The position numbers and the translations under genes are program-made. Positions 1 through 64,000 of a stretch of 64,000 bases of DNA are shown here, piece after piece. The number at the start of each line of letters is the position of its first letter. Position 1 is the first letter of the stretch. Source of the stretch: Candidatus Poriferihabitaceae bacterium. Its GTDB lineage: Bacteria; Pseudomonadota; Gammaproteobacteria; Arenicellales; Poriferihabitantaceae. Location: assembly GCA_965223465.1 (NCBI GenBank), contig OZ245025.1, positions 2,509,900-2,573,899 on the forward strand, in the 5' to 3' direction. The notes below the pieces were generated by a model. The model worked only from the letters and a program-made list of their open reading frames with translations, ran no database searches and was not told where the DNA came from.

Positions 1-1
1 G

Positions 2-166
2 ATCAGCGCGCCGTTGCAACCTTATCAATCCGACATGGCGTGTTATCACTGGATGGATGTGCGACTGAACCCAGAGGATGACGAAAAAGTTGCCGAAACC
101 ATGAATCGGATGAAAATCAAGAAATCGAAGAAAGTATTTGAGTTACCGAGGAAGGTCGCTGCATAA
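2..166 (+). CDS. 3' end of an unidentified gene (partial, runs off window start)
   Basis: Frame-2 reading frame is open from the window edge to TAA at 164-166 (...MACYHWMDVRLNPEDDEKVAETMNRMKIKKSKKVFELPRKVAA*). A terminator hairpin follows. No family recognised. Confidence 0.4.
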   Translation: MSAPLQPYQSDMACYHWMDVRLNPEDDEKVAETMNRMKIKKSKKVFELPRKVAA

Positions 167-192
167 GTTTGCGATTACTTCTAGGTGTTGAT

Positions 193-219
193 AACGCGCT
201 GGTAACAGCGCGTTTTTTT
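193..219 (+). terminator. Rho-independent terminator
   Basis: Perfect 9-bp stem aacgcgctg/cagcgcgtt (193-201 / 206-214) with gtaa loop, followed by a T-run (to 219). Confidence 0.75.
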
Positions 220-272
220 ATGTTGTCGAAAGGCAGTGCACCACAGGATTTCTGCAAATGAATGCTTCGGGC

Positions 273-2423
273 TTAAGCAGGCTGTAAATTAGCAAAGGCA
301 GCGACCAGCCACTTACTCCCCACCTGTTCAAAATTCACCAGTACCCTGGCATGTTCGCCCGCACCTTCAACGCTCACTACGGTACCCAAACCAAATTTCT
401 GGTGCAGTACTCGCCCCCCCAGGCTCAAGCCATCTGGTTCCGATGCAGTACTTTGTCGGTGGTACGATGGTGCCGAATGCAGGCGGTAGCTACGCTCTTC
501 ATGTAACAAGCTACGAGGGATTTCGGCTAAAAACCGTGATGGGTGGGTATAGTGTTCTCGACCGTGAAGACGCCGAATCTCCGCATAGCTCAGCACCAGT
601 TTTTCCATCGCGCGGGTCATCCCCACATAGCATAGGCGCCGTTCTTCTTCTAACCGACCCGGCTCATCAATAGAACGCTGATGCGGAAATAAGCCTTCTT
701 CCAGCCCGGTGAGAAACACCAGTGGAAACTCCAACCCTTTGGCAGAATGGAGGCTCATTAGTTGAACACACTCCTCCCATTCCTCGGCTTGACCTTCACC
801 GGCTTCTAACGCAGCATGGGCAATAAAAGAAGATAATGGGTCTAAGTCGTCGTCTTCATCAGCCTCGAAATTACGCGTTGCATTAATGAGTTCCTCCAGG
901 TTTTCCACTTTGGTTTCAGCACGTTCACCCTTGGCTTTTTTATAGTGTTCAAGCAGTCCAGAACGTGCCAGAATAGCATCTGTCTGTTCGTGTAACTCGA
1001 GTCCCTCTATTTCGCCCTGCATACTGGTAATCAGATCTAAAAACCGAACCACTGAAGTAGCGGCACGCGCCGCCAAGTTTTGCTCTGCCACTAGGGTTTT
1101 GGCTGCATCCCATAATGATTGATCCTGCGCGCGCGCCTGTGTACGAATAGTTTCCAGGGTTTTATTCCCGATACCACGAGTGGGTTGATTGATGATGCGT
1201 TCAAAAGCAGCGTCAGAACGGACATTACTGATGAGGCGCATATAAGCCAATGCATCTTTAATTTCCGCACGTTCAAAAAAGCGCAAGCCGCCGTAGACGC
1301 GATAAGGAATCCCCGCCCGCATTAGTTTCTCTTCAAATACGCGTGATTGCGCGTTCGAGCGATACAAAATTGCAACCGAATCGCGTGCGCGTCCTCCTTC
1401 CAGCCAGCTTTCTATATGCTCTATGACATAACGCGCTTCTTCTAGATCATTACTTGCCCCGTGTAAGATAATCGCCTCGCCATCATCGCCTGCCGTCCAA
1501 AGCTCTTTGCCCATGCGGTCACTGTTGTGTGCGATCACCGCATTGGCTGCTTTTAAGATGGTATTGGTAGAGCGATAGTTTTGTTCCAGTCGTACCAGTT
1601 GGGTGTTGCTGAAATCTTTCTCAAAATTCAAAATATTTTCCACCCGCGCGCCACGCCAACCGTAGATTGATTGATCGTCGTCCCCCACTGCGAACAGGTT
1701 TTGGCGTTCCCCAGCGAGCAATTTGAGCCATTGGTATTGAATCGAATTGGTGTCTTGAAATTCATCCACCAGAATATGCTGGTAACGCTGCTGGTATTGG
1801 GTGCGAATCACTTCATTATTTTGAAACAGCTCAAGCGTGCGCAACAGCAGTTCGGCGAAATCCACTAGGCCGCTACGTGCACAATATTTTTCATACTGTT
1901 CAAACACTTTGATCATGGTTTGTTGTTGAAAATCACCACTTTGTGGCAGGTCTGACGCGCGCCGACCTTCTTCCTTATGTGCGTTAATCGCCCACTGCAG
2001 TTGTTTGGGTGGCCAATAGGCCTCGTCCAGATCCATGTCTCTGAGCACTCGTCGAATCAGCCGGTATTGATCATCACTATCGATAATTTCAAACGTTTTA
2101 GGCAGCCCTGCCTCATCAAAATGCGCGCGTAAAATACGATGACACAGACCATGAAACGTGCCCATCATCATTGCGCCAAGCGGAACACCAAGTAACTTTT
2201 CGACCCGATTGCGCATTTCGCGTGCGGCTTTATTGGTAAAGGTCACCGCCAGAATGGATAAGGGAGAAACCTGATAACCCTCAACCAACCAGGCAATCCG
2301 ATGGGTGAGCACACGCGTTTTGCCACTTCCCGCACCCGCGAGCACGATCATCGGTCCTGGTGGGGCGGCGACCGCATCACGCTGTGCGTCATTCAATTCA
2401 TCAAAAATGTGAGAAACATCCAT
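273..2423 (-). CDS. uvrD: DNA helicase II UvrD (SF1 helicase)
   Basis: 716-aa ORF. N-terminus MDVSHIFDELNDAQRDAVAAP...LAGAGSGKTRVLTHRIAWL...AVTFTNKAAREMR is near-collinear with E. coli UvrD (720 aa). Walker A and UvrD/Rep motifs are present. Confidence 0.93.
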   Translation of the reverse strand: MDVSHIFDELNDAQRDAVAAPPGPMIVLAGAGSGKTRVLTHRIAWLVEGYQVSPLSILAVTFTNKAAREMRNRVEKLLGVPLGAMMMGTFHGLCHRILRAHFDEAGLPKTFEIIDSDDQYRLIRRVLRDMDLDEAYWPPKQLQWAINAHKEEGRRASDLPQSGDFQQQTMIKVFEQYEKYCARSGLVDFAELLLRTLELFQNNEVIRTQYQQRYQHILVDEFQDTNSIQYQWLKLLAGERQNLFAVGDDDQSIYGWRGARVENILNFEKDFSNTQLVRLEQNYRSTNTILKAANAVIAHNSDRMGKELWTAGDDGEAIILHGASNDLEEARYVIEHIESWLEGGRARDSVAILYRSNAQSRVFEEKLMRAGIPYRVYGGLRFFERAEIKDALAYMRLISNVRSDAAFERIINQPTRGIGNKTLETIRTQARAQDQSLWDAAKTLVAEQNLAARAATSVVRFLDLITSMQGEIEGLELHEQTDAILARSGLLEHYKKAKGERAETKVENLEELINATRNFEADEDDDLDPLSSFIAHAALEAGEGQAEEWEECVQLMSLHSAKGLEFPLVFLTGLEEGLFPHQRSIDEPGRLEEERRLCYVGMTRAMEKLVLSYAEIRRLHGREHYTHPSRFLAEIPRSLLHEERSYRLHSAPSYHRQSTASEPDGLSLGGRVLHQKFGLGTVVSVEGAGEHARVLVNFEQVGSKWLVAAFANLQPA

Positions 2424-2513
2424 GGGGGTATTATAGCGGCGTCGCGAAGTTTATAATTCCTGTTTCGAAGTCACGAATGATTTCACCCCTAAACAAAACT
2501 CCAACCTTCTTCC

Positions 2514-3794
2514 ATGAGCAGCAATTCAGACTTATTCAAACAAGCCAAGCAACATATTCCAGGCGGGGTGAATTCTCCCGTGCGCGCATTTAAATCGGTA
2601 GGTGGTGATCCGGTATTCATCCAGCGTGCCAAAGGCGCTTACGTTTATGATGAAAACGATAAGCGTTATATTGATTACGTTGCGTCTTACGGGCCGGTGA
2701 TTCTAGGACACAGTGATGATGAGGTAGTGGACGCGATTCAACACTCCGCTGCCAAGGGGCTAAGCTTCGGTGCGCCAACGGTCATCGAAACCGAAATGGC
2801 TGATTATTTATGTAATCGCCTGCCCTGGGTGGAAAAAGTAAGGATGGTCAATTCAGGTACAGAAGCAACCATGAGCGCGATTCGCCTGGCACGAGGGTAT
2901 ACCGGTCGCGACAAATTATTAAAATTTGAAGGTTGTTACCACGGCCACGCTGATAGTTTGCTGGTCAAAGCTGGCTCTGGTGCGCTGACCTTCGGAGTAC
3001 CTACTTCGCCCGGCGTTCCTGCCAGTGTGGCCGAGCATACCATGACGGCGACGTATAATAATCTAGACAGTATTCGTGATTTGTTCGAGGCCAACCAAGG
3101 CGAAATTGCCTGCGTTATTCTGGAGCCGGTGGCGGGGAATATGAACTGCGTGCCGCCGGTCGATGGTTTTTTGCAAGGCGTGCGGGATTTATGTGATACC
3201 CACGGGGCAGTGCTGATTATCGATGAAGTGATGACGGGTTTTCGGGTAGGGGCACAAGGCGCGCAGGGGCTTTATGGTGTGCACGGTGATCTAACTTGTC
3301 TGGGAAAAGTGATTGGTGGTGGTATGCCGGTGGGCGCCTTCGGCGGTAAGGCCGAAATCATGGATTATTTGTCACCCGATGGTGGGGTTTACCAAGCAGG
3401 TACCTTATCAGGCAACCCGGTTGCGATGGCCGCTGGGCTGACCACACTTAGAAAAACTGAGACAGAGGGATTCTATAAGGCACTTACGCAAAAAGTTCAT
3501 TTTTTAACCCAGGGTCTGCAGCAAGCGGCCGATGAAAATAATATTCCTTTTACCACCAATGCGGTGGGTGGTATGTTTGGCCTGTTCTTTACCGACGCGA
3601 GCGAGGTGAAGAATTTCCAGGACGTGATGGCGTGCGATACCGAACGCTTTGCTAAATTCTTCCACGGCATGCTCGAAGCAGGGGTGAATCTGGCCCCCGC
3701 CGCTTTTGAGGCAGGGTTTGTTTCAGCCGCGCACACTGAGGAAGATCTGCAAGCAACCATAAATGCTGCCCGGACAGTGATGAAAACATTGTAA
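2514..3794 (+). CDS. hemL: Glutamate-1-semialdehyde 2,1-aminomutase
   Basis: 426 aa. N-terminal [24 protein letters not shown] is the classic HemL signature. Class III aminotransferase fold with length typical of HemL. Confidence 0.95.
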
Positions 3795-3928
3795 ATCGCT
3801 TGGTTTGTTGTGGGCTTGGCTTGTTGCGGAAAGTAGACGAATATTACATAAGCCAAAACTAATATAATAAATCACTTAACTTGTTTCATCTGTTTCGCTA
3901 TAATCGCGCGCCTTAATTTCCCCGCCAT

Positions 3929-3958
3929 ATTTAGGGTTTATGATGCCAAACCCTAAAT
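3929..3958 (+). promoter_or_regulatory. Perfect 11-bp inverted repeat (operator or 5'-UTR hairpin) upstream of the SLC13 transporter gene
   Basis: atttagggttt (3929-3939), 8 nt, aaaccctaaat (3948-3958). It lies downstream of a consensus TATAAT at 3899-3904 and about 40 nt upstream of the likely start ATG at 3999. Confidence 0.45.
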
Positions 3959-5972
3959 GTATGCGCGGATATTCTATAAATTCACCAAGCGCGGCAATAT
4001 GGCACTCAACTCTTTGGCTTTGCGGACGATTACTCTGCCCATTAAGCAAATTATTTCTCTATCTGTTTTCATCATTGTCGCCGTTTTTCTGGCTTATAGT
4101 GTACCGACCATCGAAATTGCCTGGATGATGGCAATTTTATTGTTGACTATCTATTTATTCGCTTTTGAGGTGGTGGACGTTGATATTGCGGCAGTATCGA
4201 TTATGGTCTTGCTGGGATTAAGCGATTTACTCGCTCCCTTTATGGGCTTGAGCAATGGCCTGGTAGACAATATGCATTTGTTCGATGGTTTTTCGAGTAA
4301 CGCGGTAATCTCCATTATAGCGGTAATGATAATTGGCGCTGGTCTGGATAAAACCGGTGTGATGACCACGGTTGCGGGTTATATTCTCAAGATCGGTGGG
4401 GCCTCAGAAACGCGTATTATTCCTATCATTTCCGGCACCGTCGGGATTATCTCTTCATTTATGCAAAACGTTGGGGCAGCAGCGCTGTTTTTGCCCGTCG
4501 TTTCACGTATTTCAGCGCGCTCTGGTTTGCCCATGTCGCGCTTGCTTATGCCGATGGGATTTTGCGCCATTCTTGGGGGAACAGTCACCATGATAGGCTC
4601 CTCACCGCTTATTTTACTGAATGATTTGATTTCAACCTCTAATAAAATGCTGCCTGAGGCTCAACAAATGACGACCTTTGGCTTGTTTTCGGTAACTCCA
4701 ATTGGGTTAACTCTAGTAGCGGTAGGGATTGTTTACTTTGTCTTGGCGGGGCGCTTTGTGCTGCCTGGTACGGTTAAACAACAAGGTACAACCGCAGCGA
4801 ATACTATGAAATATTTTCACGATGTATACAATATTGATTATGAGTTATTTGAATTGGTCATCCCAGACGATAGTGAAATCATTGGCAAGCATTTGGACGA
4901 CGTTGAAACGGCCTATCGGGTGCGTGTGATAGCAACCAAACTATTGGGTCAGGAAACCCGTATTGGCCCAGGGGCGCTGGATAGGGATACCGGTTTACAA
5001 AAGGGAATGGTGCTGGGGGTCGTCGCAGAGGCGGTTGATTTACTCAATTTCATCAACAAATACGGATTAAAACGACGCGATGAACTGCGCACTTTTGCCC
5101 GTGCCTTATCACCTGAAAAGGCGGGTATTGCAGAGGTCGTTATTCCTCCCAGCTCAAAACTGATCGGGAAAAGCGCACGTGATGTGTGGATGCGTAAGAC
5201 ATATGGTATTGCCATGGTCAGTTTACATCGTGATGGGGTGACGATGAACGAGGGTGATGATATTCGAAATATGCCGCTTCACTCTGGCGATACCATGGTG
5301 GTACATACTTCGTGGAGTTCGTTAGCACGGATTGAAAGTGATCCCAATTTCGTCGTGGTGACCACTGAGTATCCACGCGAAGAGCTGCGTCCACATAAAG
5401 TGGGTTGGGCGGGTTTATTTTTCGCTATTGCCCTGGGGTTGGTACTATTTACCGATACACGCTTATCCATCGCTTTATTAACTGGCGCCATTGGTATGGT
5501 GTTGTCTGGGGTGATCAATATCGATGAGGCGTACCGCGCGATTTCTTGGAAAACGGTATTTTTACTCGCATCGCTGATACCACTTGGCATGGCGGTTGAG
5601 CAAAGTGGTACGGCGAGATGGATCGCCGATCAAACCCTTGCGGTGGTGGGCGATATGCCGATTTGGGTGGTTCAATTCGTGATCGCCTTGCTTGCGACAT
5701 TTTTCACCCTGGTGATGTCAAATGTCGGGGCAACCGTCTTGCTGGTGCCCCTAGCGGTTAATATTGCACTTGGGGTGGGCGCGAATCCAGCGGTATTTGC
5801 GCTGACCGTTGCATTGGCGACCTCCAACTCTTTTCTCATTCCCACCCATCAGGTGAACGCGTTGATAATGGGGCCGGGCGGTTATCGTGTGCCGGATTAC
5901 ATCCGTGCAGGCTCCGTCATGACGATCTTATTTCTGGTGGTGATGATTGCGATGATGAATCTTCTTTTCTAA
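3957..5972 (+). CDS. SLC13/DASS-type anion permease with two central TrkA-C (RCK_C) domains
   Basis: 671-aa ORF. Polytopic N- and C-terminal halves flank a soluble about 200-aa insert with two TrkA-C-like repeats (IGKHLDD..., IGKSARD...). This architecture resembles E. coli YfbS-type transporters. The true start is probably ATG 3999 (MALNSL...). Confidence 0.8.
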   Translation: MYARIFYKFTKRGNMALNSLALRTITLPIKQIISLSVFIIVAVFLAYSVPTIEIAWMMAILLLTIYLFAFEVVDVDIAAVSIMVLLGLSDLLAPFMGLSNGLVDNMHLFDGFSSNAVISIIAVMIIGAGLDKTGVMTTVAGYILKIGGASETRIIPIISGTVGIISSFMQNVGAAALFLPVVSRISARSGLPMSRLLMPMGFCAILGGTVTMIGSSPLILLNDLISTSNKMLPEAQQMTTFGLFSVTPIGLTLVAVGIVYFVLAGRFVLPGTVKQQGTTAANTMKYFHDVYNIDYELFELVIPDDSEIIGKHLDDVETAYRVRVIATKLLGQETRIGPGALDRDTGLQKGMVLGVVAEAVDLLNFINKYGLKRRDELRTFARALSPEKAGIAEVVIPPSSKLIGKSARDVWMRKTYGIAMVSLHRDGVTMNEGDDIRNMPLHSGDTMVVHTSWSSLARIESDPNFVVVTTEYPREELRPHKVGWAGLFFAIALGLVLFTDTRLSIALLTGAIGMVLSGVINIDEAYRAISWKTVFLLASLIPLGMAVEQSGTARWIADQTLAVVGDMPIWVVQFVIALLATFFTLVMSNVGATVLLVPLAVNIALGVGANPAVFALTVALATSNSFLIPTHQVNALIMGPGGYRVPDYIRAGSVMTILFLVVMIAMMNLLF

Positions 5973-6399
5973 AGAACCATACGCATAACTATGGGTAAAT
6001 TTCTAATATTGTGTTTCACCTTCATAGCAGCAGGACATTCTGCGGTTACTTTGATCTCGGATACAGCCTTGGGAGTTGTGGATTTTAGGCATAGCAGCGC
6101 AGGTGTCGCTTCAATTATCATTTTGTGATTGCCTATCTGTTGGTGATGACAGAAGAAATAACCAATATACCTAAGTCGAAACCGGTCATTATTGCGGCTG
6201 GTTAAATCTAGGCAATAATCGGTTTAAGGTACAGTAAGTTAGGAAAATCTGAACCGGCTAAAGTCTTAGTCCTGATTAACTTGCTGGAATATGCTGAGCT
6301 AATGTTGTTTTTGTTAGTCAACTTAATTGGACGCCGGTTATCGCAATGGGTTATGCGGCCAGCATTCTAGTGCATATGTGGCTTAATTTTTAAGTAGGC

Positions 6400-8820
6400 C
6401 TAGTTGCGCTGTGCGTACCTTTGCTGAATTGGTGCAAAACGGATGACTTGTGCGTCTGCAAATTTACTTAGCCAGTAAAATTTTTGTGTGCTTCGCCAAG
6501 GTATTGCCTGAATACCAGACGCATTAAACCCAATCTGAATTGCGCCACTGCTAGCGGTTTTCAGTACATCAATATCATTATTGCGATAGCGTTGGATCAC
6601 TCGATCATGTGGGTGATTAAATTGGTTTAGATAACCGGCGCTGATTACTGCAAGCTTGGGATTGACATGCTTAATAAATGTAAGGCTTGAAGAGGTGTGG
6701 CTGCCATGATGCGGTACGAGCAGGACATCCGCGGGCAAATGTTCGCTACTCGTTGTTACCAATTTGCGTTCGACCTTTCGTTCTATATCGCCGGTGAGTA
6801 ACATGCTACCAAAGTGGCTTTGAATGTGAAGTACGCAAGAACCATTGTTTTTACTGTCCTGATTTGACGTAGCAGGATGTAAAAACCTGAATCCTACGTC
6901 GTCCCAATTCCAACCAGAGTCATCATCACAATGGGTTGATTGAGGAAAAAATCCAGCAGCAGCATAGCGTTTCGCTTCAGGGTGGGTCTCAAGTATGGCG
7001 TCAAACCCGCCATAGTGATCAATATTTTGATGGCTGGCAACCACGGTATCGACGTGTTTGATGCCGGTGTGTTGCAAAAAAGGCAATACTATCGCGCTCC
7101 CCGAATCAAAGCCTGAATCGTATTTAATGCCGGTATCGTATAACAATGTATGCTCAGCCGTTTGTACCACCACTGCCAAACCTTGGCCAACATCCAGCAC
7201 GTGTACTTTAAATTCTCCGGGTTCAATTAGGGTACCCTTCGGCAGAAATAGCGGGATAAACCCAAAGGCACCTATAAATCGGAGCCAGCCTAATTTGGGC
7301 GCCAGTAAAACGAGTGCGGCGAGCATTGCTAAGCCCACTGCCCAGAGTGGTGGGGCTGCCTGCCATATCGCATAGGAAAATTCGGACAAGCTTTCGAGTA
7401 AAGGCCAAATGAATTCCAGCAGCGTGTTTGCAAGGCTGAACAAGCCGGCGCTCAGGGATACCCAACCCATGGCAAAAAACAACAGCGCGAGTAGCACCAC
7501 GGGTACCAATAGCAGGCCAATCAGGGGAATGGCAACGGCATTGGCCGGTAGGGAGATGATTGAGAATTGACCGAAAAACAGCAGTAATAGTGGCATCAGG
7601 GCAACGAATATTGCCCATTGAATATGGGTCCATTGGCTTAGCCGTGTCGCCATGATGCTCAGCAAGCCGGGTTTCTCCGGACTGGGTGGTTCTTCAGAGA
7701 GTGACCTTGGTTGTATCACGTAGGCAATTGCGGCCACGGCGCCAAACGATAGCCACAGGCTTGCCTGTAAGGGGGCAAGTGGATCTAATACCAGTACTAC
7801 CGCCAGAACAAAGCCAAGTGCAAATAAGGTACTGGGGCTACGCCGCATCCATTGCAGGGCAAAATAGGCTAATAACATGCTAAAGGCACGCAGTGTCGGC
7901 AGGGCGAAACCTGCCAGTGCGGCATATACGAGCGCGGCAAGTAAGGCCGTCAGTTTGCCGACACGCTGCGCCGGGAATTGAGTGGTCACAAGCATGCTGT
8001 GGCGCCATAGCCATTGGCCCAGAAAGTACGCCAGGCCAGCCACCAGGCCGATATGTAAGCCTGAAATTGCAATCAAGTGCGCTGTGCCCGTATTTCGGAA
8101 AACTTGCCACTGTTGTTGGGTAATCGCGCTGCGTTCGCCGATAGAAAGCGCGCTTAAAATGCCGCCCATGCTCAAGTTCTGTGCGTCGATAAAGTCTTTT
8201 ATACGCGCACGAAACGGATCGACCATGAGGATCTGATTACGACGCTGGATTAAGTGAGCGGTTTTGGATTGGCGTACGTATCCGGTTGCGCGTATCCTCT
8301 GCGAGAAAAGCCACTTTTCGTAATTAAAGCTGCCTGGATTGACCGATCCATGGGCTGGTTTTAATTTGACGGTGAGCGCCCAGCGATCACCTGATTGTAA
8401 ATCCGGATAGGGCTTATCGTACCAATTGAGCAAAACCGGCCCTGAAAATGAGTGTGGCTGACCCTCCAGCGATACGGAATCGATCTTAAAAGCAAACCGC
8501 AATGCGTGGCTGCGCTGCTGCGCTAAGCCCTGGATGCGTCCTGTCACTACAACATCCTGTTTGACTAATTCGGCGGGTAAACTTCGTTGCAGGTTTAGTC
8601 CACCCCAAAAACTACCCCAGGCACTGCCGGTCGCGACGAGTAACAGGGTCAGCGCAAAAGCACGCATACGATGTGAGATTGTATATAAAACTGCCAATGC
8701 ACCGCCCAGCACCAGCCACTGCGTTAACCATAAAGCGGGTAAAAACTGCACTAAAATCAAGCCTATAGCCAGCCACCAGGGCCAACTGCGATACAGGCAG
8801 TGACGGGGAATAAATTTCAT
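6400..8820 (-). CDS. comEC: DNA internalisation competence protein ComEC/Rec2
   Basis: 806 aa. It has an N-terminal OB/DUF4131-like region, a multi-TM competence domain and a C-terminal metallo-beta-lactamase domain (VLDVGQGLA...ASHQNIDHYGG...VPHHGS). Confidence 0.9.
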   Translation of the reverse strand: MKFIPRHCLYRSWPWWLAIGLILVQFLPALWLTQWLVLGGALAVLYTISHRMRAFALTLLLVATGSAWGSFWGGLNLQRSLPAELVKQDVVVTGRIQGLAQQRSHALRFAFKIDSVSLEGQPHSFSGPVLLNWYDKPYPDLQSGDRWALTVKLKPAHGSVNPGSFNYEKWLFSQRIRATGYVRQSKTAHLIQRRNQILMVDPFRARIKDFIDAQNLSMGGILSALSIGERSAITQQQWQVFRNTGTAHLIAISGLHIGLVAGLAYFLGQWLWRHSMLVTTQFPAQRVGKLTALLAALVYAALAGFALPTLRAFSMLLAYFALQWMRRSPSTLFALGFVLAVVLVLDPLAPLQASLWLSFGAVAAIAYVIQPRSLSEEPPSPEKPGLLSIMATRLSQWTHIQWAIFVALMPLLLLFFGQFSIISLPANAVAIPLIGLLLVPVVLLALLFFAMGWVSLSAGLFSLANTLLEFIWPLLESLSEFSYAIWQAAPPLWAVGLAMLAALVLLAPKLGWLRFIGAFGFIPLFLPKGTLIEPGEFKVHVLDVGQGLAVVVQTAEHTLLYDTGIKYDSGFDSGSAIVLPFLQHTGIKHVDTVVASHQNIDHYGGFDAILETHPEAKRYAAAGFFPQSTHCDDDSGWNWDDVGFRFLHPATSNQDSKNNGSCVLHIQSHFGSMLLTGDIERKVERKLVTTSSEHLPADVLLVPHHGSHTSSSLTFIKHVNPKLAVISAGYLNQFNHPHDRVIQRYRNNDIDVLKTASSGAIQIGFNASGIQAIPWRSTQKFYWLSKFADAQVIRFAPIQQRYAQRN

Positions 8821-8912
8821 CGAATCAATTTGCGCAAGCTTCCTGGGTAAATATTTCCGTTATAATTGCGTGACCATTATAGCGCGGTTAGCCAGTTAGT
8901 CGTAGAAACCAG

Positions 8913-10439
8913 ATGAAGGACGAATACCTAAAAAAAATCCTCAATGCGCGCGTGTACGACGTTGCTTTCCAAAGTCCTTTACAAAAAGCAGGCCGCCTAA
9001 GCGAACGATTTAACAACACGATTTGGCTTAAGCGCGAGGATCGGCAGCAGATTTTTTGCTACAAATTGCGTGGCGCGTATAACAAGATGTCGACGCTTAG
9101 TGAAACGCAGCTCAGTAATGGCGTGGTTGCCGCTTCTGCGGGGAATCATGCGCAGGGTGTGGCATTGGCCGCACAAAAGCTCGGTTGCCAGGCGGTGATC
9201 TTTATGCCGGTTACCACGCCCGGCATTAAACGCGAAGCGGTGGAGAAGCTCGGTGGAACAGTTCGTCTGCATGGCGATAGCTATTCGGATGCGGGCGTTG
9301 CTGCACATGCGTATTGCCAGGCGCATAATATGACTTACATCCCGCCGTACGATGATCCGGATGTGATCGCCGGGCAGGGCACCGTGGCTGCAGAACTGCT
9401 GCGCCAGATTGAACACGACCTACAAGCCGTGTTTATACCGATCGGAGGGGGCGGTTTGATTTCAGGCATGGCGGCATTTATCAAGGCCGTGCGGCCAGAA
9501 ATTACGATCATAGGCGTCGAGCCGGCAGATTCAAACGCCATGATGCAGTCCATGGAGGCGGGTAAACGCGTGCTGCTGGAAAATGTAGGGATTTTTGCCG
9601 ACGGTGTGGCGGTTAAGCAGGTGGGCGAAGAGACTTTTCGCTTATGCCAGCAATATGTCGATGATTATATCAGCGTATCGACGGACGAAATGTGTGCCGC
9701 AATCAAAGACATATTTGAGGACACACGCTCGATCATGGAGCCCGCTGGCGCGTTGGGTATAGCTGGAATGAAAAAATGGCTGCAACAGGAGCGGCAAGCG
9801 GGCCAACTCCATGAGAATAAACATTATGCTACGGTATTAACTGGGGCGAATATGAATTTTGATCGTTTGCGGCATGTTTCGGAGCGGGCAGAAATTGGCG
9901 AGGGCCGTGAAACCGTAATTGCGGTCGTTATTCCCGAAAAGCCGGGTAGTTTTCAACAGTTGTTTGAAATCGTAGGCGATATGCAGATTACCGAATTTAA
10001 TTACCGTTACAGCGGGCCAGAATTAGCGAGTATTTTTATCGGTTTCAAGCGTGCGGAGCAATCCCATTTTGATGAGCGTATCGCGGCGCTAAAGATACGA
10101 GGCTATCAACCGGTTGATTTGTCCGATAATGAACTGGCCAAAGTTCATGGTCGGCATTTGGTCGGCGGCCGTGCGCCGGAATTGGATGACGAGCGTTTGT
10201 TCAGTTTTGCGTTTCCAGAACGTCCCGGCGCGCTCCTAAATTTTTTAGAGAAAATCAGTGGACGCTGGAATATAAGCCTGTTTCATTATCGTAATCACGG
10301 TTCTGATTTTGGGCGCGTGCTGTGCGGTATGCAGGTGCCGCAAGATACGGAGACCGAGTTTGAACAGTTTCTTGATGATTTGGCATATCGCTATACTGAG
10401 CAAACAAATAACCCGTTTAATGCCCTGTTTCTTTCCTAA
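8913..10439 (+). CDS. ilvA: Biosynthetic threonine ammonia-lyase (threonine dehydratase)
   Basis: 508 aa. PLP-lysine region FCYKLRGAYN, GNHAQGVA, and two C-terminal ACT-like regulatory domains, at the length of biosynthetic IlvA. Confidence 0.94.
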   Translation: MKDEYLKKILNARVYDVAFQSPLQKAGRLSERFNNTIWLKREDRQQIFCYKLRGAYNKMSTLSETQLSNGVVAASAGNHAQGVALAAQKLGCQAVIFMPVTTPGIKREAVEKLGGTVRLHGDSYSDAGVAAHAYCQAHNMTYIPPYDDPDVIAGQGTVAAELLRQIEHDLQAVFIPIGGGGLISGMAAFIKAVRPEITIIGVEPADSNAMMQSMEAGKRVLLENVGIFADGVAVKQVGEETFRLCQQYVDDYISVSTDEMCAAIKDIFEDTRSIMEPAGALGIAGMKKWLQQERQAGQLHENKHYATVLTGANMNFDRLRHVSERAEIGEGRETVIAVVIPEKPGSFQQLFEIVGDMQITEFNYRYSGPELASIFIGFKRAEQSHFDERIAALKIRGYQPVDLSDNELAKVHGRHLVGGRAPELDDERLFSFAFPERPGALLNFLEKISGRWNISLFHYRNHGSDFGRVLCGMQVPQDTETEFEQFLDDLAYRYTEQTNNPFNALFLS

Positions 10440-10444
10440 CACGT

Positions 10445-10690
10445 ATGCATAATTCAAACGAAAACATGGTAGAGCTTGTCGGGATTTACAATATTATGGG
10501 CGAAGGCCTGGTGGTTGAGTTGATGGAGAACAGCCGCGCGGCGCTGTATGATCGGCGTGGTTTGCAACACCGCATCATTGAGCGTAAAAAGCAAGGTCTG
10601 GATACGCAGGTGGAAGAACGGGCCCTGCGTCAGCTGGATAGCTTCAATACCCTGTCCGAATATGATGAGTTTTCCAACCAGCCACGTTAA
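10445..10690 (+). CDS. Hypothetical small protein, translationally coupled to nadD
   Basis: 81-aa ORF starting 5 nt after the ilvA stop. Its TAA overlaps the nadD ATG (TAATG at 10688-10692). No family recognised. Confidence 0.5.
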   Translation: MHNSNENMVELVGIYNIMGEGLVVELMENSRAALYDRRGLQHRIIERKKQGLDTQVEERALRQLDSFNTLSEYDEFSNQPR

Positions 10691-11307
10691 TGGCTAAACA
10701 TATCGGTTTATTCGGCGGCTCCTTCAATCCGGTACATCGTGGGCATTTATTGGTGGTTAAATCGGTATTTGCGAACTTACAGCTTGATGCATTACGTTTT
10801 ATTCCCGCAGCCCAATCGCCATTAAAGGCCAAGCCCCAAATTGAAGATACCCACCGTTTAGCGATGCTGGAGCTTGCGATCAAAGGTGAGCCTGGGTTGA
10901 GTATCGATGCGCGGGAACTACATCGCTCTGGCCCTTCTTATACCATTGATACCCTACGCGGTATCGCCAAGGAAACCCCAAAAGACCATCTGTATTTAAT
11001 CATTGGGATGGATGCCTGGCTGGATTTCGAGCAGTGGCGAGATTGGCAAAAGATTATTAAGCTGTGTCGTTTGATCGTCATGACACGGCCCGCTTATAAA
11101 TCGCCGACGTTATCTGCATACTGGCGATCGAGGCAGGTCGAGAAAGTTGCACAACTTCGTGATGGAAAATTCATGTTGCTACCAGTGCCCGCTTCTGATG
11201 CCTCTTCTACCGAAATACGCAGAATTTTGGCTGCTGGTCAAGACGTGAGTCATTTTCTTGATCCTGAGGTTGAACACTACATTGCTGAAAACCAGCTTTA
11301 CAAATAG
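10690..11307 (+). CDS. nadD: Nicotinate-nucleotide adenylyltransferase
   Basis: 205 aa. GLFGGSFNPVHRGHL nucleotidyltransferase (H/T)xGH motif and ...SSTEIR ISSTxxR-type motif near the C-terminus. Confidence 0.93.
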   Translation: MAKHIGLFGGSFNPVHRGHLLVVKSVFANLQLDALRFIPAAQSPLKAKPQIEDTHRLAMLELAIKGEPGLSIDARELHRSGPSYTIDTLRGIAKETPKDHLYLIIGMDAWLDFEQWRDWQKIIKLCRLIVMTRPAYKSPTLSAYWRSRQVEKVAQLRDGKFMLLPVPASDASSTEIRRILAAGQDVSHFLDPEVEHYIAENQLYK

Positions 11308-11496
11308 ACAAGGGCAAAGCATAGGTCAATAGCGCGTTGAGCTTTAGTATTACTTAGACTAAAGATGTGTTAACCCATATTCCCAATTGACGCATTAATA
11401 GTTATGGTGACGTTTAGTAGTAATTATATTTGGTTATGTTATTTATTTGTGCTGTCGAGCTTCAAACAACTGCTAATGACGAATTGTTTAACGTCG

Positions 11497-12693
11497 TTAT
11501 GATGAAACAAAGTCGCTAATTTCCTTAAACAAAACCTTCCAGGCTGGTTCCTCTTCCAATATCACATGATTACGGCTTTCCAGCATAACAAAGCTTGCGT
11601 CTTTTATACCTCCGGCTAGTTTTTTACCTTGCTCAAACGGCTGTATTCCATCATTTTTAGCATGGAAAACTAATGTTGGTGCTTTAATGCTCCTTAGTAG
11701 ATTAGACACATCAAATAGATCTACTGACTCTCGAATTCTAGCTGCATTTTCAGGTGATGTTGATACACGTTGTAATTCGGTAAGGGAGTCTAATTGTTGT
11801 TTTGTTCCATCTGGAATGAACATAGACGCAAAGGCTTGAATAAAATTACTGTTGGGCTTGCCCCATCCATGGCGGATAAGTGTTAATAGCGCTTCGGCTT
11901 TTTCTAATTCTTCATTTTTGGCTCTTAGGAAACGACCGCGCACATAACCACCATGCAAAATCAGATGACTGACTCGCTCGGGATGTTTAACTGCATAGGC
12001 AACTGCGATGGGAACCCCCTGCGAAGTACCATAAAGTGCAAATTTTTCCTTTTCAATCGTTTCGGCAATGGCCTCTAAATCTTCAACAAATGACTCTAGT
12101 GTAAGGTCACTTACGTCCCAATCGGATAGACCATTTCCACGTTGATCATAGCGTGTGACCGAATAATGCTTGCCTAACTCATTAAGAAAAGGGCGCCATA
12201 CGGGACTCTGCCAATCATACTCAAGATGAGTCAACCAATGCCCGGCTCGAACTAGTGGATAGCCCGACCCAGTGGTCGCAAAGGCAATTTGAGTCCCATC
12301 TGCCGATGTGCAGAATTTCACTTTCTGGGCTTGTCCATATTCTGAAAAAGGTTTTTCCTCCGCCCCATAAGAAATACTCTCATAGTTGGATTTAATTTTA
12401 GCAAGAAACCTAAACCCTTTGCGGGGTACAGTTTTGATTAGTTTTTGTTGTTTACCATTGTCCCCAATGATTTTCCTTAAAGCACTAATACGGGCACTGA
12501 TGGCCGAATCAGAAACAATGCGCCCATCCCAGACAGAATCAATCAACCTATCATGCGTAATCAATTCACCTGGATTTTCTACGAATAATTTCAATAAATC
12601 GTAGACCTGAGGCTCTACTTCAACTGCCTTACCATCGATATAGAGCTCATGACTGTCCACTCTCAAATCGATATTTTCAAATATATACTGCAT
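11497..12693 (-). CDS. One-component regulator: N-terminal OmpR/CadC-type winged-helix DNA-binding domain fused to an alpha/beta-hydrolase domain
   Basis: 398 aa. Residues 1-100 look like trans_reg_C (EPQVYDLLKLFVENPGELITHDRLIDSVW...VPRKGFRF) with no receiver domain. The rest is an alpha/beta hydrolase with nucleophile elbow GTSQG and a late H (SRNHVILEE). The gene is visibly more AT-rich than its flanks. Confidence 0.8.
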   Translation of the reverse strand: MQYIFENIDLRVDSHELYIDGKAVEVEPQVYDLLKLFVENPGELITHDRLIDSVWDGRIVSDSAISARISALRKIIGDNGKQQKLIKTVPRKGFRFLAKIKSNYESISYGAEEKPFSEYGQAQKVKFCTSADGTQIAFATTGSGYPLVRAGHWLTHLEYDWQSPVWRPFLNELGKHYSVTRYDQRGNGLSDWDVSDLTLESFVEDLEAIAETIEKEKFALYGTSQGVPIAVAYAVKHPERVSHLILHGGYVRGRFLRAKNEELEKAEALLTLIRHGWGKPNSNFIQAFASMFIPDGTKQQLDSLTELQRVSTSPENAARIRESVDLFDVSNLLRSIKAPTLVFHAKNDGIQPFEQGKKLAGGIKDASFVMLESRNHVILEEEPAWKVLFKEISDFVSS

Positions 12694-12859
12694 CGCGTAA
12701 TTTTGAAGGATTTCCCACCGGATGGCGAGCTGATTTCGATGCCTGATTAGAAATACAAGAAAACCACAAGATATTCACAAGGTCTAACTCAAGCCTTTAT
12801 TCCATCTTTAGATCACACTTTGACGATAAAAGTAACTAGAAAACTTAGGAATAAATGGT

Positions 12860-13072
12860 ATGAAAGATTTTAACGAAATTAATATGCTACGAAGGCCTGA
12901 CGGTTCGATCAATACAGAATTTTATGTGAGAAGAAGTCATCTAATACAAAGTATTGCAGCACATAATCTACTCAAAGCACTAGCGTGCACTATTTCGAGG
13001 TGGATTCATTTGCTATCGCTTCATTTAAAGCGATATACACAAAATATTGGATGCGGGTCAGGACGTGAGTGA
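12860..13072 (+). CDS. Hypothetical small ORF divergent from the wHTH-hydrolase regulator
   Basis: 70-aa ORF with a weak SD (aggaa) upstream. It reads into the nadD-remnant in a different frame. No family recognised and it could be spurious. Confidence 0.25.
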   Translation: MKDFNEINMLRRPDGSINTEFYVRRSHLIQSIAAHNLLKALACTISRWIHLLSLHLKRYTQNIGCGSGRE

Positions 13073-13139
13073 TATTTTCGATCCTAAATTTGAACACGAT
13101 AATCCGGAAAACATGTGTTATCAGTACAAGAATGAGTAA
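13029..13139 (+). pseudogene. Orphan, diverged copy of the nadD 3' end (last 36 codons plus stop)
   Basis: An ungapped alignment at a constant 1820-bp offset to nadD 11211-11300 gives about 74% nt identity by hand count. In-frame translation SDIHKILDAGQDVSDIFDPKFEHDNPENMCYQYKNE* compares with NadD TEIRRILAAGQDVSHFLDPEVEHYIAENQLYK*. There is no upstream coding continuation. Confidence 0.75.
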
Positions 13140-13562
13140 AGTCGATTCCCAGCTATAAAGATAAGTGAGGCGTATTAAGAAATGCGAGGAGGTTATCGGT
13201 TAATATCAAGCTTCTGTAGGGGAGTTCTCGTTGGCATACTTAATGATGCGAATACACCATCAAGGCTGTTCAACTACGTTTGAGATTTGTTAGGAATCAG
13301 GGCTTGGCTACTGCCCTTCTTGAGCAAACGTACGAAAAAATTATGATTTCAATTGAGTAAGCTAAATAAAAGAACATTTAAAAGTAAAAGTTACTGCTCT
13401 GTTCACCGCCTTGCCATTAAGAAGCTTCATAAGGAGTAGGTTGGATGGTAAGAGCGCGCTTAGCCCAACAACCGAGAATATGATAGCAAGAACTGATAGA
13501 AATATTTTCATTTAATCTATTCAACAAGTAATTTTGCACAAAACGCCGGCTAATATGTTGTT

Positions 13563-13787
13563 TTAATAATGCGGTGGTCGTTCATCTTCAGGTGATGATG
13601 GCTGTGTTTGGATATCCTCAGCCATTGCCTTAAACCTATCTTGCAAATGCGTGATCTGAACTCTGGTCAGATCAAGCTGTTTGGCCTGTTCATATACCAC
13701 CTGATTTAGCTCATCAAGGGTGAGCTCTAAATGCGCGAGTTTTGATTCCAGATTTTCAAAGCGTTGATTCATGGTATAAGCGATCAT
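13563..13787 (-). CDS. slyX: SlyX family protein
   Basis: 74 aa. Coiled-coil RFENLESKLAHLELTLDELNQVV... ending ...ERPPHY, like E. coli SlyX (...PPPHY). Confidence 0.85.
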   Translation of the reverse strand: MIAYTMNQRFENLESKLAHLELTLDELNQVVYEQAKQLDLTRVQITHLQDRFKAMAEDIQTQPSSPEDERPPHY

Positions 13788-13865
13788 AAATAACCAGCCT
13801 AAGAATCTAGCAGCTTTCGCGCTGGCTTGTTAGACTTGAATCTTAATTTATCCAACGACACAATC

Positions 13866-14258
13866 ATGGCTGAGAAAAAAATCATCAGTACCCCTAGTGC
13901 GCCTGGCGCAATTGGGGCTTATTCGCAAGCAGTTCGAACCGGCAATACGGTATATATTTCCGGGCAAATTCCACTGGATCCAACGTCCATGCAATTGGTC
14001 GACGGTGGCTTTGAAGCGCAGGCCAGGCAGGTGTTTGAAAACCTCAAGGCAGTGGCAAATGCGGCAGGGGGCGACTTATCTGATGTCGTCAGAGCCACCA
14101 TCTATATGCTGGATTTGGCCAATTTCGCTCAGGTGAACGAAATCATGAGCGAGTATTTTGCGGAGCCCTATCCTGCCCGAGCCGCGGTTGGCGTGGCGCA
14201 ATTACCCAAAGACGCCACCATTGAAATGGATGCCATTTTGGTTCTGGGCGATGGCTAG
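13866..14258 (+). CDS. ridA: RidA/YjgF family reactive enamine/imine deaminase
   Basis: [36 protein letters not shown]...[21 protein letters not shown] is a typical RidA. I start it at ATG 13866; the ORF is open from 13827. Confidence 0.9.
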
Positions 14259-14338
14259 GCCATGCGGTTGATTCAGTAGTTTGGCATATCCGTACCATAA
14301 ATAAGCCGATTTCAGCGCTGGGTAAGCCCCTGACGACT

Positions 14339-16381
14339 TTGTCGGGCGTGGGCGTAGCGCTGGCTGAAAAGCTGGCGCGTCTTGGGCTGGACACCACGTT
14401 TGACCTTTTATTTCATTTACCGTACAAGTTTGAAGATCGCACACGGCTCACCCCAATCCATCAGCTTGGCCATGGTCAGCAAGCGCTTGTTTTGGGGGCG
14501 ATAGAATCCTGCCAGGTACAATTTGGTAGGCGTCGTAGCTTGCTGGTGGGTATAAATGATGCGGGTGCGCGTCTTGACATGCGGTTGTTCTATTTCAATG
14601 CCGGACAACAACGTGCGCTGGAACATGGACAATGGATAAGTTGCTATGGTGAGGCCCGTCAGGGCGTGCGTTGCCTGGAAATGATTCATCCGGAATATCA
14701 AGTCCACGCAATTGAGCCTGAAGATGTAACCAGCGATAGTTTAACGCCAGTCTACCCACTTACGGAAGGCATCACGCATACGCGCATGCGTAAGTTGATA
14801 CTGGCGGTATTGAAAGCTGAACTCAGCCAGGTTGAGGAATTATTACCCGACTCGATATTGGGCGAGCAAAGATTTATGCCCCTGGCCGACGCTTTACGTA
14901 CCCTACATACTCCGCAGCCAGACGATGATTTGGCTGCGCTGGCGGAACGTCGACATCCTGCGCAGCAACGACTGGCGCTAGAAGAATTGCTTGCGCATCA
15001 TCTGGCGCTACGCAAACTCAAACAAAAACGTATCGCACAAAATGCCCCGTTGATTCAGACCAATGGTAAGTCTTGGCCGGCGCTGCAAAAATCTCTAGGA
15101 TTTGCGCTGACCAATGCACAATTGCGCGCGATTGCTGAAATTGAACAGGATTTTACCGAAGCACGCCCTACCTTGCGTATGATCCAGGGGGATGTGGGAT
15201 GTGGAAAGACCATCGTTGCGGCCGCGGCTGCGCTGCATGTGGTGGATGCAGATTATCAGGTCGCAATAATGGCACCTACCGAACTATTAGCAGAGCAGCA
15301 TCGACAAAATTTTAACGCCTGGTGCGCGCCGCTGGGTATTGAAACCACGTGGCTCACCAGTCGTTTGCCTGCCGCAGAAAGAAAGACTGCGCTTTCGGCG
15401 ATAGAATCAGGCGCAGCAAAAATTGTCATCGGTACCCATGCGCTATTTCAGGAGAGCGTGACGTTTGCCAAACTAGGCTTAATTATCGTAGATGAACAAC
15501 ACCGCTTTGGGGTTGATCAACGCCTGGCGCTTAAAAACAAAGCGCAGATTGGGCAGCAAACTGCGCATCAAATTATCATGAGCGCGACCCCGATTCCGCG
15601 TTCGCTTTCGATGGTGTATTACGCAGATTTGGATGTCTCTAATATCGATGAGCTGCCACCTGGACGTAAACCTGTTATGACCGTGGTGCTACCCAACTCG
15701 CGGCGGGATGAGGTGCAAGAGCGCATTCGTGCAGCCTGTGCGCAGGGTCGGCAGGTGTACTGGGTGTGCCCCTTGATCGAAGAATCGGATGCGCTACAAG
15801 CAGAGGCCGCTACCGATGTTGCCAACAAGCTTTCTGGTGCCCTGAACGAACTCAAGGTCGAGTTGATTCACGGTAGAATGAAAGCCGTAGAAAAAGACCG
15901 ATTAATGCGCGCCTTTCGGGTGGGCGAAATTGATCTTTTGGTGGCGACAACCGTAATTGAGGTGGGCGTGGATGTACCCAATGCCAGTTTAATGATCATA
16001 GAAAATGCCGAGCGTTTAGGTCTAGCACAACTACATCAGTTACGTGGTCGGGTCGGCAGAGGGGATGCGCAGGCCGCTTGTGTGCTGATGTATCAGGCAC
16101 CCTTGGGTAAAGCAAGCCGCAGGCGTCTGGATATTATGCGCCAGACCAATGATGGGTTTGAAATCGCCAGACACGATCTAGAGTTTCGTGGCCCCGGAGA
16201 GCTGATGGGGACGCGTCAAACGGGTGAGCATCAGCTCAAAGTGGCAAATATCGTGCGTGATCAAGCTTTACTGCCGTTGGTTGAGCAGGCTGCACATGAG
16301 TTACGCCAGCATGAACCGCAGCAAATAGAAAAGATCATTGATCGCTGGGTTAAGCGTAAAGCACAATACGCAGAAGTGTGA
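14339..16381 (+). CDS. recG: ATP-dependent DNA helicase RecG
   Basis: 680 aa. Wedge domain plus SF2 helicase motifs (GDVGCGKT, DEQHRFG, QLRGRVGRG). The only canonical in-frame start is TTG 14339. The in-frame upstream codons (…KPLTTL) still resemble the conserved RecG N-terminus, so the start is uncertain. Confidence 0.92.
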   Translation: MSGVGVALAEKLARLGLDTTFDLLFHLPYKFEDRTRLTPIHQLGHGQQALVLGAIESCQVQFGRRRSLLVGINDAGARLDMRLFYFNAGQQRALEHGQWISCYGEARQGVRCLEMIHPEYQVHAIEPEDVTSDSLTPVYPLTEGITHTRMRKLILAVLKAELSQVEELLPDSILGEQRFMPLADALRTLHTPQPDDDLAALAERRHPAQQRLALEELLAHHLALRKLKQKRIAQNAPLIQTNGKSWPALQKSLGFALTNAQLRAIAEIEQDFTEARPTLRMIQGDVGCGKTIVAAAAALHVVDADYQVAIMAPTELLAEQHRQNFNAWCAPLGIETTWLTSRLPAAERKTALSAIESGAAKIVIGTHALFQESVTFAKLGLIIVDEQHRFGVDQRLALKNKAQIGQQTAHQIIMSATPIPRSLSMVYYADLDVSNIDELPPGRKPVMTVVLPNSRRDEVQERIRAACAQGRQVYWVCPLIEESDALQAEAATDVANKLSGALNELKVELIHGRMKAVEKDRLMRAFRVGEIDLLVATTVIEVGVDVPNASLMIIENAERLGLAQLHQLRGRVGRGDAQAACVLMYQAPLGKASRRRLDIMRQTNDGFEIARHDLEFRGPGELMGTRQTGEHQLKVANIVRDQALLPLVEQAAHELRQHEPQQIEKIIDRWVKRKAQYAEV

Positions 16382-16406
16382 TCCGATAATACGCCTTTAA
16401 CACGAG

Positions 16407-18224
16407 CTAGGCATGCTCTAGATCACGGTTAAAATCCCCTTTACGTTTTTTATGTTGTTTTTTGGCAACGGAAACACGCAGCGGGCATTTTTTGGTGTTT
16501 TTACAGTTTTCGCAGCGCATATCCGTCCAGGCATACGCTAGTGCATACGTTATGCGCGAGAAAAAATGATCGTCGCCGATCTTGTGGATCGAGTCAGTTT
16601 TATGCATGCTGAGCATAAACGGGCGCTTCATTCTGGCAATCAGCACGGTCACACCGGCGTTTTTAAAGCGTTCGCACAATTGGGTCAGCACCATCTCCCC
16701 GGTGGCGTCCAGCATGTTAATACCTTCGGCATCCAGTACGATAAATTTGACATCGGGATGATCTGCAAATACGCCCAGTAATTTGGTTTCAAAATAACCC
16801 GCATTGGCGTAGTACAACGACATATCAAAGCGTACCACAACGATATTCTTGCAAGTATTTAGTTCTGAGTGGATTTTAAGATCACGAAAAGTGGCATCAT
16901 GGTAACGACTGAGTTCAGCAAAGCGTGGCCGCATCGTACGATATATAAACAAAGCCATTGATAGGAATACGCCGACCAATATGCCCTTATCCAGATGTGG
17001 TGCCATGATAAGGGTTAATATGAATGTTATCACTGCGACGATACCATCGTGTTTTTCCGCTTTCCAGGCGTGTACAATTGGCTCAATTTTCACTAATCCA
17101 ACAACCGCCATAATGATCACAGCGGCCAACGTCGCTTGGGGTAGGTGGTAGAGAAGTGGGGTTAAAAACAGCAAGGTGATACCGACCAGGATTCCCGTCA
17201 CAATGGATGAAAACCCGGTACGTGCGCCCGCGTCGATATTGACCGCTGAACGGGAAAAGGAGCCCGATACCGGGTAGCCGTTGAATAAGCCTGATACCAC
17301 GTTGGATAGGCCTTGGCCGACTAATTCCTGGTTGGCATCTAGACGTTGTCGAGTGCGGGCAGCCATCGCTTTAGCAATCGAGATGGCTTCCATAAAGCCA
17401 ATTAGGGCAATGACAATCGCAGCAGTGAACAATTGAATCACAATATCCAAGTTAAAGTCGGGAATGGAAAAAGCAGGCAGACCTTTAGGTACTTCACCCA
17501 CCACTGCACCTCCTTCCTCAGCATAACCGGTGAATTTTGAAATCAAAATAGTTGCTGCAACTGCGATTAAAACGCTCGGCAAGGCTGGTTTCCATTTTTT
17601 TAACCCATACATCAAACCAATGGCAAAAATGGAAAAAGCCAGGGTGGGCCAATGGGTATTTTCGATGGCGGCTTGAATAAGGTGGTAAACGGTTTCGTAA
17701 TGATGCTCGGATTTTTCTACACTGACGCCAAATAATTTCCCCAGCTGTGAAGTGGCGATGATAATCGCACCTGCATTGGTAAAGCCGACCACAACTGGAT
17801 GTGATAGAAAATCTACCAGTACGCCCATACGCAACAAACCGAGCGACATTTGAAACAAACCAACCAGAATTGCGAGTACCGTTGCATAGGCGAAAAATGC
17901 CTCAGGGCCACCTGTTCGCGCGAGGGGTTCGAGTGCGGCTGCTGTCATTAAAGAGACCACTGCAACCGGCCCAGTGGCCAGCTGTCTGGAGGAGCCAAAA
18001 ATGGCTGCCACCATGGGTGGTAAAAATGAGGCGTATAAACCGTAATAAGCGGGCAAGCCTGCTAGCTGTGCGTAAGCCATCGATTGGGGCACTAGAACCA
18101 GTGCGACGGTTAATCCGGCGAGAATATCAACTTTTAGGGTTTCCTTATCCCGCAGCTCGCGAATCTGATAAATGGTCGGAAACAGCATGCTACGAAAGCG
18201 CTTAAAAAATTCAGTCGGTGTCAT
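16407..18224 (-). CDS. SulP family inorganic anion transporter with C-terminal STAS domain
   Basis: 605 aa. SulP signature regions (AYAQLAGLPAYYGLY, multi-TM core), a STAS domain, and a Cys/Lys-rich tail (CENCKNTKKCP...KKQHKKRK). Confidence 0.88.
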   Translation of the reverse strand: MTPTEFFKRFRSMLFPTIYQIRELRDKETLKVDILAGLTVALVLVPQSMAYAQLAGLPAYYGLYASFLPPMVAAIFGSSRQLATGPVAVVSLMTAAALEPLARTGGPEAFFAYATVLAILVGLFQMSLGLLRMGVLVDFLSHPVVVGFTNAGAIIIATSQLGKLFGVSVEKSEHHYETVYHLIQAAIENTHWPTLAFSIFAIGLMYGLKKWKPALPSVLIAVAATILISKFTGYAEEGGAVVGEVPKGLPAFSIPDFNLDIVIQLFTAAIVIALIGFMEAISIAKAMAARTRQRLDANQELVGQGLSNVVSGLFNGYPVSGSFSRSAVNIDAGARTGFSSIVTGILVGITLLFLTPLLYHLPQATLAAVIIMAVVGLVKIEPIVHAWKAEKHDGIVAVITFILTLIMAPHLDKGILVGVFLSMALFIYRTMRPRFAELSRYHDATFRDLKIHSELNTCKNIVVVRFDMSLYYANAGYFETKLLGVFADHPDVKFIVLDAEGINMLDATGEMVLTQLCERFKNAGVTVLIARMKRPFMLSMHKTDSIHKIGDDHFFSRITYALAYAWTDMRCENCKNTKKCPLRVSVAKKQHKKRKGDFNRDLEHA

Positions 18225-18531
18225 TATTATTTTTTAAGGATGCTGAAACCGATCAGTGCAATGTTGCTGCAAACAGTAACAAAGCGACACAAAGTGATGC
18301 TTATCCATTACATATCGCCCGCCCAATCGCGCATTTTGATTATTCATACTTTGGGTTGTTCCCTACATGGAGTTTGGTTCGCGTTTGGCGGTAAAGTTTC
18401 CCTTGAGGAAGGCAAATTCCAGAAAACCGCTACTAGCGCCCGATCGGTTCCCATGATAAATTTATCCGCTATGGTTTTTGTTAACACCCGATTTTTACCC
18501 CTAAATTTACTTCCATCCGGCCGATTATAGC

Positions 18532-20028
18532 GTGAATCCATCCTCTGCTGAAATTTCACTTGCCTCGCGTAAAGGATTTGATGATCCCCTGTATCCACGG
18601 TTTGCAAAAATCTTGCCAGAACACTGTATTGTCGCGGATGAAGACTCCATCCGACCGTATGAATGCGATGGTTTGACCGGTTACCGGCAAATGCCGCGCC
18701 TGGTGCTGTTGCCAGAAACGGTCGAGCAGGTGCAGGATATCATGCGTATATGCCAAGCAACCAAAACACCGATTGTGCCACGCGGAGCAGGAACCTGTCT
18801 CTCCGGCGGGGCAACGCCGCATCCGGAAGGGGTAGTGCTATCGGTTGCCAGGCTGAACAAAATTCTTAAGATTGATCAAGCAAATCGCACCGCAACGGTT
18901 GAGCCGGGTGTAACCAATTTAGCGATATCGCAAGCAGTGGAGCATCTTGGGTTGTACTACGCACCCGACCCTTCCTCACAAATAGCCTGCACTATTGGTG
19001 GCAACGTCGCCGAAAATGCAGGTGGTGTGCATTGCCTGAAGTATGGTCTGACGGGGCACAATGTGTTACAGGTAAAACTGGTGAGCCTGGAAGGAGAGAT
19101 ACTCAATTTTGGTAGCGAAGCACTAGAAACACCGGGCTATGATTTGCTGTCGCTAATTGTTGGCTCGGAGGGAATGCTCGGTATTGTGGTCGAAGTGGTT
19201 GTGCGCCTATTACCTAAACCCGCCCAAATTGCCGCGCTGATGGCGCAGTTCGATGACGTAGAGCAGGCGGGTAACGCGGTCGCTGCGGTGATCGCTGGCG
19301 GGATTATTCCCGCGGGCTTTGAGATGATGGATAAGGCAGCAATTTCTGCAGCGGAAGATTTCGCGCATGCGGGTTACCCTAAAGATGCGCAGGCCATTTT
19401 GCTTTGCGAGATTGATGGTGTCAGCGAAGAAATTGACCCCCAGCTTGATCGATTAGAAGATTTACTCAAACAAAATGGCGCGGTAGATATTCGGCGCGCG
19501 CGTAATGAAGCGGAAAGAGTTCGGTTTTGGTCAGGGCGGAAAAATGCTTTTCCAGCGGTCGGTCGTATCTCGCCGGATTATTATTGCATGGATGGCACGA
19601 TACCGCGAAAGGCGCTTGCACAAGTGCTGAAGAAGATCAGCGATCTATCCACCCAATACGGTTTGCGCGTTGCGAATGTGTTTCACGCGGGTGACGGGAA
19701 TTTGCATCCATTGATTTTGTATGATGCGAGTGCGCCAGGCGAGTTTGATAAAGCCGAAGCGCTGGGAGGAGAAATACTAGATGAATGCATTGCTGTCGGT
19801 GGCACCATCACCGGTGAGCACGGTGTTGGCCTGGAGAAGATTGATCGAATGTGTGTCCAGTTCACTGATGCTGAGCGAGCGCATTTTCTCTCGATCCGCC
19901 AATGCCTGGATCCAGATGGCTTATTAAACCCCGGCAAAGCGATCCCTACGCTGAACCGGTGCGCCGAGTTTGGCGCAATGCATGTTCATAATGGCGAGCT
20001 TGCGCATCCCGAGCTAGAACGGTTTTAG
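18532..20028 (+). CDS. glcD: Glycolate oxidase FAD-linked subunit GlcD
   Basis: 498 aa with GTG start. FAD-binding PCMH domain (PRGAGTCLSGGA). First gene of a glcD-glcE-glcF array. Confidence 0.88.
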   Translation: MNPSSAEISLASRKGFDDPLYPRFAKILPEHCIVADEDSIRPYECDGLTGYRQMPRLVLLPETVEQVQDIMRICQATKTPIVPRGAGTCLSGGATPHPEGVVLSVARLNKILKIDQANRTATVEPGVTNLAISQAVEHLGLYYAPDPSSQIACTIGGNVAENAGGVHCLKYGLTGHNVLQVKLVSLEGEILNFGSEALETPGYDLLSLIVGSEGMLGIVVEVVVRLLPKPAQIAALMAQFDDVEQAGNAVAAVIAGGIIPAGFEMMDKAAISAAEDFAHAGYPKDAQAILLCEIDGVSEEIDPQLDRLEDLLKQNGAVDIRRARNEAERVRFWSGRKNAFPAVGRISPDYYCMDGTIPRKALAQVLKKISDLSTQYGLRVANVFHAGDGNLHPLILYDASAPGEFDKAEALGGEILDECIAVGGTITGEHGVGLEKIDRMCVQFTDAERAHFLSIRQCLDPDGLLNPGKAIPTLNRCAEFGAMHVHNGELAHPELERF

Positions 20029-20036
20029 GACTTGGC

Positions 20037-21110
20037 ATGAGTGGAACTTACGTGACCTGGGTTGACCAGGTAATCACCGCACAGCGAGAAAAATCTGCGT
20101 TTAACATTGTTGGTGGACAAAGCAAGGTGTTTTACGGCGGGGTACCACAAGGATCACCACTTGATATGACGAGCAATCACGGGATTGTCGATTATGACCC
20201 CGCAGAACTAGTGATCGTGGTACGGAGTGGGACCTCGCTGGAAGAAGTGAATAAAGTACTCGCGAGTAAAGGTCAAATGTTGGGGTTTGAGCCCCCTTTC
20301 GCTCAGCGAGGGGCCACCATTGGTGGGGCAGTGGCGTCAGGGCTGGCTGGCGCGGGTCGGCCTTATCGGGGTGGAGTGCGAGATTTCTTGCTTGGCGTAA
20401 AAATAATTAATGGAATGGGTGAAGTGCTCCAATTTGGTGGGCGTGTGATGAAAAATGTGGCGGGTTTTGACGTATTTCGGCCAATGGCCGGCGCCATGGG
20501 TACACTCGGGGTGCTTTTGGAGGTATCACTACGGGTGATGCCCATTCCAGAATCCGAAGTGACGCTAAGCTTTGCGATGAGCGAGCAAGATGAAGCGCTT
20601 AAGCAAATGTCAGAATTTGGACAAACCCTCGCCAGTATCAGTGCGGCGGCCTGGTATGCTGGAAAAATGTACTTAAGGCTATCTGGTAGTAGTGTCGCGT
20701 TAAAGCGTGATCAGCAGTTGTTGGACAAACAATTCAGTTTAAATGAGTCGGATTCAGAAATCTGGTCATCACTGAGCAGCTTTGAGCATGCTTTTTTTAA
20801 TGGCAATGAGCAGAATTTCCAACTGGCGGTGATTAATGTGCCTGCAGCTACCGCCGCTATTGATTTACCTGGCAGGCAGTTTATCGATTGGGCCGGCGCG
20901 AGGCGCTATTTAAATTCTTCGTTAGATGTTGCGGCTGTACGCGCGCGCATCCAACGTTTTGGCGGCAATGCAGTGGCCCTCAAAAGCGATAATGATTCAG
21001 AGTTTTTTCAGCCGCTCAACCCCAGTTTGTTGGCACTACATAAGCGGCTAAAAAGAGCATTCGACCCAGACCGGATTCTCAATCCGGGCCGTTTGTATTC
21101 GGATTTATAG
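20037..21110 (+). CDS. glcE: Glycolate oxidase subunit GlcE
   Basis: 357 aa FAD-binding-type protein between glcD and glcF, ending ...KRAFDPDRILNPGRLY. Confidence 0.85.
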   Translation: MSGTYVTWVDQVITAQREKSAFNIVGGQSKVFYGGVPQGSPLDMTSNHGIVDYDPAELVIVVRSGTSLEEVNKVLASKGQMLGFEPPFAQRGATIGGAVASGLAGAGRPYRGGVRDFLLGVKIINGMGEVLQFGGRVMKNVAGFDVFRPMAGAMGTLGVLLEVSLRVMPIPESEVTLSFAMSEQDEALKQMSEFGQTLASISAAAWYAGKMYLRLSGSSVALKRDQQLLDKQFSLNESDSEIWSSLSSFEHAFFNGNEQNFQLAVINVPAATAAIDLPGRQFIDWAGARRYLNSSLDVAAVRARIQRFGGNAVALKSDNDSEFFQPLNPSLLALHKRLKRAFDPDRILNPGRLYSDL

Positions 21111-21112
21111 GC

Positions 21113-22315
21113 ATGGACACGAATCTCGCCGAACAATTTGCCGCGAAAAGCTATGCCGGTGAAGCGATTGACATAATCAGCAACTGTGTCCACTGTGGTT
21201 TTTGTACCGCCACATGTCCTACCTACCAGCTCCTGGGTGATGAATCAGATAGCCCGCGCGGGCGTATCTATTTGATCAAATCACTGCTAGAGACCGGCCA
21301 GGCGAGCAGCCAAACCCGCACGCACCTAGATCGTTGTTTATTGTGCCGCGCGTGTGAAACGACCTGCCCATCAGGCGTTCAATATGGACATTTAATGGAA
21401 ATAGGACGCATTGCGCTAGAAGAAATTCAGCCCCGTGCAAAAGTTAACCATCTGAGACGCAAAATTGTGGCCAAAGGGCTGATGCAGCGCCCCATTTTTA
21501 ATGCACTGGTGAAAACCGGGGTGAGCGTACGAAAATGGTTGCCACAGGGCATCCGTAAACAGCTACCTGAGCTGGTAGTGGAGGATGTATGGCCACCTGT
21601 GCAACATCAGCGCAAAATGCTGATGCTAGAAGGATGTGTGCAGCCCGCGTTGGGCCCAGCAACCAATATCAAGGCGGCGCAGGTGCTGGATACGTTGGGT
21701 ATTTCGGTACTTCGGGAGACCAATATAGGCTGCTGTGGGGCGGTGGGCCTGCATACGAATGATCATGCCATGGGGATGCAACATATTCGTCAGCGTATAG
21801 ATTATTGGTGGTCATATGTGGAATCGGGAATTGAAGCAATTTTATTTACTGCTTCGGGTTGTGGTGTGACGATTAAGGATTATGGCTACTTGCTCAAAGA
21901 TGATCCCAACTATACCGAGAAAGCGGCACGTATCTCGGTGCTTGCCAAAGACTTATCAGAAGTGGTGGTCGCCGAGCAAAAGCTGCTCAATTCGGATACT
22001 GGCCAGCAGCGCAAGATTGCGTTCCATCCCCCCTGTACCCTACAACATGGGCTAAAGTTAACCGGTGTGGTTGAAAGCATCCTCAGTGGGGTGGGCTATG
22101 ACGTGTTACCCATACAGGATGCTCATTTGTGTTGCGGTTCTGCTGGCACCTATTCAATTTTTCAACCCGAATTATCTGGGAGGTTACGCGATAATAAGCT
22201 TGCTGCCTTGCAGCAGGATGAGCCTGAAGTGATCGCTACGGCCAATATTGGCTGCCAACAACACTTAAAAGGGCACGCAAAAGTAAAGGTGGTACACTGG
22301 ATAGAGCTTCTGTAA
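21113..22315 (+). CDS. glcF: Glycolate oxidase iron-sulfur subunit GlcF
   Basis: 400 aa. Two 4Fe-4S ferredoxin motifs (CVHCGFCTATCP, CLLCRACETTCP) plus two CCG cysteine-rich domains. Confidence 0.88.
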   Translation: MDTNLAEQFAAKSYAGEAIDIISNCVHCGFCTATCPTYQLLGDESDSPRGRIYLIKSLLETGQASSQTRTHLDRCLLCRACETTCPSGVQYGHLMEIGRIALEEIQPRAKVNHLRRKIVAKGLMQRPIFNALVKTGVSVRKWLPQGIRKQLPELVVEDVWPPVQHQRKMLMLEGCVQPALGPATNIKAAQVLDTLGISVLRETNIGCCGAVGLHTNDHAMGMQHIRQRIDYWWSYVESGIEAILFTASGCGVTIKDYGYLLKDDPNYTEKAARISVLAKDLSEVVVAEQKLLNSDTGQQRKIAFHPPCTLQHGLKLTGVVESILSGVGYDVLPIQDAHLCCGSAGTYSIFQPELSGRLRDNKLAALQQDEPEVIATANIGCQQHLKGHAKVKVVHWIELL

Positions 22316-22323
22316 GCGTCAAA

Positions 22324-22644
22324 ATGGCGGATCAGTTTTATACATACCACGTATTCGTGTGTGTCAATCAGCGAGAAGAACTCATGGCTTGCGCGGACTT
22401 TGCGAGTCAAGACATGCGTGATTATATGAAAGCGCAAATGAAGAAGCGTGATCTATATGGCGAGGGTAAGGTGAGAATCAGTCAGGCCGGCTGTTTGGGG
22501 CGTTGCTTAAGCGGGCCGGTGATGGTGGTCTATCCGCAGGGAGTGTGGTATTCCTATGTGGATAAAGACGATATTGATGAGATCATTGAGTCGCATCTGA
22601 TGAACAATAAAATCGTAACGCGGCTACTTATCGATCCGGCTTGA
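22324..22644 (+). CDS. Thioredoxin-like [2Fe-2S] ferredoxin domain protein
   Basis: 106 aa with four Cys in the family pattern (HVFVCVNQ, MACADF, AGCLGRC). It starts 8 nt after glcF. Confidence 0.8.
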   Translation: MADQFYTYHVFVCVNQREELMACADFASQDMRDYMKAQMKKRDLYGEGKVRISQAGCLGRCLSGPVMVVYPQGVWYSYVDKDDIDEIIESHLMNNKIVTRLLIDPA

Positions 22645-22688
22645 TAACAGTAAAACAATAGTATTTAATAAAAATCTAATATTAGTAC

Positions 22689-22717
22689 TTGACAGAATAG
22701 TTATTTTATAAGAAAAT
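22689..22717 (+). promoter_or_regulatory. Sigma70-type promoter (TTGACA, 17 bp, GAAAAT) with no ORF downstream
   Basis: Consensus -35 TTGACA at 22689-22694, a 17-bp AT-rich spacer, and -10 GAAAAT at 22712-22717 (keeps -11A and -7T). Confidence 0.45.
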
Positions 22718-22723
22718 GTGCGC

Positions 22724-22841
22724 TCTGTTCGTAGAACAGACCAGTTTATAAGGTATTGATGCGTTTAATCAATAACTTGAACTTCTCCTCCATCCTCCTT
22801 TGGTGGTTTAGGCGTGGCACACTCTGCCACGCCCTTTTTTT
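22724..22841 (+). ncRNA. Candidate small RNA 1 (about 118 nt, promoter to terminator, no ORF)
   Basis: Predicted TSS near 22724. 5' hairpin tctgttc/gaacaga (22724-22740), second hairpin attgat/atcaat (22755-22773), CU-rich single-stranded tract ttctcctccatcctcctt (22783-22800, anti-SD-like), then terminator 22811-22841. Confidence 0.35.
22811..22841 (+). terminator. Rho-independent terminator
   Basis: Stem ggcgtggca/tgccacgcc with a 5-nt loop, followed by an 8-nt T-run (22834-22841). Confidence 0.8.
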
Positions 22842-22854
22842 ACCTATTTTGTGT

Positions 22855-22876
22855 AAATGTGATATATCTCACATTT
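22855..22876 (+). promoter_or_regulatory. Near-consensus CRP/Vfr-type binding site (class II geometry)
   Basis: AAATGTGAtatatcTCACATTT has perfect TGTGA-N6-TCACA cores and AAA/TTT flanks, against the E. coli consensus AAATGTGATCTAGATCACATTT. The site centre is 41.5 bp upstream of a TSS predicted from -10 TATCAT at 22895-22900. Confidence 0.6.
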
Positions 22877-22906
22877 ATTCAGCCGATGCTTTAATATCAT
22901 ATAGCT

Positions 22907-23003
22907 GCACATTTACTTAATGTGTAGGCAATAAGGCTCTTGTCCTTGTTGTTTCCCCTCCAGTGTATTTATTTGGAACCCAATTTATTAGGGTTCCTTT
23001 TTT
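22907..23003 (+). ncRNA. Candidate CRP-dependent small RNA 2 (about 97 nt), or a terminated leader of the downstream membrane-protein gene
   Basis: 5' hairpin (g)cacatt/aatgtg(t) at 22907-22925, a U/C-rich linker containing gtttcccctcc, then terminator 22975-23003. No credible ORF. Confidence 0.35.
22975..23003 (+). terminator. Rho-independent terminator
   Basis: Stem ggaaccc/gggttcc with a 9-nt loop, followed by TTTTTT (22998-23003). Confidence 0.7.
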
Positions 23004-23099
23004 ATGCAGTGGTAGTTCCATTGCAATGTATTGAGTGCGCCCCGTGTTTGCCGTTCATTTCAGGTAAAATCGCGCTACTAAATTGTATTCAAATTACTT

Positions 23100-24995
23100 T
23101 TGACCGGTTTCACTTATTTACCCATTCACCTAACTGCTTTGATTCTGCCCGGATGGATCATTACGCATTTAGTTGGTTTTCGGGTAAGTCGGTTGGTCAT
23201 GATCGTCGCGTGTTCGTACGTTTATTACGTAGTATTGGCAATCGCTGCAAAATGGTTTGGCTTAAAGCTCACAATATTTCTTACGATTTATGTTTTGTTA
23301 TTGGCCGGGTTAGCCGCTATTGCATTGAAAGTGCGTCGGGTGAAGCCAAAACCGATAGATCAACACTGGCTGAGTGGCTTGCTCGTGGTCGTTATCGGCT
23401 ATTCCTTGTATCGTTTTTGGGTCGGGCCCTACACCGAAATACCCGCAGATTTATACCGCCATCTAGAATATGCACGCATTCAGTTTGAGGCCATTGCCAA
23501 TGGCCAGCTGGGCCCACAGCTTGGTATCAAAGCCATACTTAATCAACAAGGTGGTATATGGTACAGCTTTTATGCCCTGATCAATGCCTTGACTAGCCTG
23601 GAGTTTAGCCAATCATTTCCATGGGCAACTTATGCCAATGGTGTAATTTTCTTAAGCGTGGTGTTTAGCTTCGCCTGGTATATTTTTAAGGAATTTATTG
23701 CCGAACAGAATCAGCGGCTTTGGGCAGCGTTGCTTGCTACGTTTTTTGTCGCCAGCCATTTTGGTTTAAATGTATTGTCTTATTTACGTTACTATTCGTT
23801 TGCCCCGACCATGCTGAATATGACGATATACTTTGCAGCGGTGATCGCCATTTTAGAGTTACTTAAATGGAGAGCCCAGCAGCTTTCTTTTAGCGTATTT
23901 ATATTTTTCGCCCTAATCGCAAGTGCTGCAGTACATAATCAGGAGGCCTTATATATATTGATAATGGGTGGCATGCTGCTCGCCTGGTATGCGCTATTAC
24001 CAAAAAGCCTGGCAGTGAACATAAATCGTTACTTTCCGGTCAATAGATTATGGGCGTATCGACTCTTATTGATTGTTTTTGTGGGCGGATTTTTAGCCTT
24101 GGCAATGTGGACCTATGTCCATTATGACCGACCCAACAGTTTTTTTAACAAAGTTTTACGGCTCACCGAGCGTGGGCCGATACTTGATCGACTGTTATTT
24201 CTCAATCCAAGCTACCAGGGAATTCAGGTCATCACGATATGGGGCGTGGCGGTTTACGCAATATTCATTGTTTATTGGAAACAGTATATTCGACAGCCCT
24301 ATCTGTTTGCCGGTATGTTGGTGCCTTTGGTCACCATATTTAACCCTGTATTCGTGGATTGGTTTTTACGGGTCGATGGCGTGCACACGCTTTGGCGTAT
24401 GTTGTATATCGTACCAATACATTTTTGTGGTGCGGCGGCAGTGGCCATGCTTCTGTCTAGTGCTACCGTTAGCCATCGGTGGTGGCGAAAAGCGGCAGCA
24501 TACGTAAGTATCATTGGCTTATTCGTTTTGCTTTTACCGATTCCGAATGTCAATTCTAACAGTCGCCTGACACTCGCCCCGGTAGATAAGGACGAATCGT
24601 ATTTTTATTGGAGAGACCTGATTGATTTTTTAAATCAAGACGAACTGGTGGCTACCTCTATTTTGACCGACCCGGTGACTGGTTATGTTTTAAGTGGACT
24701 GAGTAAGCATCGGACGTATCAATACAAGTTCTTTAGTAAGAATTCGCGCCAATTTAATTTTCCGCATTACGATGATGCTCCACTGAAAAAGTATGCGGGT
24801 TGGTTATTGGTGGTGAATGATCGCAATGGTGGTGATAGTGAAACAGGCGAGATTTCAAGACACTGGCCCAAACATATTTTAAAAACCGCAGATTTTTATT
24901 CTGATGCGCTACGCGCGCATATTATTAAAAATCCTGAACAACGTTTTGAATTGTTATGGGAGCGTGACAATATCTATGTATACAAAATTCATTAG
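23100..24995 (+). CDS. Large polytopic membrane protein of unknown function with a C-terminal soluble domain
   Basis: 631-aa ORF (TTG 23100; alternative ATG 23199). About a dozen hydrophobic helices are followed by an about 150-aa hydrophilic C-terminus. The gene is AT-rich. The layout is reminiscent of GT-C-type or polymerase-like membrane enzymes, but no motif was recognised. Confidence 0.7.
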   Translation: MTGFTYLPIHLTALILPGWIITHLVGFRVSRLVMIVACSYVYYVVLAIAAKWFGLKLTIFLTIYVLLLAGLAAIALKVRRVKPKPIDQHWLSGLLVVVIGYSLYRFWVGPYTEIPADLYRHLEYARIQFEAIANGQLGPQLGIKAILNQQGGIWYSFYALINALTSLEFSQSFPWATYANGVIFLSVVFSFAWYIFKEFIAEQNQRLWAALLATFFVASHFGLNVLSYLRYYSFAPTMLNMTIYFAAVIAILELLKWRAQQLSFSVFIFFALIASAAVHNQEALYILIMGGMLLAWYALLPKSLAVNINRYFPVNRLWAYRLLLIVFVGGFLALAMWTYVHYDRPNSFFNKVLRLTERGPILDRLLFLNPSYQGIQVITIWGVAVYAIFIVYWKQYIRQPYLFAGMLVPLVTIFNPVFVDWFLRVDGVHTLWRMLYIVPIHFCGAAAVAMLLSSATVSHRWWRKAAAYVSIIGLFVLLLPIPNVNSNSRLTLAPVDKDESYFYWRDLIDFLNQDELVATSILTDPVTGYVLSGLSKHRTYQYKFFSKNSRQFNFPHYDDAPLKKYAGWLLVVNDRNGGDSETGEISRHWPKHILKTADFYSDALRAHIIKNPEQRFELLWERDNIYVYKIH

Positions 24996-25057
24996 GCACT
25001 GCAATGGAGCTGATTTTTCAGTAAAATCGCCGGCCCAATAATCCCAATCTAATCAAC

Positions 25058-25588
25058 ATGCCCTTAAGAAACATTTCCGCTGGTCGTATTCCAGACGAAA
25101 TTAATGTCATTATTGAAATTCCGCTAAATAGTGATCCGGTTAAATATGAAGTCGATAAGCAAACACATGCGATGTATGTTGATCGCTTTCTTTCTACCGC
25201 CATGCACTACCCATGTAACTACGGTTATGTGCCCAATACGCTATGTGGTGACGGTGATCCTATCGATGTTTGCGTGGTTGCACCGCTTCCGGTAATCAGT
25301 GGCTCTATCATTCGTTGCCGACCAGTTGGGGTATTGAATATGGAAGACGATGGTGGAGAGGATCATAAAATTGTAGCAGTTCCTAACGATAAACTGACAC
25401 CTTTGTATCAGGACATCAGTACGCTTAGAGAGCTACCACGAGAATTGCTTAGCCGTATCGCGCATTTTTTTGAACACTATAAAGATTTGGAGCCTGGAAA
25501 ATGGGCAAAAGTTCAAGGCTGGGGGGATGTGGATTCCGCCAAGCGTGAAATTATGGCGTCAGTCGAGCTGTTTAAAGAAAAGAACTAA
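25058..25588 (+). CDS. ppa: Inorganic diphosphatase (family I)
   Basis: 176 aa. IPDEINVIIEIP...YEVDK...DGDPIDV...DDGGEDHKIVAVP match the E. coli Ppa signature regions. Confidence 0.95.
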   Translation: MPLRNISAGRIPDEINVIIEIPLNSDPVKYEVDKQTHAMYVDRFLSTAMHYPCNYGYVPNTLCGDGDPIDVCVVAPLPVISGSIIRCRPVGVLNMEDDGGEDHKIVAVPNDKLTPLYQDISTLRELPRELLSRIAHFFEHYKDLEPGKWAKVQGWGDVDSAKREIMASVELFKEKN

Positions 25589-25603
25589 ACTTCCCGTACG
25601 ATT

Positions 25604-26503
25604 TTACCCGTTTGGCTTACGTGCCCGCGGGTGGGCCTTGTCATATACTTCGGCGAGATGCTGAAAATCTAGATGGGTATAGATTTGGGTAGTTGAGATA
25701 TTAGCGTGCCCTAGCAATTCTTGTACGGCACGTAGGTCTCCACTTGATTCGAGCATATGGCTAGCGAAGGAATGGCGCAACATATGCGGATGCAGCTTTC
25801 GGTCCAGGCCACTTGCACGTGCCCAATGATCCAGCCGAACTTGAATGGTACGCGGCGAAATGCGCTTACCTCGCTGGCTAACAAATAGGGCTGTCTCATC
25901 CATCGATGTCATACCAGAGCGCACCGCTAGCCAGGCTTCAATCGCCTGACGTGCTTTACGCCCGATCGGTACCAGCCGCTGCTTGCTGCCTTTGCCTGTT
26001 ACTTTGAGCATTTCAACGCCGCGGGCCACATCACATACATCTACCGCGACGACTTCTGCCAGGCGCATGCCACCAGAATAAATGAGTTCGATAATCGCTT
26101 TATCGCGAATACCCAGCCTGTTTTCAGGCATGCTGGCTAATAGTTGCTCAATTTCATCCACATTCAGCGTATTGGGCAATTTTTTAGGTGATTTCGGCGC
26201 ACGCACCTCCAGAAAGGGGTTGTGTGTGGCCTGATTGGTTTCGATTAAATATTGATAGAAACTGCGTGCTGTTGATAAGGCGCGTTGAATGCTTTTGCCT
26301 CCCAGCCCGGCTGCGTGGAGTCGTGCTGGAAACTGACGTGCGACCAAGGGGCTGATTGCCGACCAGTCATAGCCTTTTTGGAGCTGGGTATAAGCGAGGA
26401 GCTTGGTTAAATCTCTTTGATAGCTCTGGACGGTGTGCGGAGACATTCGTCGTTCATGCACCAGGGTGGAAAGATACGCTTCGATTGCGGTTTCTAGACT
26501 CAT
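25604..26503 (-). CDS. xerC: Tyrosine recombinase XerC
   Basis: 299 aa. Catalytic RHSFATH-like (LRHSFASHML) and HxxxxTTQIYTH motifs. It sits in the conserved dapF-DUF484(yigA)-xerC order. Confidence 0.9.
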   Translation of the reverse strand: MSLETAIEAYLSTLVHERRMSPHTVQSYQRDLTKLLAYTQLQKGYDWSAISPLVARQFPARLHAAGLGGKSIQRALSTARSFYQYLIETNQATHNPFLEVRAPKSPKKLPNTLNVDEIEQLLASMPENRLGIRDKAIIELIYSGGMRLAEVVAVDVCDVARGVEMLKVTGKGSKQRLVPIGRKARQAIEAWLAVRSGMTSMDETALFVSQRGKRISPRTIQVRLDHWARASGLDRKLHPHMLRHSFASHMLESSGDLRAVQELLGHANISTTQIYTHLDFQHLAEVYDKAHPRARKPNG

Positions 26504-26518
26504 TGCTGAGCGTGAAAG

Positions 26519-27163
26519 CTAACCTAAGTTAGCGACCAAGCGAGCCAGTAATTTTAGAAACTCACCCCCCATACCGGGCTGGAATCGATCGATATCATCA
26601 GCGGCTAATACCAGCACCGCAGACCATTTTTTGCCTTTTTTTATCGGGACCAGTGCAAAGGATGAAACAGACTGGGCATCTTCACCAAAAATGCCATCCA
26701 GAACTTCAGGGTTAGCCGCATTGAAGCAAGCACTTTCTTGCTTACTTAGCATTTTCTTCGCCAGCTTGAACTGGTTAGACTGCTTTTTTCTATCCAGAAT
26801 TAAAACCTTGGTCAATGAAAAGTACTCAGTGATCGCGTCTAAATGGGTTTCAAGTTTTGCTTCCTGTCTGGCCAGGATAATCATCTTGCCAGCGAGGTCG
26901 AGCAGGTCCGAGTGAATCCGATGATTGGTTTTGACGTTCTTAACCAATAAGCCCAATTTTTGTTTTAGTTGAGCCTTATCCGCTTGTAATACTCTCACCT
27001 GGTATTGATGCAGTGAAATGGCTGCCCCAGTATCGACTGGTATTTCCATCGCCGAAAGGCAATTGGGGAAATCGACAAAAAAATCCGGATTATTCTTTAG
27101 CCAATTTTCTACTTGCGAAGCATCCAGCTGATTATTATCAAGGGTGTTAGTTTTTCCTGCCAT
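26519..27163 (-). CDS. DUF484 (YigA-like) protein
   Basis: 214 aa between dapF and xerC, as in E. coli yigA. N-terminal VENWLKNNPDFF is typical of DUF484. Confidence 0.8.
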   Translation of the reverse strand: MAGKTNTLDNNQLDASQVENWLKNNPDFFVDFPNCLSAMEIPVDTGAAISLHQYQVRVLQADKAQLKQKLGLLVKNVKTNHRIHSDLLDLAGKMIILARQEAKLETHLDAITEYFSLTKVLILDRKKQSNQFKLAKKMLSKQESACFNAANPEVLDGIFGEDAQSVSSFALVPIKKGKKWSAVLVLAADDIDRFQPGMGGEFLKLLARLVANLG

Positions 27164-27177
27164 GCTTTAATCGTAAA

Positions 27178-28020
27178 TTAGTTATCCAAGAATTCAATGT
27201 CGAGCTTACCATGATAAACCGTCGTTGCTGAGCCGGTTAAAAAAACAGGCGCATCACCACCCGCATATTCAATCAGCAGACGACCGCCTAAAACATTTAC
27301 CCACACCCGCTCATCCAGTATCCCCAGTTTGTTGCCGGCGATCACCGCAGCACAAGCGCCGCTGCCACAAGCTTTGGTCTCACCGACTCCGCGCTCAAAT
27401 ACCCGGAGCTCGATCTCGTTTGCGGATTGTCGGTGGAAGAAGCCAACGTTGACCTGTTCAGGAAAAAGTTGATGAGATTGTAAATGGTGGCCCAGTTCAT
27501 CAACCGGTGCGGTTGAGACAGACTCGACCTCAAATACGGCATGCGGATTCCCTATTTCTAGCGCCGAAAAAGGCCAGCTTTTATCCCCATAAGTGAGAGA
27601 ATACTGATCCTGTTGAGAATCCACCGCCAGCGGGATATTTGCTGGTATGAAGCTGGGAGTACCCATATTGATTTTTACTTGGCCATCATCCAGTACGCTG
27701 AGTTTCATGCGCCCAGTATTTGTTTCAACCCAGAACTCGTCGAGATCTGTCAGTTGTCGATCTTTAACAAATTTGGCAAAACACCTGGCCCCATTACCGC
27801 ATTGGTTGACCTCCGAGCCATCGGCATTGAATATGCGGTATTTAAAGGCGGAATCCGAACGCGTAGGCGGCTCGACCAAAAGCAATTGATCAAAACCGAT
27901 ACCCATTTCTCGGTCAGCCAAGCGTATTAACTCGTCATTCGACAAACGAAAACGCTGACTGATACCATCGACAACCATAAAATCGTTGCCCAGGCCGTGC
28001 ATTTTGCTAAATTGGAGCAT
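27178..28020 (-). CDS. dapF: Diaminopimelate epimerase
   Basis: 280 aa. MLQFSKMHGLGNDFMVVD, NADGSEVNQCGNGARC and ETKACGSGACA carry the two catalytic Cys motifs. Confidence 0.95.
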   Translation of the reverse strand: MLQFSKMHGLGNDFMVVDGISQRFRLSNDELIRLADREMGIGFDQLLLVEPPTRSDSAFKYRIFNADGSEVNQCGNGARCFAKFVKDRQLTDLDEFWVETNTGRMKLSVLDDGQVKINMGTPSFIPANIPLAVDSQQDQYSLTYGDKSWPFSALEIGNPHAVFEVESVSTAPVDELGHHLQSHQLFPEQVNVGFFHRQSANEIELRVFERGVGETKACGSGACAAVIAGNKLGILDERVWVNVLGGRLLIEYAGGDAPVFLTGSATTVYHGKLDIEFLDN

Positions 28021-28097
28021 GGTGCTTGTAATTGAACCTAATTTCCCGATATTGTATTACAAGCAGCTGTATTTTAAGACTGGCTGCACCAAATTAA

Positions 28098-28370
28098 TTG
28101 GATTTGAATTTGAATTTGCATCGAGAACTCAGAAGACTCAGCCTGAAAGTGAAAAATATGCATTTTTCTTTGCGTTGGGTGATAGGGTTATCACTTATCG
28201 TAGGGGGTATTTTGTGGATTTTACCAGTGCTCGGATTATGGATGATTCCCTTGGGTTTATTGGTTTTAGCGCCCGATTTCAAATGGGCACGGCGTGGTTA
28301 TTTATCGATCATGGTTCGCCTGAGAAAGCTACGCGGCAAGGCAACCAAGCCAAAAAAGGATGGAAGTTAG
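28098..28370 (+). CDS. Small two-TM membrane protein, PGPGW-like
   Basis: 90-aa ORF with probable start at M21 (28158). ILPVLGLWMIPLGLLVLAPDFKWARR resembles the PGPGW-family pattern (PGPGW...LA.EF.WARR). Confidence 0.5.
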   Translation: MDLNLNLHRELRRLSLKVKNMHFSLRWVIGLSLIVGGILWILPVLGLWMIPLGLLVLAPDFKWARRGYLSIMVRLRKLRGKATKPKKDGS

Positions 28371-28440
28371 GTCGTTCTACTTCCCCCAAATTAAATCAAG
28401 ACCATCGGTAGAAAAGAAAGAAAGTAGACTGAATAGCCAA

Positions 28441-29250
28441 TTATGCGATAATTCCTTCGCAACTATAATGTTGTCTGGTATCTCCAATCACCAAAAACCA
28501 GGGATTCAGAATATCTTTTTTGGTATACCGCAAAGGGTTGTTTTGACAGTCAACCACCACCCCGCCAGCGGTTTCAACTATACAATGTGCAGCTGCAGTA
28601 TCCCATTCCGAGGTGAGACCAAGGCGTGGATACAGATCAGCCACGCCTTCTGCCACTAGGCAAAGTTTCAATGAGCTGCCCATGCTAATCAGTTCAACTG
28701 CATTGGCTTTTGCCTCAAGTGAGGCAGCAAATTGCTTTACCTCTTTGCTTAAATGCGATCGGCTAGCAACGATTTTAACTTTTCTAAAACTAAGTCCACG
28801 CGTTCGGATTGGGACCGGCGGTTGATGGCCTTCTTGTTTAAACGCACCTGCTTCGAGCGAAGCATAATAAAGCAAATCTTTGACAGGCGCGTATACAACC
28901 CCTAGGGTTGGCTTACCTTCCTCGATTAGCGCAATATTGACGGTAAACTCACCGTTGCGCTTAATGAACTCCTTAGTACCATCCAGTGGGTCAACCAGCC
29001 AGTATCGAGACCATTCCAGTCTGGTATCACCGACCTCATCGATCGATTCTTCCGATACGATGGGAATATCCGGGGTGAGCTTGGTAAGCTGTGATTCGAT
29101 TAGAGTATGTGCTTTTTGATCGGCCACCGTCAGGGGTGAGCCATCTCCCTTGGTTTCAAAGTCGAAATCTGATTCATATATGCGTAAAATTTCAGCACCT
29201 GCAGCGCGAGCTGTATCACAAATAACACCAATATCAATTGCTGGGTTCAT
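28441..29250 (-). CDS. cysQ: 3'(2'),5'-bisphosphate nucleotidase CysQ
   Basis: 269 aa. Inositol-monophosphatase family motifs WLVDPLDGTKEF and SEWDTAAAH. Confidence 0.9.
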   Translation of the reverse strand: MNPAIDIGVICDTARAAGAEILRIYESDFDFETKGDGSPLTVADQKAHTLIESQLTKLTPDIPIVSEESIDEVGDTRLEWSRYWLVDPLDGTKEFIKRNGEFTVNIALIEEGKPTLGVVYAPVKDLLYYASLEAGAFKQEGHQPPVPIRTRGLSFRKVKIVASRSHLSKEVKQFAASLEAKANAVELISMGSSLKLCLVAEGVADLYPRLGLTSEWDTAAAHCIVETAGGVVVDCQNNPLRYTKKDILNPWFLVIGDTRQHYSCEGIIA

Positions 29251-29252
29251 AT

Positions 29253-29813
29253 TTATTCCAATTCCGTTTTTTTAGTTTTAGTTAGATAATCTCGCAACCA
29301 ATATACAGCGTGCAACGTGCGCACATCGCTAATCTGCTCATGCTCGAGCAATGCCCCCAGGTTATCGAGTGGCCAATGAGTTTGCCTCAAAGGTTCGGGT
29401 TCATCTCCCTGGCGCGGATCTGCAATTAAATCTTGGGCCAATAGCATGTACCATACCGCTGTACTATAGTGCGGGGTCATGGTCATTTTTCGGATCATAT
29501 GGATGGAACGCGCTGCATAGCCAATTTCTTCCTGTAACTCGCGATTAGCGGCTTGTTTAGGCGTTTCGCCCGGATCAATAACGCCTTTAACAAATCCCAA
29601 TTCATATTGTTCTGTGCCCACCGCGTATTCATTAATCAGGACCAGCGCATCATCCAGCAGCGGCAATACCATTACCGCACCGCCTCCGGGTTTGTTTAAG
29701 CGTTCAAACTGGCAACGCGCACCATTAGAAAACTGAAGCTCAACGCCTTCGACCCTAAACAGGCGCGTTTGGGCAAGTATTTCTACCCTTTGAACAATCG
29801 GCTTTTTCGGCAT
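29253..29813 (-). CDS. nudE: ADP compounds hydrolase NudE (Nudix)
   Basis: 186 aa, the same length as E. coli NudE and collinear with it (RLFRVEGVELQFSNG..., EYAVGTEQYELGF.KG.IDPGE, Nudix box ANRELQEEIGY, GDEPEPL). Confidence 0.85.
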   Translation of the reverse strand: MPKKPIVQRVEILAQTRLFRVEGVELQFSNGARCQFERLNKPGGGAVMVLPLLDDALVLINEYAVGTEQYELGFVKGVIDPGETPKQAANRELQEEIGYAARSIHMIRKMTMTPHYSTAVWYMLLAQDLIADPRQGDEPEPLRQTHWPLDNLGALLEHEQISDVRTLHAVYWLRDYLTKTKKTELE

Positions 29814-29819
29814 GGTGAA

Positions 29820-31115
29820 CTAAGTGGGCTTAATACGGTATTCGGCTGATCTAGCATGTGCAGTTAAGCCTTCGCAACGCGCCAGCGTAGACGCGATGCG
29901 GGCGATTTTATCCGCGCCGGTCTTCGATGCTCTGATCAAGCTAGATCGTTTCTGAAAATCATATACGCCTAATGGTGAGCTGAAGCGAGCCGTGCCTGCG
30001 GTAGGCAATACGTGGTTCGGCCCTGCGCAATAGTCGCCCAGGGACTCCGCACTATACGCACCGGCAAAAATGGCGCCAGCATGCCGTATTTGCTTAATAA
30101 CATTATCGACGTCCTCAAGCATTAACTCTAAATGCTCAGGTGCAATTTGATTGGAAATCTTGATCGATTCCTGAAGCGAGCGGGTAACAATAATCGCGCC
30201 GTACTGTCGAAGTGATTTTTCAATAATTTGCTGACGCTCCATCTCTGGCAACAACCGTTTGATTGCGGCCAAGACCTTATCCGCCATCGCCTGTGAGTGC
30301 GTAATGAGAATCGATTGCGCCAGCTCATCATGCTCAGCCTGGGCAAACAAATCCATCGCTGCCCAATCTGCGTTGGCCGTATCGTCTGCAACCACCACAA
30401 CTTCTGATGGACCAGCAATCATGTCTATACCGACCTGGCCAAATACTTGACGTTTGGCGGTGGCGACGTAGATATTGCCTGGGCCGACGATCTTATCAAC
30501 GCGAGGGACGGTTTCCGTGCCGTAAGCCAGTGCCGCGACCGCTTGTGCCCCCCCGATGCTAAACACGCTATCTACACCGGTCAGATGAGCGGTAGCCAAT
30601 ACCGCTGGATTAACTTCTCCGTTCGGCGTGGGCACGACCATAATTACCTCATTGACACCCGCTACTTTAGCAGGAATAACGGTCATCAAAACGGAAGAGG
30701 GATAGGCCGCCTTACCACCCGGCACATAGACACCCACTTTATCCAGGGGATTAATGATTTGTCCGAGCTCGGTACCATCTGCTTCGTTAAACGACCAGGA
30801 TTGGCTGATTTCCTGCTGGTGGTAATAACGTACTCTATTGGCCGCCTCAGTCAGTGCAATTTGCACCCCTTCATCCAGCCCCTCAAAAGCGGATTCCAAT
30901 TGAGAATACGTAATTTCCAATACGGAGGCGTCATCCACGTCGAGCTGGTCAAATTGTTTGCTGTATCTAAGCAGCGCTTTGTCACCTTCCGCGCGAACCG
31001 TGTCAATAATCTCTCTAACAGTTGTTTCAACCGCACGATCTTCAGCGCTATCGCGATCTAGCAGTGCGCTAAGCGCTGCGTCAAAACCATCTTCTGTTGT
31101 GTTTAACTGCTTCAT
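29820..31115 (-). CDS. hisD: Histidinol dehydrogenase
   Basis: 431 aa. IDMIAGPSEVVVVAD, QAEHD and the C-terminal GLTAHARSAEYR are characteristic of HisD. Confidence 0.95.
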   Translation of the reverse strand: MKQLNTTEDGFDAALSALLDRDSAEDRAVETTVREIIDTVRAEGDKALLRYSKQFDQLDVDDASVLEITYSQLESAFEGLDEGVQIALTEAANRVRYYHQQEISQSWSFNEADGTELGQIINPLDKVGVYVPGGKAAYPSSVLMTVIPAKVAGVNEVIMVVPTPNGEVNPAVLATAHLTGVDSVFSIGGAQAVAALAYGTETVPRVDKIVGPGNIYVATAKRQVFGQVGIDMIAGPSEVVVVADDTANADWAAMDLFAQAEHDELAQSILITHSQAMADKVLAAIKRLLPEMERQQIIEKSLRQYGAIIVTRSLQESIKISNQIAPEHLELMLEDVDNVIKQIRHAGAIFAGAYSAESLGDYCAGPNHVLPTAGTARFSSPLGVYDFQKRSSLIRASKTGADKIARIASTLARCEGLTAHARSAEYRIKPT

Positions 31116-31121
31116 TAAAAC

Positions 31122-32486
<1,365 letters not shown>

Positions 32487-32600
32487 TCAATCTCAGGTAA
32501 TTGACGGTTTTATCGAGGCTTCACAATGGATGCAGACGGCTTAGGTCGGTATCTCCTTTTTGCTTTATAATCTCGGCTCAATCTGTTGAACGGATAAAGC

Positions 32601-33581
32601 ATGACGTATATTTCTGATGGCCAACGCGTTTTCGATATAGAGATCGACGCCTTACAGGATGTACGCTCGCGTATTGATAACCAATTTTCATTGGCCTGTG
32701 AACTGATCAAGCAATGCGAAGGGCGTGTGGTGGTCATTGGTATGGGCAAATCAGGGCATATCGGGCATAAAATAGCCGCCTCGCTCGCCAGTACCGGCAC
32801 ACCTGCTTTCTTTGTTCATCCTGGTGAGGCCAGCCATGGGGATCTTGGAATGATAACTCCGCAAGATTTAATCATCGCGCTATCCAATTCGGGGGCGACA
32901 CCGGAAGTGTTAACCATAGTCCCAATCGTAAAACGCATGGGGGTAAAGCTGGTGTCTATTACAGGTGACCCAGGCTCAGAGCTGGCGAAATCCGCTGACG
33001 CGCACTTAGATGTCGGTGTTGCTCGCGAGGCCTGCCCGCATAACCTGGCCCCCACGGCCAGTACCACTGCCGCGCTGGCCATGGGAGACGCCCTAGTGGT
33101 CGCCGTATTGCAATCACGCGGGTTTTCCGTCGATGATTTTGCCCGCACTCATCCTGGCGGCAGGCTAGGTAAGCGTTTGTTGTTGTATGTTAGTGATATC
33201 ATGCATCAGGGTGAAGAAATCCCCCTAGTGCTGGAATCGGCCAGTTTTAAAGAGGTTTTACTTGAGATGACGGGTAAATCGCTTGGTATGACAGGTGTAG
33301 TTGATCAGCAAGGTCGGTTGGTAGGCATTATTACCGACGGCGATCTACGACGAACTTTAGGTCAAGCTTTTGACCCTGAACAAACGTTGGCCAAACAAAT
33401 AATGACACGCTCACCTTTTACAGTCCGCCCTGATACGTTGGCTGCGCAGGTGGTGAAATCCATGCGTGAACATGCCCTGCATGGCCCGCACGCGATTAAC
33501 GCGGTATTCATTACCGATGAGGAAAATCGAGTACTGGGTGCCTTGAATACGCACGATTTGCTGCGCGCTGGCGTGGTGTAG
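32601..33581 (+). CDS. kdsD: Arabinose-5-phosphate isomerase KdsD
   Basis: 326 aa. SIS domain (VVIGMGKSGHIGHKIAASLASTGTPAFFVHPGEASHGDLG) plus tandem CBS domains. Confidence 0.92.
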   Translation: MTYISDGQRVFDIEIDALQDVRSRIDNQFSLACELIKQCEGRVVVIGMGKSGHIGHKIAASLASTGTPAFFVHPGEASHGDLGMITPQDLIIALSNSGATPEVLTIVPIVKRMGVKLVSITGDPGSELAKSADAHLDVGVAREACPHNLAPTASTTAALAMGDALVVAVLQSRGFSVDDFARTHPGGRLGKRLLLYVSDIMHQGEEIPLVLESASFKEVLLEMTGKSLGMTGVVDQQGRLVGIITDGDLRRTLGQAFDPEQTLAKQIMTRSPFTVRPDTLAAQVVKSMREHALHGPHAINAVFITDEENRVLGALNTHDLLRAGVV

Positions 33582-33597
33582 TGGAATATCGCAGACC

Positions 33598-34047
33598 ATG
33601 AGTACAGTTTTTGATCGTCATAATGTGGTTATGTTTGCAGTGCTGACAATGTTAGTGGTGCTCACAATTTGGATGCAATTTTCATTGCTGGAAAAGCCCG
33701 CGACGGATGATGTAAAAGTGGAATCTAATGACCCGGATTACTATGTTGAGTACTTCACATCATTTGGTGTGGATCACGAGGGCAAACAATACCAGCTGGA
33801 AGCGGATCGATTGGTACATTATCCGCTCGACAATAAAGCCCTATTAGATCGGCCGCACTTGATCCAGACTTCTGAAGACGGTAACCCCACGCATATATAT
33901 GCAGATTCAGGCTGGTTATTTGCCGATGGTGAGGAGATATTATTGACTGAAAATGTTAAAGTTATTCGAAGTAAAGGTAAGGCCTTAGGGGGTGCCGCCA
34001 CTACTAATCGAATGCGAATTAAATTAAAGCCTAGAGATAAACAATGA
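33598..34047 (+). CDS. lptC: LPS export ABC transporter periplasmic protein LptC
   Basis: 149 aa with a single N-terminal TM and then a beta-jellyroll region (PDYYVEYF...). It sits between kdsD and lptA, and its stop overlaps the lptA start. Confidence 0.8.
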   Translation: MSTVFDRHNVVMFAVLTMLVVLTIWMQFSLLEKPATDDVKVESNDPDYYVEYFTSFGVDHEGKQYQLEADRLVHYPLDNKALLDRPHLIQTSEDGNPTHIYADSGWLFADGEEILLTENVKVIRSKGKALGGAATTNRMRIKLKPRDKQ

Positions 34048-34628
34048 AAAAGCGGTTATTGCTTGTTGTAAGTGTCGTGATGGCTGCCTGTCTGGTTTAC
34101 CCAGCAGCTGCCCTGAAAACTGACCGGAACCAACCGGCGACCCTGGATGCAGACGAGTTTGATTTGGATTTTCAAACCGGTGTGCGGACTTATCGTGGAA
34201 ATGTCATTTACCAGCAAGGCACAATTCGTTTATATGCAGATGAACTGGTGGCTTATATTAAAGACGATAAATTGGAACGTGCTGTGGCACGAGGTAACCC
34301 AGCAAAATTTAGCCAGCGACCCGATGATAGTGAGACAGACGTGGTAGGGGTAGCCTTGCGTATTGAGCTCGACGATGTCAAGCAAATCGTGATTTTACAG
34401 GATCGCGCTAAAGTCACCCAGGATGCAAATACCATTACAGGCAAACGTATTGAATACGATATGGTAAAAGAAAAAGTAAAAGTACGTAGTGGTAAGCAAG
34501 CTGGCCCGACCGCAGCGAAATCAAACCCAGAAGGTCAACCAGAAGATAGCACAAAACAGGAAGCAGGTGAGCCAGTAGAGCCAACTGCTACGAGCCGGCC
34601 TCGTTTGATTATTAAGCCACGTAACTAA
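34044..34628 (+). CDS. lptA: LPS transport periplasmic protein LptA
   Basis: 194 aa with a signal peptide. OstA-like motifs (DRNQPATLDAD..., YRGNVIYQQGTIRLYADEL) and a low-complexity C-terminal tail. Confidence 0.9.
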   Translation: MKKRLLLVVSVVMAACLVYPAAALKTDRNQPATLDADEFDLDFQTGVRTYRGNVIYQQGTIRLYADELVAYIKDDKLERAVARGNPAKFSQRPDDSETDVVGVALRIELDDVKQIVILQDRAKVTQDANTITGKRIEYDMVKEKVKVRSGKQAGPTAAKSNPEGQPEDSTKQEAGEPVEPTATSRPRLIIKPRN

Positions 34629-34648
34629 AGGGAAACTCGTAACTGATA

Positions 34649-35422
34649 ATGGATGCGGATACGACCACGCATGTAAAGACTCGACCTGCCTTAAGTGGCA
34701 ATACGCTGTTGGGCAAAGACTTGGTTAAGGTTATTAAAGGTAAAACCATTGTTGATCAGGTGACAGTTGAGGTCTCGAGTGGCGAAGTCGTTGGTCTGCT
34801 CGGCCCAAATGGTGCCGGCAAGACCACCAGCTTTAATATGATGATTGGGTTGATCCGTATTAATGGTGGTGAGGTTTACTACAACAATCAGCCAATCGGT
34901 AATTTGGCCATGCACGAGCGCGCGCGCATGGGCATTGGCTATTTACCGCAGGAGCCTTCGATTTTCAGACGGCTTAGCGTAGAAGAGAACATTCTCGCTG
35001 TATTAGAAGCCACTGGACGGGGTAATCCGCAAACACGCGAGAAGTTTGCGATGGCTATGATGAAGGAGTTTGGGGTGGACCACAAACAACATGCAATGGG
35101 TGTTACGCTTTCAGGGGGTGAGAGGCGCCGTGTGGAAATAGCACGGGCGGTATCACTAGAACCATCTTTTATCTTGCTAGACGAACCCTTTGCCGGGATT
35201 GACCCGCTCTCGGTCAAAGATATTCAGCGGGTGATCAATTTGTTGCAAAAACGCGGTATTGGCGTGTTAATTACCGATCACAATGTGCGTGAAACTCTAG
35301 GAATTTGTAACCGTGCGTATATTTTAACCGAAGGTAAAGTACTGGTTGGTGGCACCCCTGCGGAAATATTGGCGGACAAAAGCGCCCGCACCGCCTATCT
35401 CGGTGACGATTTTAATTTGTGA
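34649..35422 (+). CDS. lptB: LPS export ABC transporter ATPase LptB
   Basis: 257 aa. Walker A GPNGAGKTT, signature LSGGERRRVEIARA, Walker B ILLDEPFAGIDP. Confidence 0.95.
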   Translation: MDADTTTHVKTRPALSGNTLLGKDLVKVIKGKTIVDQVTVEVSSGEVVGLLGPNGAGKTTSFNMMIGLIRINGGEVYYNNQPIGNLAMHERARMGIGYLPQEPSIFRRLSVEENILAVLEATGRGNPQTREKFAMAMMKEFGVDHKQHAMGVTLSGGERRRVEIARAVSLEPSFILLDEPFAGIDPLSVKDIQRVINLLQKRGIGVLITDHNVRETLGICNRAYILTEGKVLVGGTPAEILADKSARTAYLGDDFNL

Positions 35423-35772
35423 GTGCTGTGCTGGTGATTCTGGAATTTATTAAGGGCAATATTTGAATTTAACCACCATCGGTGGTATAAAATGGTAAGC
35501 ATGAAGTTCAATAATAAAGCAGTGGCGCATGGAGCATAGCCTTCTAACCACCAATCATAAACTTTCCTCACAAACGTCGCCGCAAAATTATGCGGCTAAA
35601 ATACCACAGATCAGGGTTCAGAGAAAAAACCATAACACGATCAACTATTTGAGCATCCTGATCACGTTCTACCCTGTACCACAATACGCTATATTTTCAT
35701 GTCTTCGCAACACGAAGGCTTTGTTAAACCTATGGCGTCTATTAGGCGCCACATCCTTTAAAGGAGAAACCT

Positions 35773-36096
35773 ATGCAAATAACAATTAGCGGACAGCACC
35801 TGGACATCACTGATGCATTAAGGTCACATGTTAATGAAAAAATGGAAAAAATAATTCGTCACTTTGACCATGTCACCAATGCGCAAGTCGTCCTTCATAT
35901 TGAAAAGGGGAAAAGTATTGCAGAAGCTAATGTTCATACCAAGGGCGCATCCATACATTCGACGGGTAAAGCAGACGATATGTATGCAGCAATTGACTTA
36001 ATGGCCGCAAAACTGGATAGGCAGGTTCTTAAACACAAGGCCAAACTTACCGATCATCACCAGTCTGAAGGTGGGATAAAGCATGCGGTAGGGTAA
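35773..36096 (+). CDS. hpf: Ribosome hibernation promoting factor (short HPF)
   Basis: 107 aa. MQITISGQHLDITDALRSHV...DMYAAIDLMAAKLDRQVLKHKAKL is collinear with E. coli Hpf. Strong SD aaaggag upstream. Confidence 0.92.
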   Translation: MQITISGQHLDITDALRSHVNEKMEKIIRHFDHVTNAQVVLHIEKGKSIAEANVHTKGASIHSTGKADDMYAAIDLMAAKLDRQVLKHKAKLTDHHQSEGGIKHAVG

Positions 36097-36164
36097 TACA
36101 CCGGATCAAGAATCAGCCCAAATTACTCGAGGCTGAAACCGAATGTGGTCGCAAACCCCCAATT

Positions 36165-36198
36165 AAGGCAAGTCGAATGACTTGCCTTATTATTATTT
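36165..36198 (+). terminator. Rho-independent terminator between hpf and rapZ
   Basis: 10-bp stem aaggcaagtc/gacttgcctt with gaat loop, followed by the T-rich attattattt. Confidence 0.7.
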
Positions 36199-36216
36199 GG
36201 ACTTTATAAACAAGGG

Positions 36217-37074
36217 ATGCCAGAGAATCAGCAGAAAATTATCGTGATAAGTGGTCTTTCTGGCGCTGGAAAAAGTGTCGCCCTGCAATCACTAGAAGAT
36301 ATAGGGTATTACTGTATAGACAATATGCCATTGACCTTGTTGCCAGAATTTGTGCGTCAACTTGATAAGGACGCGCAAAGTAAGCGTGCCGCTGTCAGCA
36401 TTGATTCGCGTAATATGGATTTTCTCAAAGCATTGCAACAGTCAAATGGTGAAGCAAATTTGCTGGATGAGGTGGATCAGTTGGTTTTTATTGAGGCCTC
36501 CGCCGATACCTTACTCCGGCGTTATAGTGAAACCCGTCGTAAGCACCCTTTATCAGATGTGAAAACCAATTTGATACAGAGTATTGAAAAAGAAATCGAA
36601 TTGTTATCGACGCTACGTGAAAACGCGGATCATATCATTGATACCAGCAGCCTAACACCGCATGAGTTACGCGATAAAATTCGGCATTTGACGGGTAAAT
36701 CTCATCAGGGCGTGATGTTGTCAATTGAGTCCTTCGGCTTTAAGCACGGACCGCCACAACATGCCGACTATATTTTTGATGTGCGTTGTTTGCCAAATCC
36801 TTATTGGAATGAAGCGATTCGTCACTTAAGCGGGATGGATCAAGAAGTGGTAAAATTTCTACAAGACAAGCCGGAAGTAGCGCAAATGTGTAAAGATATT
36901 TCCGTATTTGTTAGCAAATGGTTGCCTGCGTTTAGGGCTGATAATCGCAGCTACTTAACCCTGGCAATTGGCTGTACCGGCGGCCGGCATCGTTCAGTAT
37001 ATATTGCAAATAGTCTGGCGAAACGGTTTAAACAAACAATGTCCAGTGTACAGGTACAGCATCGAGACTTATAA
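36217..37074 (+). CDS. rapZ: RNase adapter protein RapZ
   Basis: 285 aa. Walker A ISGLSGAGKSVAL and the conserved C-terminal CTGGRHRSV motif. Confidence 0.93.
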   Translation: MPENQQKIIVISGLSGAGKSVALQSLEDIGYYCIDNMPLTLLPEFVRQLDKDAQSKRAAVSIDSRNMDFLKALQQSNGEANLLDEVDQLVFIEASADTLLRRYSETRRKHPLSDVKTNLIQSIEKEIELLSTLRENADHIIDTSSLTPHELRDKIRHLTGKSHQGVMLSIESFGFKHGPPQHADYIFDVRCLPNPYWNEAIRHLSGMDQEVVKFLQDKPEVAQMCKDISVFVSKWLPAFRADNRSYLTLAIGCTGGRHRSVYIANSLAKRFKQTMSSVQVQHRDL

Positions 37075-37169
37075 TGGCTAGCCAAGCCAGAAAGTAACAG
37101 TATTTTTTTCAAGTAAGAACAGATTGGCTAAAGCAAATTAACATAATTACTGTTCTGCTTAATCAGTAG

Positions 37170-38057
37170 GTGGTGACGATAGGCGCCACTACAATTGTTT
37201 CGGAGGATAGTGATTTGTTGATACACGATATACAAGTTAGGCAAAGTACCCGTAAATCTATTTTATTGCGCAACGTATTCGCGTTGTATCTCGTCTATAC
37301 GCTGCCTGCCTTGGCTATGTCGCCAGCAGAAATGGCGATGGAAGAATACGATAAAGCGCTCGCGCTTACGCCTAATCTTGATAATGGGCGTGTGCTCTAT
37401 GAAAAATGCGCAGTTTGTCATGATCCCGAGGGCTGGGGTAGGGCGAGCGGTAACTATCCACAAATAGCCGGCCAGTTGCCTAATGTAATTATCAAGCAAT
37501 TAGCAGACATTCGTGCGGGTAACCGGGGTAATCCAATGATGTATCCTTTTGCATCTGGTCGCGTTCTGAAATCAGCGCAGGATATCGCTGATGTTGCAGC
37601 CTATGTTAGCCAGCTGCCGATGACGCGCGAAAATGGTACAGGTTCGCAAAGTCGCGCTGAGCGTGGCCAGCCCATTTATCAGGAATACTGTGAAGAGTGC
37701 CATGGGGCACAAGGCGAGGGCGATAATGATGAGCATATCCCACTTATTCAGGGCCAGCATTATCAATATCTTATTCGCCAGTTTAACTGGATACGCATCG
37801 GTAGACGGACCAATGCAGACGAAGAGATGGTTGAGCAAATAGAGAATTTTCATGCCGGTGAAATGTATGATGTACTAAGCTACGTTTCGCGGTTACAACC
37901 TCCCGAGAGTAAGCTTGCGCAGGACGGCTGGTTTAACGACGATTTTCCGAAGTACTCGCGCGATATCGAAGACCGTCATCGCAGCACAACGCTAAAGCTA
38001 TCGCCGAAACAAGAAGAAAAAGATGCCAGTGCGTTTGAACGTAATGCACAGGATTAA
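37170..38057 (+). CDS. Dihaem c-type cytochrome (periplasmic)
   Basis: Two CxxCH motifs (CAVCH, CEECH) and a signal-like LVYTLPALA|MS. The start is uncertain (GTG 37170 or an internal TTG). Charged C-terminal extension. Confidence 0.8.
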   Translation: MVTIGATTIVSEDSDLLIHDIQVRQSTRKSILLRNVFALYLVYTLPALAMSPAEMAMEEYDKALALTPNLDNGRVLYEKCAVCHDPEGWGRASGNYPQIAGQLPNVIIKQLADIRAGNRGNPMMYPFASGRVLKSAQDIADVAAYVSQLPMTRENGTGSQSRAERGQPIYQEYCEECHGAQGEGDNDEHIPLIQGQHYQYLIRQFNWIRIGRRTNADEEMVEQIENFHAGEMYDVLSYVSRLQPPESKLAQDGWFNDDFPKYSRDIEDRHRSTTLKLSPKQEEKDASAFERNAQD

Positions 38058-38169
38058 ACGCTCAGATGGAAATTAGCAGGTTTTTTAGATTAGAAATAAA
38101 TCCAGTTCGATCAACTTAAAACGAACCTTGGCTAAAGGCGAAATAAAGTCGCAAAATTTGCGTCACAGC

Positions 38170-39006
38170 TTATTTAAATAACGCTGCCATGTCAGCGTTA
38201 CCACTATTCAAGGCCATTTCCCTTACGGATGTGCCCTCTGCATCCCGTTGATTAGGATCAGCACCGTATTCAATTAGCAGCTTAACCAGAGGTACTGAAC
38301 CATTCGACACGGCCTCCATTAATGCTGTAATACCGTCGTTATCACGAATATCGACTTCGGCACCTTGTTCTAGCAAGACTTTCGCGAGTTCAACTTTTTC
38401 TTCTGCCGTCGCCAGTATTAATGCGGTTGCACCATCTCGATCACGAAAATTGATATTCGCACCATACTCCACCAGGCGCGGGATGACGTTGGCATAACCC
38501 GCATCCACGGCCATGATTAATGAAGTACGATTATGCTGATCAATGGCATTTGGGTCAGCGCCTTTAAACAAAAGTTGTTCCACAATATCAGCGAGGCCGT
38601 ATTGTGAGGCGATCATCAGTGCATTCCAACCTGATCGGGTACGATTTTCCAAACCGGAGCCTCTTTCAAGCAGCATGGCCATAATCCCACTGTGTCCATT
38701 TTCTGCAGCGAAAGTAAGCGCAGTACAGCCCGCGACCGTAATTTTATTTACGTCTGCTCCTCGATTGAGTAGCAGTGTTACGGTTTCAAAATTATCCCCT
38801 TCAACCGCCATCATCAGTGCAGTTTTGCCAAATTGATTGGCATCATCAACTGCTACTTTACCCTCATCTAGTAGTCGCGTGATGGTTTCGTCATCGCCGA
38901 TCATGGCGGACAATCGAAATTCTTTACCAGGGTCTTCTTCTGCCGCCAAAATCGGGGCGAAACCAAGGGCCAGCAACAAAGCTGCGCGCATTAGAAACTT
39001 ATTCAT
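38170..39006 (-). CDS. Secreted ankyrin-repeat protein
   Basis: 278 aa. Sec signal [24 protein letters not shown], followed by about seven ANK repeats (G.TALM.A...G......LL..GAD.N pattern recurring every about 33 aa). It starts 30 nt after the NapC-like gene. Confidence 0.88.
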
Positions 39007-39035
39007 TTGATAATCAGATTACGTTTGGTCCAATT

Positions 39036-39599
39036 TTAACTCTCTTTTGCCGCAGTTTCCTCTTCTTCCTCTTCTTCTGGCTCATCCGGTTCTTCGTGTG
39101 CGACACCTTTGTGGCAATCGATGCAGGTTTTGCCTTCATCTTGAGCACGGCCATGACGTTTACGAGCAGAGCGATCCTGTTCACTCAAATCCATTTGATC
39201 CCACTCATGACAGCTGCGGCAGGTTACGGAATCCGATTTTTTCATTTTAGCCCATACGCGGTTTGCCATATCCCAACGATGAGCCTCGTATTTCTCGGGT
39301 GTATCAATGGTGCCGAGCACTTCGTGTAGAACATCTTTGTAGGCCAGAATTTTGGCTTTCATTTTCGGAAAAAACGCCTTGGGAACGTGACAATCCGCGC
39401 ATGTCGCACGCACGCCTGACGCGTTTTTATAATGCAGAGACTCCTCTTTGTACTCATTAAAGGGGATTTGCATTGTATGGCAAGAGGTACAAAACGACAT
39501 TTCATTGGTGAAACCCAGGCCGACATTAAAAGCAACCGTGGCAAATATTCCAGCGATGAATATTGCAGCGATAGAAAAAATAGAACGTTTATAGGGCAT
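39036..39599 (-). CDS. NapC/NirT/CymA-family membrane-anchored tetrahaem cytochrome c
   Basis: 187 aa. N-terminal TM anchor and four CxxCH motifs (CTSCH, CADCH, CRSCH, CIDCH). Poly-Glu C-terminal tail. Confidence 0.88.
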   Translation of the reverse strand: MPYKRSIFSIAAIFIAGIFATVAFNVGLGFTNEMSFCTSCHTMQIPFNEYKEESLHYKNASGVRATCADCHVPKAFFPKMKAKILAYKDVLHEVLGTIDTPEKYEAHRWDMANRVWAKMKKSDSVTCRSCHEWDQMDLSEQDRSARKRHGRAQDEGKTCIDCHKGVAHEEPDEPEEEEEEETAAKES

Positions 39600-39659
39600 G
39601 TGCGTTCCTCCGCATCCTTATTGTTAGTTAAGCTATTATTATCTGGATAATTGAAATAC

Positions 39660-39687
39660 AAAAGGCGCCTCTAACTGGGCGCCTTTT
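39660..39687 (-). terminator. Rho-independent terminator downstream of fccB
   Basis: Perfect 10-bp stem aaaaggcgcc/ggcgcctttt with an 8-nt loop. On the minus strand it is followed by ttttgtattt. Confidence 0.75.
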
Positions 39688-39708
39688 GCTTGCTTGGATC
39701 AAGTGATA

Positions 39709-41019
39709 TTAGCCAAAAACATCAGCGGTGATATTTTTAAACCAGGAATGCGCGTATTGTACTTCGCGTTCACGGAATTCTGCGTTGAACTCAGCCGGGG
39801 TTAAACCACCTGAGCCCTCGACTTTACCGATCTTTCCATCTTTGTAGTTATACACCATTGCGACAGATATTCCGTCGCCTGGCGCGATTACGCTGTAGCA
39901 CGTATTTACGTAAGATGGCTGTGGTGCTTCATTGCCACCGAGCATCGCAACAATCGCTGCTGCACATACTTTTGCCTCGGAGTTAGCTGCATAACCAGAT
40001 TTTGGTAGTGGAGCTGCGATGGCTGCATCACCAATGACGTGGATGTTTTTGTGCATGGTTGATTCAAACGTCTTACCCTCAATTGGGCACCAGCCTTTCT
40101 CATTGGTCAGGCCTGCGGTAAATGCAATTTCTCCGGCCTTTTGTGCGGGAATGATATTCACCACATCACCTTTAAAGTCTTCGACTGCCGCTGAGAGTGT
40201 ATTGGTGGCAGCATCAAACGCTTCAACAGTTCCACCTTCAGCGCCACTGACCCACTCGATCATGCTGTTATCGGTTCCAAAGCCGTAATGACGCGTCCAG
40301 CCGTCCCTAAACAAGCCGAATTTTGAAAACTTATCCTTAGGGTCAAGAATCAAAACCTTTGATTTAGGTTTGTTGGCCTTTAGATAGCTGGCGATCTGAG
40401 AAGCACGCTCGTAAGGCCCAGGTGGGCAACGGAAAGGGTTAGGTGGAGGTGCAATAATGACTGTACCGCCATCATCCATCGCTTCGAGCTGGCTTCTTAA
40501 CAGGGCAGTTTGTGGCCCTGCCTTCCAGGCGTGGGGGACTTTTTCAGCGACCTCTTTGTCATAGCCCTCAATGGTCTCCCACTTGAAATCTACACCAGGC
40601 GAAACCACACATCGATCATAGTTAAAACTCTGCCCGCCTGCCGTCATGACCGCACGTTTGTCTGCATCAATACCGGTGACCATATCTTGTACTACGTTTA
40701 CGCCATGGCCTTTTAAACCATCGTAGGTAAAGCGAATGGAATCGATTGAACGTTCGCCGCTTAACACCTCGTTACTCATAAAACAGGTATGGTAATCTGC
40801 ATTAGGCTCGATCAATGTGACTTCGATAGACGAATCCATCATACGCAGATACTTGGCCGCAGTCGCGCCGCCGATACCACCTCCGACAACCACTACTTTT
40901 TTGGTCCCTTGCGCGATCGCGAAAGAACCCAGGCCCACGGAAGTGCTGGCAACAACTGCTGCACCGCTATATTGTAAGAATTTTCTTCGATTAATTGAAT
41001 TCATGGATGATCTCCTCAC
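39709..41019 (-). CDS. fccB: Flavocytochrome c sulfide dehydrogenase, flavoprotein subunit
   Basis: 436 aa. Tat signal NRRKFLQ and FAD fold [17 protein letters not shown]...[17 protein letters not shown], closely matching Allochromatium FccB as recalled. Confidence 0.9.
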
Positions 41020-41606
41020 TATTCTGCTGCGTAAAAATTCAAGATTTGTGGGAAGGCTTCGTCACCCTTCTTCTCAATCATTTTGTTCATTTGCTTTTTC
41101 ATTTTTTTGGTCATTTCGCGCGAGCCGCTATGATAGTCCGCCAAAGTCCAGTTTACGTAAGGTGTCCATTGTCCCTTTAGAATGCCTGCATCATCTTCAG
41201 CTGAGGTGCCGCCTTCGGCATGGCATTTCTCGCAGTATTTATCATGCAGTTTCGCGCCCTTTGCGGCGAGCTCAGGATCGCTATCCTGTTTGGCGGCGAC
41301 AAATGGTTGGGATGAAAAATAGCCTGCCAATAAAGCGATTTCTTCATCTGAATAACCCTTGGCAATGCGCCCCATAATGGTTGAAGGGATTTCGTCAGAG
41401 CGATACCCCTGCATGTTTTCAATAAAAAACTCTTCAGAAATACCCGCGATTGTTGGGGTTGCTGGGCCGCCACTAACACCGTTGGTGCCGTGACACCCAA
41501 CACATGTATAGGCGAGCATTTCCGCGCTGGGCAGCTCTGCTTGCGCAGAAAATGCCAGCAGCCCGACGCCGAGCATTGCGGTTTTAAGAAATGGTTGTTT
41601 GATCAT
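41019..41606 (-). CDS. fccA: Flavocytochrome c sulfide dehydrogenase, dihaem cytochrome subunit
   Basis: 195 aa with a signal peptide and two CxxCH motifs (CVGCH, CEKCH). Its stop overlaps the fccB start. Confidence 0.85.
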
Positions 41607-41917
41607 GGATATCCTCCAGTTAAGTTTTAATATAAACGTGTTCGTTTGCTAATTACTGAAAGCTACTACTTTATTCAATAAAGGGTCGCTAGGCTATGAT
41701 TGCCTTATTCTTTTCAATGTTGTTGCAGGGGATACTACAACATCTATTATGACATCACAAATAGCATTAATTTATATTAGAATGTTAGATGTTTATCACG
41801 CATTGGGCGCACCTCTCAACTGATTGACGCGCTTACCCATTATATGTTCAGTGTAAATACCAAACCAATTACGCGATAACAAATTTCGGAAATCTGTCTA
41901 TCTTATTAACGGGTAAA

Positions 41918-42571
41918 TTATTGTACTGTGTTTAGTCCTAGGACTTCCCAGTCCTGCATACCCCCTCGATACCACTTAATCTTATGGGCTGGATAGCCAA
42001 GACTCAGCAGTGTTTTGATGGCAACCGGGGATTGGCCGCACCACATGCCGTTACAGTATAAAACCAGCGTTTTGGCTTTGCCAAAATCAAACAGACCTTC
42101 AACTTCTTGTACGCTAAATTGTTCTAGCAAGATCTCGGAAATATCAATAATGTTGGCGCCGCCTTGTAGTGCAAGTTGGCTCCATGGAATGTTGATTGAA
42201 CCTGGAATATGTCCGCGTTTGTGCCATTGTGGCGTGCGTGAATCTTGCACCACGACAGGCTCTCCACGATGCATCGCCTGAAGATACTCAATCACTTCAA
42301 GTTCTCCTATGGTTTCCACGCCGGGTGCGATGGTGCTGGGTTGAATACAAAAAGGTGGGCAAGGCCGTGAAGTTAACGCGAAATCGTCGTTAATGGTGTT
42401 GCTGTTGTCCTGATTGCGGCTAATGCTTACTTTTTTACCGTCAACCATAAACTCGATGCGCATTTGATTGCCCGAGCCAATTCCGACCGGTTTGTCCTGA
42501 GCGTAGGCGGGGTGCCAGCCAAAGAATAAGGTGGAAAGGCTGAAAATGCATAATTTTGTAAAGCGCTTCAT
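41918..42571 (-). CDS. Secreted rhodanese-domain sulfurtransferase-like protein
   Basis: 217 aa with a signal peptide. The C-terminal rhodanese domain has an active-site loop YCNGMWCGQS. The N-terminal about 80 aa are unassigned. Confidence 0.8.
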   Translation of the reverse strand: MKRFTKLCIFSLSTLFFGWHPAYAQDKPVGIGSGNQMRIEFMVDGKKVSISRNQDNSNTINDDFALTSRPCPPFCIQPSTIAPGVETIGELEVIEYLQAMHRGEPVVVQDSRTPQWHKRGHIPGSINIPWSQLALQGGANIIDISEILLEQFSVQEVEGLFDFGKAKTLVLYCNGMWCGQSPVAIKTLLSLGYPAHKIKWYRGGMQDWEVLGLNTVQ

Positions 42572-42635
42572 TGGGTTTCCTGTTTATTCATATTATTAAG
42601 CCTGGGTAAGCAATACTGTGTGTTGCTGCGATCTG

Positions 42636-43280
42636 TTAGGTTCCGTAAAGCGAAAGTCCAATCGCGTGTTTGGAGGCATGAGATTCGCGCAATGAAAATT
42701 GTTCCGATAGTTCGTCAACAAACTGCTGGGTTTGCGGTGCGTGGAGATCACCGTTCAATAGCTCTAATTCGACTTCATACAGATTGCATTGGTGACCGTT
42801 GGCGCTGATTTTTCCTGCGTCAGTGACAAACTCAAGCATTGATTGTCCAACTTTCAGCATGCGTTTGCTGCGTAGCATATCGACATTGACGCGCGGTAAC
42901 AAAGGGGTGGGTTCAGGAAATAATGTCTGCATCGCATCAGCGATTTTTCCAGCCGGAATATCGGTGACACACTCGAAACTATGTTCAACCAACTGCTCCA
43001 TTTCTTCACAGCTAGAAACACCATTGATTATTTCATTATTGCGCTTTAGCGTGCTGACGTGTCGATCGCCTTCATCACGCGTACGTAACGACCAACGTAA
43101 CTCGCGTAAGTGCCAATCCGGTGTATCATAATATATGGCACTGAACATTTGTGAGTGGCTGGTACTGTCTTCGTCATGCATGGCATTAGCGATCAAGTCA
43201 CTTTCCCATAAGCGATCTAGCGTTGCCTGATCTGGGGCGGTCAGTTTTATTTCCTGTTCGATCTGGTGTTTCGGTTGCAT
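42636..43280 (-). CDS. CYTH-domain (triphosphate tunnel metalloenzyme) protein
   Basis: ExExK signature IEQEIKL near the N-terminus, at a length typical of CYTH. I start it at ATG 43280 (MQPKHQ...). The ORF is open to 43337, but that start would overlap the leuS start. Confidence 0.75.
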
Positions 43281-43335
43281 TGAGGTAGAATCTCGCCCTT
43301 TATTTGAAGCAAAAAGCGAATTTACGCGAAATACC

Positions 43336-45807
43336 ATGCCAATGGAATACGATTTTGCCCAAATTGAAGCTGATGTACAGGCTTATTGGGAACAAACCGA
43401 ATGTTTTAAAGTTACAGAGAACAGTGATAAACCAAAATATTACTGTTTGTCGATGTTGCCATATCCCTCGGGTCAGCTGCACATGGGGCATGTGCGAAAT
43501 TACACCATTGGTGATGTTATCAGTCGTTATCAGCGCATGCTCGGTAAAAATGTCTTGCAACCTATGGGATGGGATGCGTTTGGTCTACCTGCTGAGAATG
43601 CCGCAATAAAAAACCAGATGCCCCCTGCGAAATGGACTTACGAAAACATCGCGTATATGAAAAAACAGTTAAAACGGCTGGGGTTCGCCTATGACTGGAG
43701 CCGCGAACTCGCGACTTGTACACCGGAATACTATAAATGGGAACAATGGTTTTTCACCAAATTAGTGGATAAGGGGTTGGCCTATAAAAAAATGGCCGAA
43801 GTGAACTGGGACCCGGTTGAACAAACCGTACTCGCAAACGAGCAGGTCGTTGATGGTAAGGGTTGGCGCTCAGGTGCCACCGTAGAACGTAAGAAAATCC
43901 CGCAATGGTTTATCGCGATATCCAAATACGCGCAGGAACTGCTGGATGGCATTGACAAGCTTGCGGGTTGGCCAGACGCGGTACGCACCATGCAGCGTAA
44001 TTGGATTGGTCGCTCAGAAGGTTTGGAATTTAGCTTCGAAGTGCCTGAGCATGAGCCGGTTGCGGTATATACCACCCGCCCAGATACCATTATGGGCGTG
44101 ACTTTCGTTTCCGTTGCTGCCGAACACCCACTGGCACTAAGCGTGGCCAAGAATAACCCAACGGTAGCCAATTTCATCGATGATTGTCGGCGCATGAAAA
44201 CTTCTGAGGCCGATATGGAAACCATGGAGAAAAAAGGGGTGCCGCTGGGTATCCAGGCTATCCATCCGATATCCGGCGAACGGGTTGAAATTTGGGTGGC
44301 CAATTTTGTGTTGATGGGATACGGTACTGGTGCAGTCATGGCGGTACCGGCGCATGACGAGCGCGATTGGGAGTTCGCTAAAAAGCATCACATCGACATT
44401 CGGCCGGTTATTCAGCCCGCAGACGATTCAGTACACGATTTTGAGCAAGGCGCGTTTGTCCGTAAAGAAGATATTGTGGTGGTCAATTCAGGGCAGTTTG
44501 ATGGCCTGGATTTTAGCCAGGCGTTTGAGGCTATTGTCGATTTTATGGAAAAGGCAGATAAGGGCAGGCGCACCATCAACTACCGAATACGTGACTGGGG
44601 TGTGTCGCGACAGCGTTACTGGGGTTGCCCAATTCCGATCATTTATGACGAACAAGATGGACTGCACGTAGTGCCAGTCGAGGATTTGCCGGTGACCCTG
44701 CCCGAAAATGTCGAATTTTCCGGCGTAAATTCACCAATTAAGTCTGACCCGGATTTTATTAATACTACGGTTCCGGGTAGTGGTGAGCCTGGAAAACGTG
44801 AAACCGATACTTTTGATACGTTTTTTGAATCTTCCTGGTATTTTGCGCGCTACACCTGCCCAGACAGCGACGAGGCAATGCTGGATGAACGCGTGAATTA
44901 CTGGATGCCGGTAGATCAGTATGTTGGTGGTATTGAGCACGCTGTTTTGCACCTGCTGTATGCGCGTTTTTTCCATAAGCTGATGCGCGATGAGGGCCTG
45001 GTAGACAGTGATGAGCCGTTCACGAACTTGCTTACCCAGGGCATGGTATTGAAAGACGGGAGCAAGATGTCCAAATCCAAGGGCAATACGGTTGATCCAC
45101 AATCGATGATCGACCAATACGGTACCGATACAGTACGCTTGTTCATGATGTTTGCCTCACCCCCTGAGCAATCCTTAGAATGGAATGATGATGCTGTCGC
45201 AGGTGCACATCGATTTTTGCGGCGCTGGTGGTCTATGGTCAATCGCTACATAGAAAATCTGCAAGCCAATCTAGTGAAGCTGAACGATAAAGGGTGGTCG
45301 GTGGTTTCAGACAGCTCAGCAAAGGCATTGCGTAATACGCTACATACTTTGCTGAAAAAAGTTGATCATGATTACCAGCGCCATCAGTTTAACACGGTGA
45401 TTGCAGCGTCAATGGAGTTACTGAATGCCTTGGAAAAAATTGAGCCAGGTGACAACCCAGAGCTGGCGCAAGCTTATTGTGAAGCGAATATAGCGATGCT
45501 CAAAATTCTGGCGCCGATCAGCCCTCATATTGCGCATGTAATATGGGAAAAGATTGGGGGTGCTGGCAATATTATTGATGCCCCGTGGATACAGGTAGAT
45601 AAATCTGCATTGCTTACCGAAACGATTTCATTGGTGGTTCAAGTCAACGGCAAAAAGCGCGATCAAATTAAGGTAGCGCGCGATGCGAGTAAGGATAAAA
45701 TTGAACAAGCTGCGTTAGCCGCTGAAGGTGTGAAAAGGCATCTGCAAGATCAGCCTGCCAAGAAAATAATAGTGGTGCCGGGGCGATTAGTCAATATCGT
45801 GGCCTGA
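43336..45807 (+). CDS. leuS: Leucine--tRNA ligase
   Basis: 823 aa. HIGH-type motif ([15 protein letters not shown]) and KMSKS motif. Confidence 0.97.
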
Positions 45808-45865
45808 CAATTACCCGCAACTCTCGCTATAATCAATCTCTAGTCGCCTATTTATCCAAAATATC

Positions 45866-46357
45866 ATGCAGCAAAAATTTATTCGCTTACTCGGTTTATT
45901 CGTTCTTAGTACTAGTTTACTGGTGTCCGCTTGCGGCTTTCATTTGCGCGGTAAAATTGATGTACCAGCAAATTTGCAACGCATTCATATATTGGGTGAT
46001 GATGCGATGTTAAAGGAGCGAGTGGGTGATGGTCTGGCGTTTAGTGATATAGAAATTACTGACACGGCAGAAAGTGTTGCCATCCTGGATATGCGCGATG
46101 TGCGTTATACCAAAGAAGTAAATGGTACCGACAGTAACGGTGTTGCCAATAGCTATAAACTCAGCTATGTGGTGAATTTTGAGGTGCTAGATCCAGAGGC
46201 AAATTCATTGCAAAAAAATAGTGTTACCCAAACGCGCACCTTGGCGTATGATCCGTCCAATGTATTGCTGTTTGAGCGCGAAGAATCTTTCTTAATAGAA
46301 GATATGCAAAAAGAGCTGGTTAGCCAGATACTCAGACGTATTAGCAAAATTAAGTAA
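45866..46357 (+). CDS. lptE: LPS-assembly lipoprotein LptE
   Basis: 163 aa. Lipobox LLVSAC|GFHLRG matches E. coli LptE (…GFHLRG). It occupies the conserved leuS-lptE-holA position. Confidence 0.88.
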   Translation: MQQKFIRLLGLFVLSTSLLVSACGFHLRGKIDVPANLQRIHILGDDAMLKERVGDGLAFSDIEITDTAESVAILDMRDVRYTKEVNGTDSNGVANSYKLSYVVNFEVLDPEANSLQKNSVTQTRTLAYDPSNVLLFEREESFLIEDMQKELVSQILRRISKIK

Positions 46358-46408
46358 TTAGTGTTAAATGCGTTGGTTGTCATCGATACCATGCATTAAC
46401 GACTTAAT

Positions 46409-47431
46409 TTGAAGCAATCCCCATATCAACTGGCACAACAGGAATCCCTCCGGTCAATTTATCATTTATATGGCCTTGAGCCACTGATTGTCGAAGAGGC
46501 GCTGAATGATTTACGCGAGGCATGCCGCAGTCATGCCTATCTGGAGCGCGAAAAACTCACGGTTGAGCCTGGGTTTGATTGGGATACATTGTTATCCAGC
46601 GGTCAGTCCATGTCGTTATTTGCGCAAAAACGCATCATTGAGTTGCGCATGCCCACGGGCCGCCCAGGCGACAAGGGCGCGAAAAACCTGGTCGAATATG
46701 CGCAATCACCACCACCTGATACCGTTCTGATCATTATCAGTGGTGAAATTAATAAGCGTGCGCAAAATAGCAAATGGTTCAAGGCGATTGATAGCGCTGG
46801 TGTGAGTATCGAAGCAGCCAAAATATATCCGAATCAAATGCCTGGATGGATCGAGCAGCGTATGCTCCAATTAGGTATTCAAGCCGAAGCTGGCGTGGCT
46901 AAAGTGATTGCCCACTATGTAGAGGGTAATTTATTGGCAGCTGCGCAACAGATTAATTTCCTCAGTTTGCATTGCAAAAAAAAGGTGTTGAGCGTGGTGC
47001 AAACTCAGAAACTAGTTTCTGATCAGGCTCGATTTACCAGTTTTGCCTTTGTGGATGCTTGTTTGGCTGGGCAGACCGCGCGCGCGGTGCGTATTTTGGC
47101 AAGTCTTCGAGGTGAAAAAATAGAACCCATCTTGATCGTTGCCGCGCTTTCACGCGAAACCGCTAAGTTGCTTTGCTTATCTCAAGGCAAATCGCTAGGG
47201 CAATCAATCCAGCCGTTATTTAAGCGCTTGGGAATATGGTCCAGTCGTGAGCGATTGGTACAAAGTGCGCTTGCCCGCGTCAGTCATATTGGTTGGTTAC
47301 GTATACATAGTAAAATAGCGGATATTGACGCGATGGTGAAGGGTCAAAGGCCATTAAAAAATAAAGATATTTGGGAGGAAATTGAACGTTTAGGTTTGGC
47401 GGTTTGTGGCCATGCCACAATGCTGAGATAG
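46409..47431 (+). CDS. holA: DNA polymerase III delta subunit
   Basis: 340 aa with TTG start. Assigned from its position after lptE, its length and its helical C-terminal domains. Confidence 0.85.
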   Translation: MKQSPYQLAQQESLRSIYHLYGLEPLIVEEALNDLREACRSHAYLEREKLTVEPGFDWDTLLSSGQSMSLFAQKRIIELRMPTGRPGDKGAKNLVEYAQSPPPDTVLIIISGEINKRAQNSKWFKAIDSAGVSIEAAKIYPNQMPGWIEQRMLQLGIQAEAGVAKVIAHYVEGNLLAAAQQINFLSLHCKKKVLSVVQTQKLVSDQARFTSFAFVDACLAGQTARAVRILASLRGEKIEPILIVAALSRETAKLLCLSQGKSLGQSIQPLFKRLGIWSSRERLVQSALARVSHIGWLRIHSKIADIDAMVKGQRPLKNKDIWEEIERLGLAVCGHATMLR

Positions 47432-47458
47432 GCCACAAATAGGATACGGTGGGGTAAC

Positions 47459-47884
47459 GTGGGAGACAGGCAAAACCTAATGAAGCGTCGGGCTTCGATC
47501 AAACAATTAGCGATGCCTTCGTTGTATTTATCGGCATGGTGTGTGCCGACTGTGAAATCCGCGATGCTCCCGGTACATGCACAAACTAGTGGCTGTATGC
47601 GAGATGATATTTTAGGCCGTTGGCAATTGGAGTTATTTGGTTTGGCTGCTTCGAGCAGAGAAATTACGTTTGCCGCTGATGGAACAGTAATGCACGCTTA
47701 CTTAAATCGTTGGCAATTTGCTAATGACGAGCTGCAAATCACGCAGGGCTTAACCTGGGCGCTAACTGGTTCGTTCGTGTCTTGCGATTCTTTGTCGGGT
47801 ACCTACGTCAATATTTTTACCAACCCGATACTGGGCAATCTTATCGTCCGTCGGGGAGATTGGCAGGCATTCAAAATCGACTAA
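47459..47884 (+). CDS. Hypothetical, probably secreted, small protein
   Basis: 141-aa ORF with a basic and then hydrophobic N-terminus (MKRRASIKQLAMPSLYLSAW...VHAQ). No family recognised and the start is ambiguous. Confidence 0.5.
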   Translation: MGDRQNLMKRRASIKQLAMPSLYLSAWCVPTVKSAMLPVHAQTSGCMRDDILGRWQLELFGLAASSREITFAADGTVMHAYLNRWQFANDELQITQGLTWALTGSFVSCDSLSGTYVNIFTNPILGNLIVRRGDWQAFKID

Positions 47885-48177
47885 ACTCGTTTACTCTGTA
47901 GTATACCGATGTATTTTTACGCCAATGTGTCATGGTACATTCGTAATAACAGGAAAAATAGTGGGCCAGACGATATCAACTACCGCAGGTGCAGCATTGT
48001 TTGGTAAGATTGGGTCTAAGGGTTGACTCAAGCAGAGCAGTTGGGTTGCTAACCAATAATTAATTTTATTTCGTGCCTTCCTGAAATCATAGAGAGCTTG
48101 CCGCATTATATTGTGACAGCTCATAAAGATGGTGGTCGGCACGAATACTCGGTTTGTGAGCAGGTGGTGATGTAACA

Positions 48178-51100
48178 GTGGAATGCCTAAAATGTGGCTT
48201 TGCAAATCCTGAGCAGGCGCGTTTCTGTGCCGGTTGTGGGGTAGGTATTACAGCAATTCAGTGCTCGCATTGCCATGCGGACAATGATCCAGGTAGCCGT
48301 TTCTGTGGGTCCTGTGGGCTATCTTTAGCGAAAGCATTTGGGGAAAATAATAACGCAAAAAAGAACATCGAACGACGTATGTTGACGGTGTTGTTTTGTG
48401 ACTTGGTTGACTCTACTGCACTGGTCGCTAGCCAGGACCCGGAATACAGCCGCAGTTTCATCCGTGAATATCAAAATGTCGCCAAAGAGGTCATCGAAAA
48501 TTTTGGTGGTCGAATTACCGAATATTTGGGTGATGGTATCGTTGCCCAATTTACCCGTCATGAAACCAATGCTGAGCGCGCCATTAACGCCGCCTTACAA
48601 ATTATTAAGTTGCTCGATCAGAAAGAACTCCCGATTGGTGATACGCAACAAAAAGCAGTTGTGCGATGTGGCATTGCCACCGGTATGGCAGTGGTGGGGG
48701 ATATGCTTGGGGATGAAGAAATTCGATCTAGCTCAGCGATTGGCTTGCCTTTAAACCTTGCAGCGCGAATTCAAAGTCTCGCGGAGGAGGATCAGGTGGT
48801 CATTGGTAAAACCACGTACCAGCTCGCGCGTGGTTTGTTTAAGTTCGAAAGTCTAGGTCATCACAATTTGAAAGGAATAAGAGAAAAGCAACCCGTTTGG
48901 CGCGTGGTGGCTAAGCAATCAATCAGCTCGCGATTTGTTGCGCACGCCGCAGAAATGACGCCGATGGTTGACCGCGAGGAAGTGATGGATCATCTATTGA
49001 GCCACTGGGATCAATGTAAGACGGGTGAGGCCGAGGCGATTGTCTTTTGGGGAGAGGCAGGTATTGGCAAATCCAGAATTGTTCAGGAATTTATCAAAAA
49101 AGTGGCGGCTGATTGTGCGTTTGTGGAGTACCAATGCTCACCGTATCACACCCACACCGCGCTCTACCCTTTGATCAGCGGCGTAGAGGCAGCTGCACGA
49201 TTCAAACATGGTGATTCAAACGAGGTTCGTTTAAGAAAATTAGAAAGGCTGGTGCGCTGGTCATCGGATAATTTCGAACACGATATGCCAGCCCTAGTAA
49301 ATTTACTATCCCTCTCAGCGGAAGATAAATGGCCAACACCTAATTTGAGCCCGGATGAAATAAAAGATTGGATATTTAAAGCAGCGATCAATAATCTAAT
49401 TTCGCTCTCGGCGAGAAAACCTTTATTAATCCAGTTGGAAGATGTGCAATGGATTGACCCAACCACAATGGAGCTAATCAAATGCTTGGTCAAGGAATTG
49501 GTCGGCCATCCGGTGTTGTTGTTGATCACTTCGAGGCCCGGATATGAAAATGATTTTAGCCAGTATCCACACGTTTCTACACTTAAGGTCGAACGACTAC
49601 CAAAATCTTATATGAAGCAGCTGGTGAACCAGATTAAAGGAGATAGTAAGTTGCTGGACCCGGTCATAGACGAAATGGTAGAGCGCACCGATGGTATCCC
49701 GTTATTTATGGAGGAGCTAAGCAAAAGCCTGCTTGAAACATCTGCGAGCGATCACCTTGAATCAAGTCAACTCGCGTTCAAAGACATACCCGCTACGCTA
49801 CATGATTCCCTACTATCCAGGTTGGACCATTTGCCAGAGGATACACGCTCAATTGCCCTATTGGCTTCGGTCATTGGGAGAGATTTTAGCTACGACCTTC
49901 TTGAGAGAATAGCGGATGTAGGCGATCAAAACCTGTACGAACTGTTGAGCCCATTGTTAGAAGCGCAGCTGGTTATGCAGCGCAACGCGCCGCCCAATGC
50001 GGAGTTTTCGTTCAAACACGCATTGGTTAGAGATGTGGCCTACGAAACTTTGTTGCAAAGTGATCGAGTGAATATACATCGTAAGATTGCCCAAAGTCTT
50101 GAACAAGATTACCCTGAGAATTTGCGTAGGAGCCCAGAACTGGTTGCGCGTCATTTTACTGAGGCCAAGTGCGATGATAAGGCGATTGAGTATTGGTTAG
50201 CGGCGGGTAAAAAGGCCGGCCAGAAATTCGCGCTGGTTGAGGCGAGAGAACATTTGACACTGGGTCTGAACTTGATAGACGGGCAGCCTGATACCGACGA
50301 AAATAAAATCGTTAAGCTGGAATATTTAGTTACATTGGGGCCGGTACTTATCGCATTAGATGGACCAGGTGCAGAGGCCACCCGAAACAATTATGCACAG
50401 GCGGTGGCATTATGCAAACAGCTGCCCGAATCAGAAAATCATTTTGTCGCTTTTTGGGGGCAATGGCATATTCACATGGATTATGATAGTGGTCAGGAAT
50501 CTGTGTGGGCCGAACGGCTGCAGCAATTAGCAGAGCGGTTGAATAAAGATGATCTTAAGTTACAGGCACACCATTGCCATTGGGCAACGTGTTTTCATCA
50601 AGCAGACTATGATAAAGCCTATGATCATCTCAATAAAGGTATTGCACTATATGATATTGATTTATATCGGCATCACTCGAGTATGTATGGCGGTCATGAC
50701 CCTAAAGTATGCGCGTTGGTGTTTCTATCGTGGGTAGAGTGGATACGTGGAAATTACCATCAGGCCGAAGCAGCACTCGAACAATGTGTTGCGCTAGGTG
50801 AAGAGCTGGATCACACAGGTACACGCATTCACGTCATTGAGATGAGCTTGTTACTGACACATTATCAACACGATACACAAAGAGCACGAAAACTCACCGA
50901 AGAATTAGCTCAACTATGTAAACATATAGACCTGCCTGAGTATGAGGGCAAACTCATGTGCTGCCGGGGGATTGTATTTACCTTACAAGGAAAGCTGGCA
51001 GAAGGCATTTCACTCTTGAAAAAAGGTTTGAAAGAAATCCATTCGGTTGGGACTCCTGAGGATGTGCCAGTATATACTGAGTATTTAGCCTATGCGTTGG

Positions 51101-51456
51101 GAGAGGCTAATAAAGCGAGCAAAGGTTTGGAATACCTGGATGATTTACTCGATCGGCTAGAGGGGCAGAATATTCGTTACTGGCACGCTGAAATATTTAG
51201 GCAAAAGGGAGAGTTGCATTCGCGTAAAGGTGAGGAAGCATTGGCATTATCTTTTTTATTGAAGTCACTCGAGACAGCACAACAGCAAAATGCCTTGTCT
51301 TTGGCGCTCCGCGCTTCACTCAGCCTATACCGGTATGATCAAAAAACCGGGGAATATCCAAATGCGTTAGAGCATCTGGATGCTGTAGTTAGGCAATTTG
51401 ATAAAAAGCAGGATTCTCTCGAGTTAACACAAGCCAAAAACTATTTAGAGCGTTAG
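48178..51456 (+). CDS. Multidomain signalling protein: double zinc-ribbon, class III adenylate/guanylate cyclase, STAND/AAA P-loop NTPase and TPR-like helical repeats
   Basis: 1092 aa with GTG start. CLKCGFANPEQARFCAGCG and CSHCHADNDPGSRFCGSCG are the zinc ribbons. ERRMLTVLFCDLVDST...GDG is the cyclase domain. Walker A is GEAGIGKSR and Walker B-like is LLIQLEDVQWID. The C-terminal about 450 aa are helical repeats. Confidence 0.88.
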   Translation: MECLKCGFANPEQARFCAGCGVGITAIQCSHCHADNDPGSRFCGSCGLSLAKAFGENNNAKKNIERRMLTVLFCDLVDSTALVASQDPEYSRSFIREYQNVAKEVIENFGGRITEYLGDGIVAQFTRHETNAERAINAALQIIKLLDQKELPIGDTQQKAVVRCGIATGMAVVGDMLGDEEIRSSSAIGLPLNLAARIQSLAEEDQVVIGKTTYQLARGLFKFESLGHHNLKGIREKQPVWRVVAKQSISSRFVAHAAEMTPMVDREEVMDHLLSHWDQCKTGEAEAIVFWGEAGIGKSRIVQEFIKKVAADCAFVEYQCSPYHTHTALYPLISGVEAAARFKHGDSNEVRLRKLERLVRWSSDNFEHDMPALVNLLSLSAEDKWPTPNLSPDEIKDWIFKAAINNLISLSARKPLLIQLEDVQWIDPTTMELIKCLVKELVGHPVLLLITSRPGYENDFSQYPHVSTLKVERLPKSYMKQLVNQIKGDSKLLDPVIDEMVERTDGIPLFMEELSKSLLETSASDHLESSQLAFKDIPATLHDSLLSRLDHLPEDTRSIALLASVIGRDFSYDLLERIADVGDQNLYELLSPLLEAQLVMQRNAPPNAEFSFKHALVRDVAYETLLQSDRVNIHRKIAQSLEQDYPENLRRSPELVARHFTEAKCDDKAIEYWLAAGKKAGQKFALVEAREHLTLGLNLIDGQPDTDENKIVKLEYLVTLGPVLIALDGPGAEATRNNYAQAVALCKQLPESENHFVAFWGQWHIHMDYDSGQESVWAERLQQLAERLNKDDLKLQAHHCHWATCFHQADYDKAYDHLNKGIALYDIDLYRHHSSMYGGHDPKVCALVFLSWVEWIRGNYHQAEAALEQCVALGEELDHTGTRIHVIEMSLLLTHYQHDTQRARKLTEELAQLCKHIDLPEYEGKLMCCRGIVFTLQGKLAEGISLLKKGLKEIHSVGTPEDVPVYTEYLAYALGEANKASKGLEYLDDLLDRLEGQNIRYWHAEIFRQKGELHSRKGEEALALSFLLKSLETAQQQNALSLALRASLSLYRYDQKTGEYPNALEHLDAVVRQFDKKQDSLELTQAKNYLER

Positions 51457-51510
51457 AGCTAAGGTTTAGTTATTTGTGTAACAAAAGGTAAGTTTGAATC
51501 ATGCTGAACT

Positions 51511-52200
51511 TTAGTGTGAGCCTACCATTCTACCTCTGGAGGCCATTCTGCCACGTGAAGCCATTCTGCCCCGGGAAGCCACTCGACCTCGGGATGCCAT
51601 TCGACCACGAGAACTCATCATTTCTTCCTCGTCTTCGCTGTAAATAGGATCGATGAGGATGTCTTCCAGCTTTCCGACTTCTACGTCGATGGCCATGGAG
51701 GTTTCATGTTTGTCCATTTTCCATACCCGAATATCGGAAGCAAAACGCCAACCCTTACCTTCAAGCCCGGTGTTTTGGGTTTCAAATCTCGGTAAACCTG
51801 GCCCTTCGTTCGCATCGGGGCATTCGCCATCTCCCCATACCAGATAAATCAGCGGATAGGGTAACTTGAAATACTGCCCTTCATACGAAAAGCTATAGAT
51901 ACGCGCCAGTCTGGGTGTTTTTCTTTGGGTGGCTTCGGCGGGCGGATCATGAGGTTTGCTATCGCCAGAGGTAGCCTTTTCTTCCTCAATAGATTGCGGG
52001 CCGAAGCGATCTCGTAGTAAGGTTTTTTCGGTCTCATCCGGCGGCATATCCAACCGTTCACCCGCGCCCCGCGAATCAAACGCAGAACCGGCTAATTCGT
52101 CTCGTACAAAACGCAAACTTTTAAAAGGTTTACCGAAAAGATATATTTTTGAGACTTCATACAGATCTTCCGTCCCATGAATAATCGGGTCTAACGCCAT
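51511..52200 (-). CDS. Hypothetical protein with an acidic patch and a C-terminal (A/S)SRGR(M/V) x5 tandem repeat; candidate substrate or precursor of the adjacent YcaO-TfuA pair
   Basis: 229 aa with a strong SD (caaggaggtaagtttcATG). It ends ...YSEDEEEMMSSRGRMASRGRVASRGRMASRGRMASRGRMVGSH*. It is the last gene of the co-oriented ycaO-tfuA-HExxH string. The N-terminal about 190 aa match no family I recognise. Confidence 0.75.
   Translation of the reverse strand: MALDPIIHGTEDLYEVSKIYLFGKPFKSLRFVRDELAGSAFDSRGAGERLDMPPDETEKTLLRDRFGPQSIEEEKATSGDSKPHDPPAEATQRKTPRLARIYSFSYEGQYFKLPYPLIYLVWGDGECPDANEGPGLPRFETQNTGLEGKGWRFASDIRVWKMDKHETSMAIDVEVGKLEDILIDPIYSEDEEEMMSSRGRMASRGRVASRGRMASRGRMASRGRMVGSH
51526..51615 (-). 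repeat. Five in-frame 18-nt tandem units encoding xSRGR(M/V)
   Basis: The units are read off codon by codon. Arg codons vary (CGT/CGA/CGG/AGA), as do Ser (TCT/TCC/TCA), Ala (GCA/GCT/GCC) and Gly (GGT/GGC), while the peptide is invariant except for one M/V. Confidence 0.9.
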
Positions 52201-52275
52201 GAAACTTACCTCCTTGGATAGCTTGGATGTCTAGACATTAACAGTATCAGAAAATGCGAAATATGTCATGTATTG

Positions 52276-53541
52276 TTAAAAAGGAATTTTTCGTCGCCTA
52301 AAAACTTCTTCAATTTCATCTAGATAGTGGCCAGAAGTCAATTCTTGATCCGCTTTTATCAGTGTATATACAACTTGTGGGAAATCCAGATCCCAGGATA
52401 ATTGCTCCCAGTTTAGGCTGAGTAGTACCCCTAAATAATCGCGCGCGTCAACCAGTGCCTTTTTAAAGCCTTCAGAATTTTGCATGTAGGCCTGATCAAA
52501 CATTGCCTGGATTTCAGCCTGATGCTCGGTTGATTCTGTGAATCCGCGTGATCGCTGATCAAGCGCCTCGTCTATTAAGTTTTCCGCCACTAGATTGTGC
52601 TGAAATACTTCAACCAGCAAATCAAACAAGCCGCCAGTAAAAGGTAGGCTCATTTCGTGTAGTTGTTTGATACTTAATTGTTCAAGTGGTGTATTTGGTG
52701 AGGGCACATGGTGCATTTGCAGATTATTACTCGCCATTCTGATCTGGCGGGTGTCGGATTCCTCCCCTACCCGATTGAGTATATTTCGGATGTATAGGTT
52801 TCCGCTGGTTTCATCCAGCAGGCGATCCAGCACCGAATTGAAATGCAGCAACGAAATAATCGCCACCATATCACTGGCGGTTTCATGAAAGGCGAAAAAC
52901 GCTGGGGTGGCCTTATCATCATCTGGCATACCAATTACGGAATAAAGAATGGTGTGTCCAAGTTCATGTGCCAGCACATCAAAATTGAGATTGAAAGGAA
53001 ATTTCTGGCCCGTATCATCGCGGCTATATCCCATTTCGATAAATCCAAAGCCAGCGTGGGCATTATCCCAATCCAGCCAGGGGACCAGCTCTAGGCGCTC
53101 AAATTGTGATTGAAAACTCCATTCAATCTCGCGCTGGAAATAGGTTTCCCAAATATCCAGCACCCAGCGCAAGGTACCGTACATGTGCGCTGCCTCAAAT
53201 TGGTGGGTGCCGACTTCTAGATGATCGTAGTGGCCGTCGCGACCAGGCAGTGCTGGGGGGTGTTGTTGGTCATTGTAAGGCGGCAGGAAATTGTTTTCAT
53301 AATGTGTTTTATCTATCGCATCGACAATATACATCCGATGGTCAGCTGGTCCGGGCTGTATTTCAGATGGGCTCAGCGACACCCAAACCGTCTCTGGTTC
53401 CTGATAATCGCTCAATAGGGGGGACTGTGGGAACAAGCGAAAGCGCGTCCCGTGTTCGCGAAAATCAAGCGCAAGCTCGCTCAGCGCACAGCAGGGGCAA
53501 TCGGCGAGCGATCCTTGCTGATGTCTATGTGCGGTTTCCAT
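52276..53541 (-). CDS. Thermolysin-like (gluzincin) HExxH...ExxSD metallopeptidase-motif protein
   Basis: 421 aa. VLAHELGHTILYS followed 24 residues later by FHETASD (compare thermolysin HELTH...NEAISD). N-terminal Cys cluster CPCC. The start overlaps the tfuA stop by 17 nt. Confidence 0.75.
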   Translation of the reverse strand: METAHRHQQGSLADCPCCALSELALDFREHGTRFRLFPQSPLLSDYQEPETVWVSLSPSEIQPGPADHRMYIVDAIDKTHYENNFLPPYNDQQHPPALPGRDGHYDHLEVGTHQFEAAHMYGTLRWVLDIWETYFQREIEWSFQSQFERLELVPWLDWDNAHAGFGFIEMGYSRDDTGQKFPFNLNFDVLAHELGHTILYSVIGMPDDDKATPAFFAFHETASDMVAIISLLHFNSVLDRLLDETSGNLYIRNILNRVGEESDTRQIRMASNNLQMHHVPSPNTPLEQLSIKQLHEMSLPFTGGLFDLLVEVFQHNLVAENLIDEALDQRSRGFTESTEHQAEIQAMFDQAYMQNSEGFKKALVDARDYLGVLLSLNWEQLSWDLDFPQVVYTLIKADQELTSGHYLDEIEEVFRRRKIPF

Positions 53542-54859
53542 TGGAAGAATCTACCTCCTGGTAAAGATATTCCCCTAAAATCATAGCATAAAGTTCGTCC
53601 ACGTCCCTACAACCCAGATTAAATGCATAATCTTCTATGCGGGACGGCATTTCCATGCGCAGTTGTTGGGTGAAATACCAATCACATAATTGTAATTTAT
53701 CCACTTCATTTAATTGCTCGAGCTCAGGTTTGTGTTCAAGTTTAGCTAGCGTCAACTTTTTATCGTTCGCACGTTGCGTAAGGTCACTTATCGCACCTGT
53801 TTGGTTTAAGTAATTGAGTAAAATATGCACGCTTAGTGCGTTGGAAAAAGAATCGGTAGTGGATTGGTTGATATGTGCCTGCCAGAGCTGTGCTAACAGT
53901 TTATCCAGAGCCTCAGGTGCTTGATGTAATTGATTAAGGTCTGTGTTTTTGACAGAATTTTGTGGGGTTGAGCAACCCAGCATGGTTTGCAACGCTCGAT
54001 TCAAGGCCTGGAAGTAAGCCGGGCCTTGTAGTCGAAGCTCATCTAGTGCCGGGCTATCGATGGCGTGCGATTGATCGATCTCTTCAATGGCGTTCTGCCA
54101 TTGGGACGTATGTTGAAATGTGCTCGAATGACGCTTGTGCGATGCAATTGGTTCAGTAACGTATTCGCTAATCGCTTTCAACATGGTGATTGCGTCGGCT
54201 TGTTTTTGGTCGACCGCGTTCTTATGCAACCAATTCTTAAGCTTAGCCAAATCCTGCTGTGCGACACCCTGGTGCTTTGCCTGTTTGAGTACTGTGGTGT
54301 ACTGGCGGTCAGCGTAAAACAGTGACTTGGCCAATTGCCCCAATTGCTGGCAGCTGTCCTCATCGATAATATTTTTCTGGACTGCTTTAGCCAGAGAAAA
54401 GCGAATATTGACCATCGCATCGCTGGCGGCCGAATAACCCATTTCGGCGGGGCCATGTACAACAGCTACCTCGTCATCGTCTTCGAAAGCTTCATCATTG
54501 AATGGCGGCAGTATACCGGTAGAATAGGCTTCGTAGATCTTGCCATAACCGAGCATACCAAACTGGTCTAGTTCGGCTGCGCGTAAAGCCCCCATGCTCG
54601 CGGCGCCAAACACCAAGGTGCCTTGATTCATTGCCCATAATATTTCTTTGTGCCACACTGCTGGGACCTGATTGAAATATCCATCAACAATGCCGATTAT
54701 TTTTGGCCGAAACAAAGTGGTGATGCGATACACATCACCGTACTTTACCGGGGGTAGATACGTGGCCTCAAGAAGTTGCTCGGCCTTGGCAAGGCCTAAA
54801 CTTGGACCCACAAATATGAATATTTCGTCCCTGCCCATGTTATTGACCAAGGATATCAA
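53525..54859 (-). CDS. TfuA-domain protein with a long C-terminal extension
   Basis: 444 aa. The N-terminal about 230 aa carry TfuA hallmarks (FVGPSL, LPPVKYGDVYR, IGIVDGYF, HKEILWAM, GAASMGALRAAEL, DDDEVAVVHGP). The C-terminal about 215 aa are unassigned. It overlaps or abuts the ycaO stop (alternative start ATG 54838). Confidence 0.85.
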   Translation of the reverse strand: MISLVNNMGRDEIFIFVGPSLGLAKAEQLLEATYLPPVKYGDVYRITTLFRPKIIGIVDGYFNQVPAVWHKEILWAMNQGTLVFGAASMGALRAAELDQFGMLGYGKIYEAYSTGILPPFNDEAFEDDDEVAVVHGPAEMGYSAASDAMVNIRFSLAKAVQKNIIDEDSCQQLGQLAKSLFYADRQYTTVLKQAKHQGVAQQDLAKLKNWLHKNAVDQKQADAITMLKAISEYVTEPIASHKRHSSTFQHTSQWQNAIEEIDQSHAIDSPALDELRLQGPAYFQALNRALQTMLGCSTPQNSVKNTDLNQLHQAPEALDKLLAQLWQAHINQSTTDSFSNALSVHILLNYLNQTGAISDLTQRANDKKLTLAKLEHKPELEQLNEVDKLQLCDWYFTQQLRMEMPSRIEDYAFNLGCRDVDELYAMILGEYLYQEVDSSNGNRT

Positions 54860-56069
54860 ACGGTAAATCTAAGAGGGCTTTGGCTCTTGGACCTGGTACG
54901 TAATCGCTATGCCAATGACCGTAGGCGCCCTCCAAGCCGGGGATGACCACTTTAACGACCGCTAACCCCAGATCCGGTTGGCTCAGATCAACCGCGATAA
55001 CCTGTTGGACCCCAATAGCGCGCAGTTGGGTTAAACACTGCGCCAGATCATCCTCTATGGTGTCAAATTCATAGCTTATTAGCTGATCAAATTGCTTTTC
55101 CGGGCGATGGTTTTGGAGCTGTACTTGCCCTTGTAGGCGACGTTTTAAGCGTTTTTTGGGTTGGTATTCCGACCAACCGATATCATCGCGACTTCCCGCG
55201 ATGAAGGTAGTTCGCGCCTGCGCTGCCTCGGTTAGGGCGCGTGCTAGGGCGATCTCTTTGGAGGGGTGGCAGCCAGCGCCAAATTCAGGGTCGGCCCAAT
55301 CGTGTTCATCTCCCATTGCCAGACAAATGAAAGCCGGCAAATCTAGGTCGCTGGTCATGTCCCATATTTTCACTTTGATCCTGGCGGCTTTGAACTTTTC
55401 CATTAACCAGCGGCAGTTTCGATCTGCAATCGATGTTGGATCCACGCTAGTTGCTGCCTGGGCGTGCAGCGCGCATTGGTTCCAGAGCGCTTCCGCGTCG
55501 CGTTCAACCACTTCAGTAATCGCATGACAACAGGCCTCCTTGAAGGTATTTCCCGATGCCAACCCGTTGGTATTAGCGGCAAAATGACCCGCTCCTTTGT
55601 GCCCGGGTAAAGTGTAATCCGTACTCACGATTTCATAGGGTACCCAGCATGCTTGCTCGCTGAGTAAGTTAAGGCCCTCTATCCAATAAATCGGCTCAGA
55701 CGGATTTAATTTTTTGCGTCCACTTCTCGCGAGCAACTTGGTGTTGGCCAGGGGAATTTTATCTTTTAGCTGATGCGTGCTCGCGTAGCGCAGTGGGTGG
55801 CTGATGTTTTCAGCATGGTAGGTCTCAACCGATTCCATGATCGCGGATACTTTAGCGGCTTCGAGGGTCGAGCCTTTGCCCTGCGAGACGGATATGGATC
55901 GGGATTGTGGTCGAAATGCAGTATAAGTAGGGATGCCCACGCGATCCAGACCGGTAATATTGGCGGTGCGGCTTATGCCCATTTGCTTCAACAATGGTTG
56001 CACCTGGTTAAGCGTGTCAGTAGGAGTAAGCGTTCGATGGGTACCCAAACGATAGGCTTTATTTTCCAT
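54840..56069 (-). CDS. YcaO-domain protein (TfuA-associated type)
   Basis: 409 aa. The YcaO core pattern is present: SVSQGKGSTLEAAKVSAIMESVETY, TNGLASGNTFKEACCHAITEVVERDA and the C-terminal region. A TfuA gene lies immediately downstream. Confidence 0.88.
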   Translation of the reverse strand: MENKAYRLGTHRTLTPTDTLNQVQPLLKQMGISRTANITGLDRVGIPTYTAFRPQSRSISVSQGKGSTLEAAKVSAIMESVETYHAENISHPLRYASTHQLKDKIPLANTKLLARSGRKKLNPSEPIYWIEGLNLLSEQACWVPYEIVSTDYTLPGHKGAGHFAANTNGLASGNTFKEACCHAITEVVERDAEALWNQCALHAQAATSVDPTSIADRNCRWLMEKFKAARIKVKIWDMTSDLDLPAFICLAMGDEHDWADPEFGAGCHPSKEIALARALTEAAQARTTFIAGSRDDIGWSEYQPKKRLKRRLQGQVQLQNHRPEKQFDQLISYEFDTIEDDLAQCLTQLRAIGVQQVIAVDLSQPDLGLAVVKVVIPGLEGAYGHWHSDYVPGPRAKALLDLPFDILGQ

Positions 56070-56109
56070 CTGTGCTCAGTGGGTGGACTTGGCGTTGTTC
56101 AAGGCGTGC

Positions 56110-56460
56110 TTAATCTGCCGCCCATACCGCCAATTCATTGCCGTGTGGGTCAGTAAACTGGAAACGCCTACCCCCTGGAAAAGCAAAAATATCTTGTACA
56201 ATTTTACCACCGGCGGCAATGATTTGATCGCGCTTGGACTCCAGGTCATGCGTAAATAACACCACCAGCACAGCGCCGTTTTGGGTAGTAGAATACTTGT
56301 CTGAAAGGTAAAACCCACCACTCAAGCGGCCATCCTCAAACGCTTTGTACTCACCGCCATAATCGGTAAACTCCCAACCAAATACTTGTTCGTAAAACGT
56401 TTGCACCGCATCAAAATTAGTGGCTGGAAGCTCGATATAGTCAATTTGTGTCTTTGTCAC
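56110..56460 (-). CDS. VOC (glyoxalase/bleomycin-resistance) family protein
   Basis: 116 aa. Single VOC module (IDYIELPATNFDAVQTFYEQVFGWEF...FTDPHGNELAVW). The start overlaps the ccoS stop, and its own stop lies 40 nt upstream of ycaO. Confidence 0.8.
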   Translation of the reverse strand: MTKTQIDYIELPATNFDAVQTFYEQVFGWEFTDYGGEYKAFEDGRLSGGFYLSDKYSTTQNGAVLVVLFTHDLESKRDQIIAAGGKIVQDIFAFPGGRRFQFTDPHGNELAVWAAD

Positions 56461-56629
56461 GCTGATCTTCCTCGCTTAGGTTCTTTGGCGAATCATCATC
56501 CATCAAGATGGTATGTGCAGGGCCTTGCATATCATCAAACTGGCCAGATTTAACCGACCAGAAAAATACCGCTGCGATGATAAATGCAATCACGATAGCC
56601 AGCGGAATCAGTAAAAAAAGTACTTCCAT
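56441..56629 (-). CDS. ccoS: cbb3-type cytochrome oxidase maturation protein CcoS/FixS
   Basis: 62 aa. MEVLFLLIPLAIVIAFIIAAVFFWSVKSGQFDDMQGPAHTILMDDD is the canonical CcoS sequence pattern. Confidence 0.88.
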   Translation of the reverse strand: MEVLFLLIPLAIVIAFIIAAVFFWSVKSGQFDDMQGPAHTILMDDDSPKNLSEEDQRDKDTN

Positions 56630-56735
56630 TGTCAGCCCAGGTGTTTAGTTGCGACTATTTTGGCATAATTGCTTGGCTTTAGCGCAAAGAAATCTCCGTT
56701 GCGCATTCGTTCAAGCCAGCTTCAACGGAACCTAT

Positions 56736-57296
56736 ATGAATTTGAGTTTACCGGGCCGATTATTTTATATAGTGGGTGCCTCTGGCGCGGGTAAAGATAG
56801 TTTGATTCACGCCGCAGCCGGATACGCAAATAAGCAAGACAAGCTTATCGTTGCTCCGCGTGTGGTGACGCGCACACAGCAGCAATCTGAACATGATGTG
56901 GCGTTGGACGAACGGACCTTTTTAAAACGCGTTCATTCGGGTGTGTTTTTATTTTACTGGCAAGCGCACGGGTTTCATTATGGAATTGAAAAATCAATCT
57001 TGAAACAGGTGTATGCAGGTAACATTGTATTGGTCAATGGCTCCCGCGCTTATATTGCCGATGTACGCCGGATTTATCCTGCTACGGTGATTGTGGGCGT
57101 TAAAGCTGACCAAGATCAACTACAGGAACGATTGCTAAAACGTGGCAGAGAAAACCAGGCAGACATTGACGAGCGCTTGGAGCGAAATCGCTTGTATAAC
57201 CAGGAACTTGAGCTTGCCGATAGGGTGATTGATAATGATCAGCCACTAGAACAGGCGGCGTTGGCATTGTTGTCTTTGGTGCGTGAACCGAGTTAG
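56736..57296 (+). CDS. phnN: Ribose 1,5-bisphosphate phosphokinase PhnN
   Basis: GRLFYIVGASGAGKDSL...VNGSRA...LKRGRENQADIDERL is collinear with E. coli PhnN (LIWLMGPSGSGKDSL...VNGSRA...ENRGRENASEINARL). I start it at ATG 56736; the ORF is open from 56649. Confidence 0.85.
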   Translation: MNLSLPGRLFYIVGASGAGKDSLIHAAAGYANKQDKLIVAPRVVTRTQQQSEHDVALDERTFLKRVHSGVFLFYWQAHGFHYGIEKSILKQVYAGNIVLVNGSRAYIADVRRIYPATVIVGVKADQDQLQERLLKRGRENQADIDERLERNRLYNQELELADRVIDNDQPLEQAALALLSLVREPS

Positions 57297-57301
57297 AGGT
57301 A

Positions 57302-59731
57302 TTAGCCTTTTTTTAACCTCAACGCGTTCAGGACTACCAATAAGGAACTCAAGGACATACCTATCGCCGCTAGCCAGGGTGGAACGTAACCCATGGCGGC
57401 CGCAGGGATCGCCAGCAAGTTGTAACTAACTGCCCAGATTAGGTTTTGTTTGATAATCCTATGCGTTTTGTGCGCTATATTGAGCGCTGTTTGGATGGCG
57501 CTTAGTTTGGGCGTAAGCAAGATAATGTCACTTCCCGCACTCGCTAGCGCTGCAGCACCTTCAGTCGCGATTGCACAATCGGCGCCGGCGAGGACGGCGG
57601 CATCATTTACGCCATCTCCAACCATGCCCACTATTTTGGAATGATTATCAGCATGTTGAAATTGCTTCACGATGCTTAATTTATCGCTGGGTAGCTGCCC
57701 AGCATAGATGGTGTCAATGCCGACTTGGGCACCAATGTGTTGCGCAGCAGCCGTATGGTCACCGGTGAGCATAATGCATTGAATACCTTTCGCCTGCAGA
57801 AAGCGAATTAACTCTGCGCTTTGGGCCTTAATGCGATCGCTAAGCGCGTAAATAGCGATAATGTTGCCTTGACGAGCGAGTACGACTTGGGTGTAATCCT
57901 CGAATACGGAGCGGGTTTGGGTATCTAATGTGCAGCCCGTTTGGGTTTCAATAAACGTGGGCGTGCCTAGATAAAACGTGTCACCATCAATACGCGCGCT
58001 TAAGCCTGCCCCCGGTGTGTTTTGTACCTCAGTGGCAACTAGGGTTGATGGATATTGCTCAAAAGCTTTGGCGATGGGATGTTCTGAGTGCTGCTCAATT
58101 GCCGCACAGATCGCAAAATGATCATCTACAAAAGCTGGATCAAGCACTTGGTGATTTTTAATTTCCAGCTTGCCTTCGGTCAGGGTGCCTGTTTTATCAA
58201 AAAACATAACCTCTAATTTATCCAGCGTTTCCAGCGCGGATTTGTTGCTGATAACGATCCCCCGCCGCATCAAATGGCCGATTGCAGTGCTGATGCTGGC
58301 TGGCGTAGCGAGCGAAAGTGCGCAGGGACAAGAGACAATCAATACTGCGATGGTGGGGGTTAGCCAATCTTGCGGAGTGTGTTGATACCAATATAACCCG
58401 GTTAAAGTGGCAAGACTGATTACGGCTAAAACGAACCATCCCGCGATACGGTCTGCAAGTTGGGCGATTGCTGGTTTTGCCTGTTGTGCCTTATCCAATA
58501 GATGTTGAATTCCGGACAATACCGTCTCGCTGCCCGTGCGGGTGATTTCAGCAGTAATTGGGCTATCGATATTCATACTACCACCGATGAGCTGATCACC
58601 CTTGGTTTTAAATTGGGGCAGGCTTTCGCCAGTCAAAATAGATTCATCCAGGCTACTTTTACCGCTCAAGACAACCGCATCCGCAGGCACGGTATCACCC
58701 GCATGAATCACCACTTGATCGCCCATGGTTAAATCCAGTGCGGGTAAGGATTGAATGCGACCATCGGCCACTAATTTTCGCGCCAGAATCGGGGCCGCCT
58801 GGCTCACAATGTCGGTGCTATCTGCAGCACGTTTACGCGCGCTGATTTCTAGATAACGAGCGCCGAGCAGCAGAAAACTAAACATACAGACCGAATCAAA
58901 GTAAATCTCCCCACGTCCGGTAATCAAGGAATAGACGCTAGCTAAAAACGCCAAGCCCATACCCAGCGCAACAGGGGTGTCCATACCAAAACGCCGATTT
59001 CGAAGATCTTTTAATGCACCATTGAAAAACGGTTTTGCGGCATAAAAAATGACGGGTAACGTTAAGATCAAACTGGCGCGTTGGATAAGCAATTTAATAA
59101 AGGTGTCCATCGTGCCATCGTCCATATACAGACTAATAGCCAATCCCATGACTTGCATCCCAAATATACCGGCTACACCCAGACGCTTTAGAATATCTTT
59201 GCGTTCTTTTTCAAGAATAAAATGGCGTTGATTTGGGTCATAGGGGTGCGCAGTGTAGCCAATGAGCTGAATCGCTTTTAATATTTCGGATAGACTGATG
59301 ACCCGTTCATCCCATTGCACATTCGCTTTTAGATTGGTGTAGTTAATCTCCACGTTTACCACACCGTTGAGTTTGCCCAGATGTTGTTGATTCAACCAAA
59401 CACAAGCTGCGCAATTAATGCCTTCCAGGATCAGTGCTGCTTCTTGAATATGCGCATCCGTGCGGCGAACAAACGACTTTTGTACATCAGGATGATCATA
59501 AAGCTCAAGCTGGCGCAGCTGTTCTGGAATAAGCAATTCACCCGGTTGGGGCTTTTCGGTGCGATGCTTGTAGTATGACTCCAGACCTGCCTCTACAATG
59601 GCATGCGCTACCGCTGCACACCCCTGACAGCACATCGCACGCTCTCGCCCCAAAATAGGCACATGGATATCCAATGATGGATCAATATCCAGATCACAGT
59701 GATAACACTGCTGAGCAGTAGGCGCAGGCAT
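57302..59731 (-). CDS. ccoI: Copper-translocating P1B-type ATPase CcoI/FixI
   Basis: 809 aa. N-terminal CYHC...CCQGC metal-binding region, HMA-like domain (GINCAACV), CPC motif (SCPCAL), DKTGTLT and GDGVNDA. Confidence 0.92.
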   Translation of the reverse strand: MPAPTAQQCYHCDLDIDPSLDIHVPILGRERAMCCQGCAAVAHAIVEAGLESYYKHRTEKPQPGELLIPEQLRQLELYDHPDVQKSFVRRTDAHIQEAALILEGINCAACVWLNQQHLGKLNGVVNVEINYTNLKANVQWDERVISLSEILKAIQLIGYTAHPYDPNQRHFILEKERKDILKRLGVAGIFGMQVMGLAISLYMDDGTMDTFIKLLIQRASLILTLPVIFYAAKPFFNGALKDLRNRRFGMDTPVALGMGLAFLASVYSLITGRGEIYFDSVCMFSFLLLGARYLEISARKRAADSTDIVSQAAPILARKLVADGRIQSLPALDLTMGDQVVIHAGDTVPADAVVLSGKSSLDESILTGESLPQFKTKGDQLIGGSMNIDSPITAEITRTGSETVLSGIQHLLDKAQQAKPAIAQLADRIAGWFVLAVISLATLTGLYWYQHTPQDWLTPTIAVLIVSCPCALSLATPASISTAIGHLMRRGIVISNKSALETLDKLEVMFFDKTGTLTEGKLEIKNHQVLDPAFVDDHFAICAAIEQHSEHPIAKAFEQYPSTLVATEVQNTPGAGLSARIDGDTFYLGTPTFIETQTGCTLDTQTRSVFEDYTQVVLARQGNIIAIYALSDRIKAQSAELIRFLQAKGIQCIMLTGDHTAAAQHIGAQVGIDTIYAGQLPSDKLSIVKQFQHADNHSKIVGMVGDGVNDAAVLAGADCAIATEGAAALASAGSDIILLTPKLSAIQTALNIAHKTHRIIKQNLIWAVSYNLLAIPAAAMGYVPPWLAAIGMSLSSLLVVLNALRLKKG

Positions 59732-59878
59732 AGTCGGAAAATAGGAGTAGAAACAGTACTAGTAACGATTTACATGCTACACCTATTCTCGGCAAAATTA
59801 AATGACCCCATGGTAGAGGTAATCCATTGTGAGTATCTCTATCGTGGCTCGCACAAAGACTCCTGCTGCGATAAAATC

Positions 59879-60382
59879 ATGCGTATGGAAAACCTAAAAA
59901 ACAAGTGGTATCACCAGCCTATGGTATGGATGGTTATCGCCATTCCTTTATCAGCCGTCGTAGTTGGCGCAATTTTACTGAGTTTAGCGATTACGACCGA
60001 CGATGGCCTAGTTGAAGACGATTACTATAAAAAGGGGATTGAGATAAATCAGGTGCTGGAGCGTGACGAGTTTGCGCTGGATAATGGCATTACAGCGAAT
60101 GTCAGTATTGACGGCCAGACCGGTGTGATTGCAGTGCGCCTGGATAGTCAATCAGGCTACGCGTTTCCGGATCAAATGGGGCTGAGTCTATTGCACCCCA
60201 CGCGGTCTTTTCAGGATGTGAAATTACTGCTCAGCAAAGGGCCGGATGGAGGCTACTATAGTGAGCTGCTTAATCCGCTCAAAAAGGGGCGCTGGTATTT
60301 TCGCATTAGCGAACCTAATTGGCGTTTACAAAAGATCATTTCGTGGCCCGTAGCGGGCGATTTTTTAATGCGTTCGCAATAA
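59879..60382 (+). CDS. FixH/CcoH-like protein
   Basis: MRMENLKNKWYHQPMVWMVIAIPLSAVVVGAILL...DDYYKKG is typical of the FixH N-terminus. Start chosen at ATG 59879, although the ORF is open from 59699. It is divergent from ccoI. Confidence 0.75.
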   Translation: MRMENLKNKWYHQPMVWMVIAIPLSAVVVGAILLSLAITTDDGLVEDDYYKKGIEINQVLERDEFALDNGITANVSIDGQTGVIAVRLDSQSGYAFPDQMGLSLLHPTRSFQDVKLLLSKGPDGGYYSELLNPLKKGRWYFRISEPNWRLQKIISWPVAGDFLMRSQ

Positions 60383-60521
60383 GTCACCAGGGTTAAAAGC
60401 ACAGGCTTCTCAACGTGTGGTTTTGGTGGGTTTAAGCAGCTAGTTTTCAGTACATTCTTAGGGGTTATTAAGCCCTAGCAATCAATAAGTTAAATCGCTG
60501 CCTAGGCGGTAAATATGGTAA

Positions 60522-62960
<2,439 letters not shown>

Positions 62961-63029
62961 GATTGCCGAGTTTTTATTTGCTTCACACAGAAACCGTCGC
63001 TGTACAGGTTTATTAACTATTCGCGACGC

Positions 63030-63461
63030 GTGATTTCAACGACGATCCGCGCAGCAGCATTAAATGACGCCGATTCCATCAATCAATTATCAACTCATCT
63101 TGGATATGCGCGCGCTTCTCCCCAAATTGCGCGAGCGCGACTTAAGCGGTTAATCGAATCACATACCGATCGGGTATGGGTGGCGGAAAATGCGAGTAAA
63201 ATTATTGGCTGGATTCATGTTTTTACTGCCCAACGTCTTGCTTCAGAGACATTCAACGAAATCGGTGGCCTGGTGGTTGATCCAGCGATGCGGAACCAAG
63301 GTGTCGGGCGTGCTTTGCTAGAATATGCTGCATATCAATCCGCAGAACAGAATCTGGCAATCCGTGTTAGGTGTAATATCAAGCGACTTGAGGCCTGCCA
63401 GTTTTACGAAAAAATGGGTTTTAGCAAAGTGAAATCTCAGCATGTCTTTGAGGCACAATGA
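63030..63461 (+). CDS. GNAT family N-acetyltransferase
   Basis: 143 aa with GTG start. Acetyl-CoA motif VDPAMRNQGVGRALLEYA. Confidence 0.85.
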   Translation: MISTTIRAAALNDADSINQLSTHLGYARASPQIARARLKRLIESHTDRVWVAENASKIIGWIHVFTAQRLASETFNEIGGLVVDPAMRNQGVGRALLEYAAYQSAEQNLAIRVRCNIKRLEACQFYEKMGFSKVKSQHVFEAQ

Positions 63462-63547
63462 GAAGCAACGGATGCATCACTGTTCAGCATGCTTGCGCTA
63501 TACTTGTTTGATAAATTCATCATACATTTAACAAAAACAACTAAAAA

Positions 63548-64000
63548 ATGATTTTGCAGAAAGCTATATGGGCAGCCAAGCGCTTACTTTTTTACGTTTA
63601 TTTGGTTTTCTGTTTGCTGACCGTCGTAGGGGGTTTTCTAACCGCACCATTGTTCACTTACGTATTTTTTGGTGATTGGCGATTCTGGCGATATCTTGCT
63701 CCTGGCTGGAAAATGTTTTTCCACGGCTGGCGGTTTCTCATCCCGTTGCTTAAATGGGAAAATAGCGGATTTATGTTTTCTGTGCCTTTGACCAGTCCAC
63801 CTAAAAGTGCCCCTGACCTGAGTATCGTTAAGATTCGCGCAGATTGGGCAGACGGCTCATCTTGCGGGAGCTGCAGCAAGTGTTGTGATCAGGTGTCTTG
63901 TCCGGTTCTGGATAAGGATAGCGGTTTATGTCTTGGGTATAACGCTTTTTTCTGGCGATATTTTAATTGTGGTCGATTTCCAAGCTATCAATCAGAGATT
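63548..64000 (+). CDS. Membrane-anchored YkgJ-type cysteine-cluster (CxxCxxCC) protein, partial (runs off window end)
   Basis: The frame is open from ATG 63548 to the window edge, which is why it is absent from the ORF track. It has an N-terminal hydrophobic helix, then GSSCGSCSKCCDQVSCP...LCLGY, matching the CxxCxxCC zinc/iron-chelating domain pattern. Confidence 0.55.
   Translation, partial: MILQKAIWAAKRLLFYVYLVFCLLTVVGGFLTAPLFTYVFFGDWRFWRYLAPGWKMFFHGWRFLIPLLKWENSGFMFSVPLTSPPKSAPDLSIVKIRADWADGSSCGSCSKCCDQVSCPVLDKDSGLCLGYNAFFWRYFNCGRFPSYQSEI

What the first reader, a model, noticed from the sequence alone, without database searches (positions are those of the whole stretch)
51511..56069. 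Uncharacterised YcaO-TfuA module with an HExxH protein and a repeat-tailed 229-aa candidate substrate
Seen in the sequence: four co-oriented minus-strand genes are packed as an operon. The ycaO stop and tfuA start overlap or abut. The tfuA stop overlaps the HExxH gene start by 17 nt. After a 75-nt gap, the last gene has the best Shine-Dalgarno sequence of the set (aaggaggt). Established knowledge: TfuA-partnered YcaO enzymes catalyse ATP-dependent backbone thioamidation, as in the thioglycine of methyl-coenzyme M reductase and in thioviridamide-type thioamitides. The actinobacterial thiovarsolin precursor is reported to carry repeated core motifs. Most proteobacterial YcaO-TfuA pairs have no known substrate. 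Inference: the 229-aa protein is the substrate. It has a large N-terminal domain acting as leader, an acidic DEEE patch, then five ASRGR(M/V) units. The thermolysin-like HExxH...ExxSD protein is either the maturation protease or a further tailoring or recognition component. I know of no described system with this gene combination and this substrate type.
Basis: partly seen in the sequence, partly recalled or inferred. Interest (0 to 1): 0.88.

Follow-up and report, generated by a model that had tools for sequence, protein, structure and literature searches.

The report
YcaO-TfuA-protease module with repeat-tailed protein
A widespread but undescribed five-gene bacterial module combines a thioamide-forming enzyme pair, a thermolysin-like protease, a protein ending in short identical Arg-containing repeats, and a cyclic-nucleotide cyclase sensor; it probably makes modified peptides or a modified protein tail tied to intracellular signalling.

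Summary
Four co-oriented minus-strand genes encode YcaO, TfuA, an HExxH protein and a 229-aa protein ending in five xSRGR(M/V) units.

- The HExxH protein has a thermolysin/fungalysin fold.
- The 229-aa protein belongs to an unnamed family with 548 cluster representatives. At least 74% of 176 distinct tails carry three or more tandem 5-8-residue repeats, usually with one Arg per unit.
- Units are kept identical by selection on the peptide. Synonymous sites are randomised, and five of five units show the same K/R difference from the closest relative.
- This family is the best candidate substrate for YcaO-TfuA. Where it is absent, a small ORF sits upstream of YcaO instead.

Three things need correcting.
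- The module is not rare.
- About 49 Rhizobium plasmids carry cyclase, protease and repeat-tailed protein without YcaO-TfuA, so the tail's basic role does not need thioamidation.

The closest known system is thiovarsolin. No paper describes this module, and the chemistry is inferred, not shown.

The parts
54840..56069 (-). YcaO (409 aa), an ATP-dependent backbone-activating enzyme
   Evidence: PF02624 at E = 8.5e-83. The best NCBIfam model is TIGR03266, the McrA-glycine thioamidation YcaO, at 254.5 bits (cutoff 365). dN/dS is 0.094 against L072.
53525..54859 (-). TfuA, long form (444 aa from the TTG start; the real start is probably the ATG at 54838). It has an N-terminal TfuA domain and a conserved C-terminal extension of about 200 aa of unknown fold.
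   Evidence: PF07812 at E = 1.5e-44 over residues 59-185. NF033432 scores 225.9 bits (cutoff 235.2). The extension has conserved motifs VLxELRLxG and LQLxDWYF..EMPDDI and matches nothing in Pfam or the PDB.
52276..53541 (-). Thermolysin/fungalysin-fold zinc metallopeptidase (421 aa); no N-terminal signal-like hydrophobic stretch by eye, so probably cytoplasmic
   Evidence: It matches no Pfam or NCBIfam family. The AlphaFold model has pLDDT 87 and pTM 0.89. Foldseek finds M36 and M4 proteases at probability 1.00 and E down to 8e-7. HExxH, E220 and D224 are invariant in 46 homologues.
51616..52200 (-). N-terminal part of the 229-aa protein: conserved domain (residues 1-188), then the acidic patch EDEEE and MM (residues 189-195)
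   Evidence: Conserved motifs are LFGKPF, MPPxRxERxLR, ARIYSFSYEGHYYKLPRPLLFLV and DIRVWxVD. Residues 95-190 are 97% identical to L072, with dN = 0.014. The model is moderate (pLDDT 58.7) and has no fold match.
51526..51615 (-). Five tandem hexapeptide units (SSRGRM, ASRGRV, ASRGRM x3), residues 196-225; candidate core peptides
   Evidence: Arg recurs at a strict 6-residue period across the clade. Codon sharing between units is at chance (13 of 46 against 11.5 expected). All five units differ K/R from L072.
51511..51525 (-). C-terminal cap VGSH plus the stop codon. Most relatives have xGPHQ(D/E/N)x here.
   Evidence: Alignments.
48178..51456 (+). Double zinc ribbon, class III nucleotidyl cyclase, AAA_16 (STAND) and TPR protein (1092 aa), convergent with the operon; the fifth module member
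   Evidence: Pfam matches DZR, Guanylate_cyc, AAA_16 and TPR_12. It is adjacent in every variant examined, either upstream and co-directional with overlapping stop and start, or convergent downstream. The catalytic Asp, Asp, Asn and Arg are kept, but the specificity pair is E/S, not K/D.

Best explanation
This is a conserved, probably cytoplasmic five-gene module in which the 229-aa protein is the shared substrate.

Proposed mechanism:
1. The conserved N-terminal domain of the 229-aa protein acts as a docking domain. Its clade-variable C-terminal tail is an array of near-identical 5-8-residue units, each usually with one Arg preceded by Ser, Ala or Gly.
2. YcaO activates a backbone amide in each unit with ATP, and TfuA supplies sulfur to form a thioamide. 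By analogy with thiovarsolin, the likely site is the small-residue-Arg bond.
3. The thermolysin-fold peptidase then cuts the tail, either releasing hexapeptides or trimming it.
4. The adjacent cyclase-STAND-TPR protein links the module to cyclic-nucleotide signalling. It either senses the product through its TPR domain or controls the operon, often through a nearby Crp-type regulator.

Shown here: the gene identities, the protease fold, the conservation of the module, and selection for identical units.
Inferred: the thioamidation, its site, the cleavage, and the direction of signalling.
For: - Strict gene order. Cyclase, YcaO, TfuA, HExxH and the 229-aa family occur in this order in all loci of this clade that are long enough, including a distant GMNAR-tailed member.
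- Tails. Of 176 distinct tails, 130 have at least 3 tandem units, and 111 of those 130 have exactly one Arg or Lys per unit. The residue before it is Ser, Ala or Gly in 90%.
- Selection on the peptide. Units share codons at chance level in the window, and five of five units differ K/R from the 88%-identical relative. Copy number varies from 3 to 7 between close relatives.
- Only backbone chemistry fits. Unit types without Ser, Thr or Cys (GMNAR, GANVR, GAHAR) leave only backbone reactions for YcaO.
- Complementary distribution. A 47-98-aa ORF lies upstream of YcaO only in the three loci that lack the 229-aa family.
- Paracoccus pairs YcaO-TfuA with a family member and no protease. Rhizobium pairs the protease with a family member and no YcaO-TfuA. 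The 229-aa family is the common partner of both enzyme sets.
- Precedent. In thiovarsolin, YcaO-TfuA thioamidates the Pro-Arg bond in each VarA repeat (PMC6511847).
- The conserved TfuA C-terminal extension is present with repeated tails and absent from the four short-TfuA loci.
Against: - No chemical data exist.
- About 49 Rhizobium plasmids keep a repeat tail without YcaO-TfuA, so the tail works without a thioamide.
- The core of the N-terminal domain is more conserved than the enzymes, which is unusual for a leader.
- No exporter, immunity gene or ThiS is nearby.
- Azospirillum and S. meliloti link the cyclase-STAND protein to YcaO-TfuA without the 229-aa family. The cyclase, not the 229-aa protein, is the universal partner.
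- The complementary small-ORF pattern rests on only three loci.
Confidence: 0.5

Rival explanations
1. YcaO-TfuA acts on something else: the cyclase-STAND protein, the protease, or an unannotated peptide. The protease and the 229-aa protein would then form a separate protease-substrate or protease-regulator pair that merely shares the cyclase-centred regulon.
For: - The cyclase is the only universal partner. It occurs with YcaO-TfuA alone in Azospirillum and S. meliloti, and with protease plus repeat-tailed protein alone in Rhizobium.
- YcaO enzymes are known to thioamidate full-length proteins, namely MCR and uL16 (PMC13063428).
Against: - Loci without the 229-aa family have a small ORF directly upstream of YcaO, and loci with it do not.
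- Paracoccus pairs YcaO-TfuA with a family member and no protease.
- The TfuA extension tracks repeated tails.
Confidence: 0.22
2. The 229-aa protein is a working regulator or adaptor of the cyclase-STAND protein, and its tail stays attached. Thioamides in the tail would tune its resistance to the protease, like a timer or switch. This would be protein-level modification, not production of a peptide natural product.
For: - The N-terminal domain core is very strongly constrained (97% identity, dN = 0.014).
- The gene context is housekeeping, with no exporter.
- The tail ends in a conserved, clade-specific C-terminal cap, which a TPR domain could bind.
- The cyclase is always present.
Against: - Variable copy number and identical units are more typical of multi-core precursors.
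- A dedicated thermolysin-fold endopeptidase suggests cleavage.
- This rival differs from the best explanation only in what happens to the tail afterwards.
Confidence: 0.18
3. The module is an anti-phage defence or conflict system of the Pycsar or STAND type. The cyclase-STAND protein would sense infection, and the other genes would be effectors or decoys.
For: - The cyclase domain matches PycC models at E = 1.1e-18.
- The architecture is STAND-like.
- The cyclase specificity residues are non-canonical.
- Some distant family members carry an inserted domain shared with phage tail-fibre and head-decoration proteins.
Against: - The other four proteins match no PADLOC model.
- The gene context is syntenic and housekeeping, not a defence island.
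- The partner is a Crp-type regulator, not a membrane or TIR effector.
- PycC and ordinary class III cyclases belong to one superfamily.
Confidence: 0.06

Closest known systems
Thiovarsolin pathway (VarA, VarY, VarT) of Streptomyces varsoviensis (PMC6511847)
   Same: - Adjacent YcaO and TfuA genes.
- A precursor whose C-terminal part is made of up to five repeated units, each containing an Arg.
- The thioamide sits on the residue before Arg.
- Family members range from non-repeating to multi-repeat tails. The same range is seen here, from the single-tail rhizobial members to 3-11 units.
   Different: - VarA is a short peptide with an ordinary leader. Here a strongly conserved domain of about 190 aa precedes the repeats.
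- var has no dedicated protease but does have an MFS exporter, a heme-oxygenase-like enzyme and an ATP-grasp ligase.
- This module has a thermolysin-fold protease, a cyclase-STAND gene, a long TfuA and no exporter.
- The hosts are Proteobacteria, not Actinobacteria.
- No sequence homology between the precursors was tested or is apparent.
YcaO thioamidation of full-length proteins: McrA thioglycine, and uL16 Met82 in E. coli (PMC13063428)
   Same: - The substrate candidate is a folded protein, not a short peptide.
- YcaO and TfuA score best against the McrA-thioglycine models.
- The gene context is chromosomal and housekeeping, with no export.
   Different: - Scores fall below the equivalog cutoffs.
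- The target would be a disordered multi-copy tail, not a single buried site.
- A protease and a cyclase are attached.
- The uL16 system has no TfuA.
Thermolysin (M4) and fungalysin (M36) metallopeptidases
   Same: The two-lobed fold, HExxH with Glu as third zinc ligand, and the ExxxD motif.
   Different: - 9-16% sequence identity.
- No match to any Pfam family.
- No N-terminal signal-like stretch by eye, and no match to any propeptide family.
- Probably cytoplasmic.
- Genetically tied to one small protein family.
STAND-type cyclases and regulators next to biosynthetic genes (cyclase-ATPase-TPR proteins; BTAD/AfsR-like regulators)
   Same: - An effector domain followed by an AAA_16 NTPase and TPR sensor repeats.
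- A BTAD-type regulator occupies the same position next to YcaO-TfuA on R. johnstonii pRL11.
   Different: - The output is a cyclic nucleotide, not DNA binding.
- The specificity residues are non-canonical (E/S or R/A).
- There is an N-terminal double zinc ribbon.

Membership tests
YcaO superfamily (PF02624) | YcaO ATP-binding domain above the Pfam gathering score | tested here: met
   278.8 bits against a cutoff of 25.7, covering the full model 1-325
McrA-glycine thioamidation YcaO (TIGR03266, equivalog) | Score above the curated equivalog cutoff | tested here: not met
   254.5 bits against a cutoff of 365. It is the best-scoring curated model but not an equivalog.
Azoline-forming (TOMM/SagD-type) YcaO | TIGR03604 above cutoff, an E1-like or dehydrogenase partner, and Cys, Ser or Thr in the cores | tested here: not met
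   150.4 bits against a cutoff of 219.25. No such partner is in the window. Unit types GMNAR, GANVR and GAHAR lack Cys, Ser and Thr.
TfuA (PF07812) | TfuA domain above the gathering score and adjacent to ycaO | tested here: met
   151.1 bits against a cutoff of 30; the genes overlap or abut
TfuA-related McrA-glycine thioamidation protein (NF033432, equivalog) | Score above the curated cutoff | tested here: not met
   225.9 bits against a cutoff of 235.2, just below. This protein also has an extra C-terminal domain of about 200 aa.
Thermolysin-like gluzincins (M4/M36) | HExxH, a downstream Glu as zinc ligand within ExxxD, and the thermolysin two-lobed fold | tested here: met
   H192, E193, H196, E220 and D224 are invariant. 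Foldseek gives probability 1.00 to M36 and M4 structures, with TM-scores of 0.5-0.69.
Thermolysin-like gluzincins (M4/M36) | Sequence membership in a curated M4 or M36 family model | tested here: not met
   No Pfam or NCBIfam match at E up to 0.1. One Bacillus homologue is annotated 'M36 family metallopeptidase' by its depositor.
Thiovarsolin-type thioamidated RiPP | Adjacent YcaO-TfuA and a precursor with a repeated Arg-containing core | tested here: met
   compared with PMC6511847
Thiovarsolin-type thioamidated RiPP | A short precursor peptide with an ordinary leader | tested here: not met
   The precursor candidate has 229 aa, with a strongly conserved domain of about 190 aa.
Thiovarsolin-type thioamidated RiPP | A thioamide is present in the product | not testable with these tools
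   This needs mass spectrometry or NMR.
Class III nucleotidyl cyclase (PF00211) | Cyclase domain with two metal-binding Asp and the transition-state Asn and Arg | tested here: met
   51.5 bits against a cutoff of 21.9. Asp, Asp, Asn and Arg are present in the window and in most module cyclases.
Canonical adenylate cyclase specificity | A Lys/Asp pair at the substrate-specifying positions | tested here: not met
   The window has Glu/Ser and most full modules have Arg/Ala. Lys/Asp appears only in Rhizobium L013 and one cyclase in L068. The positions were assigned from my knowledge of mammalian cyclase motifs.
STAND NTPase | A central AAA_16/NACHT-type NTPase followed by repeat sensor domains | tested here: met
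   AAA_16 at E = 9.5e-19 over residues 265-447. TPR_12 matches at residues 806-873, below its Pfam cutoff.
Pycsar defence system | A PycC cyclase plus an adjacent effector with a cNMP-binding domain fused to a membrane or TIR module | tested here: not met
   The PycC models match the cyclase domain (1.1e-18), but none of the module's other four proteins matches any PADLOC model. The window has no Crp-like cNMP-binding protein. Related loci have Crp-type regulators instead.

The most novel reading that the evidence does not exclude
This is a self-contained intracellular peptide-to-second-messenger pathway. A folded protein carries several copies of a short Arg-containing unit. YcaO-TfuA thioamidates each unit, and a dedicated cytoplasmic thermolysin-fold protease releases the units. 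The resulting protease-resistant thiopeptides are the ligand that the TPR sensor of the neighbouring STAND cyclase binds. The cyclase then makes a cyclic nucleotide other than cAMP, which is read by a Crp-type regulator. If so, this would be the third kind of protein substrate for YcaO thioamidation and the first signalling role for a thioamidated peptide.
Probability: 0.15. Interest if true: 0.9.

Novelty: new variant of a known kind. Interest (0 to 1): 0.72.

Why it matters
- **Open question.** Most proteobacterial YcaO-TfuA pairs have no known substrate, and only two full-length proteins (MCR and uL16) are known to carry YcaO-made thioamides. This module offers a concrete and widespread candidate: a 548-cluster protein family with a conserved domain and a clade-variable tandem-repeat tail.
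- **New elements.** It adds a dedicated thermolysin-fold protease and a cyclic-nucleotide link. Neither has been described for thioamidated peptides.
- **Testable.**
  - The full module occurs in cultured strains: Mesorhizobium sp. WSM1497, Phyllobacterium zundukense Tri-48, and Rhizobium sp. K102 and related Rhizobium plasmids.
  - Paracoccus kondratievae carries a protease-less form.
  - Rhizobium plasmids supply natural variants with and without YcaO-TfuA.

Tried and rejected
- **Long TfuA tracks the 229-aa family: rejected.** Phyllobacterium, Mesorhizobium and Rhizobium sp. K102 have short TfuA plus a divergent family member with a single, non-repeated tail. The weaker version, that the extension tracks repeated tails, survives on about 27 loci against 4.
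- **Every unit has exactly one hydrophobic residue as a protease P1' site: rejected.** This holds for only 78 of 130 consensus units; units such as GAAASR have none.
- **Repeat identity comes from recent gene conversion: rejected for the window.** Codon sharing between units is at chance. Some relatives (L033, L034, L036) do show DNA-level similarity.
- **Promoter and terminator scans** were at background level and uninformative.
- **Searches that found nothing:**
  - sequence searches of solved structures for the HExxH family, the 229-aa family and the TfuA extension;
  - Foldseek on the 229-aa model;
  - PHROGs for the two window proteins;
  - Rfam and tRNA scans of the window.
- **Literature.** Seven searches found no description of the module.


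Full report
**1. The observation**

- YcaO is at 54840-56069 and TfuA at 53525-54859.
- The HExxH protein is at 52276-53541 and the 229-aa protein at 51511-52200.
- The TfuA stop overlaps the HExxH start by 17 nt.
- A 75-nt gap precedes the last gene, and AAGGAGGT lies 7 nt before its ATG.
- The longest TfuA ORF overlaps ycaO by 20 nt. An internal ATG at 54838 would start one base after the ycaO stop codon.

Pfam confirms YcaO (E = 8.5e-83) and TfuA (E = 1.5e-44). The best curated NCBIfam models for both are the McrA-glycine thioamidation pair. Both scores fall below the equivalog cutoffs: 254.5 against 365, and 225.9 against 235.2. The SagD-type azoline model scores lower and is also below its cutoff. 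The other two proteins match nothing in Pfam or NCBIfam.

The tail reads EDEEE-MM-SSRGRM-ASRGRV-ASRGRM-ASRGRM-ASRGRM-VGSH.

**2. The HExxH protein**

It belongs to a large, well conserved family with no name.
- More than 1000 clusters match, and the best 120 are all at least 50% identical.
- H192, E193, H196, E220 and D224 are invariant in 46 homologues.
- A confident AlphaFold model (pLDDT 87, pTM 0.89) matches fungalysin (M36) and thermolysin, LasB and ProA (M4) structures. Foldseek gives probability 1.00 and E down to 8e-7, at 9-16% identity.

It is therefore a thermolysin-fold gluzincin. I saw no N-terminal signal-like hydrophobic stretch in its translation. It matches no family model, propeptide models included. 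So it is probably cytoplasmic; no signal-peptide predictor was run.

**3. The 229-aa protein and its tail**

A word-based search found only 34 relatives. A profile search of 1.84 billion cluster representatives found 548 at E ≤ 0.001 and 382 at E ≤ 1e-10.

All members share an N-terminal domain with the motifs LFGKPF, ARIYSFSYEGHYYKLPRPLLFLV and DIRVWxVD. The model of this domain is only moderate (pLDDT 58.7), and it matches no fold or sequence in the PDB.

After the domain comes a tail that AlphaFold leaves disordered. In the window's clade the tail has three parts:
- an acidic patch;
- three to seven hexapeptides x-[S/A/G/F]-R-x-x-x, with Arg at a strict 6-residue period;
- a final unit and cap, F-R-x-x-M-x-G-P-H-Q-x-x.

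The two or three residues after Arg differ between orthologues (GRM, GKM, SKM, SNM, ANM, MAM, MRM, GDM, GSA, GAA, TSA). Within any one protein they are the same.

More distant clades use other units: GMNAR, GMHAR, GANVR, SGARV, SGAKV, SGSKV, SGQRARV, SGAHARV, GAARMQIS and SRADMT. Each clade has its own cap: GGGNSD, RGDASD or ARHRFKx.

Counts over 176 distinct tails:
- 130 have at least three tandem units by a strict detector: period 6 in 91, period 5 in 24 and period 7 in 11.
- 111 of the 130 have exactly one Arg or Lys per unit.
- The residue before it is Ser, Ala or Gly in 90% of cases.

**4. Selection keeps the units identical**

In the window the units are 87% identical in amino acids. Identical residues share a codon in only 13 of 46 comparisons, against 11.5 expected from the gene's own codon usage. 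Across 49 proteins the rate is 0.47 against 0.34 expected, so some relatives do show recent DNA-level homogenisation.

The closest relative is L072, which is fully syntenic and whose 229-aa protein is 88% identical.
- It has Lys (AAA or AAG) where the window has Arg (CGA, CGA, AGA, AGA, AGA), in all five units.
- The neighbouring synonymous sites differ freely.
- All five genes are under purifying selection, with dN/dS of 0.066-0.143.
- The core of the N-terminal domain (residues 95-190) is the most constrained part: 97% identity, dN = 0.014.

Identical units under peptide-level selection, together with variable copy number, are what multi-core precursors show.

**5. The module has a fifth gene**

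The convergent gene at 48178-51456 encodes a double zinc ribbon, a class III cyclase, an AAA_16 (STAND) NTPase and TPR repeats.

A homologue lies next to the module in every locus long enough to tell.
- It is usually directly upstream and co-directional, with stop and start overlapping ycaO.
- Otherwise it is convergent downstream, as in the window.
- A Crp-type gene (cNMP-binding domain plus HTH) is nearby in several loci. The window itself has none.

The cyclases keep both metal-binding Asp residues and the transition-state Asn and Arg. At the two substrate-specifying positions they carry Glu/Ser (window clade) or Arg/Ala (most full modules), not the adenylate pair Lys/Asp. I assigned these positions from my own knowledge of cyclase motifs. 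The product may therefore not be cAMP.

The cyclase domain also matches Pycsar PycC models at E = 1.1e-18. The other four proteins match no defence model.

**6. The module is combinatorial**

| Host and locus | Arrangement |
|---|---|
| Window clade, and a GMNAR-tailed member (L073) | Cyclase, YcaO, long TfuA, protease, repeat-tailed protein |
| Phyllobacterium zundukense, Mesorhizobium sp. WSM1497, Rhizobium sp. K102 (about 42 Rhizobium plasmids match the K102 locus) | Same five genes, but short TfuA and a divergent family member with a single conserved, non-repeated tail |
| About 49 Rhizobium plasmids (for example L013) | Cyclase-TPR, protease and a repeat-tailed member (SRSGGxM units); no YcaO or TfuA |
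| Paracoccus kondratievae (L017) | Cyclase-TPR (divergently oriented), YcaO, long TfuA and a family member; Crp nearby; no protease |
| Azospirillum sp. B510 (L016), S. meliloti GR4 (L077) | Cyclase-STAND, a 65-98-aa ORF, YcaO and short TfuA (Azospirillum also has Crp); neither the protease nor the family |
| R. johnstonii pRL11 (L076) | BTAD-type regulator, a 47-aa ORF, YcaO and short TfuA |

Two conclusions follow.
- The 229-aa family is the partner common to both enzyme sets. A small ORF upstream of YcaO appears only where the family is absent, although this rests on three loci. Both points fit the family being the YcaO-TfuA substrate.
- The tail exists and repeats without YcaO-TfuA, so thioamidation is an optional layer. 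The cyclase is the true constant of the system.

**7. Mechanism**

The best reading is that the tail is the shared substrate.

Only backbone chemistry is possible on units such as GMNAR that lack Ser, Thr and Cys, and TfuA partnership points to thioamidation. In thiovarsolin, the one characterised YcaO-TfuA system with a repeated core, the thioamide sits on the residue before Arg in each repeat. There, varA, varY and varT alone are sufficient for the thioamide (PMC6511847). The near-universal [S/A/G]-Arg pair in the tails here fits that site.

The thermolysin-fold protease would then cut or trim the tail. Thioamides are known to hinder proteolysis, so the two enzymes may cooperate or oppose each other.

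The cyclase-STAND-TPR protein either senses the product or regulates the operon. The direction is unknown.

The conserved TfuA C-terminal extension matches no known family. It accompanies repeated tails and may dock the N-terminal domain. This is an inference.

None of this chemistry has been shown.

**8. Context and novelty**

The window's module sits among housekeeping genes: leuS, lptE, holA, gyrB and ccoI/fixH. The only transporter gene found nearby is the housekeeping ccoI ATPase, and there is no ThiS or immunity gene. The arrangement is syntenic in L072.

Seven literature searches found no description of the module.
- A global survey of thioamidated RiPP clusters notes many uncharacterised proteobacterial clusters but none with these features (PMC8120280).
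- A 2026 paper states that only MCR and uL16 are known protein substrates of YcaO thioamidation (PMC13063428).

I rate this a new variant of a known kind. It resembles a thiovarsolin-like repeated-core system, with three differences: a protein-sized precursor, a dedicated thermolysin-fold protease, and coupling to cyclic-nucleotide signalling.

Noticed in passing
L007:19115-19667 (with neighbours 16336-19024): Five tandem 29-aa genes lie next to a 495-aa protein with no Pfam match, an aminotransferase and a response regulator. It looks like a separate multi-copy precursor cluster, about 9 kb from the module in that metagenome contig.
   Followed up: no
window 48178-51456 (residues about 100-220 of the cyclase): The module's cyclases carry non-canonical substrate-specifying pairs: Glu/Ser in the window clade and Arg/Ala in most full modules. 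The catalytic residues are kept. The cyclic nucleotide made may not be cAMP.
   Followed up: partly
P0226 residues 37-176; P0202 residues 30-116: Some distant members of the 229-aa family carry an inserted domain of about 100 aa. It matches PHROG families annotated as phage tail fibre, head decoration and virion structural proteins, at E down to 6e-20. The window protein lacks this insert.
   Followed up: partly
window 53525-54150 (TfuA residues about 235-444): The C-terminal extension of TfuA is a conserved domain with no Pfam or PDB match. Its motifs are VLxELRLxG and LQLxDWYF..LGxEMPDDI.
   Followed up: partly
L076:6668-11258 (R. johnstonii 3841 pRL11): A BTAD-domain regulator, a 47-aa ORF, YcaO, a short TfuA and an 88-aa ORF lie in a row. 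Large regulators of this kind (BTAD or cyclase) recur next to proteobacterial YcaO-TfuA pairs with different substrates.
   Followed up: partly
L002:9221-11675: In this Arenicellales genome about 2.4 kb is inserted between the protease gene and the repeat-tailed gene. In all other loci the two genes are adjacent.
   Followed up: no
window 41918-43337: A rhodanese-domain gene (41918-42571) and a CYTH-domain gene (42636-43337) lie beside leuS, about 10 kb from the module. Rhodanese could in principle supply sulfur, but the pairing was not checked in other loci.
   Followed up: no
window 12001-14000: A low-GC patch (GC 0.41 against about 0.47 for the window). No ORF of 150 aa or more lies between 12693 and 14339.
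   Followed up: no
L014 and L015: In Nostoc, the HExxH homologue lies beside ferritin-like and radical SAM genes. In Bacillus mycoides it lies beside a histidine phosphatase gene. Neither locus has YcaO, the 229-aa family or a cyclase, so the protease family has other partners outside Proteobacteria.
   Followed up: partly

Follow-up and report, generated by a model that had tools for sequence, protein, structure and literature searches.

A conserved proteobacterial YcaO-TfuA cassette with a putative tandem-repeat substrate protein in a Candidatus Poriferihabitaceae bacterium

In the thioamitides, such as thioviridamide and thiostreptamide S4, YcaO and TfuA introduce consecutive thioamides into stretches rich in Ala, Met, and Val, and these compounds require a C-terminal Cys for AviCys formation and dedicated tailoring genes. 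In the thiovarsolin system of Streptomyces varsoviensis, the precursor VarA contains up to five imperfect tandem repeats with an invariant Arg in each, and YcaO and TfuA install a Pro-C(=S)-Arg thioamide, several tiny linear peptides being produced per precursor (PMC6511847). The TfuA-YcaO thioamidated RiPPs characterised so far are all actinobacterial (PMC8120280). YcaO enzymes also modify folded proteins without cleaving them, namely uL16 in E. coli and McrA (PMC13063428). Here, we describe a proteobacterial locus in which a protein ending in tandem Arg-containing units is encoded next to YcaO and TfuA. No description of this gene cassette was found in open-access papers or bioRxiv preprints. 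Among the known systems, thiovarsolin VarA, compared through its published description, appears to be the closest analogue.

The window, a stretch of 64,000 nucleotides from a Candidatus Poriferihabitaceae bacterium (GCA_965223465.1, contig OZ245025.1), contains the features listed in Table 1.

Table 1. Features of the cassette, with positions counted from the first letter of the window.
Feature	Position	Strand	Basis or remark
YcaO, 409 aa, first gene of the operon	54840..56069	-	Pfam PF02624, 8.5e-83
TfuA, 444 aa	53525..54859	-	Pfam TfuA, 1.5e-44
Thermolysin-fold HExxH protein, 421 aa, putative processing metalloprotease	52276..53541	-	HELGH at 52954-52968
Repeat protein (whole), 229 aa, putative precursor or substrate	51511..52200	-	N-terminal domain, linker, array, cap
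Acidic linker SEDEEEMM, abutting the array on its N-terminal side	51616..51639	-	
Five tandem hexapeptide units (SSRGRM, ASRGRV, and ASRGRM three times)	51526..51615	-	Proposed repeated core or modification sites
C-terminal cap VGSH and stop codon	51511..51525	-	Matches the family-wide [VIA]-G-[PAGS]-H-Q cap, His invariant
Double zinc ribbon, class III nucleotidyl cyclase, AAA_16 (STAND), and TPR protein, 1092 aa	48178..51456	+	Pfam domains

The operon runs from YcaO through TfuA and the HExxH protein to the repeat protein, its last gene. Overlaps of 20 nt between ycaO and tfuA and of 17 nt between tfuA and the HExxH gene are followed by a gap of 75 nt before the repeat gene. The gene for the 1092-aa cyclase-TPR protein, a putative sensor or regulator, is convergent to the repeat gene, adjoins the operon in most loci, and constitutes the fifth gene of the cassette. 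The order YcaO-TfuA-HExxH-repeat protein was observed in essentially every locus with enough flanking sequence among approximately 40 loci from Gamma-, Beta-, and Alphaproteobacteria, the hosts including Arenicellales, Ca. Poriferihabitaceae, Burkholderiales, Competibacteraceae, Ruegeria spp., and Aurantimonas coralicida. The association of YcaO/TfuA with the repeat tail, which had been proposed from the window, is therefore strong, being backed by an overlapping operon and by linkage in these loci across three classes. Neither an exporter or immunity gene nor a second candidate substrate was conserved in the cassette, and no obvious signal peptide was found by inspection of the N-terminal sequences of the repeat protein and the HExxH protein, so a secreted natural product is not evident. 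The ORFs of 204 and 213 aa upstream of ycaO in alphaproteobacterial loci were unrelated and were rejected as a sixth conserved gene. A scan of positions 47000-57500 against Rfam gave no match, and promoter and terminator scans at the operon ends gave no excess over the shuffled expectation. Four of the five cassette proteins had no match among the PADLOC defence models; the likeness of the cyclase domain to Pycsar cyclases reflects generic class III cyclase homology, and the cassette was not assigned to a known anti-phage defence system.

The YcaO domain is full length (positions 1-325 of the 325 in the Pfam PF02624 profile), and its nearest solved structure is MJ1094 (1.2e-36). In TfuA, the family domain occupies the N-terminal approximately 236 residues, of which residues 14-236 match PDB 6xp8 (2.1e-33), and the C-terminal extension of approximately 210 residues had no significant match and belongs to no recognised family. 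The best NCBIfam models were TIGR03266, the McrA-glycine thioamidation YcaO, at 254.5 bits against a cut-off of 365, and NF033432 (ThioGly_TfuA_rel) at 225.9 bits against a cut-off of 235.2. By profile and solved structure, the two proteins thus have their nearest characterised relatives in MJ1094 and the TfuA of PDB 6xp8, from the enzyme pair that forms thioamides in methanogens. Since both score below the equivalog cut-offs, they were not assigned as McrA-glycine thioamidation equivalogs, and the substrate cannot be transferred from McrA. The methanogen system also differs in that a single Gly of a folded enzyme is modified there, whereas the putative substrate here is a bacterial repeat tail, and in that the window TfuA carries the additional C-terminal region.

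The 229-aa protein ends in IYSEDEEEMM, the five hexapeptide units, and VGSH, and the array is exactly as read in the initial annotation. All five units contain Arg, and the tail contains no Cys. The N-terminal domain is conserved (ARIYSFSYEGxYFKLPYPLIYLVWG ... DIRVWKMD...), His228 is invariant in the alignment of close homologues, and caps recur across the family. The reading frame is backed by the same architecture in 34 close and more than 500 distant homologues. A 48-aa antisense ORF is present at 51501..51647 and needs no separate explanation. Judged from the sequences, the combination of a conserved N-terminal domain, a variable repeated C-terminus, and a conserved cap is a precursor-like layout. 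Against this reading, the conserved "leader" of 180 aa is unusually large and its fold was not predicted (pLDDT 49). The AlphaFold2 model of the whole protein, based on a 32-sequence alignment, had low confidence (pLDDT 48.8) with a disordered tail, and was too poor for a fold search.

At the nucleotide level, the units have diverged. Arg is encoded by CGT (twice), CGA (three times), CGG (once), and AGA (four times); Ser by TCT, TCC (three times), and TCA, plus AGT for the first Ser; Ala by GCA, GCT (twice), and GCC; and Gly by GGT (three times) and GGC (twice), in agreement with the codon usage noted earlier. Tandem Repeats Finder reported a period of 18 with 4.6 copies and matches of only 79%, and the mean nucleotide identity between units was 0.72. 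The same codon was used in 13/46 same-residue comparisons between units (0.28), compared to 0.24 expected if codons were drawn independently at the frequencies found in the window (simulation, P(>=observed) = 0.26); synonymous sites among the units are thus at the random level. The Nei-Gojobori method gave a pS of 0.70 and a saturated dS of approximately 2.1, a pN of 0.11 (0.05 when unit 1 was left out), and a dN/dS of approximately 0.03-0.06. These values bear out the earlier proposal that the peptide has been held while the DNA drifted, and show purifying selection on each unit. That the array is an unconstrained low-complexity product of recent replication slippage has next to no probability and is already refuted for the window by the codon and Nei-Gojobori results. 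Recent duplication of units at the DNA level does occur in a few relatives (L009, L011, and L016, with same-codon fractions of 0.68-0.79); however, the window units combine random synonymous sites with nearly identical peptides, hundreds of homologues keep the array architecture, and saturated synonymous sites with a held peptide were also found in most relatives. If the substrate reading proposed below is right, the family would be an unusually clean natural case of peptide-level concerted evolution, in which selection maintains identical units despite randomised DNA, and in which occasional homogenisation events have been caught in some relatives.

The repeat-protein family comprises at least 545 clusters at 50% identity (545 representatives, E<=1e-3), is overwhelmingly proteobacterial, and is annotated as "hypothetical" where its members are named in the source; sequence and family-profile searches found no relatives in Pfam, NCBIfam, or the PDB. 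Most members end in two to nine tandem units of five to eight residues each, a unit as a rule containing a single Arg or Lys, and exactly one such residue was present in 102 of 119 family consensus units. Across orthologues, the array is kept, its copy number varies within this range, and the units are uniform within a protein, which answers a check proposed in the initial annotation. Its expectation of a conserved unit sequence did not hold, because the units differ between lineages and change in concert (GR, GK, AR, AT, MR, AV, MA, GD, GS, and others), nor is the period constant. The view that an anionic pro-region neutralises a cationic product gained support: the charge of the 15 residues preceding the array was negatively correlated with the unit charge (Spearman -0.59, 119 family members).

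Variation among the units also bears on what the tail may do. Arg is followed by G, A, S, M, T, or V in different lineages, many units contain Asp or Glu, and Met is missing from the unit types RGAAA, RSAAA, VSGAR/VSGAK, YSGGKA, and ARADL. Ser, Thr, and Cys are all missing from GMNAR, GAMVR, ARADL, RGAAV, and many other unit types, which excludes azoline formation as a chemistry common to the family. The shared elements are only the backbone and one basic residue, which points to a backbone modification. It could instead be supposed that the tail is an unmodified, disordered basic segment that binds nucleic acids through RG or Cu(I) through Met, and that YcaO acts on another substrate. The abundance of Arg, Gly, and Met in the window units and the disordered tail in the AlphaFold2 model agree with such a segment, but we regard it as very improbable, since the YcaO/TfuA linkage is conserved across classes, the cassette offers no other conserved candidate substrate, the family conserves neither Gly after Arg nor Met, and net-neutral, Asp-bearing units such as SRGDM, SRADL, and SRSDL are common. 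As family properties, both the RG/RGR nucleic-acid-binding tail and the Met-containing metal-binding tail suggested earlier are therefore unlikely; Arg-Gly(-Gly) is not the conserved repeat element of an RG/RGG class, and Met is not conserved as a ligand across homologues as in a Met-rich Cu(I)-binding class.

The view that the units are equivalent core peptides or modification sites, also put forward initially, is the best supported one from the operon linkage, and the chemistry is putative. In the presence of tandem Arg-containing units next to YcaO and TfuA, the cassette resembles the thiovarsolin locus, from which it differs in several respects. VarA has a predicted leader, and the conserved N-terminal domain of approximately 180 aa has no counterpart in the published description; host peptidases are invoked there instead of a dedicated protease (PMC6511847), whereas an HExxH protein is encoded here. 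None of the heme-oxygenase-like VarO, the ATP-grasp ligase, the amidinotransferase, and the MFS exporter of the thiovarsolin system was found among the conserved neighbours of the cassette. Moreover, thiovarsolin is actinobacterial, whereas the repeat-protein family belongs overwhelmingly to Proteobacteria, and the cassette has contiguous, nearly perfect units of 5-8 residues and a cyclase-TPR gene. The family units RGAAA, SRMAM, and GAMVR are rich in Ala, Met, Val, and Gly, as in thioamitides, but the core is repeated here and single there, AviCys is impossible with a tail that contains no Cys, and tailoring-type genes are absent among the five conserved genes according to Pfam. Multi-core precursors (cyanobactin PatE, fungal ustiloxin/phomopsin, and repeat graspetides) share the several near-identical cores of variable copy number; recognition or cleavage spacers separate their cores, whereas the units of the cassette abut. 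The exception is one locus (L007), where the YcaO-TfuA-HExxH trio occurs in a second, paralogous copy and the next gene encodes a peptide of 96 aa that carries "KMQMRGRMVASD" as a core three times, with acidic spacers in between. By its sequence, this peptide, for which a homologue search gave no matches, would be classed as a classical multi-core precursor, and its core resembles the window unit.

The HExxH protein has more than 1036 homologues. It contains HELGH followed downstream by FHETASD, and H192, E193, H196, E220, and D224 were invariant in 32 homologues. No Pfam family matched at E<=0.01, peptidase families included; its family profile also had no match among PDB sequences. The AlphaFold2 model was of good quality (pLDDT 81.8, pTM 0.86), and Foldseek related it to M36 fungalysins, M4 thermolysin, LasB, vibriolysin, and aureolysin (probability 1.0, E 2e-6 to 3e-4), with all of the top 24 PDB matches belonging to M36 or M4 (target-normalised TM 0.49-0.66). 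The protein shares with these peptidases the two-lobe fold, the HExxH motif, and a downstream E-x-x-S-D, the FHETASD stretch being comparable with the NEAxSD motif of M4 enzymes. It differs from them in being only 9-15% identical to the solved structures and in that neither an FTP/PepSY propeptide nor a signal peptide was detected. The protein appears to be cytoplasmic and dedicated to its operon partner, and its role as the protease of the tail is a guess from fold and position.

Taken together, it seems reasonably probable that the 229-aa protein is the dedicated substrate of the five-gene cassette, whose tail is thioamidated by YcaO/TfuA and then cut by the HExxH protein. The large N-terminal domain would function as a leader or in recognition, and the array would present to YcaO/TfuA five equivalent units with one Arg or Lys each amid small residues, while the acidic linker may balance the charge of the cationic array. 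YcaO would use ATP to activate backbone amides and TfuA would deliver sulfide, giving one or more thioamides per unit. The cytoplasmic thermolysin-fold metalloprotease would most likely cleave the modified tail, either releasing a single kind of thioamidated peptide, 5-8 residues long, in several copies or removing the N-terminal domain. The cyclase-(AAA)-TPR protein, near which a Crp-like cNMP-binding protein is often encoded, might regulate the cassette or sense the product. If this proposal is true, a large unannotated family of thioamide-modified repeat peptides is present in marine, sponge-associated, wastewater, and soil Proteobacteria, and a thioamidated repeat-peptide pathway would have a dedicated, fold-assigned protease, which thiovarsolin lacks.

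A variant in which the tail is thioamidated and never released, serving for example as a polythioamide metal-binding or regulatory tail while the HExxH protein functions in turnover or scaffolding, has a small chance of being correct. Full-size proteins are indeed targets of YcaO thioamidation (McrA, and uL16 in E. coli; PMC13063428), and the N-terminal domain here combines large size with good conservation. In addition, no exporter is conserved, and conservation of the cap, including the invariant His, agrees with use of the tail in intact form. On the other hand, the thermolysin-fold protein with an intact catalytic motif lies invariably between the TfuA and substrate genes, the spacer-separated cores of the L007 peptide look made for cutting, and multi-core precursors typically contain identical units in several copies.

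Comparison of near-identical alleles raised another possibility for the role of the product. Loci L008 and L009 are 91-100% identical in DNA outside one island of approximately 900 bp with 43-61% identity, which covers exactly the tail and the last approximately 195 residues of the convergent TPR protein. Within it, RAN is changed to RSN in 6/6 units and the TPR residues are 55% identical, compared to 97-99% elsewhere in the protein. A milder trough was found at the corresponding site between the window and L005 (DNA identity 0.55-0.67 versus approximately 0.82). There, identity falls to 44% over the final 45 residues of the cyclase protein, whose C-terminus is its most divergent part in comparison with the closest orthologue. 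This joint replacement of tail and TPR C-terminus hints at a ligand-receptor pair, in which the tail or its peptides would bind the TPR C-terminus of the adjacent cyclase and switch cNMP synthesis with a Crp-like readout; we consider such a pair rather unlikely. The units might then be uniform since each fits one receptor, and tail and receptor might diversify jointly like pherotypes, which is an equally tentative suggestion. In favour of the pair, the cyclase and TPR domains are kept even where the AAA module is lost, as in Ruegeria and Aurantimonas, in which a protein of approximately 590 aa replaces the 1092-aa protein, and 12 of the approximately 40 loci, from three classes, have a gene for a Crp-like cNMP-binding protein no more than 5 kb away. 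However, unit sequence and TPR C-terminus covaried weakly and not significantly across the family (rho 0.14-0.20, permutation p 0.11), no marked divergence island separates R-type from K-type Ruegeria loci, and L034 has no cyclase gene. A single recombination tract across two convergent 3' ends could also arise by chance, and poor conservation is common at C-termini. With respect to RRNPP-like criteria, the TPR and the cyclase output are conserved, and the covariation is as given above; the N-terminal sequence shows no evident signal peptide, and only 2 loci have an adjacent Opp-type binding protein. An Opp/Dpp importer was rejected as a conserved partner, as the clustering of ABC ATPases is non-specific and those two loci are the only ones with a neighbouring peptide-type binding protein.

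In a full signalling circuit, the thioamidated unit peptide or tail would be read by the TPR C-terminus, and cAMP or cGMP would lead to Crp-type transcription; we hold this circuit to be speculative and its probability to be low. Tail units and receptor C-terminus would be swapped together as a specificity cassette, in the manner of pherotypes, and such a circuit would explain why units are uniform within each protein, why they differ between orthologues, and why two alleles differ only there. A peptide signalling circuit of this sort would be of a kind not described in Proteobacteria, although we give little weight to that prospect. If the substrate proposal for the 229-aa protein is right, the cyclase-TPR partner and the replacement island make the hypothesis of thioamide-peptide signalling directly testable. 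Cultured entry points are Ruegeria denitrificans CECT 5091, R. halocynthiae, R. arenilitoris, R. haliotis, and Aurantimonas coralicida DSM 14790. The R. denitrificans CECT 5091 locus (L031) has ycaO at 5497-6759, tfuA at 6756-8066, the HExxH gene at 8041-9405, and the repeat gene at 9542-10441. In R. denitrificans, the array consists of seven perfect VSGAR units with a same-codon fraction of 0.30 compared to 0.26 expected.

The 229-aa repeat protein ended in ...IYSEDEEEMM-SSRGRM-ASRGRV-ASRGRM-ASRGRM-ASRGRM-VGSH*, and translation of the ORF placed the five units exactly where the initial annotation had located them, with the codon inventory that it had listed. Tandem Repeats Finder reported the array with period 18 and only 79% matches. 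The same amino acid was encoded by the same codon between units in 13/46 cases (0.28), compared to a fraction of 0.24 expected from independent draws on the codon usage of the window (P(≥observed) = 0.26). Nei-Gojobori counts gave a pS of 0.70 (dS about 2.1) and a pN of 0.11 (0.05 without unit 1), and the dN/dS among units, a calculation proposed in the initial annotation, was therefore about 0.03–0.06. The peptide has thus been kept while the synonymous sites were fully randomized, as had been claimed. This combination rules out recent slippage as the source of the array, and the hexapeptide repeat is real.

The repeat gene was the last of four minus-strand genes, among which the YcaO, TfuA, and 421-aa protein genes overlapped by 20 and 17 nt. 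The best relatives of YcaO and TfuA in NCBIfam were the McrA-glycine thioamidation pair, yet the scores were below the equivalog cut-offs; the nearest solved structures were MJ1094 and TfuA of 6xp8, respectively. TfuA carried a C-terminal extra region, for which no recognizable relatives were found in Pfam and PDB. Between the window and the closest orthologous locus (L005), few stretches differed as strongly as part of this extension, and the extension was missing from a second cassette in locus L007 and from Aurantimonas (276-aa TfuA).

Features of the cassette and its surroundings in the window and in homologous loci
Feature	Sequence	Position	Strand	Assignment or remark
YcaO	window	54840-56069	minus	Pfam 8.5e-83, full length
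TfuA	window	53525-54859	minus	Pfam 1.5e-44
TfuA C-terminal extra region	window	53525-54150		~210 aa (residues ~237-444)
Divergent part of TfuA extension	window	53741-54190		
421-aa protein	window	52276-53541	minus	without Pfam match
Repeat protein, 229 aa	window	51511..52200	minus	ORF translation
Pre-array stretch	window	51616-51639		
Five-unit array	window	51615-51526		
Cyclase-AAA-TPR protein, 1092 aa	window	48178-51456	convergent to repeat gene	Pfam: double zinc ribbon, class III nucleotidyl cyclase, AAA_16 (STAND), TPR repeats
141-aa ORF	window	47459-47884		between holA and cyclase gene
cbb3-oxidase maturation genes	window	56441-56629, 57302-59731		
cbb3-oxidase maturation genes	L005	1814-5758		
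Crp-like genes	L001	12358-12768		
Crp-like genes	L006	12453-13106		
GIY-YIG and HTH genes	L001	4428-4718, 6294-6587		
Split cyclase-AAA-TPR gene	L001	8832-12129		four ORFs
Peptide ABC importer	L004	8489-13465		Opp/Dpp type
Peptide ABC importer	L025	10483-16284		Opp/Dpp type
Second trio	L007	13239-16686	minus	YcaO, TfuA, HExxH protein, with the 96-aa ORF
Divergence island	L008	2100-3000		
Divergence island	L009	about 10410-11310		

Six loci obtained via exact-protein look-ups and 35 from one genome per species were compared, all scanned with local profiles. The order YcaO-TfuA-HExxH protein-repeat protein was found in essentially every locus with enough flank (about 40 loci). A homologue of the cyclase-AAA-TPR protein adjoined the operon. 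Most gammaproteobacterial loci had it in convergent orientation, and in most beta- and alphaproteobacterial ones it lay upstream on the operon strand. In Ruegeria and Aurantimonas, the partner was a cyclase+TPR protein of ~590 aa without the AAA module, and one Ruegeria locus (L034) had no cyclase-TPR partner. In 12 of the ~40 loci, from three proteobacterial classes, a Crp-like cNMP-binding gene (often with HTH_Crp) was present no more than 5 kb from the cassette; a local profile search detected none in the whole 64-kb window. The closest named relatives of the window copy were Arenicellales and Ca. Poriferihabitaceae MAGs. Other named hosts included Burkholderiales, Competibacteraceae, Geminicoccus, Aurantimonas coralicida, R. 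denitrificans, R. halocynthiae, R. arenilitoris, R. haliotis, a single Verrucomicrobiota MAG, and a single Actinomycetota MAG. In L001/L010, from an Arenicellales MAG, small GIY-YIG and HTH genes were inserted between the cassette genes; the four operon genes were intact, and the cyclase-AAA-TPR gene was split into four ORFs and is therefore apparently decaying.

A word-indexed search yielded 34 homologues of the repeat protein, the few with a source name being "hypothetical". When 1.84 billion representatives were searched with a full HMM, 545 passed E≤1e-3 and 379 passed E≤1e-10; no relatives were found in Pfam, NCBIfam, and PDB. The N-terminal domain had the core ARIYxFSYEGxYYxLPxPxxFLVxGxG ... 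DIRxWxxDKxDxSxRxDxExG..ILL, and a tandem array formed the C-terminal end of most members. Of the 173 members with a length of 140 aa or more, 119 had arrays under a strict repeat criterion, and most inspected examples of the remainder had degenerate arrays or were truncated. Another 59 loci with this tail architecture came from a metagenome scan. The periods were 5 (44 members), 6 (41), 7 (23), and 8 (8). Unit types listed as 6-mers included SRGRM, SRGKM, SRARM, SRATM, SRMRM, SRAVM, SRMAM, SRGDM, SRGSA, RGAAA, RSAAA, SRADL, SRSDL, and YSGGKA; the 5-mers included VSGAR, VSGAK, GMNAR, GMHAR, GAMVR, and AGGRV, and the 7-mers SGQRARV and ARSSGMM. Exactly one Arg or Lys was present in 102 of the 119 consensus units, and this was the sole conserved side chain per unit. 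The initial annotation had proposed to check whether orthologues vary in repeat number around a conserved unit; copy number did vary (2–9) and units were near-identical inside one protein, but the unit sequence was not constant between lineages. Conserved caps closed the arrays ([VIA]G[PAGS]HQ..., xRHRFK, and xRGxxD), with an invariant His in the alignment of close homologues. In many beta- and gammaproteobacterial members (tails of L016-L019, L049-L066, and P0013-P0033), the last unit, directly before a G-P-H-Q cap, had Phe for the small residue before Arg (x-F-R-x-x-[MLIV]); the window copy had no Phe there.

In most loci, units shared codons about as often as expected at random, including the seven perfect VSGAR units of R. 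denitrificans (same-codon fraction 0.30 vs 0.26 expected). In three loci (L009, L011, and L016), the fractions were 0.68–0.79, a sign that units were recently duplicated or converted at the DNA level; new unit variants are therefore able to spread through an array. After that, purifying selection preserves the array for long enough that its synonymous sites saturate. L005, the closest orthologue, had 88% protein identity to the window repeat protein, and every one of its five units had Lys for Arg at position 5; the identical-codon fraction was 0.64 gene-wide and only 5/18 in the orthologous units (binomial P 0.002). Across 119 members, the net charge of an array unit was anticorrelated with that of the 15 residues preceding the array (Spearman −0.59, uncorrected for phylogeny); the mean charge of this preceding segment was −0.5, −2.5, and −5.2 for neutral, +1, and +2 units, respectively. 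This result supports the earlier proposal that the anionic stretch offsets the cationic repeat.

More than 1036 homologues of the 421-aa protein were found, the best 120 of which were at least 50% identical, and H192, E193, H196, E220, and D224 were invariant among the homologues (HELGH ... FHETASD). Its AF2 model was good (pLDDT 81.8, pTM 0.86), and the best 24 Foldseek PDB matches all belonged to either M36 (fungalysins) or M4 (thermolysin, LasB, vibriolysin, aureolysin, and protealysin; prob 1.0, E 2e-6 to 3e-4). No peptidase-family profile matched in Pfam or in a PDB-sequence profile search, and no signal peptide was evident from reading the N-terminal sequence by eye. We call this protein a thermolysin-fold gluzincin, not an M4 member.

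These proteins suggest a pathway in which YcaO/TfuA would act on the repeat tail as their substrate, with YcaO activating backbone amides with ATP and TfuA delivering sulfide. Because many unit types have no Ser, Thr, or Cys, the common chemistry must be backbone modification, and azolines are excluded as the general product. The TfuA-associated YcaOs characterized so far form thioamides (PMC6511847, PMC8120280, PMC13063428), and a thioamide is the probable product on the tail. The thioamide of thiovarsolin sits on the residue before Arg (PMC6511847), and that of E. coli uL16 is on Met82, directly after Arg81 (PMC13063428). Since both adjoin Arg, and Arg/Lys is conserved in each unit, our best guess by analogy is that the thioamide would lie beside the basic residue. 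The thermolysin-fold enzyme may then cut the tail to repeated short peptides or take off the N-domain, and the cyclase-TPR protein may regulate or sense. The analysis establishes architecture, conservation, folds, motifs, and selection; the identity of the substrate, the thioamide, the cleavage, and the function are inferred from these.

L007 contained a second, paralogous trio encoding YcaO, a 257-aa TfuA, and a 376-aa HExxH protein, without an adjacent cyclase. After the trio came a 96-aa ORF that had no large N-domain and contained three "KMQMRGRMVASD" cores with acidic spacers between them; the core resembled SRGRMAS of the window. No relatives of this peptide emerged from a word-based homologue search. 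The ORF has a conventional multi-core precursor layout and provides independent support for the repeat as substrate.

Thiovarsolin is the closest known system, in which YcaO and TfuA likewise accompany a precursor with repeats. However, the repeat family has a conserved N-domain of ~180 aa, whereas for VarA only a leader peptide is predicted; the units of the family are contiguous and nearly perfect, a dedicated thermolysin-fold protein and a cyclase-TPR partner are present, the distribution is proteobacterial, and the var accessory genes are absent from the cassette. A thioamitide identity was ruled out, as the tail has no Cys and the cassette no further conserved tailoring genes. A global survey contains many uncharacterized proteobacterial TfuA-YcaO clusters, among which this cassette was not resolved (PMC8120280), and no published description was found in the open-access and bioRxiv literature. 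The interest lies in the size of this unannotated family, which has cultured members, in a striking selection signature, and in a testable link to cyclic-nucleotide signalling.

Two contigs of one Ca. Poriferihabitaceae MAG (L008 and L009) were 91–100% identical over about 9 kb except for one island of ~900 bp at 43–61% identity. Three elements fell within it: the 3′ terminus of the repeat gene, with RAN replaced by RSN in each of the six tail units; the intergenic spacer; and the ~195 C-terminal residues of the convergent cyclase-AAA-TPR protein, for which identity was about 55%, vs 97–99% upstream. A milder trough occupied the same place between the window and L005 (DNA identity 0.55–0.67 vs a background of about 0.82), and the 45 C-terminal residues of the cyclase protein were 44% identical vs 76–100% elsewhere. 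Family-wide, unit sequence and TPR C-terminus showed only a weak trend (rho 0.14–0.20, permutation p 0.11), and no marked island was found between Ruegeria R-type and K-type loci. Co-diversification of the repeat tail with a TPR receptor is an attractive possibility.

In the window and L005, cbb3-oxidase maturation genes (a CcoS/FixS-like 62-aa ORF, a copper P-type ATPase of CcoI/FixI type, and FixH) adjoined the cassette, with lptE and holA on its other side, a neighbourhood not kept in other loci. DNA identity between the two dropped to 0.59, vs about 0.8, in the 141-aa ORF. In two loci, L004 and L025, importer genes (SBP_bac_5, permeases, and ATPases with oligo_HPY domain) directly followed the repeat gene; the importer was rejected as a general family partner. 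L004 also had msrA and msrB nearby.
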